Assembly (NCBI GenBank): GCA_965644315.1
Contig: CBFFRQ010000029.1
Coordinates: forward strand, 1 to 64,000
Reading direction: 5' to 3'
Source: Caecitellus pseudoparvulus
Lineage: Eukaryota; Protista; Bigyra: Bicosoecida
Length of the DNA stretch: 64,000 bases
In this document: piece by piece, positions 1-64,000 of the stretch
How the letters are laid out: each line of letters begins with the position of its first letter
How positions within the stretch are numbered: position 1 is the first letter of the stretch
Translations under genes and position numbers: made by a program
Notes under the pieces: generated by a model
Databases searched by the model: none
What the model saw: the letters and a program-made list of their open reading frames with translations, nothing else
Told to the model about the DNA's origin: nothing

Positions 1-3000
1 CCTCCACCGTCGGCACCTCAGGCGTCGCCTGCACCATCAACCAGCGGTAGTACTCCACCTTGCTCGGCACACTGTCGCCCTCCGTCAGCTCCGTGCTTCG
101 AGCAGGCGCCGGCGCCACGCCCCGCGCAGTCACCGCCTTGGTCAGTCGGTACAGCCCCTCGGGCGTCTCTCTCCCGCCATCCCCACCCCCCGCATCATCA
201 CCCTTGCCCTCCAACACCGCAGCCTCAATGGCCGCGTGCAGGGGCCTGTGGGCCTTCGCATTTGCCTGCCCAGGCAGGGGTCCGCCACCGCCCTCCTCAT
301 CGTCTCCGCTACCCACCTCTCGCACCGGCTGTGCCAGACTCAGACGCAGGGGTGCCACGACAGGCTTCACCTTGGGCGGCGGGCGCACACCCGGCAAGAG
401 AGACACAGTTGACGCTCCACCCTCCTCCTCCGCCTCCGCCTCCACCTCCTCCTCCTCCTCCTCTGACTCCCACCCCTCCTCATCCGTGCTGGACAGCTCC
501 GATCCAGACGACGGCGCCCCATCCCTCGCCAACCGAGCCTCCAGCGCTGCACGTGCCGCAGCTGCCTCCGCCTCAGCCGCCGCCAAGGCTGCCTCACGTG
601 CCTCTGCACTGTCCACACGCTGCTGCACCTGGATCGCCACCAGGGTGTACCCGGGACCCAGCACCACATCCCGGATGCGAGGCACGCCCACACCCCGCCT
701 GCCACTGCCCTCACCACCCTTCCCGCCGCCCTCCACCCCAGCCTCACGCACAACCGACCCCGACGCACGGCCACCACCACCACCACCGCCGCTGCTGCCG
801 CTGCTGCTAGACTTTGTGGCACCTAACGCCTTGTGTTTGTGACTGCGCCCCGACGCGGCGCCGGCGGCCCCGCGCGCACCAGGGCGCTCCGACACCACCC
901 GCCGCGCCGCCGCAGGTGGCGTGGGCTGCACTGCCACGGCACCCGCTCGCACAGACCTGCCACTGCCACCCTGTGCCAGGACCGCCGCCACGCCCCCCAG
1001 CCGCACACGAGGCGAGGCAGAGGACACGCCCCCCACCCCCCCTGCGGCGAAGGATGCGCCTCCCCACGACGGCGGCCGCCGCAGACTCGGTGGACGGGGC
1101 AACCCACCACCATCAACGCCGCCGCCACCACTCGTCGCCGGCACACCTGTGCCCCCTTCCCCCTTCGCTTTCCTACGACCCTGCCGCTGCCGCCGACCGC
1201 CACCCTTGCCTCGCTTCCGACGCCCAGTTCCACCCGCCTCTGACGCACCACCACCGCTCGGGCCAGACGACACTCCTGACGAAACACCCTCACTGGCCTC
1301 CCCACCCGAGCTGGGCACACTCCCCCCCCCGATCGTGCTGTCGAAGATGCGGTTGCCGCTCGCGTACGCTGCCTTGTCAAACGTGCCCACATGCGTGAAG
1401 ACGTACCTGTCCGCCGTATCACGGCTGCCCAGCTCACACACGGCGTTGCGGCCTGCCACGTACAGTCGACCGTTCGAGTCCAGGATGCCGGACGAGGCGT
1501 GCCCCGCCGCCACGTAATCCACCATCACCCCCGCCTCCCCCAACGGATGCCCCGGCATGCCTTGCCACTGCACTGGGAACAACACATCCATGGAGCAGTC
1601 CCACTTCGCAGGCAGTGCCGCCATGCTGGCGGGACGGGGCGCAGCACCAACTCCCCCCTCGTACGCTTCCTCCTCACGCCGGGCCGCGGCAGCGGCCTGG
1701 AACTCCGCCTTGTGCCCCGACCCCCGCAGGAACATGCCGTAGATGCCCAGCTTGTCTCCCTCAGGCGCATCCCGGCGCACACCACCACCCCGTGGCGTGC
1801 GCCCTCCACCCCCGACGCCCGCAGACCCACTGCCCCCACTGCTCTGCCGCCTGTGCCGGGGCGTGCCGCTGGACCCTGCACCTCCCCCCTCCTCCTGCAC
1901 ACGCGGCAGGCCGTACCGCTGCTTCAGCTCCTCGTCATAGTCATCCGAGTCATCGTCCTCGCCCGCCACAGGTGCCACGCGCCAGCCGCTGGGGGGCAGC
2001 CCCAACCGACCATTCCCAGAATGCCCCCACACCCACACCGTGTGCCGCGCGTCCAGAGCCAGCGAGTGCTGAGACCCAGCCGCCACCTGCCGCACCACAT
2101 GCCGCGAGAAACCAGAGTGCGCCAACAGCTTTGGCGTGTACTGGTCGTCCCTGCACCCATGCCCCAGCTGCCCACGGCGGCCAACACCCCATGTGAACAC
2201 CCGCCCTGCCCGCGTGCACAGCAGTGTGTGCGCCTGACCCACCGAGATGCTGCTGGGGGCCCCGTGCTGCCGCTGCTGCTCTGCACCAAAGTACGTCACC
2301 AGACTCGGCACGTGGGCATCCGGGGACACGCCCCGCCCCAGACGGCCATCCGTCGCATCCCCAGCAGCCCACACACGCACCAAGGGCCGGCGCAGGGCTG
2401 TCTCGGCGTGCTCCCTCCATCCCCACGTGTGGGGCTGCTTCGCGCCCTGGGAGGCATCCCCCTGGCCCAACTCGTGTGGAGCGGCGTCTGGCTGTGGCCC
2501 AGTGGGCCCACCCTCCCGATCCACCAGCGCCTCCAGCGGCCCGCTCAGGGCAATGGTGAACCGGTCGCCACATGAGACGTCGATCCAGAAAGACGGCTGT
2601 TCACGCAGCACGACCCGTGTGCCGGTGGAAGAGGCTTTGTGGCTGGGGTGGTTGCGGCGGAGGGCGCTTGCGGGCGTGCTGACCCGCGGGGACACCAGCC
2701 CTGCGCCTGACTCAGACGCCACGACGCCTGCCGTGGCAGGGACGCCTTCCTTGCTTTCTTGCTCCCCCTCCTGGCTGGCAGCCGCTGCTTCGGCCACAGC
2801 CTGCGCACTTGCCGCGGCTGACATCTCCCACTCCGCCGCAACCCAGTGGTCTGACGGGCCAGAGACTGTGCCGCCCTCCAGCAAGGCTGGCACGGGCACT
2901 TCATGGGGGGTCCACACGATGTCCTGCAGGGCTTGTTTGCGTGTGGGGGGCCCTCGAGGGGGGAGCGGCCCTTGCCCTAGCCGACCGTACGTTCGCAGCC

Positions 3001-3711
3001 CACAGGTGAAAAGGCGGCCGGAGGTGGTGAGGAAGGCGCTGTGCTGCTGCCCACAGGCCACCTTGTGCACTGCCAGCTTGATGCTCTGGAAAAGCGGAAT
3101 GGGCGTCGGCACTGGCACGTGAAAGGTGTGGGGTGAGGCGATGGTGCCGTCAGGTGCAGTGTGTAGTGGGCGGGGGGGGATGAGGGCAGGCGCATCCGAC
3201 TCCTCCAGCAACTTGGCTGGTGGTGGGATGCCCAGCTGTCCGTGGGACCCTTCGCCCACTGCGAAGGCGCGCCCGTTCAGCTGGGACACCAGGATGGCGA
3301 ACTCGCCCCGAAGGCTAGGCTGGCCGCGGCCTCCTCGCAAAGGGTGCGAAGCGCTGTCGTCCCCTGCCGCAGAGGCAGTGTAGTTGAAGCCCGTGGCCAT
3401 GCTCTGCAGTTCGTGGGCTGGCAGCGCCCCCGTGAACTGCAGGGGTTGCTGGCGTCGCTTGTGCAGGGGCACATCCCGTGCCGGGCGCTGGCCAGTTTGC
3501 GCTGCCTTGGACGAAAAGGCTTCCAGCTGCGCGCTGGGCTCCTCCAGTCCCCATGGATTCACTTTTTCCGGCACTGGCATAGAAGTCTGTCCGTGCCATT
3601 GGCCCAGCATGAACAGCTGCGCGGTGGGGAGGCCGGGTGAGCGTGGCGGCGTCGCAGCGACGCCTCGAAACGGGCGACCCCTACCTCATCATATCTCTGG
3701 CGAACTGCCAT
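1..3711 (-). CDS. RCC1/BLIP-II repeat protein, 3' end beyond the window start; exon 1 3711-3685, intron 3684-3617, then a long open frame
   Basis: Not in the ORF track. Manual minus-strand translation gives several RCC1 motifs: VACGQQHSAFLTTSGRLFTCGLRTYGRLGQG, ISVGQAHTLLCTRAGRVFTWGVGRRGQLGHG, VAAGSQHSLALDARHTVWVWGHSGNGRLG, VAAGHASSGILDSNGRLYVAGRN. A 68-nt GTAGGG...CGCAG intron joins MAVRQRYDE to LFMLGQW. Confidence 0.85.
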
Positions 3712-4428
3712 GCTGCACCTGCTTCGGGGCGTTAGGTGGTCTTCACTGCCCCTTGATTTCTTCACAAAGCCTGGCTTTCGCCTCAGAGCAGTCTTCGAGG
3801 CAGCACCGGGCGGGGTGACGGCCGCCTGCGAATCGTTGTGCTGGTCTGAGCGCGTCTCAGGCTGACCGCACTGCACACGCCTGTATCGATCGTCACTGAG
3901 CCACACGTGCGTGGGTGGGCTGCTGGTGGGCAGCAGGCTGTTGTTTTGCCCTCGCCTGTGCATTTTGTTGAGCAAATGCAGATCCATGTCAAGAATCTGG
4001 AGCGAAACCCTGGTTAGGTGCATCTCGTCGTTGCCTCCGCTGCTATCCGTAGTTATCGGAGCCCAACCCAAGACAAACAATAAAAAAACCAACCCCCCAA
4101 CCACCTCGTAAACGACACACACACACCTGGACTGAGTCATCGCACATTTGTGGCTGTCCACGTGCATGCAGCACTTGGCGTGTGACAGGGACGCCGTGCT
4201 GGCGGCTGGCAGAGGCGAGAGCTGCAGCTTTGCCAGACATGGCGACAGCCATGGAGCATGCAGAGCCGCTGCTGGGTTCCATTCAGGACCCCTATGCTGA
4301 GGGGGCAGTTCGTCACCGGGTGCGTTGGGGAGTGCCATGCGTACGCTGCATCGCCTGCATTCCCTCCTAACCCTCGCTCGGCGCAGGGTCCAAGTGCAGT
4401 GCCGCAGGAAGGGCCAGCCTTTTCAGGC

Positions 4429-6391
4429 ATGGTGCTGTCCAAGCCGCCTCCACCTGTGACGTCTGAGATGGTGGAGAAGACCACTGCAAATAGCACCACC
4501 CGCATCATCACCACTATGCTCATCCTCGGAATTGTTGCGGTGCGTGTGGGCTTGCCTGGCTTTCCCTGACGCTGGAGCACACGGCAAACACATGCCCCTT
4601 CCGCAGGGCATGGCAACGGTGGTGGCTGTGCTGGGCAAGGACACGCCAGAGGGAGATCTCACTGTTATGACGTCATACGGCCCTCTGAAAGGCGGCAGCG
4701 ACGGCACTGCTCGCTTCTGGCGTGGCATCCGGTACGCCAGTGCTGGCCGCTTCGCGGCGCCTGGCCCGCCTGCCTCGTGGCAGTTCACGCGCCCGGCGAC
4801 GTCGCCGGGCCCCATCTGCCCCCAGCCAGCCCTGTTCGGCCACGTCCCACCGGCAGACTTGGACCAGTCCGAGGACTGCCTCACCCTGCGGGTGTTTGCG
4901 CCGCTGCACGCGCCCACGCACGTCACTGCCTCAGGCGCCCGTAAGGCCAAGCCCATGCCCGTGCTCGTGTTGCTAGCGGGCGGCGTAGGCGCAGGGGGGC
5001 ACACAGTGCTGTCTCCTGCCGCCGTCGCAGCTGCCTTGGGTGCGCCTGCCCCGGCTGCGGTGGCTGGCGCGGGCATGGCGGTGGGGTGGGCAGGAGAGGC
5101 GGGGGCTCTGGCCGCCACCACACAGTCCCTCGTCGTCACTGTGAACTACCGCGTGGGCCCCCTGGGCTTCCTGTCCCACCCCGGCCTGCGGGCGACGCAG
5201 GGTTGGTCTGGCAACCTGGGTTTGCTGGACCAGGCCGCCGCCCTGCAGTGGGTGCGCGCCAATGCGGCAGCGTTTGGCGGGGACCCCGACGACGTGACGC
5301 TGGTGGGTGTGGGGGCCGGTGCCACAGCTGCCCTGCTGCACCTGTCTCTGCCGGCCTCTGCAGGCCTTGCCAGGGCCGTGGTGGCTGTGGGGGGCAGTGT
5401 CACCTCCAATGGCACCATCACGCCCGCCACCGCCGCTGACGCCGATGGAGTTCGCTTTGCGACTGCTGCAGGCTGCACAGCCAAGGACCCACTACAGCAA
5501 GCCCACTGCTTGGCATCTCTGCCCGTGTCTGCACTCACAACCGTAGCTGCCAGTCCGGCGTGGGCGTGGGCATGGGGGCCGGTCCAGGATGGCGCGTACC
5601 TGCGTGGCGTGGACGCGGCAGCGGTGTTCCGGAACACCCTGGACCTGCAGGCTGCTACGACAGGCCTGGTCTTGGGTGCGCCTTCGAACTTCGCGGCGAC
5701 GCCGCTGCACTACCTCTTGAATGGGCCCACCGCCCCCCTGCAGCCAGCGCGGCCTGTCCTGCTGTCGTCGGCACAGGTGGGCAACATCACACAGAGGCAC
5801 TTTGCAGGGATGCAGGGAGGCGGCCAGGGCGTGCACCACCACTATGCAGGCATTCTGCCCCCTCTCACACCCGCGCCCAGCGCCGCCAATGTCCAGTGGC
5901 TTGCTCGAATTCTCTCCGACAGCGGCGGGGTGTGCGCTGCCAGGCGCCTGGCCCGTGCCGCCTGGCAGGTGAATGGGGGCGCATCTCGCCGCACAGACTC
6001 CGGGGGCGCCGTGGCAGGCTTCTTGGTGACGCTGTCCTCGCGCTTGGACAGTGTGCCGGCGGGGTGGGGCCAGGGCGGCGCAGGGGACAGCCTGCTCCCG
6101 CTCCTGCTGCAGCAGGCCCGCCCCGGCGCCAACGCCACCATGCCGGCACCAGAGGTCAACCTGGGAGCCATGCTGGGCCAGGCTCTGGCGGGCCTGTCTG
6201 CTGCCGCCCCTGCAGGTGGCAACATGACAGTTCAGGCGCCCATGGCAGGCGGGCAGCGGCACGCTCTGGCCTGGTCGGCGTGGGCGCCTGGGCAGCAGGC
6301 TTGGCTGGATGCAGCCCTGCCCCTGTCCACCGTGTCGTCGCTGCCTGGCACAGCCGCGCAGTGCGACTTCTGGGACGCGGTGACGCCGTGA
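4429..6391 (+). CDS. Type-B carboxylesterase/cholinesterase-fold protein with N-terminal membrane anchor, probably catalytically inactive; intron 4540-4606
   Basis: Family motifs FWRGIRYA, QSEDCLTLRVFAP, VVTVNYRVGPLGFL, GNLGLLDQAAALQWVRANAAAFGGDPDDVTL and a C-terminal CDFW. The nucleophile elbow reads GVGAG. The spliced N-terminus gives a hydrophobic segment IITTMLILGIVAGMATVVAVLG. Confidence 0.85.
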
Positions 6392-6678
6392 GAGAGCGGG
6401 GTGTTGCAGGCAGGGCAGCACTCGCCCCAGAGCACACCCGCAAGGGTCTCCCTGCCCCAGGCTCGGTGGCAGCCTGCAGACGCACAGGGCAAAATCAAAC
6501 GACGGAAATGCATGCATGCTGCACGCTGCAGTGCTCTCGCCTGACCTCGCCCGCACCTGCGATTTCCTGTCCGAGCTCGCCTTGGCGAAGGTGGCCAAGT
6601 GCACTGCACTTTCGCTGACCGCCACGCCAACGTGCGCCGCCACCTGCAGCGTGCGGAAGCCAGGCTCGCCGCGGGGTC

Positions 6679-8322
6679 ATGGCAGACGCTGACCCTCTTC
6701 TGCAGCGGGAGGGCAGCGGGAAGCTCACCCTCGCTGCCAAGGCCACTGGCACGGCGGGATTCGGCACCGTCACACCAAGGCTGCTGGTTTCTGTCGTGCT
6801 GGCGACGCTGGGCGCCTTCCAGTACGGCTGGCATGTGGCAGTGCTGAACACGCCCCAGAAGGTCATTAAGGATGCCATGGGCGCAGGGGACTTCATGTGG
6901 GCTGCAGTGGTGGCCCTCTTCGCAGTGGGCGGCTTCATCGGCACGCAGCTGGCAGCGCCGCTGGCCGACCACCTCGGGCGCGCCCGCGGCCTGACGCTGA
7001 ACAGCACCGTGTTCATCCTCACCGGCGCCCTGCAGTTCTGCGCAGGGCAATTCGCCAGCTCCTCCCACACTGCCGCGTACGCCCTCCTCCTGGTGGGCCG
7101 CCTGACGGCAGGCATTGGCTGCGGCATCGCCACCGTCATCGTGCCCATGTACCTCAGCGAGGTGGCGAGCCGGAACATGCGGGGCATGTTCGGCAGCCTG
7201 AACCAGTTCGCCGTCGTCGTGGCCATCCTCGTCGTGGAGGGCGTCGGCATCGTCATGGGCTCGCCTGCCCTGTACAAGTGGTTGCTGGCCCTCACCGCAG
7301 GGCTGGGGGGTGTCCAGCTCCTGGGGGGGCCCAGCCTCCTGGAGAGCCCGTCCTGGCTGGCCAAGCACCGGGGGCGGGAGCCTGCCTTGGACGTCCTCCT
7401 GGCTGCCCGTGGCTACAGCATGGTGGACGCGGAGGCTGAGCTGCGTGAGATCCAGGCCGCCGCCGCGGCCAGCGCTGGCATCCGCAGCCCCAGTGTCTGG
7501 GCGCTCCTGACCTCCCCCGCCTTCAAGGCCATGCGCTGGCCCCTGCTCATCGCCTGCACCCTGCAGCTCACCCAGCAGCTGTCAGGCATCAACGCAGTGT
7601 TCTTCTACTCGACGTCCTTCTTCGCAGGGGCGGGTGTGGACAACCCCACCCAGGCGTCGGTCATGGTGGCAGGCGTGAACGTCGTCGCGACGGGGGCGGC
7701 AGTGTACCTCATGGAGCGCGCGGGGCGGCGCAATCTGCTGCTCTCGGGCACCTCTGGCATGCTGGCCTCCACGCTGGCGCTGGTGGGCGTGCTGGCGTTC
7801 AAGGACGGCTCTGTGTCGGGGGTCAGTGTGGACAGCGGTGTGGCCAACGCCCTGGCCATCGTCTTCGTGCTGGCGTTCGTGTCTTTCTTCGAGGTGGGCC
7901 TGGGGGCCATTCCCTGGCAGATCGGCGGGGAGATCTTCCCAGAGGCGCCCCGCGCCACCGGCATGGGCATCGCCGCCGCTGTGAACTGGGCCGGCACCTT
8001 CACCGTGGGGCTGGTGTTCCCCACCATGCAGTCAGCCATCAAGCAGTACGCCTTCCTGCCCTTCGCAGCGGTGCTGGCGACGTCCCTGGTCTTCCAGATC
8101 GCGTACATCCCCGAGACGCGCAGCCGGACCCTCATGCAGATCCAGGCAGCCCTGCGGAGCTCAGCGCCAGCGTGCATTGGCGGCGGGGGCCACCGCAGCT
8201 CCACGAGCAGCTTCGAGGACGGTGTGCTGGAGGCGGTGCACAGGGATGACCTGGTGCTGAACGGCGGCCTCGGCCACCGCACCTCGGCCGTCTCTGCGAC
8301 GGACAGCGAAGCGGGCGTGTGA
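6679..8322 (+). CDS. MFS sugar porter (GLUT/SLC2A-like hexose transporter)
   Basis: About 12 hydrophobic segments and the motifs FQYGW, PMYLSE, ESPSWL, QQLSGINAVFFYS, ERAGRR, GLGAIPWQIGGEIFP and PETRSRT. Confidence 0.93.
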   Translation: MADADPLLQREGSGKLTLAAKATGTAGFGTVTPRLLVSVVLATLGAFQYGWHVAVLNTPQKVIKDAMGAGDFMWAAVVALFAVGGFIGTQLAAPLADHLGRARGLTLNSTVFILTGALQFCAGQFASSSHTAAYALLLVGRLTAGIGCGIATVIVPMYLSEVASRNMRGMFGSLNQFAVVVAILVVEGVGIVMGSPALYKWLLALTAGLGGVQLLGGPSLLESPSWLAKHRGREPALDVLLAARGYSMVDAEAELREIQAAAAASAGIRSPSVWALLTSPAFKAMRWPLLIACTLQLTQQLSGINAVFFYSTSFFAGAGVDNPTQASVMVAGVNVVATGAAVYLMERAGRRNLLLSGTSGMLASTLALVGVLAFKDGSVSGVSVDSGVANALAIVFVLAFVSFFEVGLGAIPWQIGGEIFPEAPRATGMGIAAAVNWAGTFTVGLVFPTMQSAIKQYAFLPFAAVLATSLVFQIAYIPETRSRTLMQIQAALRSSAPACIGGGGHRSSTSSFEDGVLEAVHRDDLVLNGGLGHRTSAVSATDSEAGV

Positions 8323-8559
8323 GTGTCGGGGGCACGAGTCACGGCGTGGCCCCTGCAGCTGCCCGCAGTTGCCGCACAACTTTAGAAATGTACTGCCTAG
8401 ATCACGGGCCAGCGAGACAGCCAGGGTCCAGTGCTGTGCCAACATTGCCTCTGCGCTGCGTGTGCCTTCCTCTCCCCTTTGTGGCTGCTCTGCAAGCTGC
8501 ACGCGCCAGACCACCTGGCCATCACGCCTGCATCACACCGCGCCGTGGGCAGTGCAGGG

Positions 8560-10402
8560 ATGAAGCTGTGCACGCTTGCCACTGCCCTGGGCATGGTACT
8601 TCTGGCAGCCGCCCGCCCAGGCATCGTGGACTCGTTGGAGTGCGCCGTGTGCGAGGTGCGTGCTTCGGCGTGGTGTGCCAGCGCTCCACGTGTGAGCACA
8701 CTTGCCTTGCCCCACGCCGCGATGTGCAGTCTTCAGCATTGGACGGCAACATCCAGGACTGCTGCTGTGATGCCCGGACGGTGGACGGCGCCAACAGCCA
8801 GCACTTCCTCCCCACGCTGGATGCGCTGGCGAAGCAGTGCGTGCGCGTGAGGCGTGGCTCGAAACGCAGTCGAAACTCCACGCGCCCCGTCGCCTGCTAG
8901 CCAGGCCATACTTCCGGTTCTTCAAAGCCGACTTGTGGAAACCGTGTGCTTTCTGGCCTGACGATGGACAGTGCATGCAGGTGCGTGGCAGTGCCAGCTC
9001 TGGCCCTGGCGCCCTGCGTTACCCTTCCACGTTGCGGCCACAGGAGGAGTGCGCCGTCTGCGAGTGCGAGCCAGATGACATGCCTCAGTCCTACGCGGAG
9101 GAACTGCAGCAAGGTGTGTGTGTACCTCTTTAGCACGGCCCATGCCCTCCCCCCGCCGCGCTCACGCCCCGTCGCCTCCAACCCGCAGCTCGGCAGGGCA
9201 AGCTGAAGGCACCTGCCGCACCGCCAGGGTGTGGCGCCACGTCCAAGGCTGCCACGTCCCCCTACGGGCCCTCTGGCATCACGCCTTCACGGGCCGAGGT
9301 GGGTTCCGACTTCAAGTCGTGGAACGTGGCGGAGGGCCCCCACGAGGCCAACGTGTGGACACTGCAGGACGAAGACAGCCCCACCATCGCCTACGTGGAC
9401 CTGCTGGTGAACCAGGAAGGGTACACCGGGTACGCTGGCCCCAACGCCGCCCGCATCTGGCGGGCCATCTACACGGAGAACTGCTTCCCCATCACCGGCG
9501 GTGCGGAGGTGCAGGACATGTGCCCGGAACAGCGCGTGTTCTTCCGCCTCATCTCGGGACTGCAGAGCAGCATCAACACCCACATCGCCCTGACAGTGGA
9601 CGAGGGGCGCCCTTCCCTGGACATGTGGCTGGAGCGTGTCGGCCGCTGGCCAGACCGCCTTGAGAACCTGTACTTCGTGTACCTCGTGCTACTACGGGCG
9701 GCGGACAAGGCCCGCCCCATCCTGCAAACCCTGCCGTACGACACGGGCAACCCGGTGGCAGACGGCGAGACGCGCCAGCTAGTGCGGCAGCTACTGGCGG
9801 CGCCGCAGCCTGACGTCCTCTCCGCCTTCGACGAGCGGGGCCTGTTCAAGGTGAGCCGTGAGGAGGTTATGGCTACCTGCCCCGCCACGCTGTCGGACCT
9901 GTCCGACCTGGCGGCGCTGAAGCGAGGCTACCTGGCGCACGCAGCGGCGAAGCAGGAGCTGCGGCAGCGCATGCGGGGCGCCTTCCGCAACGTTTCGCGC
10001 ATCATGGACTGCGTCGGGTGCGACAAGTGCCGGCTGTGGGGCAAGATCCAGTTCCTGGGGCTGGGCACGGCGCTGAAACTGCTGTTCGCGGAACACGACC
10101 AGGTCATCGTGGACAGCGCGGCAGGCATCGCGGCGGGGGAGGGCGGGTTGGCCCCCCCCTCCGACGGCGAGCCCCCCTTCGACCTCTCCCGCAACGAGGT
10201 GGTGGCGCTGGTGAACACCCTGCACCGCGTGTCCATGTCTGTGCAGGCGGCGAAGGACTTCAGGGGCCAGGACTTGCAGCGGGGACTGCAGCGTAAGGGC
10301 CTGCCGCTGCTGGCGGGCGGGGCTGGCGCCGTGCTCTTGGGGCTCCTCCTTCTGTGCCTGTGGCGTGGGCGCCGTGTTGCGCCAGCCAACAAGGAGGAGT
10401 GA
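8560..10402 (+). CDS. ERO1: ER oxidoreductin 1 (Ero1), 5 exons; introns 8656-8729, 8837-8904, 8981-9043, 9114-9188
   Basis: Signal peptide MKLCTLATALGMVLLAAA; GNIQDCCCD; PYFRFFKADLWKPCAFWPDDGQC; YVDLLVNQEGYTGY; RIWRAIYTENCF; FRLISGLQSSINTHI; RLENLYF; active site FRNVSRIMDCVGCDKCRLWGKIQ. All four GT-AG introns preserve the frame. Confidence 0.93.
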
Positions 10403-10585
10403 TGCGGCACAGGCCCGTCCAGCGGCACGCAGAGTGGGGGCCGGCAATTCATTTACATCGCTGTATCTGCTGCATGCACCCAGCTTGAGCGCTCCTCCCT
10501 CCGTGTGCTTGCCGTGAGGACTGGCATTGGCGGCGGACACCGAATTCCGCAGCCCACCCCGCCGAGCAGCGCATTCTGACGCGTC

Positions 10586-12587
10586 ATGGCCTCCAAGCAG
10601 CCCATCGTGACGGTACTGGACTACGGAGCAGGCAACGTCCGGTCCCTCATCAACGCCGTGCAGCATGTCGGGTGGCAGGTCAAGTTCGTGGAGCAGGCTG
10701 ACGACATTGTGCAGGCAGACATCCTCATCTTCCCCGGCGTCGGCGCCTTTGGCTCCGCCATGAAGTACCTGCACGAGTCAGGGTACCTAGAGCCACTGAA
10801 GCAGTGCGTTGCAGCGCTTGTCACCTCCCCCACGCGGCTGTGCGGGCTGTTTCGCGGGAGGGGCAGGCCTTGATGCGTTGCGGTAATTGGCTCCGCACCC
10901 TTTCCCGCCGACACGCGCGCCGCATCACAGGTACGTCATGGCCGGCAAGCCGTTCTTCGGCATTTGCATCGGTATGCAATGTCTCTTTGAGGGTTCCGAG
11001 GAGACGCCTGGTGTGGCCGGTCTCGGCGTCATCCCAGGCATGGTGGCCAAGTTCCCCACCGACGCTGGGCTGACCGTGCCACACATCGGCTGGAGCGGCG
11101 TGCGGTGGCCGGCGGGGCAGGAGGGCCTGGCCGGCACTCCCCTGGCCACCGCCCGCCTCACCACCGCCTCCAAGGTGTACTTCGTGCATTCCTACCGCGT
11201 GCCCGCCACCCCCGCCAACGCCGACTGGGCCTGCATGCTGACGGACTATGGCGCGCCCTTTCTGGCGGCAGTGGGGCGGGGCAACGTCCTGGCCACCCAG
11301 TTCCACCCGGAGAAGTCCGGCAAGGTGGGCCTGGACATCCTCAGGGCCTTCCTCGCCCACGCATCGGCTGTGGTGGCGACAGGCACCGGCCTGCCTGCTC
11401 GGAGTGGGAGCTGGGGAGCGAACCCCCCCCACACCACCCTCGCCCGCCGCGTCGTGGCGTGTCTGGACGTGCGGTCCAACGACGCAGGGGACCTGGTGGT
11501 CACGAAGGGCGACCAGTACGACGTGCGTGAGAAGGACGCCGGGCGGGGTGTGCGGAATCTGGGCAAGCCCGTGGACCTCGCGGCACGCTACTACGCGGAG
11601 GGCGCCGACGAGGTGGCGTTCCTGAACATCACGGCATTCCGAGACATGCCCCTGGATGACCACCCCATGCTGGCTGTGCTGGAGGCCGCCTCCCAGCAGG
11701 TCTTCGTGCCGCTCACCATCGGCGGCGGAATTCGTTCGTACACGGACCCTTCCGGCGCCACTTTCTCAGCGCTGGACGTCGCCAGTCGTTACTTCCGGGC
11801 CGGTGCCGACAAAGTCAGCATTGGATCCGACGCCGTGTACGCAGCTGAGGCGTACTTGGCCGCCAAGGCCGCCGGCACCCTGGACACCCGTGCCCCGACA
11901 GCCATTGAGCAGATCGCGGAGGTGTACGGCTCCCAGGCAGTCGTCATCTCAGTGGACCCCCGCCGAGTGTACGTGGCCAACCCCCAGGCTGCCCCCGACA
12001 AGCACGTGCAAGTGCTGCCGCCAGGCCAGAAGGGCCCAGCGGGGGAGCGCTTCGCGTGGTACCAGTGCACGGTGCGGGGGGGGCGTGAGGGGCGGGATCT
12101 GGATGCGGTGTCCCTGGCCCAAGCCGTGGAGGCGCTGGGCGCAGGGGAGCTGCTGGTGAACTGCGTGGATTTCGACGGCCAGAAAGCGGGCTTCGACCTG
12201 ACCCTCATGCGCGCCGTCACGGCAGCCGTGTCCATCCCCGTCATCGCCTCGTCGGGGGCAGGCAGCCCGGAACACTTCGTCGACGTGTTCCGCCAAACCC
12301 GTGCCGAGGCCGCCCTTGCCGCCGGCATCTTCCACCGGCGTGAGGTGTCTATTTCCGACGTCAAACGGGGCCTCACAGCCGCAGGCGTGCCTGCACGAGA
12401 TGAGAGCGAGGAGGGTGGCGGGGACGGGGGGGTGCCCACAGGCACATGCTGTGGCGTGCCTTCTTGGGCCCTGTGGGCGGCAGGAGGGGCGTTGCTGCTG
12501 GGCGCTGGCGCTGCAGCGGCGTTCCTGTACGTCCGCCCGAACAGCGCGGCCAAGGCGCCGGCACCTGCAAGCGGCAGCAAGCCTTGA
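10586..12587 (+). CDS. HIS7: Bifunctional imidazole glycerol phosphate synthase HisHF (glutaminase + cyclase); intron 10804-10930
   Basis: Glutaminase motifs [32 protein letters not shown] and QFHPEKSG. Cyclase motifs [68 protein letters not shown] and [10 protein letters not shown]. Confidence 0.95.
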
Positions 12588-12619
12588 CCTGCGCCTGTTA
12601 GGAATGCACGCAGACAGGA

Positions 12620-15559
12620 TCACACACCCCCTGTTCCCTCCACAGGCCCTCCCCCCTCCAGTTGTGCTCGTGCGACGACCTTGGCTTGCAGGCGCATCTT
12701 GCGGCGGAATTTGCTCTGCCGCTCGTGCAGCCGCTGCGCCATGAACGCAGAGGCAGCCTCGTCCGCAGACACGTCCGTGCGGCCCACCTGTGTGAACTTC
12801 GCCAGGGTGTCTGCCATGGCTGCCCCTGCAGCACTGGCCACGGCGGCATCCTCCTCGTCGATGCTGTCCCACAGACCGCCCAAACTGGACGGCACAGAGG
12901 CGTGGGCGTCCGCCTCGCCTTCGGCGCCGCCCTCCCACCCAGAGGCCAGGGCAGAGTACACACTGTGACGCAACTTGATGCCCGAGGCAGAGTCCACCGC
13001 CAGGGGCACAGGCGCGTCGGGGGACCCGGTGGCGGCCGTGTCAGTACTGGGCCCGCCCGCCAACACCTCCGTCGCGGCAGCCTTGGCTGAGACGGCGTTC
13101 TTGGCGTCTGCTGAGTGCGGCCCGTACACCTCCTCCACATCCACGTCCTCCGCCACCAGGCGCACTTGCAGCGCGTGCTGTGTGGGGATGTACAGCCACC
13201 CCTGCGGCGGCTTGGCGCTGATCTGCCACGGCAGCCCCCCCTTGTGGTCCTCCGCACCCTCCCCCGTCTCCACACCCCCAGGCGCAGCCACCGGCGCCGT
13301 GGTGGCTTCACACGGCACGAAGAGGGCATTCTCCCCCGCAGCACCGAACAGGAACCGCCGTGCAGGCTCGTTGCGGTCCGAGGGAATCCACTTGATGGCG
13401 ACGAATTCCGCACCCACGTCGGCCGCCATCTGCCCCAGCCGCCGCAGCATGGCGTGCTCGGTGCCCCTGTGCAGCACCCTACAGCTCATGAGGAAGGTGC
13501 GTACCACCAGCACACTCGCGCCTGCCGGGTGTGTGGACAGGGTGTACTGCACCCCGCCCACGGTCAAGGTGTCGCCCGCTTTGAAGTCCTGCAGGACGGC
13601 GCCCCCCCCCGCGCCGTGCGGGTCAGGCGGCGGCGTGGTTGCGTCTGGGATGGTGAAGGGCTCTGTGGCAGCGATGCCCACACACACCAGCCCATAGCAC
13701 CCGAAGCGGTCCGTGACCGTCGTCGCCAGCACCCGCCACGCGCGGTCCTCCATCATGCCCCGCACCTCCCCCTCGCTGTACGGCCGCTTGCAGACGTTCA
13801 TCTGGTTGGTGCGCCCCGTCAGCTGCGCCACACGAGCCGCCGTCCCCGGCACGTCCACCTCCACCTCCATGCGCACGTTCAGGCTGGCCAGGAAGGCGGC
13901 GAAGGAGCCGGCCGCACCCAGGGCGGCCTGCCGAGCGGCCCGTTCAGCGTACAGCTGCGTGCGGGCGGCATCCTCAGACGTCCCGCCCTGCGCGACGTGC
14001 AGGGGCCACAGGTGGCGCAGGAATGCACCCCACGTGCTGCGGTCGGGCGGCAGCAGGATGGCCGTGGCGCCGCCGACGCCGTCCCCCACAGCCGCGTTCA
14101 CTTCTGCCACCTCCAGCGGGTTGTCGTCCAGGAACAGGAAGCTGTCCAGCGCCACCCCCAGCGCAGTCGCTGCGCGGCGCAGTGTGACGGACTTGGCGTC
14201 CCAGTTCACGCCCCAGTAGGCGATGTCGGCCTCTGCGAGACGCATGTCCTCGGCGCGTTCCCGGAACACGGAACGCACATCGTGTTCCTCGTTCCGACTG
14301 GCCAGCACCAGCAGCATGCCCCGCGCCTTGGCGTCCGCTGCGGCGGCCTGCAGGGCAGCGAAGGGGCCGGTCATGTCCAGGCCAGCGGCACCGGCCTCCC
14401 CCACCACCCCCCCCCACAGGGTGTTGTCACAGTCCAGCACAAGGACCTTCTGGGGCACGGCGTGCGCCTGGTGCATGCGTCGACCCAAGCAGTAGGCCAC
14501 CTGCCCCCACATGCGGTGTGAAAGGGGGTTGTGAGCCGCCAGGGCGGTGGTCGCTGCGAACCACTGCGACATGGGCAGCTGGCTGGGACAGGCGCGCATG
14601 AGGGCAGCAGAGCCCTGCACGGCGACATGGGCCGCTGCACGCAGGGCTGCGCGCGCCTGGTCCTCCTGCGCCCCCCGCCAAAAGGTGAGGGGGAGGTCTA
14701 CGGAGAAGGAGGAGGAGGAGGGGGCGGTGTCCCCCCCCTCCATCACCACGTCCAGGGTGGCCCCCCCTGTCCACGAGGTGGGAAGGGGGGTCAGGTCCAG
14801 GTTGGCTGTGGCCGTGGCCGTGATGGCCCCATGTGTGGCGGAGTGTGGGCCCATGTTCCGCAGCGCCCCCAGACACGCCTCCACCACCACCTCCGCCCCC
14901 TGCAGCAGCCCGGCGCAGCGGGGGTCACCGCTGGTGGCGAAGGGCGAGGGCGGCAGGAACCACAGCCAGGCGGCAGGGGGGGCTGACGCCGCCGCCGCCG
15001 CCTGCGGGATGTGCCGTGTCAGGCTCCTGTCCGCCCCGCCCGTGTCCCCGCCTGCCGTGTGCAGGAGCGCCCCCAGCAGACTGGTCAGGGCGCCGTGCAC
15101 GAGGGGCTGCGCGGCCTCCCAGGAGGGAGCTGCTGTGGCCGCCGTGAGGACATCCAGCACAGACGGCATGGCAGGCCCTGCCAGCTCCGCGTCGTCATCT
15201 GCGTCGGCCGCTGCGCCTGCTGGCGGCGACGGTGACGCGGCCGGGGTGAGGCCACTTGCGCGCTGGCGTTTCTTGGCGGCTCGCTTGGCCTCCAGGTCTG
15301 CCACCTTGGCGGCCTTCACGAGGGACTTGGCGGCATTGCTGTGGGTGTCCAGCTTGGACAACAGCTCAGGGTGCTGCACCATGTAGTCCTCCACGCGCAC
15401 CAGTGCCAGGCGCTGCACGCCGGGCTGCGGCGCTGCTGGCAACAGCGTCCCGTACAGGAGCCACTGCACCTGCAGAGGCAGTCCAGTCTGTCGGGTCAAT
15501 CGAGTGAGTGCCGCGTGCAGGCTGTCCACTGCGAAGGATCCGCCCACTGCAACGTTCAT
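12620..15559 (-). CDS. FkbH-like HAD-IIIC phosphatase/glyceryl-transferase domain protein with C-terminal GNAT-like part
   Basis: KVLVLDCDNTLWGGVVGE, LASRNEEHDV, VNWDAKS, LFLDDNPLE, RVAQLTGRTNQMN, DRFGCYGLV, FLMSCRVLHRGTE and RNEPARRF are typical FkbH-family motifs. The start is placed at Met84 of the track ORF (MNVAVGGSF); this is an inference. Confidence 0.85.
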   Translation of the reverse strand: MNVAVGGSFAVDSLHAALTRLTRQTGLPLQVQWLLYGTLLPAAPQPGVQRLALVRVEDYMVQHPELLSKLDTHSNAAKSLVKAAKVADLEAKRAAKKRQRASGLTPAASPSPPAGAAADADDDAELAGPAMPSVLDVLTAATAAPSWEAAQPLVHGALTSLLGALLHTAGGDTGGADRSLTRHIPQAAAAASAPPAAWLWFLPPSPFATSGDPRCAGLLQGAEVVVEACLGALRNMGPHSATHGAITATATANLDLTPLPTSWTGGATLDVVMEGGDTAPSSSSFSVDLPLTFWRGAQEDQARAALRAAAHVAVQGSAALMRACPSQLPMSQWFAATTALAAHNPLSHRMWGQVAYCLGRRMHQAHAVPQKVLVLDCDNTLWGGVVGEAGAAGLDMTGPFAALQAAAADAKARGMLLVLASRNEEHDVRSVFRERAEDMRLAEADIAYWGVNWDAKSVTLRRAATALGVALDSFLFLDDNPLEVAEVNAAVGDGVGGATAILLPPDRSTWGAFLRHLWPLHVAQGGTSEDAARTQLYAERAARQAALGAAGSFAAFLASLNVRMEVEVDVPGTAARVAQLTGRTNQMNVCKRPYSEGEVRGMMEDRAWRVLATTVTDRFGCYGLVCVGIAATEPFTIPDATTPPPDPHGAGGGAVLQDFKAGDTLTVGGVQYTLSTHPAGASVLVVRTFLMSCRVLHRGTEHAMLRRLGQMAADVGAEFVAIKWIPSDRNEPARRFLFGAAGENALFVPCEATTAPVAAPGGVETGEGAEDHKGGLPWQISAKPPQGWLYIPTQHALQVRLVAEDVDVEEVYGPHSADAKNAVSAKAAATEVLAGGPSTDTAATGSPDAPVPLAVDSASGIKLRHSVYSALASGWEGGAEGEADAHASVPSSLGGLWDSIDEEDAAVASAAGAAMADTLAKFTQVGRTDVSADEAASAFMAQRLHERQSKFRRKMRLQAKVVARAQLEGGGPVEGTGGV

Positions 15560-16063
15560 GCTTGCTTGGCTGCGGAAATTGCTTCGCCACCCTTCAGCAC
15601 GACGCACGCCACGAACTAGCACGCGAGGAAAGGCATGCGTCCACGATGGACACTGGTAACACTGCGGGTGCATAATGGGGGCTGTTCGTATTTTGTGGCG
15701 CTTCGTTGCTCGCGGCTCGTGGGGGGGCGCCGTCGAGGTACAGAGCAGAGAAAGTGCGCTTGGGCACGTTGCTCCGCAGCCCAGCACATTTGCGATGCCA
15801 ACACACACTGCATCTCATTTCACGGGATAGGCAGTGCCACAGACTGCGCCGTCTTCAGTGCGCCCGCTGTCCCGGCGCGGTCAGGCCGCCAGGCTGCACT
15901 TCAGTGTTGCGTTGCCTGTGCTGCAAGCGCGGCAAGTAGCCCACGTTCACCACCACAGGAGCCAGACAAGGCGGGCACAAGCCACCCTGTACCTCGTTCC
16001 ATCACTAGGACTGCTCTCCGCGTGGCAGACTTTGTGGGGCTCCGACAAGGGAGGGTTGTGGGC

Positions 16064-17433
16064 ATGGCAGCCAGTGCAGACGCCGCAAACGCCGCTGGCA
16101 CGCAGAGCCCGCCACGCCCGCACACCCCCACTGCCCCGACCCAAGAGCCATGCCACAAAGACGAAGGAGCCCGCGAGCGCCAGAAGAGCCGGTCTGAGTC
16201 CGTGCTGTCTCGCATGCAAGCTGCACAAGCCAGCCTGCGGGGACTACTCAGAGCAGTGACTTCCAGCGTGGAAGCTCGTGAGGCGCAGCTTGACGGGATT
16301 TGGGCGGCCCACGGCTTGCCATGCCGCCGCAACTTGACGTTCTCTGTGGCTCGGCAACTGCAAGGGCACTTTTCTAAAGTTTATGCCCTGCAATGGGACC
16401 CATTTGACGAACGCTTGATGGTGACGGTGGGGCACGACGGAAAGCTGTTTCTGTGGGATGCACTGGCGCAGCAACGCAAGGCTGGCGTCTCCATCTCGTC
16501 ACCTTGGGCCATGACATGCTGCCTGCACAGCCAGGCGGGCCTCATGGCCGCCGGGGGACTGAGCGGCACGGTTGCGCTGTACAGCGTTCTGCGCGCCAGC
16601 AAGCACAGACATGCGCAGACAAGCGACGGGCCTGCCCTGGCACGCCTGAAGGGCCACACAGGGTATGTCTCCAGCTGCACCTTTTGCGGCCCCCAGCTCA
16701 TGTGCACTGGCAGTGGGGACAGCACCATCGCTCTGTGGGACGTGTCCTCCGGGCGGCGCGTGGGCGTGTTGGAAGGGCACACCGCCGACGTGCTGGCTGT
16801 CAGCGCACAGGCAGGACAGCTGCACCAGCTCTGCTCTGCCAGCTGTGATGGCACGGTGCGAGTGTGGGACACCCGCACGGGCAGTTGCACGCAAATTTTG
16901 CGCGGGCACGACGCCGACGTGAACACGGCGGCATTCCTGCCCGGCAACCACTGCCTGGCCTCTGGCTCGGATGACTCTACCTGCCGCATTTTCGATGTGC
17001 GTGCTCAGGGTGCAGTGGGAATCTTCGAAGACGCAGTGCTGTCAGGCACCTGCGTCACGAGCGTCGCCCCCTCAGCGTCGGGCGCACTGCTGTTCGCTGG
17101 CTACGACGACAACACCTTGCGCGCGTGGCACACTTGCAGCGCTGACATGTGCGTGCAGCCCCAGCACACCACTGCCTCTGGCGTTTCCAGGCCTAGCAAG
17201 CGGTCTCCATTGCGCTCACACTCGGCCCTGCACCGCTCCACGCTCGCCTTCGCAGTGCGTCCCACAGCCTGTGCGACCCAGGGCGAGCCTCAAGCAGCCA
17301 TTCCAGCAGAATTTCGTGTGTGGGGGTGAACAGCACAGGTCAAGCCATCGGAAGCGGGTCGTGGGACTCGCAGGTCCTCGTTTGGAGCGCGCACGGCGTC
17401 CCGGCAGGGGCCACGCCAGGCGCGAATGGTTGA
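16064..17433 (+). CDS. Heterotrimeric G-protein beta-subunit-like WD40 protein; intron 17149-17255
   Basis: [58 protein letters not shown] and [13 protein letters not shown]. Splicing GTGCGT...CGCAG restores the last blade [29 protein letters not shown], with TGA at 17431-17433. Confidence 0.88.
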
Positions 17434-17749
17434 GGCACACACGCCCGGCGCCGAGCACATTCAGCGCGAGGGGTCATTGGCACGCTGGCGCACAAAACTG
17501 TCCCTCTTCACAAGCATCGACTGTTCTACTCTGTACCTGTACGTGCTGCTGCGTTGGCCCCTCGCTGCCGAAACACCTGCGGCGTGTTTGCAGCCGGCAG
17601 CCGTAACGCCAACGGCAGCACGGCGGCCAACACGCTGCCGCTTCCCCGCGTCCCCACGCCCTGCCAAGGCACCCTGTCCCCGCTGCAACTTCTGTACTGT
17701 GTGTTTTTGCAGGTGGTACCTATTTTCAGCATCAGCACTCCATTCCAGC

Positions 17750-18520
17750 ATGGTGAGTGGCGTCGTGCTGAACTCAAATCAAACGCCACCCGGCGCTGTC
17801 CGCACACGGGGCGCTGCCTGGAAGCGCCGAGGGCAGTGCTGCGCACGCCAAACACATTGCATACCATCCATTTCTCCGTTTCACAGTCGGGCAAGGGCGG
17901 CAAGAGTGAGATGCAGACGCCAGGCTCACAATCCGCTGCACCCTGCTTCACGAGATCGTGCGTTTGCTTTACACAGTCGGCGGCAAGGGCGGCAAGGGTG
18001 GCAAGGGTGGCAAGGGCCCCACCTCCAAGAAGACGCCTACGTCTCGCTCAGCGCGTGCTGGCCTGCAGGTACGTGGCAGTGGCGAGGGGCGAAGCAGGGG
18101 CGCTGTTTGAGCGACGTGTCTTGGCGTTACGCCCTCGTTACGCCGGCCTCGACGAGGCGTTGCGAGGCAGTGCTGTCTGACGGGCTCACACCTGGTCTTC
18201 ATGCCACCCCCCCTGCACAGTTCCCTGTCGGCCGTATCCACCGTTTCCTGAAGGAGCGCGTGTCTCACCAGCAGCGTGTTGGTGCCACCAGTGCCGTGTA
18301 CGCGTGCGCAATTCTGGAGTACCTGACCGCTGAGGTGCTGGAGCTGGCCGGGAACGCCTCCAAGGACTTGAAGGTGAAGCGTATCACGCCCCGCCATCTT
18401 CAGCTGGCCATCCGTGGCGACGAGGAGCTGGACGCGTTGATCAAGGCCACCATCGCAGGTGGTGGTGTCATTCCTCACATCCACAAGAGCCTCATCAACA
18501 AGCAGGCAAAGAAGAAGTAA
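17750..18520 (+). CDS. H2A.Z: Histone H2A.Z; exons 17750-17752, 17887-17905, 17977-18068, 18221-18520
   Basis: Spliced product [49 protein letters not shown]...RVGATSAVY...[60 protein letters not shown] carries the H2A.Z-diagnostic segments. Confidence 0.96.
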
Positions 18521-18847
18521 AGTGCCCGTCTGTCTTGCACTTTACTCCGGTGTGGTGGGGTGGGGCTGCCTGCCCCACTTCCGCCGCATGTGTGTGTTGG
18601 TTGCAGGTGTGTGCCGGGCGCCCACCGTCGGCTCCGTGGCCTTTGCAGGCTGTGGTGTGTGGCGGGGGGGGGTCGGCGCTGGGCTGTTGGCTGCGTGACC
18701 CTTGCGGTCCTTGAAATGAAACAAACTGCAAACCCTCCTCACTTCACTCGGCCCCCCGGCACGGGGCGTGTGCCGTGGACACAGGTTTTGCTGTGCGGTA
18801 TTTGCTTGGCGCCGGCTTGCGCCTGATTTGAAGGCGGCACTGGGAGC

Positions 18848-20935
18848 ATGGATGAGATTTTCGGCGCGTCACAGGACCAGACCCCGACGGCTGGTCACGA
18901 TGGCCCGGCACCTGGGCAGAGCATGCCTGCGTGGCTCGCCTTGGCCAGCATGGACGGCTGCAGCATCGCTGAGATTTGCGGCGAAGTGGCGGCCAACCGG
19001 CTGGCGCTCGCGCAGGAGCTCAAGGCCTGCCATGGACGCATCGACGCCGCCACGGCCGCATATGCACACGTGGAAAGCGTACATTCCAGTATTCTTTCCT
19101 TGTTGAGCGAAGCGCTGGAGCCTGTGGGCGCCGCTGCGGGACCGTGGCCTGAGACAGCGCCCGTTGTCGACGGCGAGGACCAGCACTGGGCGGCCCTGAG
19201 CGAAGCCTGGGCAGGCAAGGACGGCCTGCTGAAAGAAGCCTGTGCCATGTGCGTGTCCTGTCTCCCGGCCCCCGCAGGGACGGGCGCCGTCGTGGCGCCA
19301 GGGCAGTGGGATGCTGTGGCCGCGTCCGCTGCCTTGCTTTCGACAGCGCTGCTCCGCTGCGACGGCAATTGGCTGCTGCTGAACACGGCAGTCACAGAGG
19401 CAGACGCCCTCATCACGCTGGCATCCCAGCGCAAACTGCTGCAGCCTGCCACGGTCGAGCACCTGGTGCCACTGGGCCGCCAGCTGCTCAGGGTGGGCAT
19501 GCTGCCAGTGACGTGGGCCCATGCACAGCTTGCCGCTGCTGGCTGCGACGCTGCTGACCCAGCAGCGGCGTTTCACGCCTATCAAGCCACTGGGGACGCG
19601 CAGGGTTGTCAGCGCGTGGCCCTGGACACTGCGCTGCTGCAGGCCCAAGTGGCTGAGGGCGCCGTGTCCCGCACTGCGTATTTCGCGTGGCGCAGCTTGG
19701 CCCGCATGAGCCTGCTCTGCCCGGCGGCGTTCGGCGTGACACAGGAGCTGGGAGGCGCCCAGGCCGTCCCCGGCACCTCCCTCCTGGACCTGTGGATGGG
19801 GGCTGCTGGGGTGGCGCTGCAGGCTGACTGCCTGCCGTTTCAAGCTCCCCCCCAACACCCCCTTGGGCAGTTGCAGTGGCTGCCCCTGACGCTGCAGGCT
19901 GCTCTGCAGCAGTCTGCTCGGCCCTGGTTCCAACGCGCGTTTGGGGCGGCAGGCCCGGCACATGAACTGCCCCGGGCCACGCAGCAGGCAGCGCTGCGGC
20001 ACATGCTGGGAGAGGAGGGCCCCCTGCCCGTGCAAGCCGTGCTGGCGGTAGCCTTCACCTCCTCCGCGCCTGCTGACACCAAGGAAGCGCGCTGGGTCAT
20101 GCAGCGCATGGAGCATGTGCAGGGCAGCCTGCTGGCGTCAGCTGCAGGCAGGGCCCTCGTGCGCGATTGGCTGGCACGCGTCGCTGGCGCTGCTGGGCAG
20201 CAGGCCGCCCTGCGCCTCGTGGCCCACGCCGCCTCCCAGCGTCAGCTGCACCTTGCGGTGCTGTGCCGCCCCCTGCTCGTGGAGCAGATCCAGGGACCCA
20301 CCCTGGCGCCCCCTGTGCTGGGCTGCGTGCAGGGGCTGCTTGAGACGGCGGCTGGGGCATCACAGCATGCCGGCGCTGCCTTGCTTCTCTGGGCTGCAGC
20401 GTTGCTCCGGGCACCCACCCTCGTTTGCACCATGCTGCGTGGGCATGCAGGCTTGGCCTTGGTCGCGTTTGCCAGTGGCGCGTCGAAGCCGGACACCGGC
20501 CCCCCGCTGCCAGTGCTCGCGGCCATTCTGCACGCCGTGCCGTGGGCAGCACTGTCCAAGGCACCGCCCCCACGCCACGCCGACGCACTGTGCAAGCTGT
20601 TGAATGGGCTCATGGCACGGGCCGTGCAGCGCCTACCGACGGCTCCGCCCGCCCAACGGCGCAGTTTAGCGCTCCTCCTCACCGCCTGTCTGCGGGCTGG
20701 CAGGGCACTGGCCAGCGCAGAGCAGTGGCAAGTCCTGGAGACGGCACAGCCAGCAGCGCTCGAGGCGGCCACCAAGGCCGCAGCCAGCCTGCCTCGTGCC
20801 ACCCACCCAGACCTCCTATCTGCCGCAGTGCATTCCCATCTCCAGGCCGCCTTGAAGGGCGGCCAAGCGGCCCGGCCAGCCGAGGCACACCTGGGCGACC
20901 CCATGGCTCAAGTGCTGTGGAGCAGCAGCACCTAG
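18848..20935 (+). CDS. Hypothetical alpha-helical Ala/Leu-rich protein, 695 aa
   Basis: Long ATG-initiated ORF filling the gap between H2A.Z and the next gene, with protein-like composition. No family motif recognised. Confidence 0.65.
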   Translation: MDEIFGASQDQTPTAGHDGPAPGQSMPAWLALASMDGCSIAEICGEVAANRLALAQELKACHGRIDAATAAYAHVESVHSSILSLLSEALEPVGAAAGPWPETAPVVDGEDQHWAALSEAWAGKDGLLKEACAMCVSCLPAPAGTGAVVAPGQWDAVAASAALLSTALLRCDGNWLLLNTAVTEADALITLASQRKLLQPATVEHLVPLGRQLLRVGMLPVTWAHAQLAAAGCDAADPAAAFHAYQATGDAQGCQRVALDTALLQAQVAEGAVSRTAYFAWRSLARMSLLCPAAFGVTQELGGAQAVPGTSLLDLWMGAAGVALQADCLPFQAPPQHPLGQLQWLPLTLQAALQQSARPWFQRAFGAAGPAHELPRATQQAALRHMLGEEGPLPVQAVLAVAFTSSAPADTKEARWVMQRMEHVQGSLLASAAGRALVRDWLARVAGAAGQQAALRLVAHAASQRQLHLAVLCRPLLVEQIQGPTLAPPVLGCVQGLLETAAGASQHAGAALLLWAAALLRAPTLVCTMLRGHAGLALVAFASGASKPDTGPPLPVLAAILHAVPWAALSKAPPPRHADALCKLLNGLMARAVQRLPTAPPAQRRSLALLLTACLRAGRALASAEQWQVLETAQPAALEAATKAAASLPRATHPDLLSAAVHSHLQAALKGGQAARPAEAHLGDPMAQVLWSSST

Positions 20936-23043
20936 CGTCCGCGGGAACGAGCCCTGGTGCCTGCCCCCCCGCCTGGCGGCTTCCAGCCGGGGTCCACAGC
21001 CTTCCAAGCGGGTACAAGATTGCCAGGACGCCACAGTTGGAAGGTGGCCTGGTCCCACCCAGGCTGCCCAGCATGGGCCTCCTGGTGTGCCTTGATGAAC
21101 TGCCACACGGCTGTGCTGGCAGGGTCCGATGGGGGAGGGAGGTCGGTGGCGCCCTGCTCCGGCACGAGGCTGGCGGGGTCGCGGTCTTGGTACCTGGATG
21201 GCGGCTTGGCAGCCAAGTCGTCGAAGAAGGCGCACATGATGTCCACACCCCAGCCCAGGCCCAGGCGGGGCGGCACGCTGCCCACATTGCCGTCCTCCAG
21301 GCGCATGACGTTGTTGGCCAGGACGGCGTAGTCGATGAAGTTGTTGTGCAGGTAGTGGGTGGAGTACACGCCCGCCGTGGCAGGGTGCACGCCAGCGGTG
21401 TACCGCGTCCCGTCAGGGAAGGCACCGTTGGCGAGGGAGCCCTTCACCACGGGCGGCACCAGGGGCTGGGCGTAGAAGTCCACTGCGCTCTGCATGCCGA
21501 ACGTGGAGACGGAGGCCTCCACCCAGTCGTCGGTGGGCTTGACGTCGGCGAAGAGGCGCCCCGCAGTCTGCCGGTCGCCGCCCACCATCATCTGCATCTC
21601 GGCCAGCCCGTTGCGGAACTGCTCGTCGCGCTGGATGCCGGAGAAGTCCTTCGTGGCCACGAGGAGGAAGGGCGCCCCCGCCATGCCCCGCACCGTCACA
21701 GTGGGGGTCATGGAGAACATCCAGCTGTCGAACGACACCACCCCGCGCAGGGGTGCTCGGGGGGCAGCCGTCGCGTGGCGTGCCACCCTCGCCCGGATGG
21801 CGGCCGTGGCCTTCACGGGGTTCTTGGAGCCCACGGAGGCGTCGGGGTCTGCGATGTCAGAGGGCAGGACCGGGTCCAGAGCGAACTCGTGGGAGGCCAG
21901 GGCCATGGTTGTCGCTGCGCCGAACGAGTGGCCGCCAGCAAACACCTGGTGGATGTCGCCGTGCTGAGTCAGCATGCTGCGCAGGCGGGGGAGGAGGGGG
22001 TCTTCGCCCTGGCGGGCCAAGGCAAGCGCACCACCCGACCCCCCCGCACACGCCTGCACCAACTGCAGCAGCACAGTGCACTCGTTCACGCGGCGCAGCA
22101 GCTGCGGGTACCGCACGCTGTACTGGAAATGGAAGTCCTTCATCTGGGCTGGCGTCAGCTCAGTGAACCACTTGCCTGGCCCGGAGCTGGAGGGCTGTGT
22201 GTAAGGTGCGGAGCCGTCGCCGTGCTCAGGCACCAGCACGATGTACCCCAGAGACGCCATGTGGCTGGTGACCAGCGTGTACACGTCTGGGCACCCAGCC
22301 AGGCCATGTGACCAGATGAGCACGGGGTGCTTGCCCCCTGAGGGCAGGCGTGCCACCGGGGCGGTCGGGTCCAGGCGGAGGGCGGCGCCTGTCGGGCTGG
22401 CGTTCAGGGCGTTGAACAGAGTGGACGTCGTGGGGGACTGGATGAAGCGAGACAGTCCTTTGCCTGCCTTGTCTCCCCAGTAGAAGTACCTGCGCATGGC
22501 ATGGGGTGTGTGTGTGTGCGGGCTGCGGGGTGTGCTGCTGCTGTTGACGAGGGCAACGCACCGAGGAGCACAGGCGGCGCTGGTGTACGCGTCTGTGGGC
22601 CACAGCACCCGCAGTCGGAAGGAGATGCCACCAGGACCAGCAACGTAGGTGTTCATGCAGGCCACCTTGAAGGGCCCGGGGGGCGCCGGCACTGGCTGCA
22701 CAGGGTACCACAAGGCGGCCGCCACGGCGAGCAGCGCACCCAGGATGCCAAGCAGCCTCATGCAGCCGAGGGCCAGGAGCACGTCAGGGGGAGTGGTGGA
22801 AAAAAGCGCGTTGGATAGCAGGTATGCGCCAAGGAACACAGATGGCAGCAGAAGGGGCCACACCTGGAAGCGCCAGTACCCAGCGAAGGTTGCGACACAG
22901 GCCGCCGCGGCCACCACGGCGGCACCGAGACCGAAGTTGGCGGGGTCCCACAGCCCTGCACAGCACGCAGCCAGCCAGACCCAGGCCAAGGCGTTTGGGG
23001 GGCTTAGAAAGTGCGGTGGTTGCCACCGCACAGTGCACGTCAT
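20932..23043 (-). CDS. PAF-acetylhydrolase-like alpha/beta hydrolase with N-terminal membrane segments; in-frame intron 22561-22490
   Basis: PAPPGPFKVA, PVLIWSHGLAG, MASLGYIVLVPEHGDGSA, QLLRRVNE, nucleophile GHSFGAAT, SFDSWM (Asp) and HNNFIDY (His). The N-terminus has several hydrophobic helices. Confidence 0.85.
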   Translation of the reverse strand: MTCTVRWQPPHFLSPPNALAWVWLAACCAGLWDPANFGLGAAVVAAAACVATFAGYWRFQVWPLLLPSVFLGAYLLSNALFSTTPPDVLLALGCMRLLGILGALLAVAAALWYPVQPVPAPPGPFKVACMNTYVAGPGGISFRLRVLWPTDAYTSAACAPRCVALVNSSSTPRSPHTHTPHAMRRYFYWGDKAGKGLSRFIQSPTTSTLFNALNASPTGAALRLDPTAPVARLPSGGKHPVLIWSHGLAGCPDVYTLVTSHMASLGYIVLVPEHGDGSAPYTQPSSSGPGKWFTELTPAQMKDFHFQYSVRYPQLLRRVNECTVLLQLVQACAGGSGGALALARQGEDPLLPRLRSMLTQHGDIHQVFAGGHSFGAATTMALASHEFALDPVLPSDIADPDASVGSKNPVKATAAIRARVARHATAAPRAPLRGVVSFDSWMFSMTPTVTVRGMAGAPFLLVATKDFSGIQRDEQFRNGLAEMQMMVGGDRQTAGRLFADVKPTDDWVEASVSTFGMQSAVDFYAQPLVPPVVKGSLANGAFPDGTRYTAGVHPATAGVYSTHYLHNNFIDYAVLANNVMRLEDGNVGSVPPRLGLGWGVDIMCAFFDDLAAKPPSRYQDRDPASLVPEQGATDLPPPSDPASTAVWQFIKAHQEAHAGQPGWDQATFQLWRPGNLVPAWKAVDPGWKPPGGGAGTRARSRGR

Positions 23044-23222
23044 GGCGTGCCTGCTCGCCGTTGGCGTCGAAAGTGTGAGCAGTCGCCGCGACGCGGTCAA
23101 CGCGCGAAGCTCGCGTGGCAATGCACTGTGCGTCGTCTGCTGCGCGGTGAAGGCACGAGAGTATGAAATGCACACATGATTCAGAAATTGCTTGAATTTG
23201 CACGTGCATTGGGTTTGGCGAT

Positions 23223-26200
23223 CTACTTGTGCGAGGCAGCAGCAGCGCGCGCCTTGCGGTCAGCGCCTTCCAGCCGCCGCATGGCGGAGGACACCGTCTC
23301 ATGAGTCGCCGCGTGGGGCTGCGGGACGCTGCGTGCAGAGGAACTCTTCGTGACGGCTCGCTTCACTGTGCGCCCCGACCGCACCAGCCCACGGGCCGAG
23401 CCCCCGGTGCCAGCAGGCGGGGAGCTAAAAGGGGGTGGTCCGCCAGCAGGCGCTGTGGGTTTCCGCGCGGGGGATGTCGGCACTGCCTGCGCCTGCTGCG
23501 CCGCCTTGGAGGGCTGCGGACGACGCACAGGCACCTGTGCGACAGCTGCCCCGCCTTCTGCACCGGCGCCGTCCAGGGGCACGGGCGCCTGCTCGGTGCC
23601 AGGGCTGGGCGGCAGTTCGAAGCTGCTGCCAGGGTTGCCGCCTCCTGACCGGGAGCCTGCGCGGCTGGAGCGGCCGCTGGGCGTCTTGCCGCCCCTGCCG
23701 TGCACGGCACTCGTCTCCATCTCCGTGAAGGCGATGCCCGTGGCGGGCAGCACGGCCGCCACCAGCACATGCGCCACCCCCACAGTGACAAGGGCGGAAG
23801 CGGCGGCGCTGGCGGACACGCCCTGTGCCACGGCCTGCATGGGGGGGATCTGCCCCGTCAAGGAGTCAAAGGCCCGCGGCGCCCCGGCCTCCAGCTCCGA
23901 GGCAGCCACGAGGTGCCCGGAGCTGGTCTGCGTCAGTCGCCCCGCCTCCTGGTGCGCCATGGCAGCTTCCAGGCGTGCCCGGGCATGGGCAGCTGCCTGC
24001 TGCAGCAGGTCCCCTTGCAGCAGCGCCTTGAGCGGCTCCAGGTGCTCTGGGCTGGCTGGTGGCACGCCGATGCGCCGCACGAGCTCGGGCTCCATGGGCA
24101 GGAGGAAGGCCGTCTCCCACTTCAAGCTGCCCGGCCACACGTGTGCCGGGCGCTCCGACACGGCCATGTTGCTGAGGGGGCCAGACACGATGTCGGACCC
24201 GGCGGCGGACGCCATGGAGGCAGAGGTGCCGGAGGCCGCAGCCATGTTGGCGCTGGAGCCGAACCAGGAGCTGGCGTTGGCAGAGCGGCGGGAGCCGTGC
24301 TTGGAGCCCAACTCGGCGTCCAGACGAGCCTGCTCGGCGAGGCGCTCCTCCTCGGCACTGGTGTTGCACTCGGCTGCCTCGTCGCCTTCGTCCATGGTGG
24401 CGCCGAACACCTTGCGGCCCCACCCGTCCACCCACGCGGAGAAGTCGTCATCCGTCTGCTCTGCCCGCCGCTCGGGCGTGTAGTCCGTGTCATCCAGGCC
24501 CACGCCGTCAGGCACGACGTCCATGGCGATGGCCTGGGCGGCCGCTGCGGCGGAGTTGCTGCCCAGGGCGTACGCACTCTCGCCTCCCGAGTGCCCCACG
24601 ATGCGCGAGGTGAAGTCGGACAAGTTGCGCCCCGAGCGCTGCTCCTCAGCCACCGCTTCGGGACTGCTGCCCAGCGCCACGGCGACGGCTGCCGCCCGCC
24701 CGCGGTGGTAGGACACCTCCCGCCCCTCCTCCACAGCTGTGCGCAGCAGCACTGCCGCGACGGCAGAGGAGAGGTAGCTTGCTGAGCGGTGCCGCTTGCC
24801 ACGGCGCGCAGACACCGGCTCGTGGGCGGCGCCTGCCATGGCGGCGATGGAGTTGGCGGTGGAGGGGCGGCCCGACGCAGGCACGGACCCGGGCGACAGC
24901 AGCCCTGCAGGGGACGTGCCCAGGTCCCCCCCTCCCACGATGATGATGCGTTCGTCCGGCAGGTCGGCGGCACTGACGTCCTCTGGGGCCAGCTTGGGCC
25001 ACAGGGGCCCGCGGCTGGCTCCGTAGGCGGAGATGTCAAAGTCCACCTGGGACCGCGCCGCGGCGTTGTGGTGGAAGATGTTGTTCAACTTGTACCCCGT
25101 GCTGGCCCGGCGAGCTGCCCGGCGCTTCTTGGTGGCGGCTTCGCTGTGGTGCACGGAGGAGGGCGGTGCTTCGCTGCGCAGCGCGTCAGGCTTGCCGGCG
25201 GAGCTTGCTGGGCTGGCAGGGGACGCGCCTGCCGCAGGCAGGGCGCTCTCACTGCCCGCTGTGCTGAGGACGGAGATGTCCACACTGGCAGTGTGGTTGG
25301 GGTCGGGCGGGGCCAGCGTGTGCAAGAGCTGGTCCGGCACCGCCACCAGCAGGGCGTCCAGAGCCTCAGGCGTCACGGCGTATCCCAGCGGTGTGGCGGA
25401 GGCGGCCAGCAGGGATGCTTCCTCCACCTGGAAGGCGTGGTCGCCCAGAAGGTGCCCGCTGCCGCCCAGGCTGCTGGTCTTGCGAGCGGAGGACTCCTTC
25501 ACGTGCAAGATGTGCGCTTCCAAGGCGCTGGGGCTGTAGAAGGCGGGGTACCGCATGAAGCCGACGGCGCCGAACAGCAACGGGGGCCCCGGCTCCGCCT
25601 CCTCCTCTGCTTGGCCAGTGAGCCCCACCACCATGGCGGCATCGTCGGCGTCGGGGGCGGTGTCGGCGCTTGCTGCAGCGCCCTGGGCAGCCTCGGAGGC
25701 CCCTGGCGGGACAAACGAGTCGCCGTGTGCCGCGGCAGCCTCCTCTGCCAAGACAGCCTCCCGGACACCAGACACCCACTGGGCCATGCGGCGCAGGGCA
25801 CTGGGGTGCGGCAGGTAGCTCACCCGCGTCTCCGCATCCAGCACGAGGGAGCCACCGGGGGGCGCAGGCACGGTGGCCTTTGTCACGGGCTGCGGCGGGG
25901 CCGGCGGGGCTGCCTGGCCATGCTTGGGCTCGGCCTCGCTCGTCTCGGGCGTGGGCAGTGCGGGCAGTGGGACGCCCAGCCAGGCACCCAGCGTGAAGTA
26001 CTTGCGCTTGCCGCGGGAGCGCTCGGGTGCGTCCCCTGCCATGGGCAGGAGGGAGGGCAGGTGCTCCGTGGGCACGCCCAGGGGGCGGTGCATCTCCCGC
26101 GCCCCCAGGCTGGCGATGGGCACGTCCTTCACCAGGGCGTTCACGGGGCGCGGCAGGCCCACGGCGACGTCCACCATCTCCGCCTCCTCCACATCCAACG

Positions 26201-29200
26201 CGTCCTCCATCAGCTCGGCGTCGCCGCGGCCGCCGCCCATCACCGCCACCAGCGCCGACACCGCTCCAGACTCCACCACATCCGCCGAGGAAGAGTCCGT
26301 CGCAGCAGCAGCGGCACCCGCCACGCCAGCGCTCTCCCCACTGCCACCTGAGCTGCGCCGGCCACCCCCCAGCGGCCCCGCGGATAGCATGGCCTCGCCC
26401 TCCTGCCCAGCAGCCAGGACTGCCGCAGACAGGCTGGCGTCCGCTTGCTGGGACACCATGGTGGACAGCTGCTTGCGCAGTTCAGGCTGGTCTGCCGCCG
26501 ACGCCGCCAGGGCCTGTGCCGTGATGTCCTTTCCAGTGGTGTCCTCCACAGAGTCGTCACGGGCGATGGCCAGCTCACACAGGCCACGGAGACAGGCGTG
26601 GCGCAGACGAGGGTCCACGCCAGCCATGTCAGACACGGCGATGAGGGCCGGCGCGGCGCCCGCCAGGATGAGGGCGGGGCGGGTGACTTGGTGGGTCGCC
26701 ATGGAGCACAGGACGCGGGCGGCGTGGGACAGCGTCTCCCCTGCCAGCCACGCCTCCCACACCGTCACGGCCCGGGCCGCGTCCTCCATCACCGCCGCCG
26801 TCTCGGGGTCCTCTGCCTCCTCTTCCCCAGCCGCCGACCCGTCCTTGTCTGCCGCAGAGGCGCCGTCAGACGCCGAGGCAGTGGCTGCTGCCGCAGCACG
26901 GGAAGCAGCCTTGGCCTCCGTCGCAGCCTCGTCCCGGGCCAGGGCACCTTCGATGCCACCCGCATCGTCCTCGAAGGAGTCTGTCCGGCTGGGCGTCGGG
27001 GCGTCGGCGTCCTTGCTCTCAGAGCCCTCCATCTCATCCTGCCCGTAGTCGTCCTCACTGTCCTCCTCCTCCTCCTCGTCCTCCTCCTCTGCCAACTTGC
27101 CGCCGGCGGCCTTGCCCCCCGTGGGGGCCGGCACAGACTGCCCCAGCGCAGCGGCCGCTGCGGCGATGGCGTACTCCTCATCATCCGCCAGTCCCCCCAG
27201 GCGGTATGTCAGGCGCTGGACGAGGGACACGAGGGGGGAGAGGAGGGACTCCTTGGCCGCCCGGGCACGGTGTGCCTCCGCCTCCATCTCTGCCGTGGCG
27301 GCGTGCAGGACGTCGTGGATGGAGAGGGCTCGCAGGGCCATGGCGGCACGGGTGATGGTGGCGGGTGGCACATGCTCAGCAGGCAGGTGCAGGACGCCCC
27401 GCAGCAGGGGCAGGACGCCAGACAGCACCAGGGCATGGGCGGCGTCTGACGCGGCAGACACGGCGTACTGCGCGACATCCATGGGCACGGGCTCCCCCGC
27501 TGGGCCACGCATGTCGTCATCTGGCGTCGGCAGCGCACACCGCACCACGACAGCCAGGATGCCGTCCAGCAGCAGCACTGCCGTCTCCAGACTGGACAGG
27601 CCGGCAGACACTTCCCCGCTGGCGTCGGGCAGCGCCAGCCCCACGGACTTGGCGGCTGCAGCGAGCAGCGGCGGCACCATGAAGCGCAGGGGCGCATGGG
27701 CCTTGACGTCGGGGCTGGCGGAGAGGCGGTGGATGTACTGCATGCAGCTGGAGGCGGCAGCCACCAGGAGGGCCATGAGGGGCGCGGAGCCGACGGGCAG
27801 GGAGGGCGGCGCCGTCAGGCCACAGGCCACGGCCGCCTCGCCCAGCTCCGTGCTGAGCAGCACCTCCCGCGTGTCGCCCCCTGCGCTGGCACACAAGTTC
27901 ACGACGGTGGTGATGGCAGCCTGCCCGACGTCCAGGGCCATGATGGCGCCGGGGGACGTGCCATTGGAGGCGTCCTTGGCAGCTGTGGAGGCAGCCCGCG
28001 CCACCAGGGCGATGCACGCCTCCACAGCACCCTCACTTACCAGGGCTGGGGCGGACCCTGCCATGAGGGACAGGTAGTGCAGCGCCGTCACGCAGGCAAA
28101 GGCGTCCGAGTCACTGCCGTCCACGGCCAGGGCGGTGAAGGCCTTCACACCGCCTGCCTTGACCACGGCGTGGGACATGCTGCGCCGCCCGACAGACCCC
28201 CATAGGAGGTTGATCAGGCCGGCAGCCGACTGCCGGCGCACGGGCATGGCGTGGTCATCTGAAGACGCCAGGCGCACGAACACGCCTGGGGCGCCCCCTG
28301 CCACCACCCGCTGCCGCAGACCCTCCGAGGGGGCGCAGGAGATGTTGTACAGCCCCGCGGCGCAAGAGAGCAGCAGGGAGCGGCGGTCGGAGACGGCTTT
28401 GGCGGTGTCTGCCGAGGGCGCCGTGTCGTCGCCCTCTGCCTCGGACGGCGCCACAGCGCGGGAGGCCAGCAGCACCAGGGCTTCCACGGCGCCCTCCGCC
28501 ACCAGGCGCTCCTCGGAGCCCTTCTCCCTGGACACTGCCGCCAGGACACCCGCGAAGAAGGCGCCCACGACGGGGTCCGTCGCGTGCCCCATGAGGCTGG
28601 GGTTGGTGCCGCCCAGGGTGATGCCGCCCGACGCAGAGCTGGGAGCGCCTGGCACCAGCTCCCCCTTCACCAGCAGTTCGTCCGCGGTGGGGGCCTGGGA
28701 GCGCAGGATGGAGGGGATGTCAGCGCCGACGGGGGGGGCCAGGAGGCGCTGCCCCACGACAGACGTGCCGTCCACACCCGCGTGGGAGGGGTCTGAGAAC
28801 AGCATGGCGTGGGGTTGCCATGTGGAGTCCACCTCCAAGCCTGCCCGACTGGCCGCATCCATGCCCTGCATCGCGATCAGCGTGCTCAGCATGCTGCCGC
28901 TGGGCGCCAGGATGGTGCTCTCGCTGTCAGCGCCACCCTGTCCCAGCCGTGCCGTGCCAGCAGCCCGGGCGGCGGGGTCCGCCTCGGACCCCTGCGTCAG
29001 CACCGAGATGACGGAGCGCAGGCCACCCTCCCGCACCAACAGCCCCTGCGCGTCCACGTCGTGGGCGAGGCGGTACAGGGTGATGGCGCAGGCGCGCTGG
29101 GTGCGGACGTCGGGGGACAGGGACAGCTTCTGCAGGGCCCAGATGACGCCCTGGTGCAGCACCGCCAGGCGCACCATGGGGGAGGCCATGAGGTTGTGCA

Positions 29201-32200
29201 GCGTCTCGATGCAGGTGGCCTGGGTGATGGGGTCTGAGTTCTTGATGAGGGCGATGACCAGCAGCGCCGGCACGACGCCCGCCTCCACCATCTCGTCCTC
29301 CGCGTTCTCCACGCGGGACAGGTTGTACAGCAGGCCCACCGCCTCCCGCCGCACACTGCCCATGCTGGAGCCGCACAGGTCCACCGCCACCGGCACCGCG
29401 TGCGCGTTGTACACCATGCGGGTGCTGACGGACATGTCCTCCGACAGGGAGCGCAGGGCAGCCGTCACGCGGTGCCGGATGGGGTCGCCATCACGGGTGA
29501 AGGTGCACAGAGCCACGAGGGCCTCCATGACGCCCAGCCCCACCAGGCGCGCGCTGTCGGCGGTGTCTGTGGCCATGGCTGACAGCGCGATGGCGCACTG
29601 GTTGCGCAGCACTGTCGCCGTGCGCCCCAGCATGTCCACCTGCGCAGAGCTGTGCTCAGACACCTGTGCCACCAGCTCAGCGTCTGACCCTGCGGGAGGC
29701 GCAGGCTTTGCCGCCGGCTTGGTCACGGCACCCGGCGTCGTCGGCACCAGGGACCCACCCCGGGACTCTGGTCGCACAGAGGGCACGTCACTGGGGGTGC
29801 GCCGGCGCGTGACGGGGGAGGCGGGGGGGGCGCCGGGGTCCATGAAGCTGCTGGAGGGAGCCAGTCCGCCACTGCCCCTTGCTGAGCGCAGGGAGGCGCT
29901 GGGGGACTCCACGCCGCCAATGGCGGCGAGGTCCACCTCCACCGTGTTCACAGTGACGGTGGGCCCCTTCAGCTCCGAGGCGGCCACCTGCACGTTGCGG
30001 ATAGCCATGTCAGCCATGCGGGTGGCGGCGCCCAGGCGCTCCCCCACCACGCGCTCCACGTCGTGCACGGACTGCGCGTAGGCCACCACCAACATGCTGC
30101 GCATGGGGGAGGTGGCGATGGGGATGAGCAGGGCCAGCAGGCCCTCGTGCACCATGATCTCCCGCGCGGCGCTGGAGGACAGGGACAGGTTGGCGATGAC
30201 GCCGATGGCGTCTGCGAGGCAGGCCAGCGGCGCGCCACAGGTGGGGTACGCCAGCGCCGCAGTGCTGCGCCCGATGGACGTGGGGGACCCCGGCGCCTTG
30301 CGTTCGTCCTGCGCCTCCCCGCTGAAGGCCAGGTCGCGGTCGTCGCCCTCCTCGCCCTCCTTGGCCTCCGTCGTGCCAGACATGTTGAAGGCGGCGATGT
30401 CCACGGCGGGCGCCTCCGTACCCTGTAGCGCCATGGTCACTGGCACTGCCAGCGCCTTGTTCGGGTCCCGCACAGACACGGTGGGCTGCGCCTGCCCCCG
30501 AGCAGACGTCAGGATGGGCGGCTTGTGCAGCTTGAAAGGCGCGTCAGCCTGGAGTGGCGCGAAGCGGGGGGGCCCCGGCTGCAGCAGGCTGCGGAGCAGG
30601 GGCAGCAGCCCCTCGCACCGCAGGACCGGCTCCTCCCACCCCACACCAGTGGTCAGGTTGCGCAGGGTGGCCAGGGCGAAGCTGAGCACCACTGCCGGCT
30701 CTGGGCAAGCCAGGGGCGCCTCGGTGCCATCCACCAACACCCACTGCTTCTTGTTCACCGTGTCAATGTCTGCCTCCAGGGCGGAGTCCCGAGCTGCCAG
30801 CAGGTCCCGGGCCGTGCGGGGGGTCATGTCGGCGGTGTCCGCCTCCCGTGCACCCGCGATGCCGCCGCCGAACGTCGCCGCGCCGCCGATGCGCACACGC
30901 AGGTCCCCCGCCCCAGCCACCTTGCCTTCCTCCCCTGTGCTGTCCTCAGGCACGTCGATGGCGATAGGCGTGGGCACGGCGTTGGCGGCAGCGACGGCAG
31001 ACGCCCGCACAGCAGCCGCGTCGAAGGCGCTCTGCTCCTGCGCCGCGCTGTGCAGGCGGCCCTGCGCCTCCGTGGCCAGGTGCAAGACGTTGCGGAACAC
31101 AGTGAGCCCCGACTCGTCTTCCGCCCGCCCCGTGGCCTGGAAGGTGTACCCCACGGCGCTGTGGTCGGGGACGAAGGCGTCCACATCCGCCTGCGTCAGG
31201 CCCATGGCGCGCCCACGCAGCGTGCGGTGGCAGGACATGTTGAACAGCGCCTGCGTGACGAGGGGGCGTTCTGCCAGCAGCGGCGCGTCCGGTGGCCCCG
31301 CCACCATGCGCCCTGCCAGCTGCGCCAGAGACACCACCGCACCGCCCTGCAGCAGGTGCTCCCCCGCTGCCTCGGACTTGAAGGCGTTCACGATGGCTGT
31401 CAGCGCCACCTTGCGGGTGGGCCCGTCGTCGCTCTGGCACAGGACGGCCAGAGCTGTCGCGACGCCGTGCTGGGACAGCATGAGCCCAGCCCGCTCCGCG
31501 CGCCAGGTCACTCGGGCCAGCGCCATGGCCACCTTGCGGCGCAGGAGCGTGGCGGCAAGCAGGGACAGGCCCCTGTCGGCGGGGACGATGGACCCCGCCG
31601 CCTTGGGTCCACGTGCGCCGGGGGAGCCTGCCACGGGGGACCCTGACCGCCCGTCGCCTGTGGCTGTGAGCATGCTCACCACGCGTGCACTGGTGACGAG
31701 GGCGACCCCAGCGCTGTACTCCATGTCAAAGGCGGCCGCGGGGGGGGCCTCTGCGCTGTCGGGTGCGGCAGTGGGCACACCGGGGTGGGAGGGGGCCTCT
31801 GCGGCGCCAGAGGGGGGGCGCGTGTCCTGACTCCCCCCAGAGCCCTTGCCCAGCCGGCCACGAGCTGCAGACACCTGCAGCATGGTGCTGCGGCGAGCAG
31901 CCTCCGAGGCGGCCTGGGGTGTGAGGGGCACCCCCACCTGGGGCTTGGCGTGCAGGTCCTCCAGGGGCAAGTGTTCCGGCATGTGGATGAGGGCGACACG
32001 CGCCAGGGCAGCTGCGGCGCCACAGTGTGCCAGGTACACCTCTGCCGTCGGCGCGGCAGCCATGCGGGCCAGGGCCAGGGCCGACCGGCGCAGGGCGAAG
32101 GTGTTCAGGAGGCTCACCTGGTTGCCTGCAGCTTGGGCGGCATCGTGGGCGTCAGCCGTCGCGTGCACGACGCTGCGCAGGAGCGGCACGAGGCACTCCT

Positions 32201-34097
32201 CCGCGGCGCGCCGGATGTAGGAGCGGGAGCGCGTCATGTTGTACAGGACATGGGCGCCCAGCGCACAGCGCTGCTCGTGGGTGAACCAGTCCCACATCTC
32301 AGACAGGTGCTCCAGGACGCCACCCCCCAGCAGCGCCTCCGTGCCCTGCCAGCAGCCGGAGATGTTGCACAGCGCCTTGACGCCGACTGCGAGGGAGAAG
32401 GCATCCACCAGGGCCAGGCGAGCCCCTTGCACGGTGTCCCGGGCACCGCCAGCGGAGGGTGGGCTGGGCCCCGCCACGAGGGCGGCGAGCTCCTCGGGCA
32501 CGGAGGACTGCACCAGCCCTGCCTTGACGTGCGTCTTGATGACGGGGGCCATGAGCTCGCAGACGGCCTTGACGCCGCCACTGGCCACCAGCACGCGGCG
32601 GTAGGCGCGGTGGCAGGTGAAGTTGAACAGGGACGTGAGGATGAGCAGCTTGGCCTCGGCGTCGTCACCCAGGTTCAGACTGAGCCCCTTGCCCACGTCG
32701 CACAGTGCAGCGACCACCGCCGCCACCTCGTTCAGCTCGCCCTGGCTGGGACGCTCAGCACCGACACTGGCGGCGGCAGCTGCCACGCGCCGGGCATGGG
32801 AGCCACCCTTGCGCTTGGGGACGTGGGGCGGCGGCGGGATGCGCTCCTGGTACAAGGAGAAGCGTGGGTCCCCTGACGTGATGGCGGAGAGGTTGGCCAG
32901 GGCCGTGACGCAGGTGAGGCGGGAGGGCGCCCCGAGGGGACTCTCCGCCAGCACCCGCAGCAGCGCCGGCATGGCGCCCTCAGCCAAGATGGCCCGTCGG
33001 GCAGCGGGTTTGCGCCCAGACATGTCGCGCAGTGCAAGGGCGCACTGCTGGCGCAGGGAGGTCTTGCGGGCGTCGGCGGCGCCGCCTTCCCCGCCCTCCT
33101 CCCCTGCCTGTCCTTCCGCCCCCGGCGCCGCCTGGTCCACCTTGCGTTCGCCAGTGGCCCGCCGAGCAGAGAGGGCCGCGGCCACTCCGGGGGAGCGCAT
33201 GCCCCCCACGGAGGACAGGACGTCCAGGACAGAGGACCCCAGGAGGGCGCTGTCCTCCGCGTCATCCGCCTCCTCTGCTGCGGCCGCCGCAGCCGCCAAG
33301 CGTGCAGCCCGGGAGGAGGGGCGCCCCGACGCCCACGAGTGCAGGGTGGAGGTGGACGCCTCCGGGGGTGGCGCCGGGCGCAGGTCCCCCGAGGAGGAGG
33401 ACGTGGGCGCCGGCGCAGTGCCTGCCGCCAGGACTGCAGGGGACGGTGCCCGCAGGTCTGCCAGCAGGCTGTGCAGGGCACCCTCCTCCTCCAGGGCGCC
33501 GTGACCCTCCTCCGCATCCTCGAACAGGCTGCCGCCCCGCTGGGGGGAGGCCTGCGCCAGGTGGTCGGGGCGGCCCTGGTCCCGGTAGCTCGCGAGCTTG
33601 CCCCGGGTTCCTGAGGAGGCGAGGGGGTCTGACCCCACCATGGTGGGGTCGTTCCTGTGCCGCCGTGACAGGTACACGAGGGAGGAGGAGTAGTCCCCCT
33701 TGGTGCCGAAGACGTCGCCCTGGTACGGGCTGAGCAGGTTGCTGACGTCAGAGGATGCAGAGGCATCGGTGGGGGGGGCAGTGGCCCACTCTGGCAGCGT
33801 CGTGCGCCGTGGGCTGCGGCCGCCGCTGGGCTTGCCGTCGGCACCATCGGCATGGGCGCTGGCGCCGCCCTTCTTGAAACGGTACCGGCGCCGGCTCTGC
33901 GCTTCGGCGGCCAGCACCCGTGCCAGCTTTTCGATCTTGTTGTACTGCCTCCAGAACCCTGGCTCCTTGTGCAGGTTCCACTTGCGAGCCAGTGTCTTCA
34001 GCGCTTCGTACCGCACGGGGCCAGTTTGGGAGGGGGGCACGATGCGTTCCCGCACGAGGTGAGGGCGCAGGGACTCCAACAACTCCCGTTCTTCCAT
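23223..34097 (-). CDS. Very large armadillo (ARM)-repeat protein, about 3,620 aa, single open frame
   Basis: Repeated ARM-like units (CALALRDMS...GAMPALL, LFNFTCH...GGVKAV, LYNLSRV...GVVPALL, LHNL...GVIWAL, LYRLA...GGLRSV, LYNISC...GAPGVF) separated by low-complexity insertions. Start taken at MEERELLESL. Confidence 0.8.
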   Translation of the reverse strand: MEERELLESLRPHLVRERIVPPSQTGPVRYEALKTLARKWNLHKEPGFWRQYNKIEKLARVLAAEAQSRRRYRFKKGGASAHADGADGKPSGGRSPRRTTLPEWATAPPTDASASSDVSNLLSPYQGDVFGTKGDYSSSLVYLSRRHRNDPTMVGSDPLASSGTRGKLASYRDQGRPDHLAQASPQRGGSLFEDAEEGHGALEEEGALHSLLADLRAPSPAVLAAGTAPAPTSSSSGDLRPAPPPEASTSTLHSWASGRPSSRAARLAAAAAAAEEADDAEDSALLGSSVLDVLSSVGGMRSPGVAAALSARRATGERKVDQAAPGAEGQAGEEGGEGGAADARKTSLRQQCALALRDMSGRKPAARRAILAEGAMPALLRVLAESPLGAPSRLTCVTALANLSAITSGDPRFSLYQERIPPPPHVPKRKGGSHARRVAAAAASVGAERPSQGELNEVAAVVAALCDVGKGLSLNLGDDAEAKLLILTSLFNFTCHRAYRRVLVASGGVKAVCELMAPVIKTHVKAGLVQSSVPEELAALVAGPSPPSAGGARDTVQGARLALVDAFSLAVGVKALCNISGCWQGTEALLGGGVLEHLSEMWDWFTHEQRCALGAHVLYNMTRSRSYIRRAAEECLVPLLRSVVHATADAHDAAQAAGNQVSLLNTFALRRSALALARMAAAPTAEVYLAHCGAAAALARVALIHMPEHLPLEDLHAKPQVGVPLTPQAASEAARRSTMLQVSAARGRLGKGSGGSQDTRPPSGAAEAPSHPGVPTAAPDSAEAPPAAAFDMEYSAGVALVTSARVVSMLTATGDGRSGSPVAGSPGARGPKAAGSIVPADRGLSLLAATLLRRKVAMALARVTWRAERAGLMLSQHGVATALAVLCQSDDGPTRKVALTAIVNAFKSEAAGEHLLQGGAVVSLAQLAGRMVAGPPDAPLLAERPLVTQALFNMSCHRTLRGRAMGLTQADVDAFVPDHSAVGYTFQATGRAEDESGLTVFRNVLHLATEAQGRLHSAAQEQSAFDAAAVRASAVAAANAVPTPIAIDVPEDSTGEEGKVAGAGDLRVRIGGAATFGGGIAGAREADTADMTPRTARDLLAARDSALEADIDTVNKKQWVLVDGTEAPLACPEPAVVLSFALATLRNLTTGVGWEEPVLRCEGLLPLLRSLLQPGPPRFAPLQADAPFKLHKPPILTSARGQAQPTVSVRDPNKALAVPVTMALQGTEAPAVDIAAFNMSGTTEAKEGEEGDDRDLAFSGEAQDERKAPGSPTSIGRSTAALAYPTCGAPLACLADAIGVIANLSLSSSAAREIMVHEGLLALLIPIATSPMRSMLVVAYAQSVHDVERVVGERLGAATRMADMAIRNVQVAASELKGPTVTVNTVEVDLAAIGGVESPSASLRSARGSGGLAPSSSFMDPGAPPASPVTRRRTPSDVPSVRPESRGGSLVPTTPGAVTKPAAKPAPPAGSDAELVAQVSEHSSAQVDMLGRTATVLRNQCAIALSAMATDTADSARLVGLGVMEALVALCTFTRDGDPIRHRVTAALRSLSEDMSVSTRMVYNAHAVPVAVDLCGSSMGSVRREAVGLLYNLSRVENAEDEMVEAGVVPALLVIALIKNSDPITQATCIETLHNLMASPMVRLAVLHQGVIWALQKLSLSPDVRTQRACAITLYRLAHDVDAQGLLVREGGLRSVISVLTQGSEADPAARAAGTARLGQGGADSESTILAPSGSMLSTLIAMQGMDAASRAGLEVDSTWQPHAMLFSDPSHAGVDGTSVVGQRLLAPPVGADIPSILRSQAPTADELLVKGELVPGAPSSASGGITLGGTNPSLMGHATDPVVGAFFAGVLAAVSREKGSEERLVAEGAVEALVLLASRAVAPSEAEGDDTAPSADTAKAVSDRRSLLLSCAAGLYNISCAPSEGLRQRVVAGGAPGVFVRLASSDDHAMPVRRQSAAGLINLLWGSVGRRSMSHAVVKAGGVKAFTALAVDGSDSDAFACVTALHYLSLMAGSAPALVSEGAVEACIALVARAASTAAKDASNGTSPGAIMALDVGQAAITTVVNLCASAGGDTREVLLSTELGEAAVACGLTAPPSLPVGSAPLMALLVAAASSCMQYIHRLSASPDVKAHAPLRFMVPPLLAAAAKSVGLALPDASGEVSAGLSSLETAVLLLDGILAVVVRCALPTPDDDMRGPAGEPVPMDVAQYAVSAASDAAHALVLSGVLPLLRGVLHLPAEHVPPATITRAAMALRALSIHDVLHAATAEMEAEAHRARAAKESLLSPLVSLVQRLTYRLGGLADDEEYAIAAAAAALGQSVPAPTGGKAAGGKLAEEEDEEEEEDSEDDYGQDEMEGSESKDADAPTPSRTDSFEDDAGGIEGALARDEAATEAKAASRAAAAATASASDGASAADKDGSAAGEEEAEDPETAAVMEDAARAVTVWEAWLAGETLSHAARVLCSMATHQVTRPALILAGAAPALIAVSDMAGVDPRLRHACLRGLCELAIARDDSVEDTTGKDITAQALAASAADQPELRKQLSTMVSQQADASLSAAVLAAGQEGEAMLSAGPLGGGRRSSGGSGESAGVAGAAAAATDSSSADVVESGAVSALVAVMGGGRGDAELMEDALDVEEAEMVDVAVGLPRPVNALVKDVPIASLGAREMHRPLGVPTEHLPSLLPMAGDAPERSRGKRKYFTLGAWLGVPLPALPTPETSEAEPKHGQAAPPAPPQPVTKATVPAPPGGSLVLDAETRVSYLPHPSALRRMAQWVSGVREAVLAEEAAAAHGDSFVPPGASEAAQGAAASADTAPDADDAAMVVGLTGQAEEEAEPGPPLLFGAVGFMRYPAFYSPSALEAHILHVKESSARKTSSLGGSGHLLGDHAFQVEEASLLAASATPLGYAVTPEALDALLVAVPDQLLHTLAPPDPNHTASVDISVLSTAGSESALPAAGASPASPASSAGKPDALRSEAPPSSVHHSEAATKKRRAARRASTGYKLNNIFHHNAAARSQVDFDISAYGASRGPLWPKLAPEDVSAADLPDERIIIVGGGDLGTSPAGLLSPGSVPASGRPSTANSIAAMAGAAHEPVSARRGKRHRSASYLSSAVAAVLLRTAVEEGREVSYHRGRAAAVAVALGSSPEAVAEEQRSGRNLSDFTSRIVGHSGGESAYALGSNSAAAAAQAIAMDVVPDGVGLDDTDYTPERRAEQTDDDFSAWVDGWGRKVFGATMDEGDEAAECNTSAEEERLAEQARLDAELGSKHGSRRSANASSWFGSSANMAAASGTSASMASAAGSDIVSGPLSNMAVSERPAHVWPGSLKWETAFLLPMEPELVRRIGVPPASPEHLEPLKALLQGDLLQQAAAHARARLEAAMAHQEAGRLTQTSSGHLVAASELEAGAPRAFDSLTGQIPPMQAVAQGVSASAAASALVTVGVAHVLVAAVLPATGIAFTEMETSAVHGRGGKTPSGRSSRAGSRSGGGNPGSSFELPPSPGTEQAPVPLDGAGAEGGAAVAQVPVRRPQPSKAAQQAQAVPTSPARKPTAPAGGPPPFSSPPAGTGGSARGLVRSGRTVKRAVTKSSSARSVPQPHAATHETVSSAMRRLEGADRKARAAAASHK

Positions 34098-34731
34098 GCT
34101 TGAGAGCAACTGCGGGTGGGCAGCGCGTGGGGTGCAGGCAAACTCACCCTCCGTCGAACTGCGGCGCGGCCGCACAGCGACACACAACGCGATCTCTCGC
34201 CGACACGCACCTGCTCCATCTGCACAGTGGCCTGCGAGCGGCGGTTGGCTGCCAGGGTCAAGGCAGCATTGCTGAGGTGCTGGGTGGAAGAAGACCTGCG
34301 CAGTGAGACCGGAGCAACCAGTGAGTCCCCTGTCGGCCAGGGTGGGCGCGAAAACGCCCTGCTTACGTCTCTAGCGTCCGTGCTGCCACCGACTCCACGG
34401 CCCGAGGTCGCCGTGACTGCTGCCTGTGCAGACTTGCTGCCATGATGGCCGGCTCAGGTGCTGGCGCCTGCTGGGCCTGACGGCTTCAGGCTGCGAGGGG
34501 GGTCAGGTGCTGAGCACGGAGCGGACACACAGCCACCAAGCTTGGGCGGTGCCGCACGTGCACGCTGTGGTGGTCCTGCCGAAACAGGGGCGCACGCAGC
34601 ACATGCTGAGTGATGCATGCATGTGGTAGTGACGTGGTTTTGAGTGTGGCGGGGACACGAGTGCTCGCGTCGGGTGCGCTGCTCGCACGGCCCGACATCG
34701 TGTTGCCACTGCACGGGGCGACATGCATTGC

Positions 34732-35636
<905 letters not shown>

Positions 35637-36657
35637 GGCTCAGGCGGCTGTGTGTGTGTGGGAGGCTGCGGCGCTGCTGGGGCAGCTGCCTGACAAGAGC
35701 TTGCTGGAACGACTCCAGGCAGGCGGGGGCTCGTGAGGGGCACGAGGAAGTGCGTCGGCAGGTGGGTCGTGCAGGGGAATGATAGTGAGTGGGGGGGCTG
35801 AAAGGCGCCCTGCGTTGTGGAGGTGGAGGAACCCCCCTCGACAAGCGCTGCCCGCGCTGTCGCCCGCCTCCGCTCTTCGCCGTGTCCCTCGCGCTCAGCC
35901 CCTCGGCTGTCGCTGCCGCCTCCTGGCACCCCAACAGGACGACTCGGAGGGTGCTCTGCTGCGGAGAGCGCTGGCGCAGCGCTGCTGTGCGCCCCCAGGT
36001 GGGGGTTGGGTTGACGCGGATTCCCCCGTCCGCGCACTGCCGCCGATATGCGTTGCATGCCAGCGGGCTCTGGGGCGACCCACGGCCAGGAGCGCGCACC
36101 CACGCTTCTCTGTACTTCACTCAAGGGCCAGGCGTCGCCCTGCTTGCAGATGGGGGGCGGAGGGCTCACTTTGAGGTGCAGCTGCTGCCCCTCGTGAGGC
36201 GACGGCGGGAAACGCAGGATCGGCCAAGTGCCCTGCCTTCCCCGACCCCCGTGGGCACGAGGGCGCGTGCTGAATGACACGGCATGCCACAGTTTGCCCC
36301 GTGCTGCCAGCGACACCCTTGCATCGCGCCACCCATCCGCCATGTGGGTGCTCAGCGACTGGCTGCAGCTCGCGCTGCTTCCTGCGGGGGTAGCACGGCC
36401 ACCTGCGTTCAAGGCGACCCCATTCCTGTCGGGCGGGTCTCCCAAAACACCCCAACTTCACCCCTTCTGCACTGTGGACATGCAGCACACTGCTTCTATC
36501 GGCAGCCCGCTGCTGTCCACGCGACCTTGCAGGGCGTGGTGCGGAACTTGACGCTGCCCACCCGGACGGCGCAGCCACTGCCACGCTGCCCCAGACTTCC
36601 CGTTGAGCGCTGCTTGCTGCCCTTCGGGATTCCATCCACAAGCTGCTGCAACCAGCC

Positions 36658-37056
36658 ATGGATGTCTACCTCAAGAACGCGAAGCAGGGCTGGGCGGAGT
36701 ACCTGAAAACCACTCCTGCACAGGTCCGCCTGTTGGATGCATTTCTGCTCTTTGCGCTGACGACTGCCGCAGTGCTGGTAGTGTACATGTCCCTCGTGGG
36801 GACATTCCCCTTCAACTCTTTCCTGTCCGCGCTTGCAGCGTGCGCGGGCGTCTTCGTGCTCACTGGTGCGTGGCGCTTGGCCGCCTTGCCAGCTGGCGCA
36901 GCGCTGCACACCCGCCTCCTCCCCTGCACAGTGGGCCTGCGCATGCAAGTGACGGACCCTGGCAAGTTCGGCGGCCGATCACAGCAGGCGGCCTTCGCTG
37001 ACTATGTCTTGTGCAACATCGTGCTGTTCCTGGTGACGCTGAACTTCATTGGGTAG
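36658..37056 (+). CDS. DAD1: Oligosaccharyltransferase subunit DAD1/OST2; in-frame 66-nt intron 36866-36931
   Basis: LLDAFL, LVGTFPFNSFLS, FVLT|VGLRMQV and AFADYVLCNIVLFLVTLNFIG at the C-terminus. Confidence 0.94.
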   Translation: MDVYLKNAKQGWAEYLKTTPAQVRLLDAFLLFALTTAAVLVVYMSLVGTFPFNSFLSALAACAGVFVLTGAWRLAALPAGAALHTRLLPCTVGLRMQVTDPGKFGGRSQQAAFADYVLCNIVLFLVTLNFIG

Positions 37057-37149
37057 GCGGCGGCGGCGGCGGCGGGGGCGCTGCCCCCCATCCCCACAAT
37101 GCACACAGCTTTGCCACAGCCTTGCCAGCCCACGGCTGCAGCCAGGGCC

Positions 37150-40100
37150 CTAGGAGCCCGCATCACCAGTTGGCGCCGCCGCCAGCATCTTGGACAGGGC
37201 GTTGATGATCTGCGCAAAGGTCGGCCGCTTGGCGGGGTCCGCCCGCAGGCAGGCCTTGATGACAGCGGCGTAGTCCCGGGGCGCGTCGGCGGGGATGGGC
37301 GGCCGCAGGCCCGCGTTCAGCACGGCGTAGCCCACCTGCATCACCTCCATGCCGCGGTAGGGCACATCCCGCGTGAGCAGCTCCCACAGGTTGATGCCGA
37401 AGGAGAACACATCCGCCTTTTCCGTGTACACGTGCCCCGTGATGACCTCGGGCGCCATCCACTGCATGGTGCCGCACTGCATGGTGTACCGGCTGGTGGA
37501 GGCTGTGTTGGCTTTGAACCGCGCCAGCCCAAAGTCCGCCACCTTCACGGCCCACCGGTCGTCCACGAGGAGGTTCAGCGACTTGAGGTCGCGGTGGATG
37601 ATGACGGGTGTGGACGTGTGCAGGTAGTTCATGCCCCGTGCCGCATCCAGCGCCATCTGCTTGCGCAGGCCCCAAGGCAGGGGCACCTTGGGGTTGTGCA
37701 GCAGGTCGAACAGGTTGCCCCGGGCGCAGTACTCGGTGACCAGGGACAGCGGCTCCGGCACGACGCCCATGAAGAGGACAATGTTGGGGTGGCGCAGGCG
37801 TGTCATGAGGGCCACCTCCGCCTTGAAGTCGGCGACCGCCTTGGCCGCGACGTCCCCCGCGTCCACGCCCGTCGTGCGCGCGGCAGCGGAGGCCACGGGG
37901 CGGTGCAGCAGCTTCTTCACGGCCACATCCGTGCCACGGTACACGCCCCGGAACACCTCTGCGAACCCGCCAGTGCCGATGCGGTCGCCCAGGCGAATAT
38001 CCCGCCAGGGAATCTCCACGTGGCTGCTCCACAGCCCGTCAATGTGCCGCATGAGGCTGGCTGTGCGGGCCTCTGGGCCCCGCTTGGCTGGTGCGGCACC
38101 CCCCGCCGCCCCTGGCTCTGGCGCAGCGGCGCCTGCAGGAGCTGCTGTGCCAGCGGGCGGACCCCACCCCCCCGCCTGCGCGGCATCTGGGGGGGACGCC
38201 GGCTGCCCCGCGGAAGACACTTCGCTGCCTGCTGCCGTCATGAAGGCGCCGGCCCCAGACAGGTGCTGCTGCTCTGCTTGTGCCGCCCCGCCCACGCTGG
38301 CCACCCCCACCACGGCGCTGGCTGCCGCGGAGGGGATGGGCGTGGCGCCTTGGGGTGCCAGCACGGCGTGCGGCTTGGTGGGCGCCGCCCCCTTCAAGCT
38401 GAGCAGGTCGTCGTCGGAGGAGGTGACGGTGGAGGCCAGGGAGGCCATGCTGCCGCCGCGAGCCCCCGCCTCAGCACGGGAGGTGCCTGCTCTGCCCACT
38501 GCTGCGCCGCCGCCCACCTCTGGGTCGCCCTCGGCGCCATGGCGGGGCACAGGGGGTGTGCTGCGGTCCGTGACGGCCAGGACGACGTCCGTCTTGCGCA
38601 GGCCCGTCTTGACCAGCCCCACAACCTCCACTGGCAGCTGCGCTGCGAAGGGGTCATCCCACGTGCCGCCCTGTGCTGGCGCGCCGCCCACCGTGCCCCA
38701 CCCGTCGTCCGTGGGCGCAGACTTGTCTGCGAGGCCAGCAAAAGCGTCCTCGTGGCCGCCTGGACGACCCGGGTTCTCGAAGGGGTCATCCTGGGGCGGG
38801 GACACTGCATGGTCCGCCACAGCGTCTGCGCGGGAGGGCGAGAAGGTCACTGGGGACGACTCGTCGCCGCCAGCGGCGGCGCCCTCCGCTCCTTGCCCGG
38901 CCTGCAGCAGGGAAGCCTTCAGCACGTACTTGCACAAGGGGAAGCCTGCAGACGCCAGCTTGGCTGGATCGTGGCTGCCGTCACTGGGCGTGGCAGGCGA
39001 CACGTACCGCCGGGAGACGTACTTGGCCCTCACCCACGCACTGCGGCTGACCATGTCTGCCCGCGGCGCCGGCGCAGAGGGCGCCCCTGGCTCCCGGCGC
39101 TTCACCTCTGTGTAGTTTGCTAGCCAGAACTCGTTGCTGCGCTGGTTGCCAATGGTCAGCAGCTGCCTGAGCCAGGAGACTTCGGGGTCGTCCAGGGTCA
39201 GGCTGCGCACCTTGGACACGTGTGTGCCCAGCTGTCGGTGCACACCGGAGCAGGACAGGCACAGCAGCACGCCCAAGTTGATGCTGGCCCACTTGGGCCG
39301 CGGCGCCGAGCACTCAGCACACCGCTCATGGCCGGGCATGGACCACACCAGTGCCAGGGCTTGCTGGATGTTGAAGCTGGCGTCGGGCTGCTCCAGCAGA
39401 CGCTGCGCCGTGCTGTCTGTCAAGAGGGACGTCGCCCGGGCGCAAATCCACGCTGACGGGTCCATGCAACCGCCTGCCTCGCTCGGTGCCCCCTCCCCGC
39501 CGCGCCCCGCCGCTGCACCCCCCGAGAAGCGCTTGAAGAAGCGCTTGGCCGCCGCTGTCATGCCCTCCTCTGCAACAGGCGGGGAGACGGGGCGCTGGCC
39601 GGCGGCAGCCGCCTCGTCACCGCTGTCTTCGTCCTCCCCCCACTCGCCATCCCCGCGCTGCAGGGGGACGGGCGCACCCAGCCCCGCCCCCGTCGCGATG
39701 TGGGCGCCGCGGCGCAGGCCCGGGATGCCCTCGTCCGCTGTGCGCACGCTCTCATCGTGAAAGTCCCCGTGGCCGTCGTGCGCCTCCACGGCACGGCTCG
39801 CAACCGGCAGGGGCGAGCCCAGGGCCGGCACCACTAGCGCTGCGCGCGGCCCCGACGATGACGCCAGCAGCTCGGCGGCAGTGGCAGGGTCCTCAAAGGG
39901 GCTGCCTGCCGGCAGTTCAGGCAGCCCATCCAGCACATCCAAGCAAGGGTGCACGCCAGCGCGGGTGGCCCGGGCCACGGCGCCGTGCACAGTGCGCAGC
40001 TCAGCCAGCGTGCGGTCCAGGGCAGCACACAGCTCGTCCAACTTGCGGCTGGCAGCGGTGCGCTGTGGGGCTGCTCCGCCATTCACCACCCCTGCGGCAG

Positions 40101-42686
40101 CTCGCATGCGCTGGGCCCGCAGCTGCAGCAGGATGGCCAGCTGCGCGCGGAAGGCGTTCCATGTCTCCCGCAGCAGGGGCTGGGCACTGCCAAAGACGCA
40201 GGCCTCCACAGGCCCAACAGGCCACTCCCGCCCCGACAGGACGCCAGAAGACGCGCCACTCCCATTTCCCGGCGACGTGACGCTGCCCTTGCGTGTCGTG
40301 CCCAGCACTGCCACGACAGAGCGCACTGCCGGGTCGGTGATGCCCGTGCCGACGCGGTGTGTGGCCATCAGCGAGCCAATGTACGTCTGCAGGGCGGCAG
40401 CGACCTGGATGGAGACGTACCCACTCGGCAGTTTGCTGCTGACTGACACGTCCCCCGTCAAGGCGATGACCTCTCCAGGCGACCCGTGGCCCGACGTGAG
40501 CAGGGGGGAGAAGTCAGGGTGGTCCCCATGCAGGCGCACCTTGCTCCCCAGCATGTCTCCGTACGCGGCGACGTAGCCAGCCAGCTCCCCCTCCCCAGCA
40601 GGGCAGGACTGTGCTAAGCCACCTGCCGCCGCGGCAAAGGTCGACGCTGCAGCTGCCCACGTGTTCACGAGCTGCTGCAGGTGACCAGCCACTGCCTGTG
40701 CTGAGGCGAGGGCGTGCGGCGGGCCCTGCTGCCACAGCCGCAGCAGGAGGACACAAGCCTTGATGGCCACGACAGGGTCCGTGCTCAGGGGCAGGCGCCC
40801 GACATTGGTGTAGGTGCCGGTGGCACTGCCACTCTCGTACGCGTCTGTGATGAGGCGGCGGACGTACTTGGCCTTGGGCGGGCCGGGCGTCAGGCCGGAT
40901 GTCGCCTTGATCGCCCACCGTCGCTTCTCCTGGTTCCCCCCAAACAACTGCATCATGCGAGTCTGCATCGTCTCCATGACGCTGGCCGCCGTGCCGCCCC
41001 CTACACTGCCGCGGCGGGTGCCACTGCCGCCTGCACTGCCTCGCTTGCTGCCCCCCGTGGCGCCCTGGGCGGGCTGGGCAGGTGGGGCTTGACCAGACCC
41101 AGCGACAGGCCCTCCACGGGCTTCCCCAGCCCAGAACTCTTCCTCCTCCCCCGCACCCTCACCTGCACCCCAGGGGTCCTGGCCAGGGGAGGCTGCCAGC
41201 GTGCGCTGGAACCCGCCACCACCCTGCCCCAGCAGGCTCGCTGTGCCGCTGGCGCGAGGCGACACACGCTGCGACCCGAGAGGCAGCAAGTCTGTAGGCT
41301 GCAGGCTCCCACGTGACTTTGGAGCCGTGGGTGGCTCGGCGACTTGAGGGGCCGGGGCTGCAGCGAGGCTGGCAGCTGACGCCACAGTGCGCCGGTGCCG
41401 AGCGGGCCACTCCCGACAGGTGCCGCTGCCCTGGACGATGACATCGGCCACACTTGGGCGGTCTGTCGGTTGGTACGTCAAGCATGCACGCATGAGTGCG
41501 ATGGCCTCTGGCGAGTAGCCGTGCCCCGTCGGGACCTTCACGCGCCCCGACAGAATGCCCATGCGCTGCGCGTTCCCCGCCGAGTCCTCAAAGGGAGTGA
41601 CGTGGAACATGAGCTTGTACAGCACGACCCCGAGGGCCCAAACGTCCACGGCCGGCCCCACGCGGAGCCGCGCGTGCAGGTCAGCAAGCTCAGGAGCGCG
41701 ATAGTGTGAGGTTGTCGTGCGGTCCACCACATCCTCCATGCGGGTGATGTCAGCACCCCGGCTCAGGCTGCCTTGCCACGTGGAACACGAGCCGAAGTCA
41801 CACAGCTTGGTGATGCTGTCTGCAGTGTACTTCGTGTCGGTGAGCAGCATGTTTTCCAGCTTGATGTCTCGATGGGCGATGGGCGGGCTCTGGCTGTGCA
41901 AGTACTCCACCGCTGCCGCTGCATCAGCAAAGCGGGCCAGGACCACCGCCTCAGGCAGCTTCGCCCCACTCTCTCCAGCTCTGATGACTTCGTGAATGAC
42001 CGCTCCTCCTGTGGCAGTGGACAGGAGCGACCGGGTTGTGAGCGCAGCCTGCTCTCGCGCACTGAGCGGCTCGCCGTGTACCTGCGCAGTGCTCCAACAC
42101 CATGTCAAACTCTGTGAACCCTTCTGCTGACAACACCTGGTGTTGAAGCAGGCGAACGATGTGAGGGTGTGGCGGCAGTGCCGTCTGTGAGGTGGGGCGC
42201 AGGAGCCAGTGGTGTGGGCTGCAGGCGAAACGCCAGAGAATGGTCCGTCTCCCGCTGAGGTCTGCTGGGCAGGCCTGCACAGAGCGGCGTCGTGTCTCAC
42301 AAGGATCTTAATTTCACTCCTGCACCGGCAGTGGGGGGGGTACTCGTGAGTATTGTGCACGCCGCGCACGCCGTGAGCTTGCTTGTCTGCTCGTCCGCGC
42401 CAGGCTGAAACGCGAGGGTCAGGCCTTACCTTGCCAACGCTAGGTTGATGCTGTTGTCGCTGGCGATCTTCATGCGCTTGATTACGACTGTGGAACCTCT
42501 CCTTTCAGCATCTTCGGCCAAGTAGACGTAGGCGAACCCGCCTGCGTCGGAAAGAAGGTGGTCAGCTTGACTGGGCAGAGCTGGCGTGCTGAGCGCAGGG
42601 TCGGCGCCCGCACCTTCAGCCAGCAGCTCCTTGATGCGCAGACTCCGCCCAGACACACTGACAAGGCGCCCAGACACATTGCCCAT
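37150..42686 (-). CDS. Multidomain dual kinase: NAK-family (AAK1/Ark1-like) kinase + ANTH-like + ArfGAP + C-terminal TKL (Raf-like) kinase; four introns in the 5' region
   Basis: Spliced N-terminus MGN...LAEGGFAYVYLA...VIKRM...SEIKILTALPPHPHIV...LEHCAGG, then PPIAHRDIKLENML, LCDFGS, TTSHYRAPE and DVWALG. ANTH-like KATSGLTPGPPKAKYVRRLI...DPVVAIKACVLLLRLWQQGP. ArfGAP CAEC...WASINLGVLLCLSCSGVHRQLGTHVSKVRSLTLD. TKL IGTGGFAEV, VAVKK, HRDLKSLNLL, VADFGLAR and GTMQWMAPE. Confidence 0.9.
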
Positions 42687-43031
42687 GACCTCTCAGGGGG
42701 CCAGGCCACAGCTTAGAGCAGGCTTGTCCCGGAGGGCACCGGCTCTGGCACCGCGTGAGAGCGCCTCACAGAGGCAACGGCAGGCTGATGTAGTTGAGGC
42801 AGCACCGGCGATGCAGGGCAAGCCAAAGATACGCAAGGAATTCACGCTGCTGCACAGTCGCACACAGACTTGTGAAGCTGTTGTGTAGGCAATGTTTTGG
42901 TGGGTTATGAAGACTGTTTCCTCGTGCTGAAGGCTCCCTGTTCGTTGGTTGGCATTCGCTCGAGGGTTTCACATCAAAACACCCTCGGCCCGGGCCGGGT
43001 TCACTTCTTCGGGTCTCAGCATTTCCGTGTC

Positions 43032-46000
43032 ATGGCTCTTGCTGCGAGATTGGTGCACGAGCGCGTGCTGGCCGGGAGCGATGGCTCGCGGCTGCCCACA
43101 GCCGAGCCCTTGCTGTCCAGGGGCGAAGGAGGGCTGCCTAGGCTGCTGGCAAAGGGCTACAACGCCTTGCCCCCTTCGAGGCACAGTAGTGTGCCCAGAG
43201 CGGGGTCAGCAAGCTCTTTGGCCACCTTCGGGATTCGGCCACTGGAAGAAAGCCAGCCTTTGAAGAAATGCTGGGTGAACCCGCTGCGCACAGCAACGCG
43301 GCAGTGCTTCACATGCGCCAAGTACGACCCGAGCGGCACCGGGTACTACTGCGAAGAAAGTTTCATCGATGCTCATCCATGGTGCGCTTTGCCATGGTCG
43401 CTGCTGTGCTGCAGCTTGCGGAGCACCCCGCGCGCTGGCGTTTCCCAGGCACCGCATGAATCACAACTGGGTGTACATCGTGCAAAAGCCGGCCCCGCCC
43501 AAGCCGCCCAAGCTTACAGGTGCAGAGCAGATGTATCATGGAGCCGCTGATCTGCTGGAGCAGACCAAGGAACAGAGGCACGAGCTCAACCAGGCGGACG
43601 AGGGCGCAAGCGTGAGTGGGCGCAGCTCATTGACCCGCTCCTGAAACGCCGAGGAAACGCCGCTGTCTTCAATGTGCACAGACTCAAGAAGGCAGAAGAG
43701 GGGCTGCTCAAGCATGTGACTCGCTCATGCTGCGCATGTTGTGAGTTCGCACGCCTGTGCATGCTACGCTGGGTCTGGGCGCCGCGCACCCGCCCGCGCC
43801 TGGCGCTGCAGGGACCTCATGGAGACTTTGAGGGATGACTCGAAGCGGCAGCAGAACCTCGCCGCACTGAGGATTCAGCTGGCAACTCGCAGCCACCAGG
43901 CGTGGCGAGTGGCTAGAAGCCGCTTCCGCCTCAGGTGGAACCAGGTCTACGACGAAACGCGGGGGACACACTTCTTCGTTGACCGTGTCACCGGAGAGCA
44001 GCGCTGGGAACGGCCTCGACTGGCAGGCATCCCTGTTCCCATTCCTGACATGCCTTCTCGCCTTGCAGAGGACATGGGCCAAGACGAAGCAGCTGGAATC
44101 ATCGTGGGCATGTTCCGGGCTTCCCATGCCCGTCGCACAGTTGCTCTGCTCGCACGCGCCGTGTTCAAGGTCGTGCGGGACCCGGCGACAAATCAGAAGT
44201 ACTATTTCAACACAAAGACAGGATTGAGTTCGTGGAAGCGCCCTAAGCTTCTGGGTCCCGAGCGAAAGCGGGTTAAGGCGCTGCGAACTCGCCGCACCGG
44301 CCGCAAGTTGTCACAGCGCAGCACAAGCCGCATGCGTTCCATGCGCAGCACTGTCCGGGCCTCCACTGCACCTCGACCCAAAAGCAGTAAGGTTCGCATG
44401 GGGCGGCGGGCGCAAGATCTGGACGCGGATCAGGCAGCGACGAAGCTGCAAGCGTGGGCCCGCTGGGTCCGCTCGCGCTCTGTCGTGGTGCAGGCGTGCT
44501 TGCAGGTGTATCAAAAGGTGTACGACTCCAGTGCAGACGCCTACTTCTACTTCAACACCCGCCTGGAAACGTCAAGTTGGAGAAAGCCCACTGCTCTGGG
44601 CAGCCATGACGTCGACGTTGTAGGCACAGACAGGCCGAACTCAGGGCGCGTTCGCACAGGCCGAAAGGCCGCAGACCTCTCCCCTGCAGCTGCAGCTGCC
44701 ACGATTGTCTCTGCCCTCCGCATGCACCATGCAAGGCAGACTATACTGAAGACAGCTGCTGCGACGTGGGAGTCTGTCTGGTCAGAAGAGCACGGAGACT
44801 ACTTTTTCTACAACAGCCAAACAGGCGCGAGTGTGTGGGAGCAGCCGATCTTGCTCACCCTTGCGGGGCAGCGGGGGCTTGTCCGTGACCCTGCCAGCCA
44901 CGGCCAAGCCACTTCAGGAAGCGGCATGCGTGCACAGGGCGCGCGACTTCGCACGGCCCGTCGAGCGGAGAACCTGTCCGAGGTCCAGGCAGCTATCATC
45001 CTGCAGGCTTTCGCGCGAGCGGTGCTCAGTCGTGGAGCCTTTCGCACCCGGGCCGCCGAAGTGTACGAAAAGTGCACAGATCCCGAGTACATGGCCCCAT
45101 ACTACTTTAATCGCAGTACGTTCGAGAGCTCTTGGGAGAAGCCGCAGGTGTTCCGCCGCTGGGACTTGCCGTTGTGCTCAGAGTCCGACTCCATTTCACT
45201 GCAAATGCGCACGAGCGGCCGGGTCTTCCCTAGACTTGGGCGGCGGGCAAAAGACCTCTCCACAGAACGAGCGGCGAGGAAAATCCAGAGCATGGTGCGC
45301 ATGCGACAGGGCTGGCTTGCAGCCGTGCGTCAGGCTAGAACATGCCTGGAAAAGGTGTGGAGCGATGAGTACGGGGCGTACTACTACCACAACAAAGCCA
45401 CCGACGAGGCGTTTTGGGCGAAGCCTGCTCTTTTGGGTGGACACGAAATAGCCCCCACCCCTCGATCCCACGCGTCCGCTGTAGCCGCAGGGGCAGAGCC
45501 AGCGTCTGGCCCACTGCCAGGCAGTGCTGTCAGGCTCACCCCTCGAGGGACGAATTTGATCCTCGGGCCACCTGGTCCACCACCCCGACAGGAACTTGGG
45601 GGCGTTCGACGAGCCTTTGAGCTCGGAGAAGACGAAGCTGCTGTGATCGTGCAGCGGTGGACGCGAGGCGCGCTCGCGCGAAAGCGCACACGGCACCTCA
45701 TTCGCCACAGCTTTGAACGGGTGTGGGATGAGTCATACCAAGCGCACTACTTCTTCAACAAGTTGACAGGGGAAAGTGCATGGGACACTCCAGCCCTCAT
45801 CGTTCGCCTGTTCGGGTCGAGTGCCACGCTGCTGGACACTCCCCGCAACAAGGCATTGTCGGTGCGGCTGGGGGTTCGGCCGCGCCACAAGCCGCCACGC
45901 ACCGGGCGCCGAGCACATGACCTATCAGAAGCTGCTGCGTGCCTGAAGTTGCAGTCCGCCGTGCGCATGTTTGCGGCTCGGCGTCTTGCTCTTGCCCTGC

Positions 46001-48141
46001 TCCATGCTCGCGTTCGCAAAGTGTGGCACGCGGAGCACGGGGCGTACTTCTACCACGACACGCTGCGTCATGCTGCGACATGGTTCAAACCAGCCATTCT
46101 GCGCCATGCAGACATGCGTGAATCCTCCATGCAGGCGCTCGTCGCTGAGGTTCGGCGACTGCAGCCTCAGTTCGCCCTCGCAAGTGACGCAGACACCGCT
46201 GCCGCTTCCTGCCCAGCTGAAGGCCTACCTTCAATCTCTGAGCTGTCCTCCCAGGCAGCCTCTCGGATCACAACAGCCCGTGCATCGATTGAGCCTGTGC
46301 AAAGCGCACCATCGTCAGCCCCCCCGACTTGGCGGCCAGACTGGGACCGGCTTCTGGCGCACCCGAGCGGCCGTGTGCTGCCCGCGAATGCTGTGGAGCT
46401 TCCCCCACACCGGGTGAAGGAGCTGCACCTTCGCCAGTTGCGCGTGTTCTCCTTGAAGCACGCTCCCCAGCTTGCCGACCAGCTGGAAGCGTTGTGGAGT
46501 TCACAGGGCGTGCACATTTGGTCCCATCTCGAAGGGCAGTTCCCAGGACAGCTGGGCGCCTTTCGAGCAACGGCCACGCAGCAAGTCGAGCATGCTGCCT
46601 CCAAGTTGGCAGAAGCTGTTGCCACTTCTTTGGAGGGAAAGAAACAGGGAGGGCTCGCAGGGGACAGCAGCGGCATGGTGTCGGCGGCTCGGAAAGCTGC
46701 TGCGGAGCGGGGAGCCGGTCCCCGACACAGTGTGTCTTTCGCAGCGCTCGCCAGCAGTGTGCGCCGGGTGCAGCCAAAGGTGTTGGGGGACCCAGTGAAG
46801 CGATTCCAGCACCGGGAAGAAGAGGTCAGGGCCACAACGCCTTTGGACCATTTGTTCCCTTCCGGCCTGGGTATTGCGCCAATCCAGGAAGAAGACGGGG
46901 ACGATGGCACCAGCGACGGCGTGAGCACACAAGTCTCCAGCAGGGCAAGTTTGGCCGATGAAGCGCAGCAGGGAGCCTACTCCGAGAGAAAGGCTGAGAG
47001 CATTGATGCTGCGCGAGCGTTTTTCGCATCCCTGAGCAGCCGCTCGACCCGCGGACGAGGCAAGGGGCGAAGCATTGGAGCTGCAGCAGAGGAGGTGGTC
47101 CCCATGCACCGCGCCTCGGAAGCCTCCACCCCCAGGCCAGGCAAGGAGGAAGCAACTGCGATGGCTCAAGGCTCCAATCTTGCCGCCTCTGCAGTGGTCC
47201 CGAGGAATGTGGCTTTCGCCAGCACCGTGGGGCATGTTGAAGTTGCAGCCCCAGTTCCTCAACCACTTCCAGCACAGGGCAGTGTCAGCGACCCCAAGGC
47301 TGGGCCAGCGACCAGCGGAGCAGGGATTCCGGTGGCACGTGAGCCAGGAATGCCCCACCGGCCTTCTGGGCGCGCGGTCTCGGATGACATGTCCAGCGTC
47401 TTGACGAGGGGGTCAGTGCACAGCTTCAAGTCCTTGGACCTGGCGTCGAAGTTGCTATCGTACGACGAAGCAGTGCAGCGCTGGTCAAGGAAGTTCAGCC
47501 AAGAGGAAGGGAGGTTCTACTACCTTGACTCCACAACTGGAGAGTCAAGCTGGGAGAGACCTGGGGACTTGTTGGAGTACGAATTGCCGCTGTCCCCCAA
47601 AACACAGCTGGCATACGACGTGTTCGAGCGTGGGCGGAGAGTCGTTGGCACCGACCGACGCAAAGCAGCCGAGCACATGTCACCGAGTGAAGCAGCTCTG
47701 ATCATCCAGCAAGCTTTCCGATGCCGCAAGGCGTTCAAGGCAGCCAAGTTCAGGGCCCGCCTCTTGTACAAAAAGGCCTTTGATGCAGAAACACGCTCAG
47801 TGTATTATTGGAACGAACGCACTCAGCGATCCACGTGGGTCAAGCCACGCTTTCTTGGCTCTGACGACGTGCGCATGACGCCACGCTCAAAGCTCCCGAA
47901 CTCACCCGCACAAACGACGGCAGGGCGAACCCGCTCAGCAAGGGATGCAGCTCTTATAGTACAAAGCTTTGCTCGCATGGCGCTCGCCAAACGTGAGGCG
48001 CGCAGCCGCTGCAAGGCAATCATGAAGAAAGTCGTGGAGGCAGACGTCGCGTACCCACTGTACGTCAATACCATCACAGGCGAGCGTCTGTGGCACAAGC
48101 CACGCATCTTGGGAAGGGAAGACTTGGAGATCAGCTCCTAG
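43032..48141 (+). CDS. Tandem IQ-WW repeat protein with N-terminal B-box-like Cys/His segment; introns 43382-43448, 43612-43681, 43741-43811
   Basis: Ten IQ-like motifs (AAxxIQxxxR) each followed by a WW-like unit (YY/FxNxxTgessWxKP), plus one extra WW. The N-terminus has CFTC...YYCEESFIDAHPWHRMNH after splicing. Three GT-AG introns join the frames. Confidence 0.85.
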
Positions 48142-48301
48142 CGCCAAGGAACGCAGGAGCTCAGAGAAAAAGTGCATTGACAGCTAAAGCAAGGGGTTGG
48201 CGCTGCCACGGAAGTGGTCAGCAAAAATGCACGCACGTGCTTCAGAGGAGCCAAACGCGGAAATGAAGCAGCGGGTGCGTGCATGTAGAAGGTGAAGGTG
48301 C

Positions 48302-51300
48302 TTAGCAAGGAGAGCCCTTGCCGTAGTACTTGGTGAGGCGCTCAGGATAGCCTTGGCCAGGTGGCAAGCGAGGGTCCAGGCGTGCTCCGATGGTGTCACG
48401 GTTGGGGAGGTTGACCGCCTCGTCCACTGGCGTCCAGAACAGGACACACTCACGGATGCGGCGCCGGACCAGGCCACGGGCAATGCACCCTGATGCCTTG
48501 ACAAACAGGTTGAACGTGCCACGGCAGACGTACTTGTAGTTGTCTGAGCGGAAGGGCCACCCAGAGTCAGTCCCAGGCCCGGCGAAGGAGCCCACGTTGA
48601 AGAAGCCCGAGACGAGCGCTGAGAACTGATTGGCGTTCAGAGTGCGTCCACTGAAGAACCGGCGGACAGTCGCTTCGCTCTTATCTTGGACGTGCTTCTT
48701 CAGGTTGGCACGAGCCTCGGCGTCGGTCCAGCAGCACTCGGCGCTGCGGCAGTCGTCTCGGATCCTCCGGGCCTTGGCGACATCGCCCTGGCCCTTGCCA
48801 TGGTAGATGACGTTTCCATAGCCTTGCGTCACGACCCATGGGTGATCCGCCGCGCCGATGAAGGGGCAGTGGTGCTTCACGCCACCGTAGTAGAAGATGC
48901 CAGCTTCCCCCTCCTCTTCCAGAATGAGTTGCAGCCCTGCATCGTTGAGTGAGAAGAGGGACAAGTCTGTGCTGGCACCGCAGCCGCCAGAGTGGCAGTT
49001 GTTGCCTCGGCCTGCGCACAGGTCCCGCACATTCTTCGCATCATCCTCGTTGTACGCCGCCAGACCCTGTGAGGCAGCGCCGCCTTGTGAGCACGTCGCA
49101 CTGCCAGTCGTGGTCGTGCCAGAGTTTGAGCTAGGGTCAGGTGTAGCACTGGGTGAGGGCGTCGTGGACGGCGCCGACGTAGAGCTGGAGGAAGGGGCGG
49201 GTGTTGAGGTTGGTGTGCGGCTGGGAGAGGGCCGCCTCGCGGCAGGCGAAGAGGAGGGCGCGGCGGTGCCATCCACCCCAACGCCAAGGAACGTCCAGGC
49301 AGCCTTGATGCCAGCCTCAATGCCATTCCCTGCTGCTGCATCGTACGCTGGCTGCAAGTCTCGTGCGCGGTTGCGGTGTCCGGGGTGGTACTGCAGGTGC
49401 GGTCCGTCAAAGAAGCTCTTCCAGTCCCCGCCCCATTCAGTGAAGCCATTGGCCTTGCCGACAGCGCCAAGGCGGGCCCACGGGTGACCATTGTCCCAGT
49501 CAGGGCGCCCTGTGGCAGAGTTGTAGAAGATGATGTCACACGCAAGGCCGTAATTGTGCCATGACCCGCCGGCAGTGACCTTGGAGTTGCCTCGTTGGTA
49601 CGCAGCATTCTGGTCGGCATGGCTGCGGTAGCACTCGAACACATACGGTGAGTACCCCTCCGCTTGCAAGTCCAGGACGGTCTCAATGGCCATGCGCCTC
49701 ACATCAGGGTGCACCAACGGGTCGTCCAGCTTGCCACGAGGGTCGAATGCGGGGTGGTTGGTGTTGGCAACTGTCGTGCTGCTGGGCGTCACTGCAGGCG
49801 TGGAAGACGCTGAGGCAGCTGGTGGCGTGGAGGCGCTTGGGGGAGAGCTCGGCGACGTGGTCCCCGAGCCAGACACCCCGATGGACAAGTGAGTCCACAC
49901 GGCCTGCAGCTTGGACAAGATGGAGCCCGTCTGCCCGTTGTACACGGGAATCAGGTCGCGGGACCGCCCAGTGAAGCCAGGGTGGTACTCCAAGTGCGGG
50001 CGGTCCTTGAAGCTGGTCCAGTCTCCGCCCCACACCGTGAAGCCCGCCTGCTTGCCCAGAGCGCCCACCCGATCCCACGGGTGCGACTCCGCCCACGATG
50101 GGTCTCGGCCGTTTGAAGCATAGAAGATGAGGTCGATGGCCAGCCCGTAGTTGTGCCAAGACTGCCCTGCCCTTGCTTGCGTCACGCCACCCTGGTTGTA
50201 CAGCTGATCCTGCCGAGCCCAGCTGCGGTAGGCTTCGAACACATACGGGTCGTAGCCTTCGTTCTGCAGCAGGGTCGCAGTGCGCAGCGCCAGGCGCTTC
50301 ACCTCGGGGTGCACTTCGTCCACAACCAGCACGCCACGTGGGTCATGGTCCTTGACAGGGCGCTGCCTGTTGTTCTGGAAAGGCTCGCAGGCACTGGTAG
50401 GGGACTGGCGGTAGTATCCAGTCACACACTCACAAGTGTCTGTCTGTGGGTCCTTGTACTCGTACTGGCTGGGGCAGCCACCATTGCTGCCGCCACCAGG
50501 CAGGGTCTTGTCTGGCCCGCCTTGGCTACCGCCGCCGGTCGAGCCAGCAGCTGGGCTGCACTGTGGACCGTTGGGCACGTACAGATCATCGCTGGGCGCA
50601 AAGGCGTCATCCTGGAAGAGGGGGTCCCCAAGCGGGTCGTTGGGGTCACTGCCTGTGCCTGTCTGTGCGCAGTTGTTGTTGCCGTTTTGCCCTGCGGCGC
50701 CGCTTTGTGTGGAAGTGTAGGATACGCCCCAGAAGCTGTTGGCAAAGAAACTCCCATCATCGGCGCTGTAGAACGTGCCAAACGCCTGGTCGTAGTCGTA
50801 GAAGCCCCAATCAGCTGTGCCAGAGCCCTCTCGGGACGACTGCGCGGGCGCATCCTGGGCATCGAAGCCGTCAGGCGTGCCGAACAGCCAGCCGCCTCCT
50901 TGAGCGGCGAGCCACTGAGGGGGCTGGTTGGGATCGAAGGGGTAGTGGGCGCCACCAGGCGGACCTGACGCTGCCGCATCGAAGTCGGCGTCGAAAGGCC
51001 CAGGCTGGGCGGCAGAGCCAGTAGATGCTGCGGCATTGGGCTGGTCGCCATTGACTTCATGGGGGTCGGTGGTGAACTCAAATGCAGTTTCTCCAGGTGC
51101 GAACTCATCTTCCTGGGTGTACGAGGGCTGGTTGGCGTCCCCTGGCCCAAGCATCCAGTCAAAGAGGCCAAGGTTGCGAGCATTGTTCCTGACAACCTGG
51201 CGCCGCAGTGCCTCCTCGGCCAAAGCCCGCCTGGAGGGCAGACCCGGCACACCCTCAAAGATGTCGTCATCTTCCAGGAGACCCTCGAATACGTCATCAT

Positions 51301-54300
51301 CTACGGACGGGTTGTTCGTGCTGGGGGTGGACAGCTGGGCATCCTTCCAGCCACTGAATGCGGCATCGGCAACCGAGATGGAGCTGCGCAGATCCTTGGC
51401 CTCCTGCACAGCGTGACGAAGGGACATGTCTTCGAACGCCTCTCCCCACAGACCACGTCCAGCAGCCTCCAATTCGACCTTCCGCGCCTGTGTGGGGCTG
51501 TTCGGCTCGTTGCTCTCGCTGAAGTCATCTGCTGAAGCCTCCAGCATGGCGTCCGACTGGTCACTCGCTGCGGTGAAGCCGTCTCGACTGGCGGCTCCGC
51601 TGAGTTCACTGAAGCGCTCAGGGGCCTCAGACCCTGCGCCAGAAAACATCTTACACTTGGAAGCCCACCTTGCATAGGCCCCGCACAAGCTGGGGGACTG
51701 CACCTGCCAGTGGGCCGCGCCGTGCTTGTCCACGGGGTACGCAGCGCGTGGCTTCTCCACAAGGCATGCCTTGCCCGCAGCCGCGTCAGCTACGCGCACC
51801 GCTCCCACCAATTCTACGCTAGTCGGGCAGCCGCAAGCACCGTCGCGAGGCAAGCCTTCACGTGGAACGAGTTCCAGCGCAGAGAACACGCCAGGGGACG
51901 GGTTCGCGTCTTCCACCAGGCGGCGGCGGCCCAGGGTCAAGAGCGGGTTCACGGTGCCGAGCAGTTGCTCCACGTTGTGGTTCCATCGCAGCTGGAAACC
52001 CAGGATCGATGCGCCGTACACGTCACTGAGGGCGACTTTTGGAGAGAAGGCGTACTGTACGAGCCCATGAGCAAAGGCTTGCTGCGCCGGCGTGCCGGCC
52101 GCGAAGGAGCTCGCGGTGCTGGTGCTCTTCTCCACAATCACGTGGGTGCGCGCCCAGCCATGTGCAGTGAGGGCTGCATGAGCCCCAGGCGCAACAGTGT
52201 CTTCGTGCGCCAGGAACGCTATGCCCTGGGACAAGTAGCCCTTGCCGAAGGCGTCCACAGGTTCGGGGTCTTTCGGGCGGACGCGGCTGTCATCGCGCAG
52301 GCCACACAGTCCATTCATGGCCAGAGACGCATGCTCCGCAAATGGCCGGAACAGTGTCGTCACGCTCATGTCGGGCGGAGTCCAAGCTGCCGCAGCAGCC
52401 TCTGCAGCCACCTCTGCGGCGCGCTTGTCCGCGATGGGCCATGCTGGGAGCAGTGCCGAAATGCCTGATGGGTCTGGCCCCCGAACGGACAGAGTGTTTG
52501 TGGTGCCCGCGGCATTTCCCGCGGACAGGGGCAGGGGAGGCAGGTCATCGATCGTCTGGTTGCCCTCGACGAATGCTGACGCGGGCAGTGAATCTAGCCA
52601 CGCCTGATGGGCCGTCTCCATGTGGGATTTGAACAATGCGGCACGCTCTGTGGCGATCCAGCTCCCCATGGCAGAGCTCAGAGCCTTCCACGCAGCAGTT
52701 TGCAGCAGAGGCAGGTCTGCAGCACGCTCAGAGAGGGCTATGCCAGGCACGGCAGAGACACTGCTGAGGGCTTCAGGCAGCAAGCACTTAACATCATCTG
52801 CAAGCTGATGCACGACGCGGTTCAGGGAGGGCAGGTGGCACACTGCGGCGGGCTCTGCGACTGCAACGTCCTGCACCGACCCAGTCTGCTGGCCAGATGT
52901 GCGGGCCTTGTCGAAGTGAGAGCCATGCATGACGTGGCCAACACGCACGGCGTTGGTCAGCGGCATGCTGGGCAGCTTCACCGAGCGGGAGGGTGCCTTC
53001 ATCAGGCGATCCGCAATGCCAGGGCGCATGGGCACAGCAAGAGCACCGGAAGCGTCTGGGCTGGCGCCAGCTTCACCCTTCAAACAGAAGCCAAGCACTG
53101 CGCCCGAGCCAGAGGCTGTGGAACACGCCTCAATTTCTGTCCGCACCTCCATGCCATAGCCACTGACTCCATGGTTGAAGATCGCCTGCAGCCCACGGCC
53201 GTGGGTGCGCAGTGTGGCACCTGGGCCGTACAGCTCCTCCACACTGAATGCCGGGTGGGGAGTGGCCTTCCGCCGCAAGCCACGCTGGCCTGCCCGCGCA
53301 ATCGCAGCGCTGGAGCCAGCATCAGCAACCCCACCCCAGAACGTTCGGGACGTGTCAAGGAATGGGTTGAATGCGTCGTCAGATGCGCTGGCATCCTCCC
53401 ACGGCCACGCTTGGTCCAGGTCGCCGCCACGCACGCGCACGTTGCCTGCAGGTGCGGGCTGACCCACGTTGGGGTCCGACGTGCTGGCGCCGTTAGCGGT
53501 GGCGTCGTCTGCGACCCACCATTGGTCATCCCCGGCCCCAGACCCAGAGGACGCACCCGAGTCGTCATCGATGAGGTCAAACTTAGCAGTCCCATCGTCG
53601 TCACCAAACTGGAACGTGTCGTCAGACCCATCGGTTGCCCAGACGCCCCAGTCGTCGTCAGTCCACGTGTGCGAGGGGTCATCGCCAAACAGACTCGTGC
53701 TTGCGTCGTCATCGTCAAAGCCCTGCTGCCCGAAGTCGTCGCTGGACCACTTAAAGTCATCTGAGCTGTACGCAGACGTCGCATCCTTGGTGTTCCACCA
53801 GTCATCATCCACTTGATCGTCAGGAATCGTGCTGGTCCCGATGCCTTCGTACGAGCTGCCGCTGCCGAACAGGCCCGTGAACGGACTGCCGTCGTCAGTG
53901 GTCAGCCCGAACGCATCGTCATTGGGTTCGACACACATGTTACCATCCTGGACGTAAGGTGCCTTGCACACGCACCGGCCCTGGTCATGGTCAAACTCTG
54001 CGTTCTCAGGGCATGCACCAAGCTCGTCCGTCCCCAGGGTGCTGTTGGAGCCATCAGGGACGGCGCCCGTTGCGTCAAGGTTGTAGGGGTTGCGCATGCA
54101 CAGGCCCTCGACTGGAATGTCGCCAGGCTCAGGGCAGTCGCAGCTGCCAAGCTGAGCATCGTAAGTTCTTCCATGAATGCAGTTTGTGGCGGCAGCCTTG
54201 TCCTCTTCGCAGCTGCTGGAGATGGTGACGGTGCCGGAGAAACTCGTCGAGTTTCGCGTGATGAGGATGTGGCCCGCGTGGCACACACACGAAGCAGACT

Positions 54301-57300
54301 TCTCATCAAAGTACGAATCGTCTGGGCACTCGTACGACGGGTACAGGGATGCCAGCAGGCTCTGCGCTTGGGGCACTGTCGATGCCGGCGCGCACTCGAA
54401 GTCGTGCATCTTGAAGCCAGTCGCACAGACGCAGCTCCCAGCCCTGGGGTCCCAGTACGCGTTCACAGGGCACTGCACGATCTCACGCGACGGTCTGCGC
54501 TCCTTCACGCAGCTGCCGTGGGCCAACACAAAGCCAGGCAGGCAGCCACACTCGCCATCAACAGAGCGCCGCCCAGGTGGGCACGCCTCGCACGGCCAGC
54601 CAGCAGCTCCGTCGTACTTGTACCCCAGGTTGCACTCACACCGGCCTCCCACCACGCTGCCATGCTGAGCTTGCGTACAGTCCTTGCAGGTGCCGCCGTG
54701 GGCAGCCTGGGAGCTGGATGAACATGCGCACTGTCCACTGGTCGTGTCCAGGGACATGCCGCTGCCACACATGGAGGACGTGTCTGGCAGGGAGTCCAGC
54801 GGAGCGCAGCCGGCATCAGTCATTTCGTACCCAGTTGAGCACACACACACGCCGTCTTCCTCCCGAGAGTTGGGTGGGCACTGGATGCACTGCGCGTCCC
54901 GGTCCCGAATGAAGCCGTTGTTGCACACGCACACCCCTCCGTCCTTGTGGGAGTTGTCAGGGCAGGGCAGGCACTGGCCACCAAAGTTGGCGTACGGGCC
55001 AGTGCAAGTGCACATGCCAATACCAGCTTGGTATTCGGAGTTGGGTGGACACACGACCGTCACATTCGTGGATGGGGTGTTGGGGTTGGCCTGCAGACTC
55101 ACACACTGTGCGTTGATCATGGTGTACCCATCCACGCAGACACAGTTGCCGCCCTTGACCACTTGGTGCTGTCCACAAGCGACACACAACCCAGACACCG
55201 GAGACTTCACAAACCCAGGTTCGCACACGCACGTTCCGCGCACCTCAGTGCTGTGTGCAGGGCACAGGTTGCACACGCCGCCGGACATGTAGTAGCCATC
55301 GTCACAGAAACAGCTCTGGGCCGCGGGCGAGTACGAGGAAAAGTCGGGGCAGTGTGTCTCATTGGCAGGGGCCCACGGCTCCCAGAACACACTGCCCTCT
55401 GGAGGAGGCATGCACATACCCCCTCGCATGTGGGGTCCCACGAATGCATCTGGGTTGCCGTAGTAACCACGGCACTCGCAGACGCGATCACTGTCCCACC
55501 TGGCGTACTCCGGGCAGCGTGCACACTGACCTACAGCTGTGGGCTGGAAGTTCTCGTCACACAGGCAGTGACCGTCCACCGCCGTGGACCCGGGCGGGCA
55601 AGGGGCACACACGCCATCCACCCGACTGTACCCATCCCGACACTTGCACACCCCGCCAACTTCGCGGGAGTTGCTTGGACAGGGCAAGCACATGTCACCC
55701 TGCATGACCAGGCCTTCCACACAAACACACGTCCCAGCCATGCCGTCTTCTGAGAACAGAGCGTACGCGTTGGCAGGGCAGGCGAGGCCGCCAGAGTTCG
55801 CGGCGCCCTGCACGGCCACACACTCCCCATCCTCAGCGCGGGCGAAGCCGCCAATGCACTGACACTGGCCTGCTGCACCATCATAGTAAGCGTACGCACC
55901 ACAGTCGTGCTTTGTGGTACCCTCGCCTTGCCCACCGCCAGCGGCTGCGTTGGCGCACTGGCCGTCTGTCAGCTTGATATAGCCGTCGATGCAAGTGCAC
56001 TTGGCGTTGATGGGGGACCAGAAAGCATAAGGGACGCACCTTGGATCAACTGCAGAGACACACTGCCGCTCAGGGGTCATGATGAAGCCAGCGTTGCACT
56101 TGCAGCGGCGGATGGCGGCGTCGAATGCCGAGTTGTCAGGGCATGCCGAAGGGTCAGTTTGAATGGGGGTTGGTGTGATGGACGGAGCTGGTCGATCCGA
56201 CACCACCGGCGACGCAGAGGCAGAGGCAGCAGGACCACCGTTGCAGGTGTTGAGCACTCGGCGCAAGTTGACTGGGCCAGATGGAGGGGGGAGAGCAGCT
56301 GGGGCAGGGGCAGCAGCGGGCGCAGGGCCCCCGAGCTCACGGCGACGGCTGCCTCCATCAAAGCGAGCCTCAATAAGCGCCCAAGCAGCCTGCAGGCCGC
56401 TCAAGCTGTCGTCCAGGATGAGGTTCTTCCACTCACGAGGACTGCCGTCGATGTTGGGGTGGAACTCGACGTGAGGCCTGTCCTTGAAACTGCCCCTGAA
56501 GTCCAGCCCAGCGAGGGTGAAGCCGTACTCGTAAGACAAGTCAGCGTAGCGGCGCCACCAAGCCTCGGGAACAGTGCTGGGGTCCCAGCTGCTATCACGC
56601 ATGTACACGTCGATGGCAAGCCCGTACTGGTGCCACGAGGAGCCGCACCGTGCCTTAGAAGCCCCTGATCGGTACGCGGCTTCCTGGTCTGCACACCCTC
56701 GCCAGCAGTCCACAACCATGGACCTCATGCCTTCCTCCTGCAGGCGATTGAGGAGGAGCGTTGCACGTTTCACCACCTCGGGGTGGCACTTGGGGTTGTC
56801 CAGGGGCTTGCGGCTTGATTGGATGGCACCTGAACCGGTGTACGTGCCAAGTTGCGGGTTGGGCTTCGCTGCTGCTGATGGGGACGCGGCTGTGTTCATG
56901 CGCCAGGAGAGGGCAGCAGGGCTAGGCGTGGGCGACGGCGCACAGTTGGAGGGTGAGCTGCAGCCGTCTGAGGGGGTAAATGGGAACCACCCAGGCTGTG
57001 GGCAGAAGATGGAGTTGCCTTCGCCGTCGTCGGTGTTGCAAGACCAGGGGAAGGACCAGGTGTAGCCGCCATCGTCGGTCTGGAGGACTCCCGTGGAAGT
57101 TGGCGTGTCATCTTCACAGTCATCTTCACACTCGCCGGCAGCAGGTTGCGTCATGGGAGGACCTGCCCACGGTGTCTCTGGCTCGTTAGGGTCCCATTTC
57201 ATGTAGTTACAGTTCCCGGGCCGCTGGTACCGGCAGAAGATGTTGCGCATGTTGGCCTGAGCTCGAGACGCCAAGAAGGACACCAGGGCACTCTTGTAAA

Positions 57301-60300
57301 AAGCGTAGTACTCCTGGCGGGCGCCTCGGTCGCAGTTGACACAGGCTTCTTGGACACTTCTGATCGCCTGCAGGTCGCAGTCGGCTGGCGCGCCTTTGGG
57401 GAAGCCATCGGCAGGCGACGCCATGAGCGCCATTTCGGTCATCTGGCCGTAGGCGCTGTCCACTTCCAGGCGCAGCATGCTGGCGTTCACGTTGTAGTTC
57501 CACAGAAGCTGGAAGGCCTCTAGGGTCTTGCTCTGCACGTTCTTGATACCCGGGAAATTGGTTGGCACGTTGAAGTGCCCAGGATCATACGCAACTTCCA
57601 CCCAGCGACCCCCTTGCGCAGCCGTTGTTCTCTCCAAGAAGTATGGCTTCCAGCCAGTCCAACTGGCGTGGTCCATGTCCAGGGCACGCCCCGATTGGTG
57701 AGCAGATCGGCCTGGCGATCCCACGGGCGTGTTGGGCCGAATGCCGCAACCTGAGTGTTGATTGCCTGGGTGGCCCGGGGTGTTGCCTAGGAACTTCCAC
57801 CTCCGGAGGACCTGTTGCTGTGCTGCCGAGCGCAGGGCCGAGTTCACCTGGATCACGATGTTGCGGTTGGAGGCATCCACACTTCGCCGATACTCGATCT
57901 TCTTCTTCAACGCATCTGCCGTGGCCTTTTGCAGGTACGGGTTTTCCTTGGCAGAAGGCTCCAGCGACAGCATGTTTGCAACAGGGTGGTGGTTTGTGGC
58001 ATCCTTGTCGATGTTGGAGAAGATGTTGCCGCTAACGCATACCAGCATGCCAATAAGCTGCTGCGTCAAGCCTTTCACGATGACGCCAGAGCCACACTTC
58101 TCGTCCTCGCCAGGGCACCTGTAGCACTCATCCGTCGCCTCTTGCAACGTCTTGCCCCAGCGCAGGTCGTTGCTGTGTCGCCACACCATCTCCGCCCGTC
58201 GGCCATGTACGGCCCTCATGATGCGACGAGCGCCGGTGTCTTCCAAAGCCTCCACTTCCGCGTCTGACAGCTTATGCTCTACCAGGCGCACGCTGCCGTC
58301 GGGCTGGGTAACTGAGCGAAGCTCACGCCGGGTGCGCTTCTTCGCCTCCACAGCAGCCATGTGAGCGAGAGTTTTAGCCGAGTCGCCTGCACGGGAGAGG
58401 ATTTCCATGTTCTCTGCATCCAACTTGCGGCGGGGGTCAATCTGTGTCTCGCGGAAGCGCTTGCGGTAGGATGCTGCCTGGTCCATGGCATCAAAGTCCA
58501 CCATAAGTTGCGCTGTCTCCCTCTCAAGCACGTACTGCTCCACCGTCATCCCATCAGGCACGAGCACAACTTGCCCCAAGGCGGGGGACGAGATGCCTGA
58601 CGTGAGCAGGGAGCCAGGCACTTGCACCGTGACCGTCGTCGTGTTCAGGGGCTCAAAGTCAGGGATGGAAGGGAGCGTGATTGACAGGCGATTGGGGGAG
58701 TGGCGCCTGAAAACAGCAGCACCAGGCACTTCTGCATCTGGGCTGATCACGTCCGATGGCCCCCGGGCAGCTGTCAGCTGCTCGGACTGGGAGTCAAGGC
58801 CTGACGCCAGGACGGGGGGGAACACCCGAGACACTCGAGGGGCCCCCAGGATTGCCCCGTACATGCGAGTCAAGTCTGCACTGGCCATGTGGTTGAGAGC
58901 TGCAGAGGCGTTGTGCGCAAGGACGTACGCCCTGCTGGACTCGAGGAGTGCGCCACCAGACGCAGCGCCGGAGAGGGACGCATCCACGGTCAAGTTGAAG
59001 GCTGGGAAGGCATCACCTGGCTTGAAGCCAGCTGGCAGCAGTGGTTGGATGCTGAAGAGAACAGGCATGCGGTGCAGGGGTTGCGTGGCAGCAGGGTCTT
59101 CGCCGAGCGGGGTCCAGAACAGGATGCACTCGGCGTGGCGCCGCTTCACCATGCCGCCGGCAATCGTGCTGCCCGATCGCGACAGGGTCCACTTGCGGAA
59201 TTCACTGCAGACCCGATCGTAGTGCCCTGCTCGAAGTGCCCGCTGAAGGGACGAAGTTGCAGGGTTGGAAAACCGGTGGCAGCCGAGAGAGAAGACGAAC
59301 GAGACCAAGGCTGAGAACTGGTTGGCGTTCAGCGGCACATCCCCAGCATATCGCCGCACACACGCCTCTGCTTGGCCAATGTCGTCTACGAGCCACGCAT
59401 CCATCTGGGGTTCCTTCGTGAAGTCGTAGCCATCGTAGTGCGCGTCCCGGGCAGTCTTGTGCTCGGCAATGACGTGGCCATACCCGATGCTGACCATGCC
59501 GGGGGGGTCGTATGCCCCAAAGAAAGCGTACGGGGTCCAGCCCTCAAAGTGCCGGATGAGCTCCACGCCTCGTGGCGTCGTCCAGAGCCTATCATAGTCC
59601 GTGGTGGACCCACTGCCTCCAGCACCGCACGCCTCCCCACGTCCACCACACGAATCAGTGTACGCTGTGGCATTGTCAAAGGGCAGTGTGCCATTGACAC
59701 CGTGCACAACTCCAGCAGCAGGTGCCGCGTACGACACAGCGCCAACGACAGGCGGCACCCCGCTGCGGAGGCCTGTGGGGGCAGAGCTCACCGAGGGGTC
59801 GGCAGGCGGCGCTTCCAGCTGCCAGAATGGCACGATGATGGTTGGGTCTGGAGCGGCAGCAGCCTGCAGTGCGCGTGGGGCCTGGCGGGAGCTCGACAGT
59901 GCCTGCGCCCGCTCAAGGTTGTGCTGCGCGTATCCCGGGGAGACCAGCAGAGCACGGCGTGAGCGGCTGGAGGTGCAGCGTGGCGTGGACAGAGACGCAG
60001 GTGCAGTCGTGTTGGCCAAGATGTGTGCCACGACGAAGGTGTCTCGCCCGACTGGGTTGCGCGGGACGGACTCCCGCCAAGACGCGTCCGTGTCTCGGAT
60101 GAAGCGGAGGGTGGGCGCGTCTCTGTCAGGTGTCGCGACAGGGGTCCAGAACAGGATGCACTCCAAGTGGCGCTGCAAGACGAGGTCATCGTCAAAGCAA
60201 GAAGCCTCGGTGTTGATGTACGTCATCATGCGCGCACACACGTTGCTCCAATCGCCAGTTGCCATGGTCTCCTGCAGGTGGGCGTCAGGCCACACGCTGC

Positions 60301-63300
60301 CGCCAGATGTGGCGAACTGCACAACCAGCGCCGAGAACTGGTTTGTGTTGAGGGCTTTGCCCGCAAACCGCTCCCGCACAGCTTGCTCTGCCAAGAGAAT
60401 CGCACCCTCAGCCTGTACCAGCGCACGGTCCCTGTCCCAGAAACACACGGAGTCAACTGCAGCGACACAGTCGCTGACGTACTGCTGCGCCTCAGCAGGC
60501 GTGCTCGCAACGAGGACAACAGTTTCAAACCCTTGCGTGACTACCGTTGGCGCGTTCACTGGGTCGGGGATGTGAGGCCGAGCGGTGAAGTGTGCGACGT
60601 ACTTGAACAGCAGGCGCGCCACAGGGTTCAGGACAAAGGCGTCCAGATTCAAGCTGGAGCCAGGGCCACCTTCGTAACACTCGCCCCCTCGTCCACCACA
60701 CCCGTCGTCAAAAGCACTGTTGCCGTTGAAGCGCTTGACGTACCCGGCTGAACCATCCGGGTCGTACAGCAGCGACCTTCCAATGGCGATTGCAGTGGAC
60801 CGGCCGAAGAAGCCGGCAGCTTGCTTGGCAGCCAGGCGGTACCCCAGAGCAGCGGAGCGGTACAGGGCAGGGATGACAGTGGCATCCCACGACCCGGGCT
60901 GGGTCATAGCCGTGGGGTTGGCCGGGACATCGGCGCCACCGCTGGGGTGCTCGAACAGCGTGCCAAGGTTTTGCAGGTTTAGATGCGGTGCGAGGGACTT
61001 GTCCTGCAGCATGCCAGCCACCAGGGCGGTGCGCAGCTCAGGCATGTCAACGGCGTCACGCACGAAGGTGTCGCAGGAAAGCTCCAGCACGAGGCGTGTT
61101 CCGCCGAACTCCACCGCGGCAGGCGAGGTGGTCTCATCCGGGTCTGATGCCAAGGGGACCAAGTCCCCAGAGAGCTTGACTGGCCACTCGTTCAGCGGTG
61201 TCGCGCTGATTGCGTGCATGCCTCCGGCACTCTCCCGCACGGTCAAGTGCCACGGTGCGGCTGCGGACATGTCCACACCGACCAGGTGGTTGGCACCTGA
61301 CGCAACCTGGTATGACTGTCCAGGTGCCCAGGTGTCTTGGATGTCACCAGATTCAACAGCGTTGCCACTGCTGCCATGCGGAACACCGCCCCAGCCAACG
61401 ACAATGTCGGAGCCAAACTCGCCCCGGAACCATTGGCTGGACACTGAAGGGTCCGCTGCTGCCCATGTCCCATTGGCAAGCTGCACTTGTGCACCAGCGC
61501 CAGCGGCATCGATGGCATCGTACCACTGCAGGGCCGCGTCGATGGCTGCTCCTGGTTCCAGCACAGAGCCCGAGCTGCTGGAGCCTGGTGCGGATGGCGT
61601 GCCGCCTGTGCTGAAGGCGCCAGGAAGGTTGACGGAGACGAAATGCGAGGAGGAATCCAACAACTCATCCAGCAAGTTCACGGAGCGGGCAAGGGTGTAG
61701 GGGGGAAGGGCAACGCCACGCGGGCGAGTTGACTCGGTGATAACCAAGTCTGGGTTGGCCGGCCGCCCGTGCGAGAGGGGGACGACTCGCAAGCACACCC
61801 CAGCAGTGCCAGGGGCGTTCTTGAGAGTGTAAGCAGCGTAACCACCTCGGGGCAGGCGGGCGCTGGTGACAGCTCCCGACGCCAAGTCAACTGTGGAGAG
61901 GGCCTGGAAAGACACAGTGGCCACCGAAAAGTCCAAGAACGCCCAGTCTTGGCTGAAGTCGGCAGCGTGCGCTGGAGAACGGGGCACGTCGACACTGGCA
62001 CGCAAGGCAAAGACGAGGCTCGTGGCATGCGTGCCGTTGAGCAGACCACCCGAGCCAAGGCTGGCCCCATCTATGTTCATGGAGCTTCTGACAAACGACA
62101 TGGGGCTGCCCAGGGCTGCCCCCAGGGCATCGTGGAACTGCACTTGCTTCACCTGGATGTCGTCACTGGAGAACGCCGCGGCGCCGGGAGAGGGGTACCT
62201 GCCAGGCAGGAACTTGGGCCGCCCAGAGAGGAAGGGGTCGTTCTCCACTGCGGGACTCTCGTGCAAGGGCAGGAAGGACGGGTTGGCAAATACCTCAGGC
62301 ACGACAGCCACAGCCACTGCCGGGTCCACCAGCTCCTCACCAGTGCTGTTGAAACGCAGCTGCGTCTGGATGGCAGCCTGCACAGGCACTGGGAGCGTAG
62401 CTGCTGCGCTGTGGGCATCCACAGCTGCGACAGAAGGATTCAGCGGCATCTCGAAATGCAGCCAAGAGTGAAGTGGCATGTGTACATGCTGCACAGCTCC
62501 AGGCACGAACGGGGCGATGGCACGGGCGGTGATGTCGAACGATGCGGCCCAATGCGACCTCGCGGACACGACGAGCAGCACGGTGTTAGCGGCTTCCATG
62601 CCGTGCCTGAACCAGGTGCGTGCGAGCTGCCCAGCAGCAGCTGCAGTGCTTCCCCCCGCAGGGCGGATGAAATCCAGCTTGTTGTGGGAGGGGAAGCCTT
62701 CCGCATGCACTGCGTCTTGCCCCACCCCCTCCGGGCCAGGGGGGCGCAGCTGCACGTCCAGCACCTCGGCATCCGACGTGCCCACGCCAAGCACCTCCAG
62801 AGACACAGCGTCGAGAACAGTGACCTCCACAACTGCCCCTGCAGGGTTGTCAGCCTTGCGCCGTCCACCAAGCACGGACTGTGGGAGGTTCTTGCCCAGC
62901 TGGCCGGCCACGGGCTGGCTGGACGCTGTGTCTGCCAAGCCCTTTGCCGCAGGCAGGGCACACAGCGTGCGCCACACAGCTTCATCGACTGTGCTGCTGG
63001 AGTGGTTGGCTGACTGTGGAACGTCGAAAGCCGAACGGAATGTTCGCACGAGGTCAGCCATAGCAGGGCTCCAATCTCCGGTCGCATGCACGCGGGCGTC
63101 GCCACCCAGGTACCCGCCCATGGCCGCTTGAAGCATGAGCTGCGCAAGGCGCAGGTCGTCATCGCTCGTAGAATGAGACGCAATGACTGGCCGCCGAGCG
63201 CACACGTCGGGAGTCCGCTGCACAGAGACAGAGAGGCGTCCAGTGCCCGAGGGCAGTCGCACCGCATACACTCTGTGATCGCCCGCGGCAACCGAGCCGC

Positions 63301-64000
63301 GTAGTGCCGAGCCAGTCACGGCATAGAGTACTTCTGAACTTGCCACGCGAGCATGGTACGGTCCAGCTGTGGCAGTGCCTGCGCCCCGTCGGGGCTTCAC
63401 ACTGGCTCGGGTGACGGCTGTACGAGAGGCTTCCCCGCAGATGCCGAAGCTGCCAATGTTGGTGGCACCAGGGGGAGCTGCCGCCGCCAACGCAGCTGAA
63501 GCTGCGCAGGGCATGAAGAGGCGCTCCTCCCCCGCTGGCATGTCCATGCTCGCAACGCGCGAGATGCCTGACGAGTCGGTGAAGGAGTACGCCGCCCCTG
63601 CAGGGGTTCTCCAGCGGGCACTTGACACGGCGCCGCTGCTCGCAGGGTGCTGAGTGTCTTGTGATGCCGCAGCAAGGGTGAGGCCAGCGTCAGTCATGGC
63701 CCACGCAAGGTCCACGTCCGCTGCGGCAACGCCAGGCAGGTCGTCAGCAGGCAGGGAAGCAGCGAAATAGCCCACAGCCCGGGAGCCAGCCAGGGACAGG
63801 AGAGCAGCACGCTGTGGCACGTCCCCGCTTGCGGGAGTGAAGGTACCTTCCACCTCTGCCGCGCTGCCCAGGGCAGGAAGCACTGCGACTCCACCCCGGA
63901 CGACGAACTGGCACAGGCTGGTGCCCGACGCTGCCACATTGCTTGCCACGAGGCCAGCAGCGGCAGCCGCGCCTGCTGCACACCTGACAGTAACGAACAT
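48302..64000 (-). CDS. Giant multidomain peptidoglycan hydrolase (PG-binding domain, 3x GH24 lysozyme, 4 intact + 1 degenerate M15 peptidase, 21 EGF-like repeats); probably 5'-partial
   Basis: 5,232 open codons reaching the window edge. GH24 motifs HFEG...SIGYGH...LNANQFSALVSF...RRHAE. M15 motifs SWH[NQ]YGLA[IC]D + DxxH (three times) and SAHQSGRALD + DPGH. Confidence 0.9.
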   Translation of the reverse strand: MFVTVRCAAGAAAAAGLVASNVAASGTSLCQFVVRGGVAVLPALGSAAEVEGTFTPASGDVPQRAALLSLAGSRAVGYFAASLPADDLPGVAAADVDLAWAMTDAGLTLAAASQDTQHPASSGAVSSARWRTPAGAAYSFTDSSGISRVASMDMPAGEERLFMPCAASAALAAAAPPGATNIGSFGICGEASRTAVTRASVKPRRGAGTATAGPYHARVASSEVLYAVTGSALRGSVAAGDHRVYAVRLPSGTGRLSVSVQRTPDVCARRPVIASHSTSDDDLRLAQLMLQAAMGGYLGGDARVHATGDWSPAMADLVRTFRSAFDVPQSANHSSSTVDEAVWRTLCALPAAKGLADTASSQPVAGQLGKNLPQSVLGGRRKADNPAGAVVEVTVLDAVSLEVLGVGTSDAEVLDVQLRPPGPEGVGQDAVHAEGFPSHNKLDFIRPAGGSTAAAAGQLARTWFRHGMEAANTVLLVVSARSHWAASFDITARAIAPFVPGAVQHVHMPLHSWLHFEMPLNPSVAAVDAHSAAATLPVPVQAAIQTQLRFNSTGEELVDPAVAVAVVPEVFANPSFLPLHESPAVENDPFLSGRPKFLPGRYPSPGAAAFSSDDIQVKQVQFHDALGAALGSPMSFVRSSMNIDGASLGSGGLLNGTHATSLVFALRASVDVPRSPAHAADFSQDWAFLDFSVATVSFQALSTVDLASGAVTSARLPRGGYAAYTLKNAPGTAGVCLRVVPLSHGRPANPDLVITESTRPRGVALPPYTLARSVNLLDELLDSSSHFVSVNLPGAFSTGGTPSAPGSSSSGSVLEPGAAIDAALQWYDAIDAAGAGAQVQLANGTWAAADPSVSSQWFRGEFGSDIVVGWGGVPHGSSGNAVESGDIQDTWAPGQSYQVASGANHLVGVDMSAAAPWHLTVRESAGGMHAISATPLNEWPVKLSGDLVPLASDPDETTSPAAVEFGGTRLVLELSCDTFVRDAVDMPELRTALVAGMLQDKSLAPHLNLQNLGTLFEHPSGGADVPANPTAMTQPGSWDATVIPALYRSAALGYRLAAKQAAGFFGRSTAIAIGRSLLYDPDGSAGYVKRFNGNSAFDDGCGGRGGECYEGGPGSSLNLDAFVLNPVARLLFKYVAHFTARPHIPDPVNAPTVVTQGFETVVLVASTPAEAQQYVSDCVAAVDSVCFWDRDRALVQAEGAILLAEQAVRERFAGKALNTNQFSALVVQFATSGGSVWPDAHLQETMATGDWSNVCARMMTYINTEASCFDDDLVLQRHLECILFWTPVATPDRDAPTLRFIRDTDASWRESVPRNPVGRDTFVVAHILANTTAPASLSTPRCTSSRSRRALLVSPGYAQHNLERAQALSSSRQAPRALQAAAAPDPTIIVPFWQLEAPPADPSVSSAPTGLRSGVPPVVGAVSYAAPAAGVVHGVNGTLPFDNATAYTDSCGGRGEACGAGGSGSTTDYDRLWTTPRGVELIRHFEGWTPYAFFGAYDPPGMVSIGYGHVIAEHKTARDAHYDGYDFTKEPQMDAWLVDDIGQAEACVRRYAGDVPLNANQFSALVSFVFSLGCHRFSNPATSSLQRALRAGHYDRVCSEFRKWTLSRSGSTIAGGMVKRRHAECILFWTPLGEDPAATQPLHRMPVLFSIQPLLPAGFKPGDAFPAFNLTVDASLSGAASGGALLESSRAYVLAHNASAALNHMASADLTRMYGAILGAPRVSRVFPPVLASGLDSQSEQLTAARGPSDVISPDAEVPGAAVFRRHSPNRLSITLPSIPDFEPLNTTTVTVQVPGSLLTSGISSPALGQVVLVPDGMTVEQYVLERETAQLMVDFDAMDQAASYRKRFRETQIDPRRKLDAENMEILSRAGDSAKTLAHMAAVEAKKRTRRELRSVTQPDGSVRLVEHKLSDAEVEALEDTGARRIMRAVHGRRAEMVWRHSNDLRWGKTLQEATDECYRCPGEDEKCGSGVIVKGLTQQLIGMLVCVSGNIFSNIDKDATNHHPVANMLSLEPSAKENPYLQKATADALKKKIEYRRSVDASNRNIVIQVNSALRSAAQQQVLRRWKFLGNTPGHPGNQHSGCGIRPNTPVGSPGRSAHQSGRALDMDHASWTGWKPYFLERTTAAQGGRWVEVAYDPGHFNVPTNFPGIKNVQSKTLEAFQLLWNYNVNASMLRLEVDSAYGQMTEMALMASPADGFPKGAPADCDLQAIRSVQEACVNCDRGARQEYYAFYKSALVSFLASRAQANMRNIFCRYQRPGNCNYMKWDPNEPETPWAGPPMTQPAAGECEDDCEDDTPTSTGVLQTDDGGYTWSFPWSCNTDDGEGNSIFCPQPGWFPFTPSDGCSSPSNCAPSPTPSPAALSWRMNTAASPSAAAKPNPQLGTYTGSGAIQSSRKPLDNPKCHPEVVKRATLLLNRLQEEGMRSMVVDCWRGCADQEAAYRSGASKARCGSSWHQYGLAIDVYMRDSSWDPSTVPEAWWRRYADLSYEYGFTLAGLDFRGSFKDRPHVEFHPNIDGSPREWKNLILDDSLSGLQAAWALIEARFDGGSRRRELGGPAPAAAPAPAALPPPSGPVNLRRVLNTCNGGPAASASASPVVSDRPAPSITPTPIQTDPSACPDNSAFDAAIRRCKCNAGFIMTPERQCVSAVDPRCVPYAFWSPINAKCTCIDGYIKLTDGQCANAAAGGGQGEGTTKHDCGAYAYYDGAAGQCQCIGGFARAEDGECVAVQGAANSGGLACPANAYALFSEDGMAGTCVCVEGLVMQGDMCLPCPSNSREVGGVCKCRDGYSRVDGVCAPCPPGSTAVDGHCLCDENFQPTAVGQCARCPEYARWDSDRVCECRGYYGNPDAFVGPHMRGGMCMPPPEGSVFWEPWAPANETHCPDFSSYSPAAQSCFCDDGYYMSGGVCNLCPAHSTEVRGTCVCEPGFVKSPVSGLCVACGQHQVVKGGNCVCVDGYTMINAQCVSLQANPNTPSTNVTVVCPPNSEYQAGIGMCTCTGPYANFGGQCLPCPDNSHKDGGVCVCNNGFIRDRDAQCIQCPPNSREEDGVCVCSTGYEMTDAGCAPLDSLPDTSSMCGSGMSLDTTSGQCACSSSSQAAHGGTCKDCTQAQHGSVVGGRCECNLGYKYDGAAGWPCEACPPGRRSVDGECGCLPGFVLAHGSCVKERRPSREIVQCPVNAYWDPRAGSCVCATGFKMHDFECAPASTVPQAQSLLASLYPSYECPDDSYFDEKSASCVCHAGHILITRNSTSFSGTVTISSSCEEDKAAATNCIHGRTYDAQLGSCDCPEPGDIPVEGLCMRNPYNLDATGAVPDGSNSTLGTDELGACPENAEFDHDQGRCVCKAPYVQDGNMCVEPNDDAFGLTTDDGSPFTGLFGSGSSYEGIGTSTIPDDQVDDDWWNTKDATSAYSSDDFKWSSDDFGQQGFDDDDASTSLFGDDPSHTWTDDDWGVWATDGSDDTFQFGDDDGTAKFDLIDDDSGASSGSGAGDDQWWVADDATANGASTSDPNVGQPAPAGNVRVRGGDLDQAWPWEDASASDDAFNPFLDTSRTFWGGVADAGSSAAIARAGQRGLRRKATPHPAFSVEELYGPGATLRTHGRGLQAIFNHGVSGYGMEVRTEIEACSTASGSGAVLGFCLKGEAGASPDASGALAVPMRPGIADRLMKAPSRSVKLPSMPLTNAVRVGHVMHGSHFDKARTSGQQTGSVQDVAVAEPAAVCHLPSLNRVVHQLADDVKCLLPEALSSVSAVPGIALSERAADLPLLQTAAWKALSSAMGSWIATERAALFKSHMETAHQAWLDSLPASAFVEGNQTIDDLPPLPLSAGNAAGTTNTLSVRGPDPSGISALLPAWPIADKRAAEVAAEAAAAAWTPPDMSVTTLFRPFAEHASLAMNGLCGLRDDSRVRPKDPEPVDAFGKGYLSQGIAFLAHEDTVAPGAHAALTAHGWARTHVIVEKSTSTASSFAAGTPAQQAFAHGLVQYAFSPKVALSDVYGASILGFQLRWNHNVEQLLGTVNPLLTLGRRRLVEDANPSPGVFSALELVPREGLPRDGACGCPTSVELVGAVRVADAAAGKACLVEKPRAAYPVDKHGAAHWQVQSPSLCGAYARWASKCKMFSGAGSEAPERFSELSGAASRDGFTAASDQSDAMLEASADDFSESNEPNSPTQARKVELEAAGRGLWGEAFEDMSLRHAVQEAKDLRSSISVADAAFSGWKDAQLSTPSTNNPSVDDDVFEGLLEDDDIFEGVPGLPSRRALAEEALRRQVVRNNARNLGLFDWMLGPGDANQPSYTQEDEFAPGETAFEFTTDPHEVNGDQPNAAASTGSAAQPGPFDADFDAAASGPPGGAHYPFDPNQPPQWLAAQGGGWLFGTPDGFDAQDAPAQSSREGSGTADWGFYDYDQAFGTFYSADDGSFFANSFWGVSYTSTQSGAAGQNGNNNCAQTGTGSDPNDPLGDPLFQDDAFAPSDDLYVPNGPQCSPAAGSTGGGSQGGPDKTLPGGGSNGGCPSQYEYKDPQTDTCECVTGYYRQSPTSACEPFQNNRQRPVKDHDPRGVLVVDEVHPEVKRLALRTATLLQNEGYDPYVFEAYRSWARQDQLYNQGGVTQARAGQSWHNYGLAIDLIFYASNGRDPSWAESHPWDRVGALGKQAGFTVWGGDWTSFKDRPHLEYHPGFTGRSRDLIPVYNGQTGSILSKLQAVWTHLSIGVSGSGTTSPSSPPSASTPPAASASSTPAVTPSSTTVANTNHPAFDPRGKLDDPLVHPDVRRMAIETVLDLQAEGYSPYVFECYRSHADQNAAYQRGNSKVTAGGSWHNYGLACDIIFYNSATGRPDWDNGHPWARLGAVGKANGFTEWGGDWKSFFDGPHLQYHPGHRNRARDLQPAYDAAAGNGIEAGIKAAWTFLGVGVDGTAAPSSSPAARRPSPSRTPTSTPAPSSSSTSAPSTTPSPSATPDPSSNSGTTTTGSATCSQGGAASQGLAAYNEDDAKNVRDLCAGRGNNCHSGGCGASTDLSLFSLNDAGLQLILEEEGEAGIFYYGGVKHHCPFIGAADHPWVVTQGYGNVIYHGKGQGDVAKARRIRDDCRSAECCWTDAEARANLKKHVQDKSEATVRRFFSGRTLNANQFSALVSGFFNVGSFAGPGTDSGWPFRSDNYKYVCRGTFNLFVKASGCIARGLVRRRIRECVLFWTPVDEAVNLPNRDTIGARLDPRLPPGQGYPERLTKYYGKGSPC
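48428..49025 (-). other. GH24 lysozyme domain 3 (C-terminal)
   Basis: LNDAGLQLILEEEG...VVTQGYGN...LNANQFSALVSGFFNVG...GLVRRRIRECVLFWTP. Confidence 0.85.
49280..50348 (-). other. M15C-like L-Ala-D-Glu endopeptidase domains 2 (about 50348-49880) and 3 (about 49747-49280)
   Basis: EAYRSWARQDQLY...ARAGQSWHNYGLAIDL...WGGDWTSFKDRPHLE and ECYRSHADQNAAY...GGSWHNYGLACDI...WGGDWKSFFDGPHLQ. Confidence 0.9.
53930..56150 (-). repeat. Array of 20 four-cysteine EGF-like protein repeats (C...CxC...C) inside the giant ORF
   Basis: Units such as CPSNSREVGGVCKCRDGYSRVDGVC and CPDNSHKDGGVCVCNNGFIRDRDAQC, counted by eye. A 21st unit lies at about 50480-50380. Confidence 0.85.
56370..56815 (-). other. M15C-like L-Ala-D-Glu endopeptidase domain 1
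   Basis: HPEV...DCWRGCADQEAAY...ARCGSSWHQYGLAIDV...FKDRPHVEF. Confidence 0.85.
57390..58125 (-). other. M15 (VanY/D,D-peptidase-fold) zinc peptidase with C-terminal PG-binding-like tail
   Basis: VNSALRSAAQQ, PGRSAHQSGRALD and YDPGHF, followed by AFQLLWN...VDSAYGQMTEMALMASPADGF. Confidence 0.8.
59108..60710 (-). other. GH24 lysozyme domains 1 (about 60710-60140, degenerate) and 2 (about 59660-59108, intact)
   Basis: Copy 2: GVELIRHFEGWTPYAFFGAYDPPGMVSIGYGH...LNANQFSALVSFVFSLG...FRKW...GMVKRRHAECILFW. Copy 1 keeps LNTNQFSALV and ECILFWTP but lacks the FEG Glu. Confidence 0.85.
62960..63165 (-). other. Peptidoglycan-binding-like (PG_binding_1-type) domain within the giant ORF
   Basis: DDDLRLAQLMLQAA...ATGDWSPAMADLVRTFRSAFDV...STVDEAVWRTL resembles the consensus 'dV..lQ..L....dG.fg..T..AV..FQ....dG.vg..Tw..L'. 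Confidence 0.65.

Follow-up and report, generated by a model that had tools for sequence, protein, structure and literature searches.

A single gene in the window analysed here, which spans the initial 64 kb of contig C29 (314,547 nt) in a eukaryotic assembly of 30.6 Mb and 215 contigs, encodes eight GH24- or M15-type modules in one predicted secreted chain. These comprise three GH24 modules (two with catalytic triads), four motif-intact M15 modules (three of them Ply500-type M15C) and one degenerate M15, combined with 20+1 EGF-like units (Table 1). It is a real, conserved eukaryotic nuclear gene and not an artefact, given that a colinear ortholog on an independent contig shares its intron position. 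Our best explanation, in which we have about even confidence, is that the product would be a polyprotein, secreted or phagosomal, from which wall-lytic pieces are cut, and would not act as one intact machine. More tentatively, it may belong to a class of giant eukaryotic polyproteins not described before, which would be divided in the secretory pathway into a coordinated set of glycan- and peptide-cleaving wall hydrolases and parts for binding or scaffolding, and would serve this flagellate lineage as a dedicated apparatus for digesting bacteria.

Gene structure, host and relatives

The stop-free frame described by the sequence-only reading is present at 48305-64000(-), with its stop codon at 48302-48304. 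Beyond the window, the frame stays open up to C29:66226, giving a stop-free stretch of 5,974 aa, so the ATG at 64000 was rejected as start codon and reflects a window-edge coincidence. Extension along the contig revealed an upstream exon with a signal-peptide-like N-terminus, and exons 1 and 2 join in frame to a predicted model of ~6,113 aa; the join was frame-checked, and the homology searches used the exons separately. The signal-peptide-like exon is kept in the ortholog and no transmembrane segment stands out in the giant protein, consistent with the earlier proposal of a eukaryotic gene whose product enters the secretory pathway. Membrane anchoring was rejected given the lack of a transmembrane segment.

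Table 1. Features of the giant gene and its predicted product, in contig C29 coordinates and in the order of the product; amino-acid (aa) numbers are counted from position 64000.
Feature	Position	Strand	Remarks
Exon 1	66376-66841 (466 nt)	-	ATG at 66841; hydrophobic signal-peptide-like N-terminus, then RKL
Intron, phase 1	66178-66375 (198 nt)	-	GTGAGT..CGCAG; donor 66375, acceptor 66178
Exon 2	begins 66177; window part 48302..64000	-	giant gene
PG-binding-like candidate (weak)	63011..63163	-	70% identical in ortholog
Beta-rich region, possibly PPC-like sandwiches (lead)	60719..62920	-	ESM Atlas feature matches
GH24-1 pseudo-lysozyme	60116..60718	-	catalytic Glu replaced; Cys/Gly N-cap
RRAL	59948..59959	-	aa 1348; RAL also at aa 1376; between GH24-1 and GH24-2
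GH24-2 lysozyme	59081..59668	-	triad E1486, D1498, S1504 (Ser for Thr)
RREL	58319..58330	-	aa 1891; kept in ortholog
M15a Zn-peptidase	57386..58138	-	distinct family; R2057, H2101, D2108, D2139, H2142; helical tail
M15C-1	56366..56818	-	R2434, H2457, D2464, D2507, H2510
RREL + RRVL	56252..56344	-	aa 2553 and 2580; before EGF array
20 EGF-like CxC units	53906..56158	-	repeat pattern
First acidic linker	53201..53893	-	then RGLQ motif at aa 3602
Degenerate M15	51971..52858	-	aa 3715-4010; lacks the Zn ligands and carries a large insertion; conserved in the ortholog and paralogs
RRRL, RRAL and RNL, with second acidic linker	50501..51928	-	RRRL, RRAL and RNL motifs at aa 4025, 4257 and 4275
Single EGF-like unit	50381..50476	-	CxC pattern
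M15C-2	49871..50353	-	R4592, H4616, D4623, D4666, H4669
M15C-3	49271..49753	-	R4792, H4815, D4822, D4865, H4868; Ser/Thr/Pro linkers either side
GH24-3 lysozyme	48305..49048	-	triad E5030, D5052, T5058; E-D insertion; conserved C-terminal tail

The surrounding genes are eukaryotic and include WW/IQ, kinase-ANTH-ArfGAP, ARMC5-like, WD40 and a cadherin/TIG giant. The intron-containing neighbour reported ~160 nt away proved to be the WW/IQ gene, which has GT-AG introns and ends at 48141, tail to tail with the giant gene. The GC3 of the giant gene is 0.71 (neighbours, 0.66-0.86). A bacterial contaminant was rejected in view of GT-AG introns, eukaryotic neighbours and GC3. Within the window, 37150-42369 (-) encodes a protein that combines ANTH and ArfGAP with two kinase domains, and 23223-34187 (-) is a 3,654-aa ORF with a weak ARMC5-type armadillo match. 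Nine kb from the giant gene, a 4,679-aa ORF (C29:75729-89765 (+); L003/L004) combines SIBA-type integrin-beta-like N-terminal domains, cadherin and TIG repeats and a WW domain, and is a candidate adhesion or phagocytosis receptor.

The BiP encoded in this genome shares 83% identity with Bicosoecida ms1, 82% with Cafeteria roenbergensis and 90% with sequences of a sister group, and the BiP tree resolved placement down to that sister group. This makes a bicosoecid-like stramenopile the probable host, from which we infer bacterivory. SSU rRNA matches at C91:18239-19866 and C213:27842-29337 scored differently from the main C81 array, and may be degenerate copies or stem from an organelle or another organism.

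The GH24-2 region matched a single protein among those of similar length: P0001, of 5,941 aa, colinear throughout and 56% identical. It is encoded on JGI contig Ga0307982_1000180 (L035) from an independent metagenome that also holds a BiP from the sister group, has a different upstream neighbour, and has its own signal-peptide-like exon, after which a GT-AG intron of 149 nt interrupts the same codon in the same phase. Across 5,536 codons, dN was 0.42 and dS 1.65 (dN/dS about 0.25); given that dS is near saturation, the inequality dN<dS alone counts. The lowest dN was that of GH24-2, and the catalytic motifs of GH24-2, GH24-3, M15a, M15C-2 and M15C-3 are present in both species. The metagenome scan used P0001-specific patterns and is not a measure of distribution. 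A third species is represented by a 1.1-kb ENA contig covering the last linker, GH24-3 and the tail with 62-63% identity, and no Cafeteria ortholog appeared in protein searches, one of which also missed P0001.

The same genome holds two paralogs, at C57:310229-324628 (4,800 aa) and C31:412901-427000 (4,700 aa), which share 83% mutual identity. They share with the giant its N-terminal region as well as two GH24 and two M15-like modules; the EGF array, the M15C modules and GH24-3 are missing from both. A near-identical (91%) gene for a giant single-pass membrane protein precedes each (C57:324799-334998 and C31:427544-434998 (-)), indicating that the two loci arose by segmental duplication. In addition, the Symbiodinium sp. 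KB8 assembly contains a 2.3-kb contig (P0002) that matches 58859-61241 with 99.6% identity and is probably a co-cultured contaminant of that assembly, as judged from BiP and small GT-AG introns; GCA_905221625.1 (L026) thus appears to hold DNA of this protist annotated as dinoflagellate. A chimeric join, on which the sequence-only reading would have foundered, was rejected in view of the ortholog contig, the intron, the KB8 contig and the paralogs.

Hydrolase, repeat and N-terminal modules

Two lysozyme modules proposed earlier were recovered by Phage_lysozyme (PF00959), with E values of 5e-24 for GH24-2 and 2e-11 for GH24-3 (89.3 and 48.5 bits, respectively, cut-off 22.3), and the best PDB matches of the GH24 module were GH24 muramidases (E 2e-18). 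The catalytic Glu, Asp/Cys and Thr positions and the C-terminal RR..E are found in GH24-2 (as E-D-S) and GH24-3 (E-D-T), Ser in place of Thr being seen in 4 of 145 GH24 homologs. Given this replacement in GH24-2 and the long E-D insertion in GH24-3, activity is not guaranteed. GH24-1, already described as degenerate, was weak alone (Pfam E 0.03; PHROG E 5e-4) and clear against the other copies (E 1e-16). Its catalytic Glu position, occupied by Glu in 143 of 145 homologs, holds Ala here and in the ortholog and Trp in both paralogs, and between the orthologs it has a dN of 0.30 against a dS of 1.3. All ten GH24 copies from the giants group together in a single clade (FastTree support 0.96) that further includes P0027 and two C40 genes on long branches, and this clustering suggests that the three copies are internal duplications of a single acquisition. 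At C40:330156-331778 (+) (L025), two tandem small GH24 genes have an intact E-D-T and are divergent from the copies of the giant.

The three M15C modules matched Peptidase_M15_4 (PF13539) with 54.1, 48.5 and 26.1 bits (cut-off 25), as anticipated, and their best PDB matches were Ply500/LysB4 (E 5e-21). Aligned to 2VO9, all three have the Arg, the H-x6-D Zn ligands and the D-x-x-H. The nearest M15C relative found was a bacterial-looking PG-binding-M15C gene (L045; 58% identity).

The VanY-like M15 (M15a, aa 1955-2205) was likewise upheld, both by its fold and by an HMM built on non-self homologs (E 3e-39). The predicted model (pLDDT 84.7) had leading matches of VanX/VanY/LdcB/Ply500/Hedgehog type, each modest but consistent, and its R, H, D, D and H are invariant across 12 sequences. 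It is not VanY/M15B proper, with 20.8 bits for PF02557 (cut-off 25) and D-x-x-H instead of E-x-x-H; its relatives occur in Polyangiaceae and in the amoeba Clydonella. Our own PG-binding HMM gave no match in its tail, for which a PG-binding-like domain had been suggested. The degenerate M15 was recognizable from its N-terminal portion, with E 2e-7 where the reversed control gave no match (hhalign 88%).

The EGF-like CxC units were confirmed as exactly 20 at aa 2633-3343, plus one at aa 4523. A PG-binding-like domain had also been proposed for the N-terminus, for which PG_binding_1 gave E 0.15 and 12.7 bits against a cut-off of 23 and our own HMM nothing, so that this domain is a weak candidate. 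No Pfam or Atlas match was obtained for the N-terminal 500 aa, whose AlphaFold model had a pLDDT of 27.6, and no family was assigned to the first ~1,000 aa. The beta-rich region had no Pfam match, and its ESM Atlas feature matches (0.91-0.94) included PF04151 clusters at low recognition. Elsewhere in the genome, two separate genes have clear PG_binding_1 domains (C32:627064-627234 and C24:56924-57085), suggesting a broader set of wall-directed proteins in this organism.

GH24 enzymes hydrolyse the MurNAc-GlcNAc backbone and M15C enzymes cleave the L-Ala-D-Glu stem bond. Based on this family knowledge and the intact motifs, both activities are expected, and it is highly probable that some module hydrolyses peptidoglycan. 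The earlier claim of combined attack on glycan and peptide is supported, as a prediction, for the motif-intact GH24 and M15C modules, whereas PG binding by the N-terminal domain is not. The modules had also been ascribed to phage and bacteria; the closest relatives found are bacterial and from other protists, and are not specifically phage.

Proposed processing of the precursor and alternative readings

RRxL occurs seven times in the giant protein where 1.3 are expected (~5-fold) and six times in the ortholog where 1.1 are expected, and four long ORFs nearby show no such enrichment. None of the seven falls within the enzyme or EGF modules, which together make up 41% of the length, and RRxL ranked 5th of 8,000 comparable patterns, those ahead of it being mostly due to domain repeats or to the acidic linkers. 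The ortholog does not count as an independent sample, and given that the motif was chosen post hoc, after sequence inspection, and that plain RxL shows no enrichment (28 observed, 22.8 expected), the argument is of moderate weight. Moreover, only four of eight RxL in low-identity flanks are kept in the ortholog. RxL follows the signal peptide in both species. The genome encodes a homolog of MBTPS1 (site-1 protease); S1P cleaves at RRxL in plants (RALF23; PMC13082318), and diatom precursors are processed at RXL (PMC4557024). The sequence features by which we would recognize an S1P/RXL polyprotein, namely linker RRxL (the post hoc choice), a signal peptide and a protease in the genome, were found. 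The intact machine of the sequence-only reading was not established, the linker motifs instead pointing to a cleaved polyprotein, and we consider cleavage at RRxL somewhat probable.

According to this polyprotein reading, a nuclear gene of a probably bacterivorous flagellate would deliver a soluble ~6,100-aa precursor into the secretory pathway, as the signal-peptide-like exon and the absence of a membrane anchor suggest, where a site-1-type protease could cut it at linker RRxL/RxL. The pieces released would include GH24-2 with a following domain, M15a with M15C-1, the EGF array, and a C-terminal M15C-M15C-GH24 unit carrying both activities. Acting inside food vacuoles or on the cell surface, the GH24 modules would hydrolyse the glycan backbone of prey peptidoglycan and the M15C modules would cut its stem bond; the dead copies would probably bind the wall or scaffold the remaining parts, and a single gene would ensure co-delivery of glycan- and peptide-cutting activities at a fixed ratio. 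Limiting this explanation, M15C-1 is dead in the ortholog, where two Zn ligands are lost, and the paralogs keep one intact-looking enzyme.

Alternatively, the chain could stay whole, or its pieces assembled, as a tethered multi-enzyme acting on prey walls in a cellulosome-like manner. The conservation of order and length across ~5,900 aa is consistent with such a tether, as are the Ser/Thr/Pro linkers without RRxL that join M15C-2, M15C-3 and GH24-3, and the EGF array could be a spacer. However, the linker RRxL enrichment, the missing anchor and the differing module sets of the paralogs make it rather unlikely. Purifying selection on the dead GH24-1 and the dead M15, the mostly disabled paralogs, the EGF-like repeats and an M15a fold that resembles the Hedgehog N-domain no less than it does peptidases (Z 8.2 vs 7.8) would suit a protein mainly for prey capture, adhesion or wall sensing, in which enzyme folds mostly bind peptidoglycan and hydrolysis is secondary; five catalytic constellations kept between species at saturated dS, and again the lack of a membrane anchor, render this reading unlikely. 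We regard as improbable that the lytic enzymes are released outside the cell for antibacterial defence or biofilm loosening, not vacuolar digestion: the signal peptide, disulfide-rich modules and absent anchor agree with it, and either cleavage state fits, but soluble lysosomal hydrolases carry signal peptides as well. Trichomonas provides a precedent in its favour, turning acquired PG hydrolases on neighbouring bacteria (PMC12612818). Finally, an assembly chimera, a bacterial or phage contaminant or untranscribed inserted DNA is largely refuted, and most improbable, given the conserved GT-AG intron on an independent contig, the 99.6%-identical contig in another assembly, the two paralogs, a GC3 inside the range of the neighbours and the eukaryotic genes alongside.

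Significance and comparison with known systems

Heterotrophic flagellates are major consumers of aquatic bacteria, and few of the wall-digesting proteins they use have been defined. The giant gene is a testable handle on how grazers digest bacterial prey, offering named, expressible modules with clear predictions on the bond cut, the cleavage sites and induction by prey. Active-site gain and loss between species and paralogs provides a natural experiment in the conversion of enzymes to binding modules. If the polyprotein reading is true, a eukaryote packs several bacterial-type lytic enzymes in one precursor for delivery at a fixed ratio.

The sequence-only reading knew of no described protein with this architecture, and our incomplete literature search found no published description either: the papers covered contained neither the size, nor the combination of eight hydrolase-type modules and an EGF array in a single secreted chain, nor the candidate processing sites. 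The parts and the M15a-GH24 pairing are already known. Small M15+GH24 fusions (P0004 and P0152/P0005, the latter on a bacterial contig) and the Clydonella PG-binding-M15 protein P0068 join the same M15a family to GH24 or PG-binding domains, indicating that the pairing predates the giant gene. In contrast to the giant, these unannotated database proteins have 370-800 aa (500-800 aa for the M15a+GH24 fusions), one copy of each module and a different order. P0004 (L047), on a 2.4-kb contig with 37% GC, has 803 aa with a signal peptide, M15a, GH24, Cys-rich repeats and a hydrophobic C-terminal tail, and represents a small eukaryotic-looking analogue that would be easier to express.

Known GH24 muramidases (PF00959; PDB 8B2S; phage P22/P21; MAST-4) share the fold family, the E-D-T/S triad and RR..E with GH24-2 and GH24-3, whereas here three copies, one without Glu, have a private Cys/Gly N-cap and lie in one 6,100-aa chain. 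The GH24 genes of the bacterivorous stramenopile grazers MAST-4 are short (0.6-1.5 kb) and highly expressed (PMC8237690), and GH24 and M15C transcripts were listed for a rumen ciliate (PMC6925433). The M15C L-Ala-D-Glu peptidases (Ply500, 2VO9; LysB4, 6AKV; CwlK) have R, H-x6-D and D-x-x-H in common with our three modules, which differ in being eukaryotic, predicted to be secreted, triplicated and fused to lysozymes and EGF repeats. In diatom silaffin, silacidin and frustulin and in plant RALF23, the processing motif follows the signal peptide and lies between units, as it does here; those precursors release peptides or structural repeats, whereas the giant, with its predicted cleavage, would release several different enzymes. 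The Trichomonas toolkit (NlpC/P60, GH19, GH25 and GH3; PMC12612818) likewise gives a protist both glycan- and peptide-cutting hydrolases of bacterial origin, but as separate small genes and from other enzyme families than those joined in the single chain described here.
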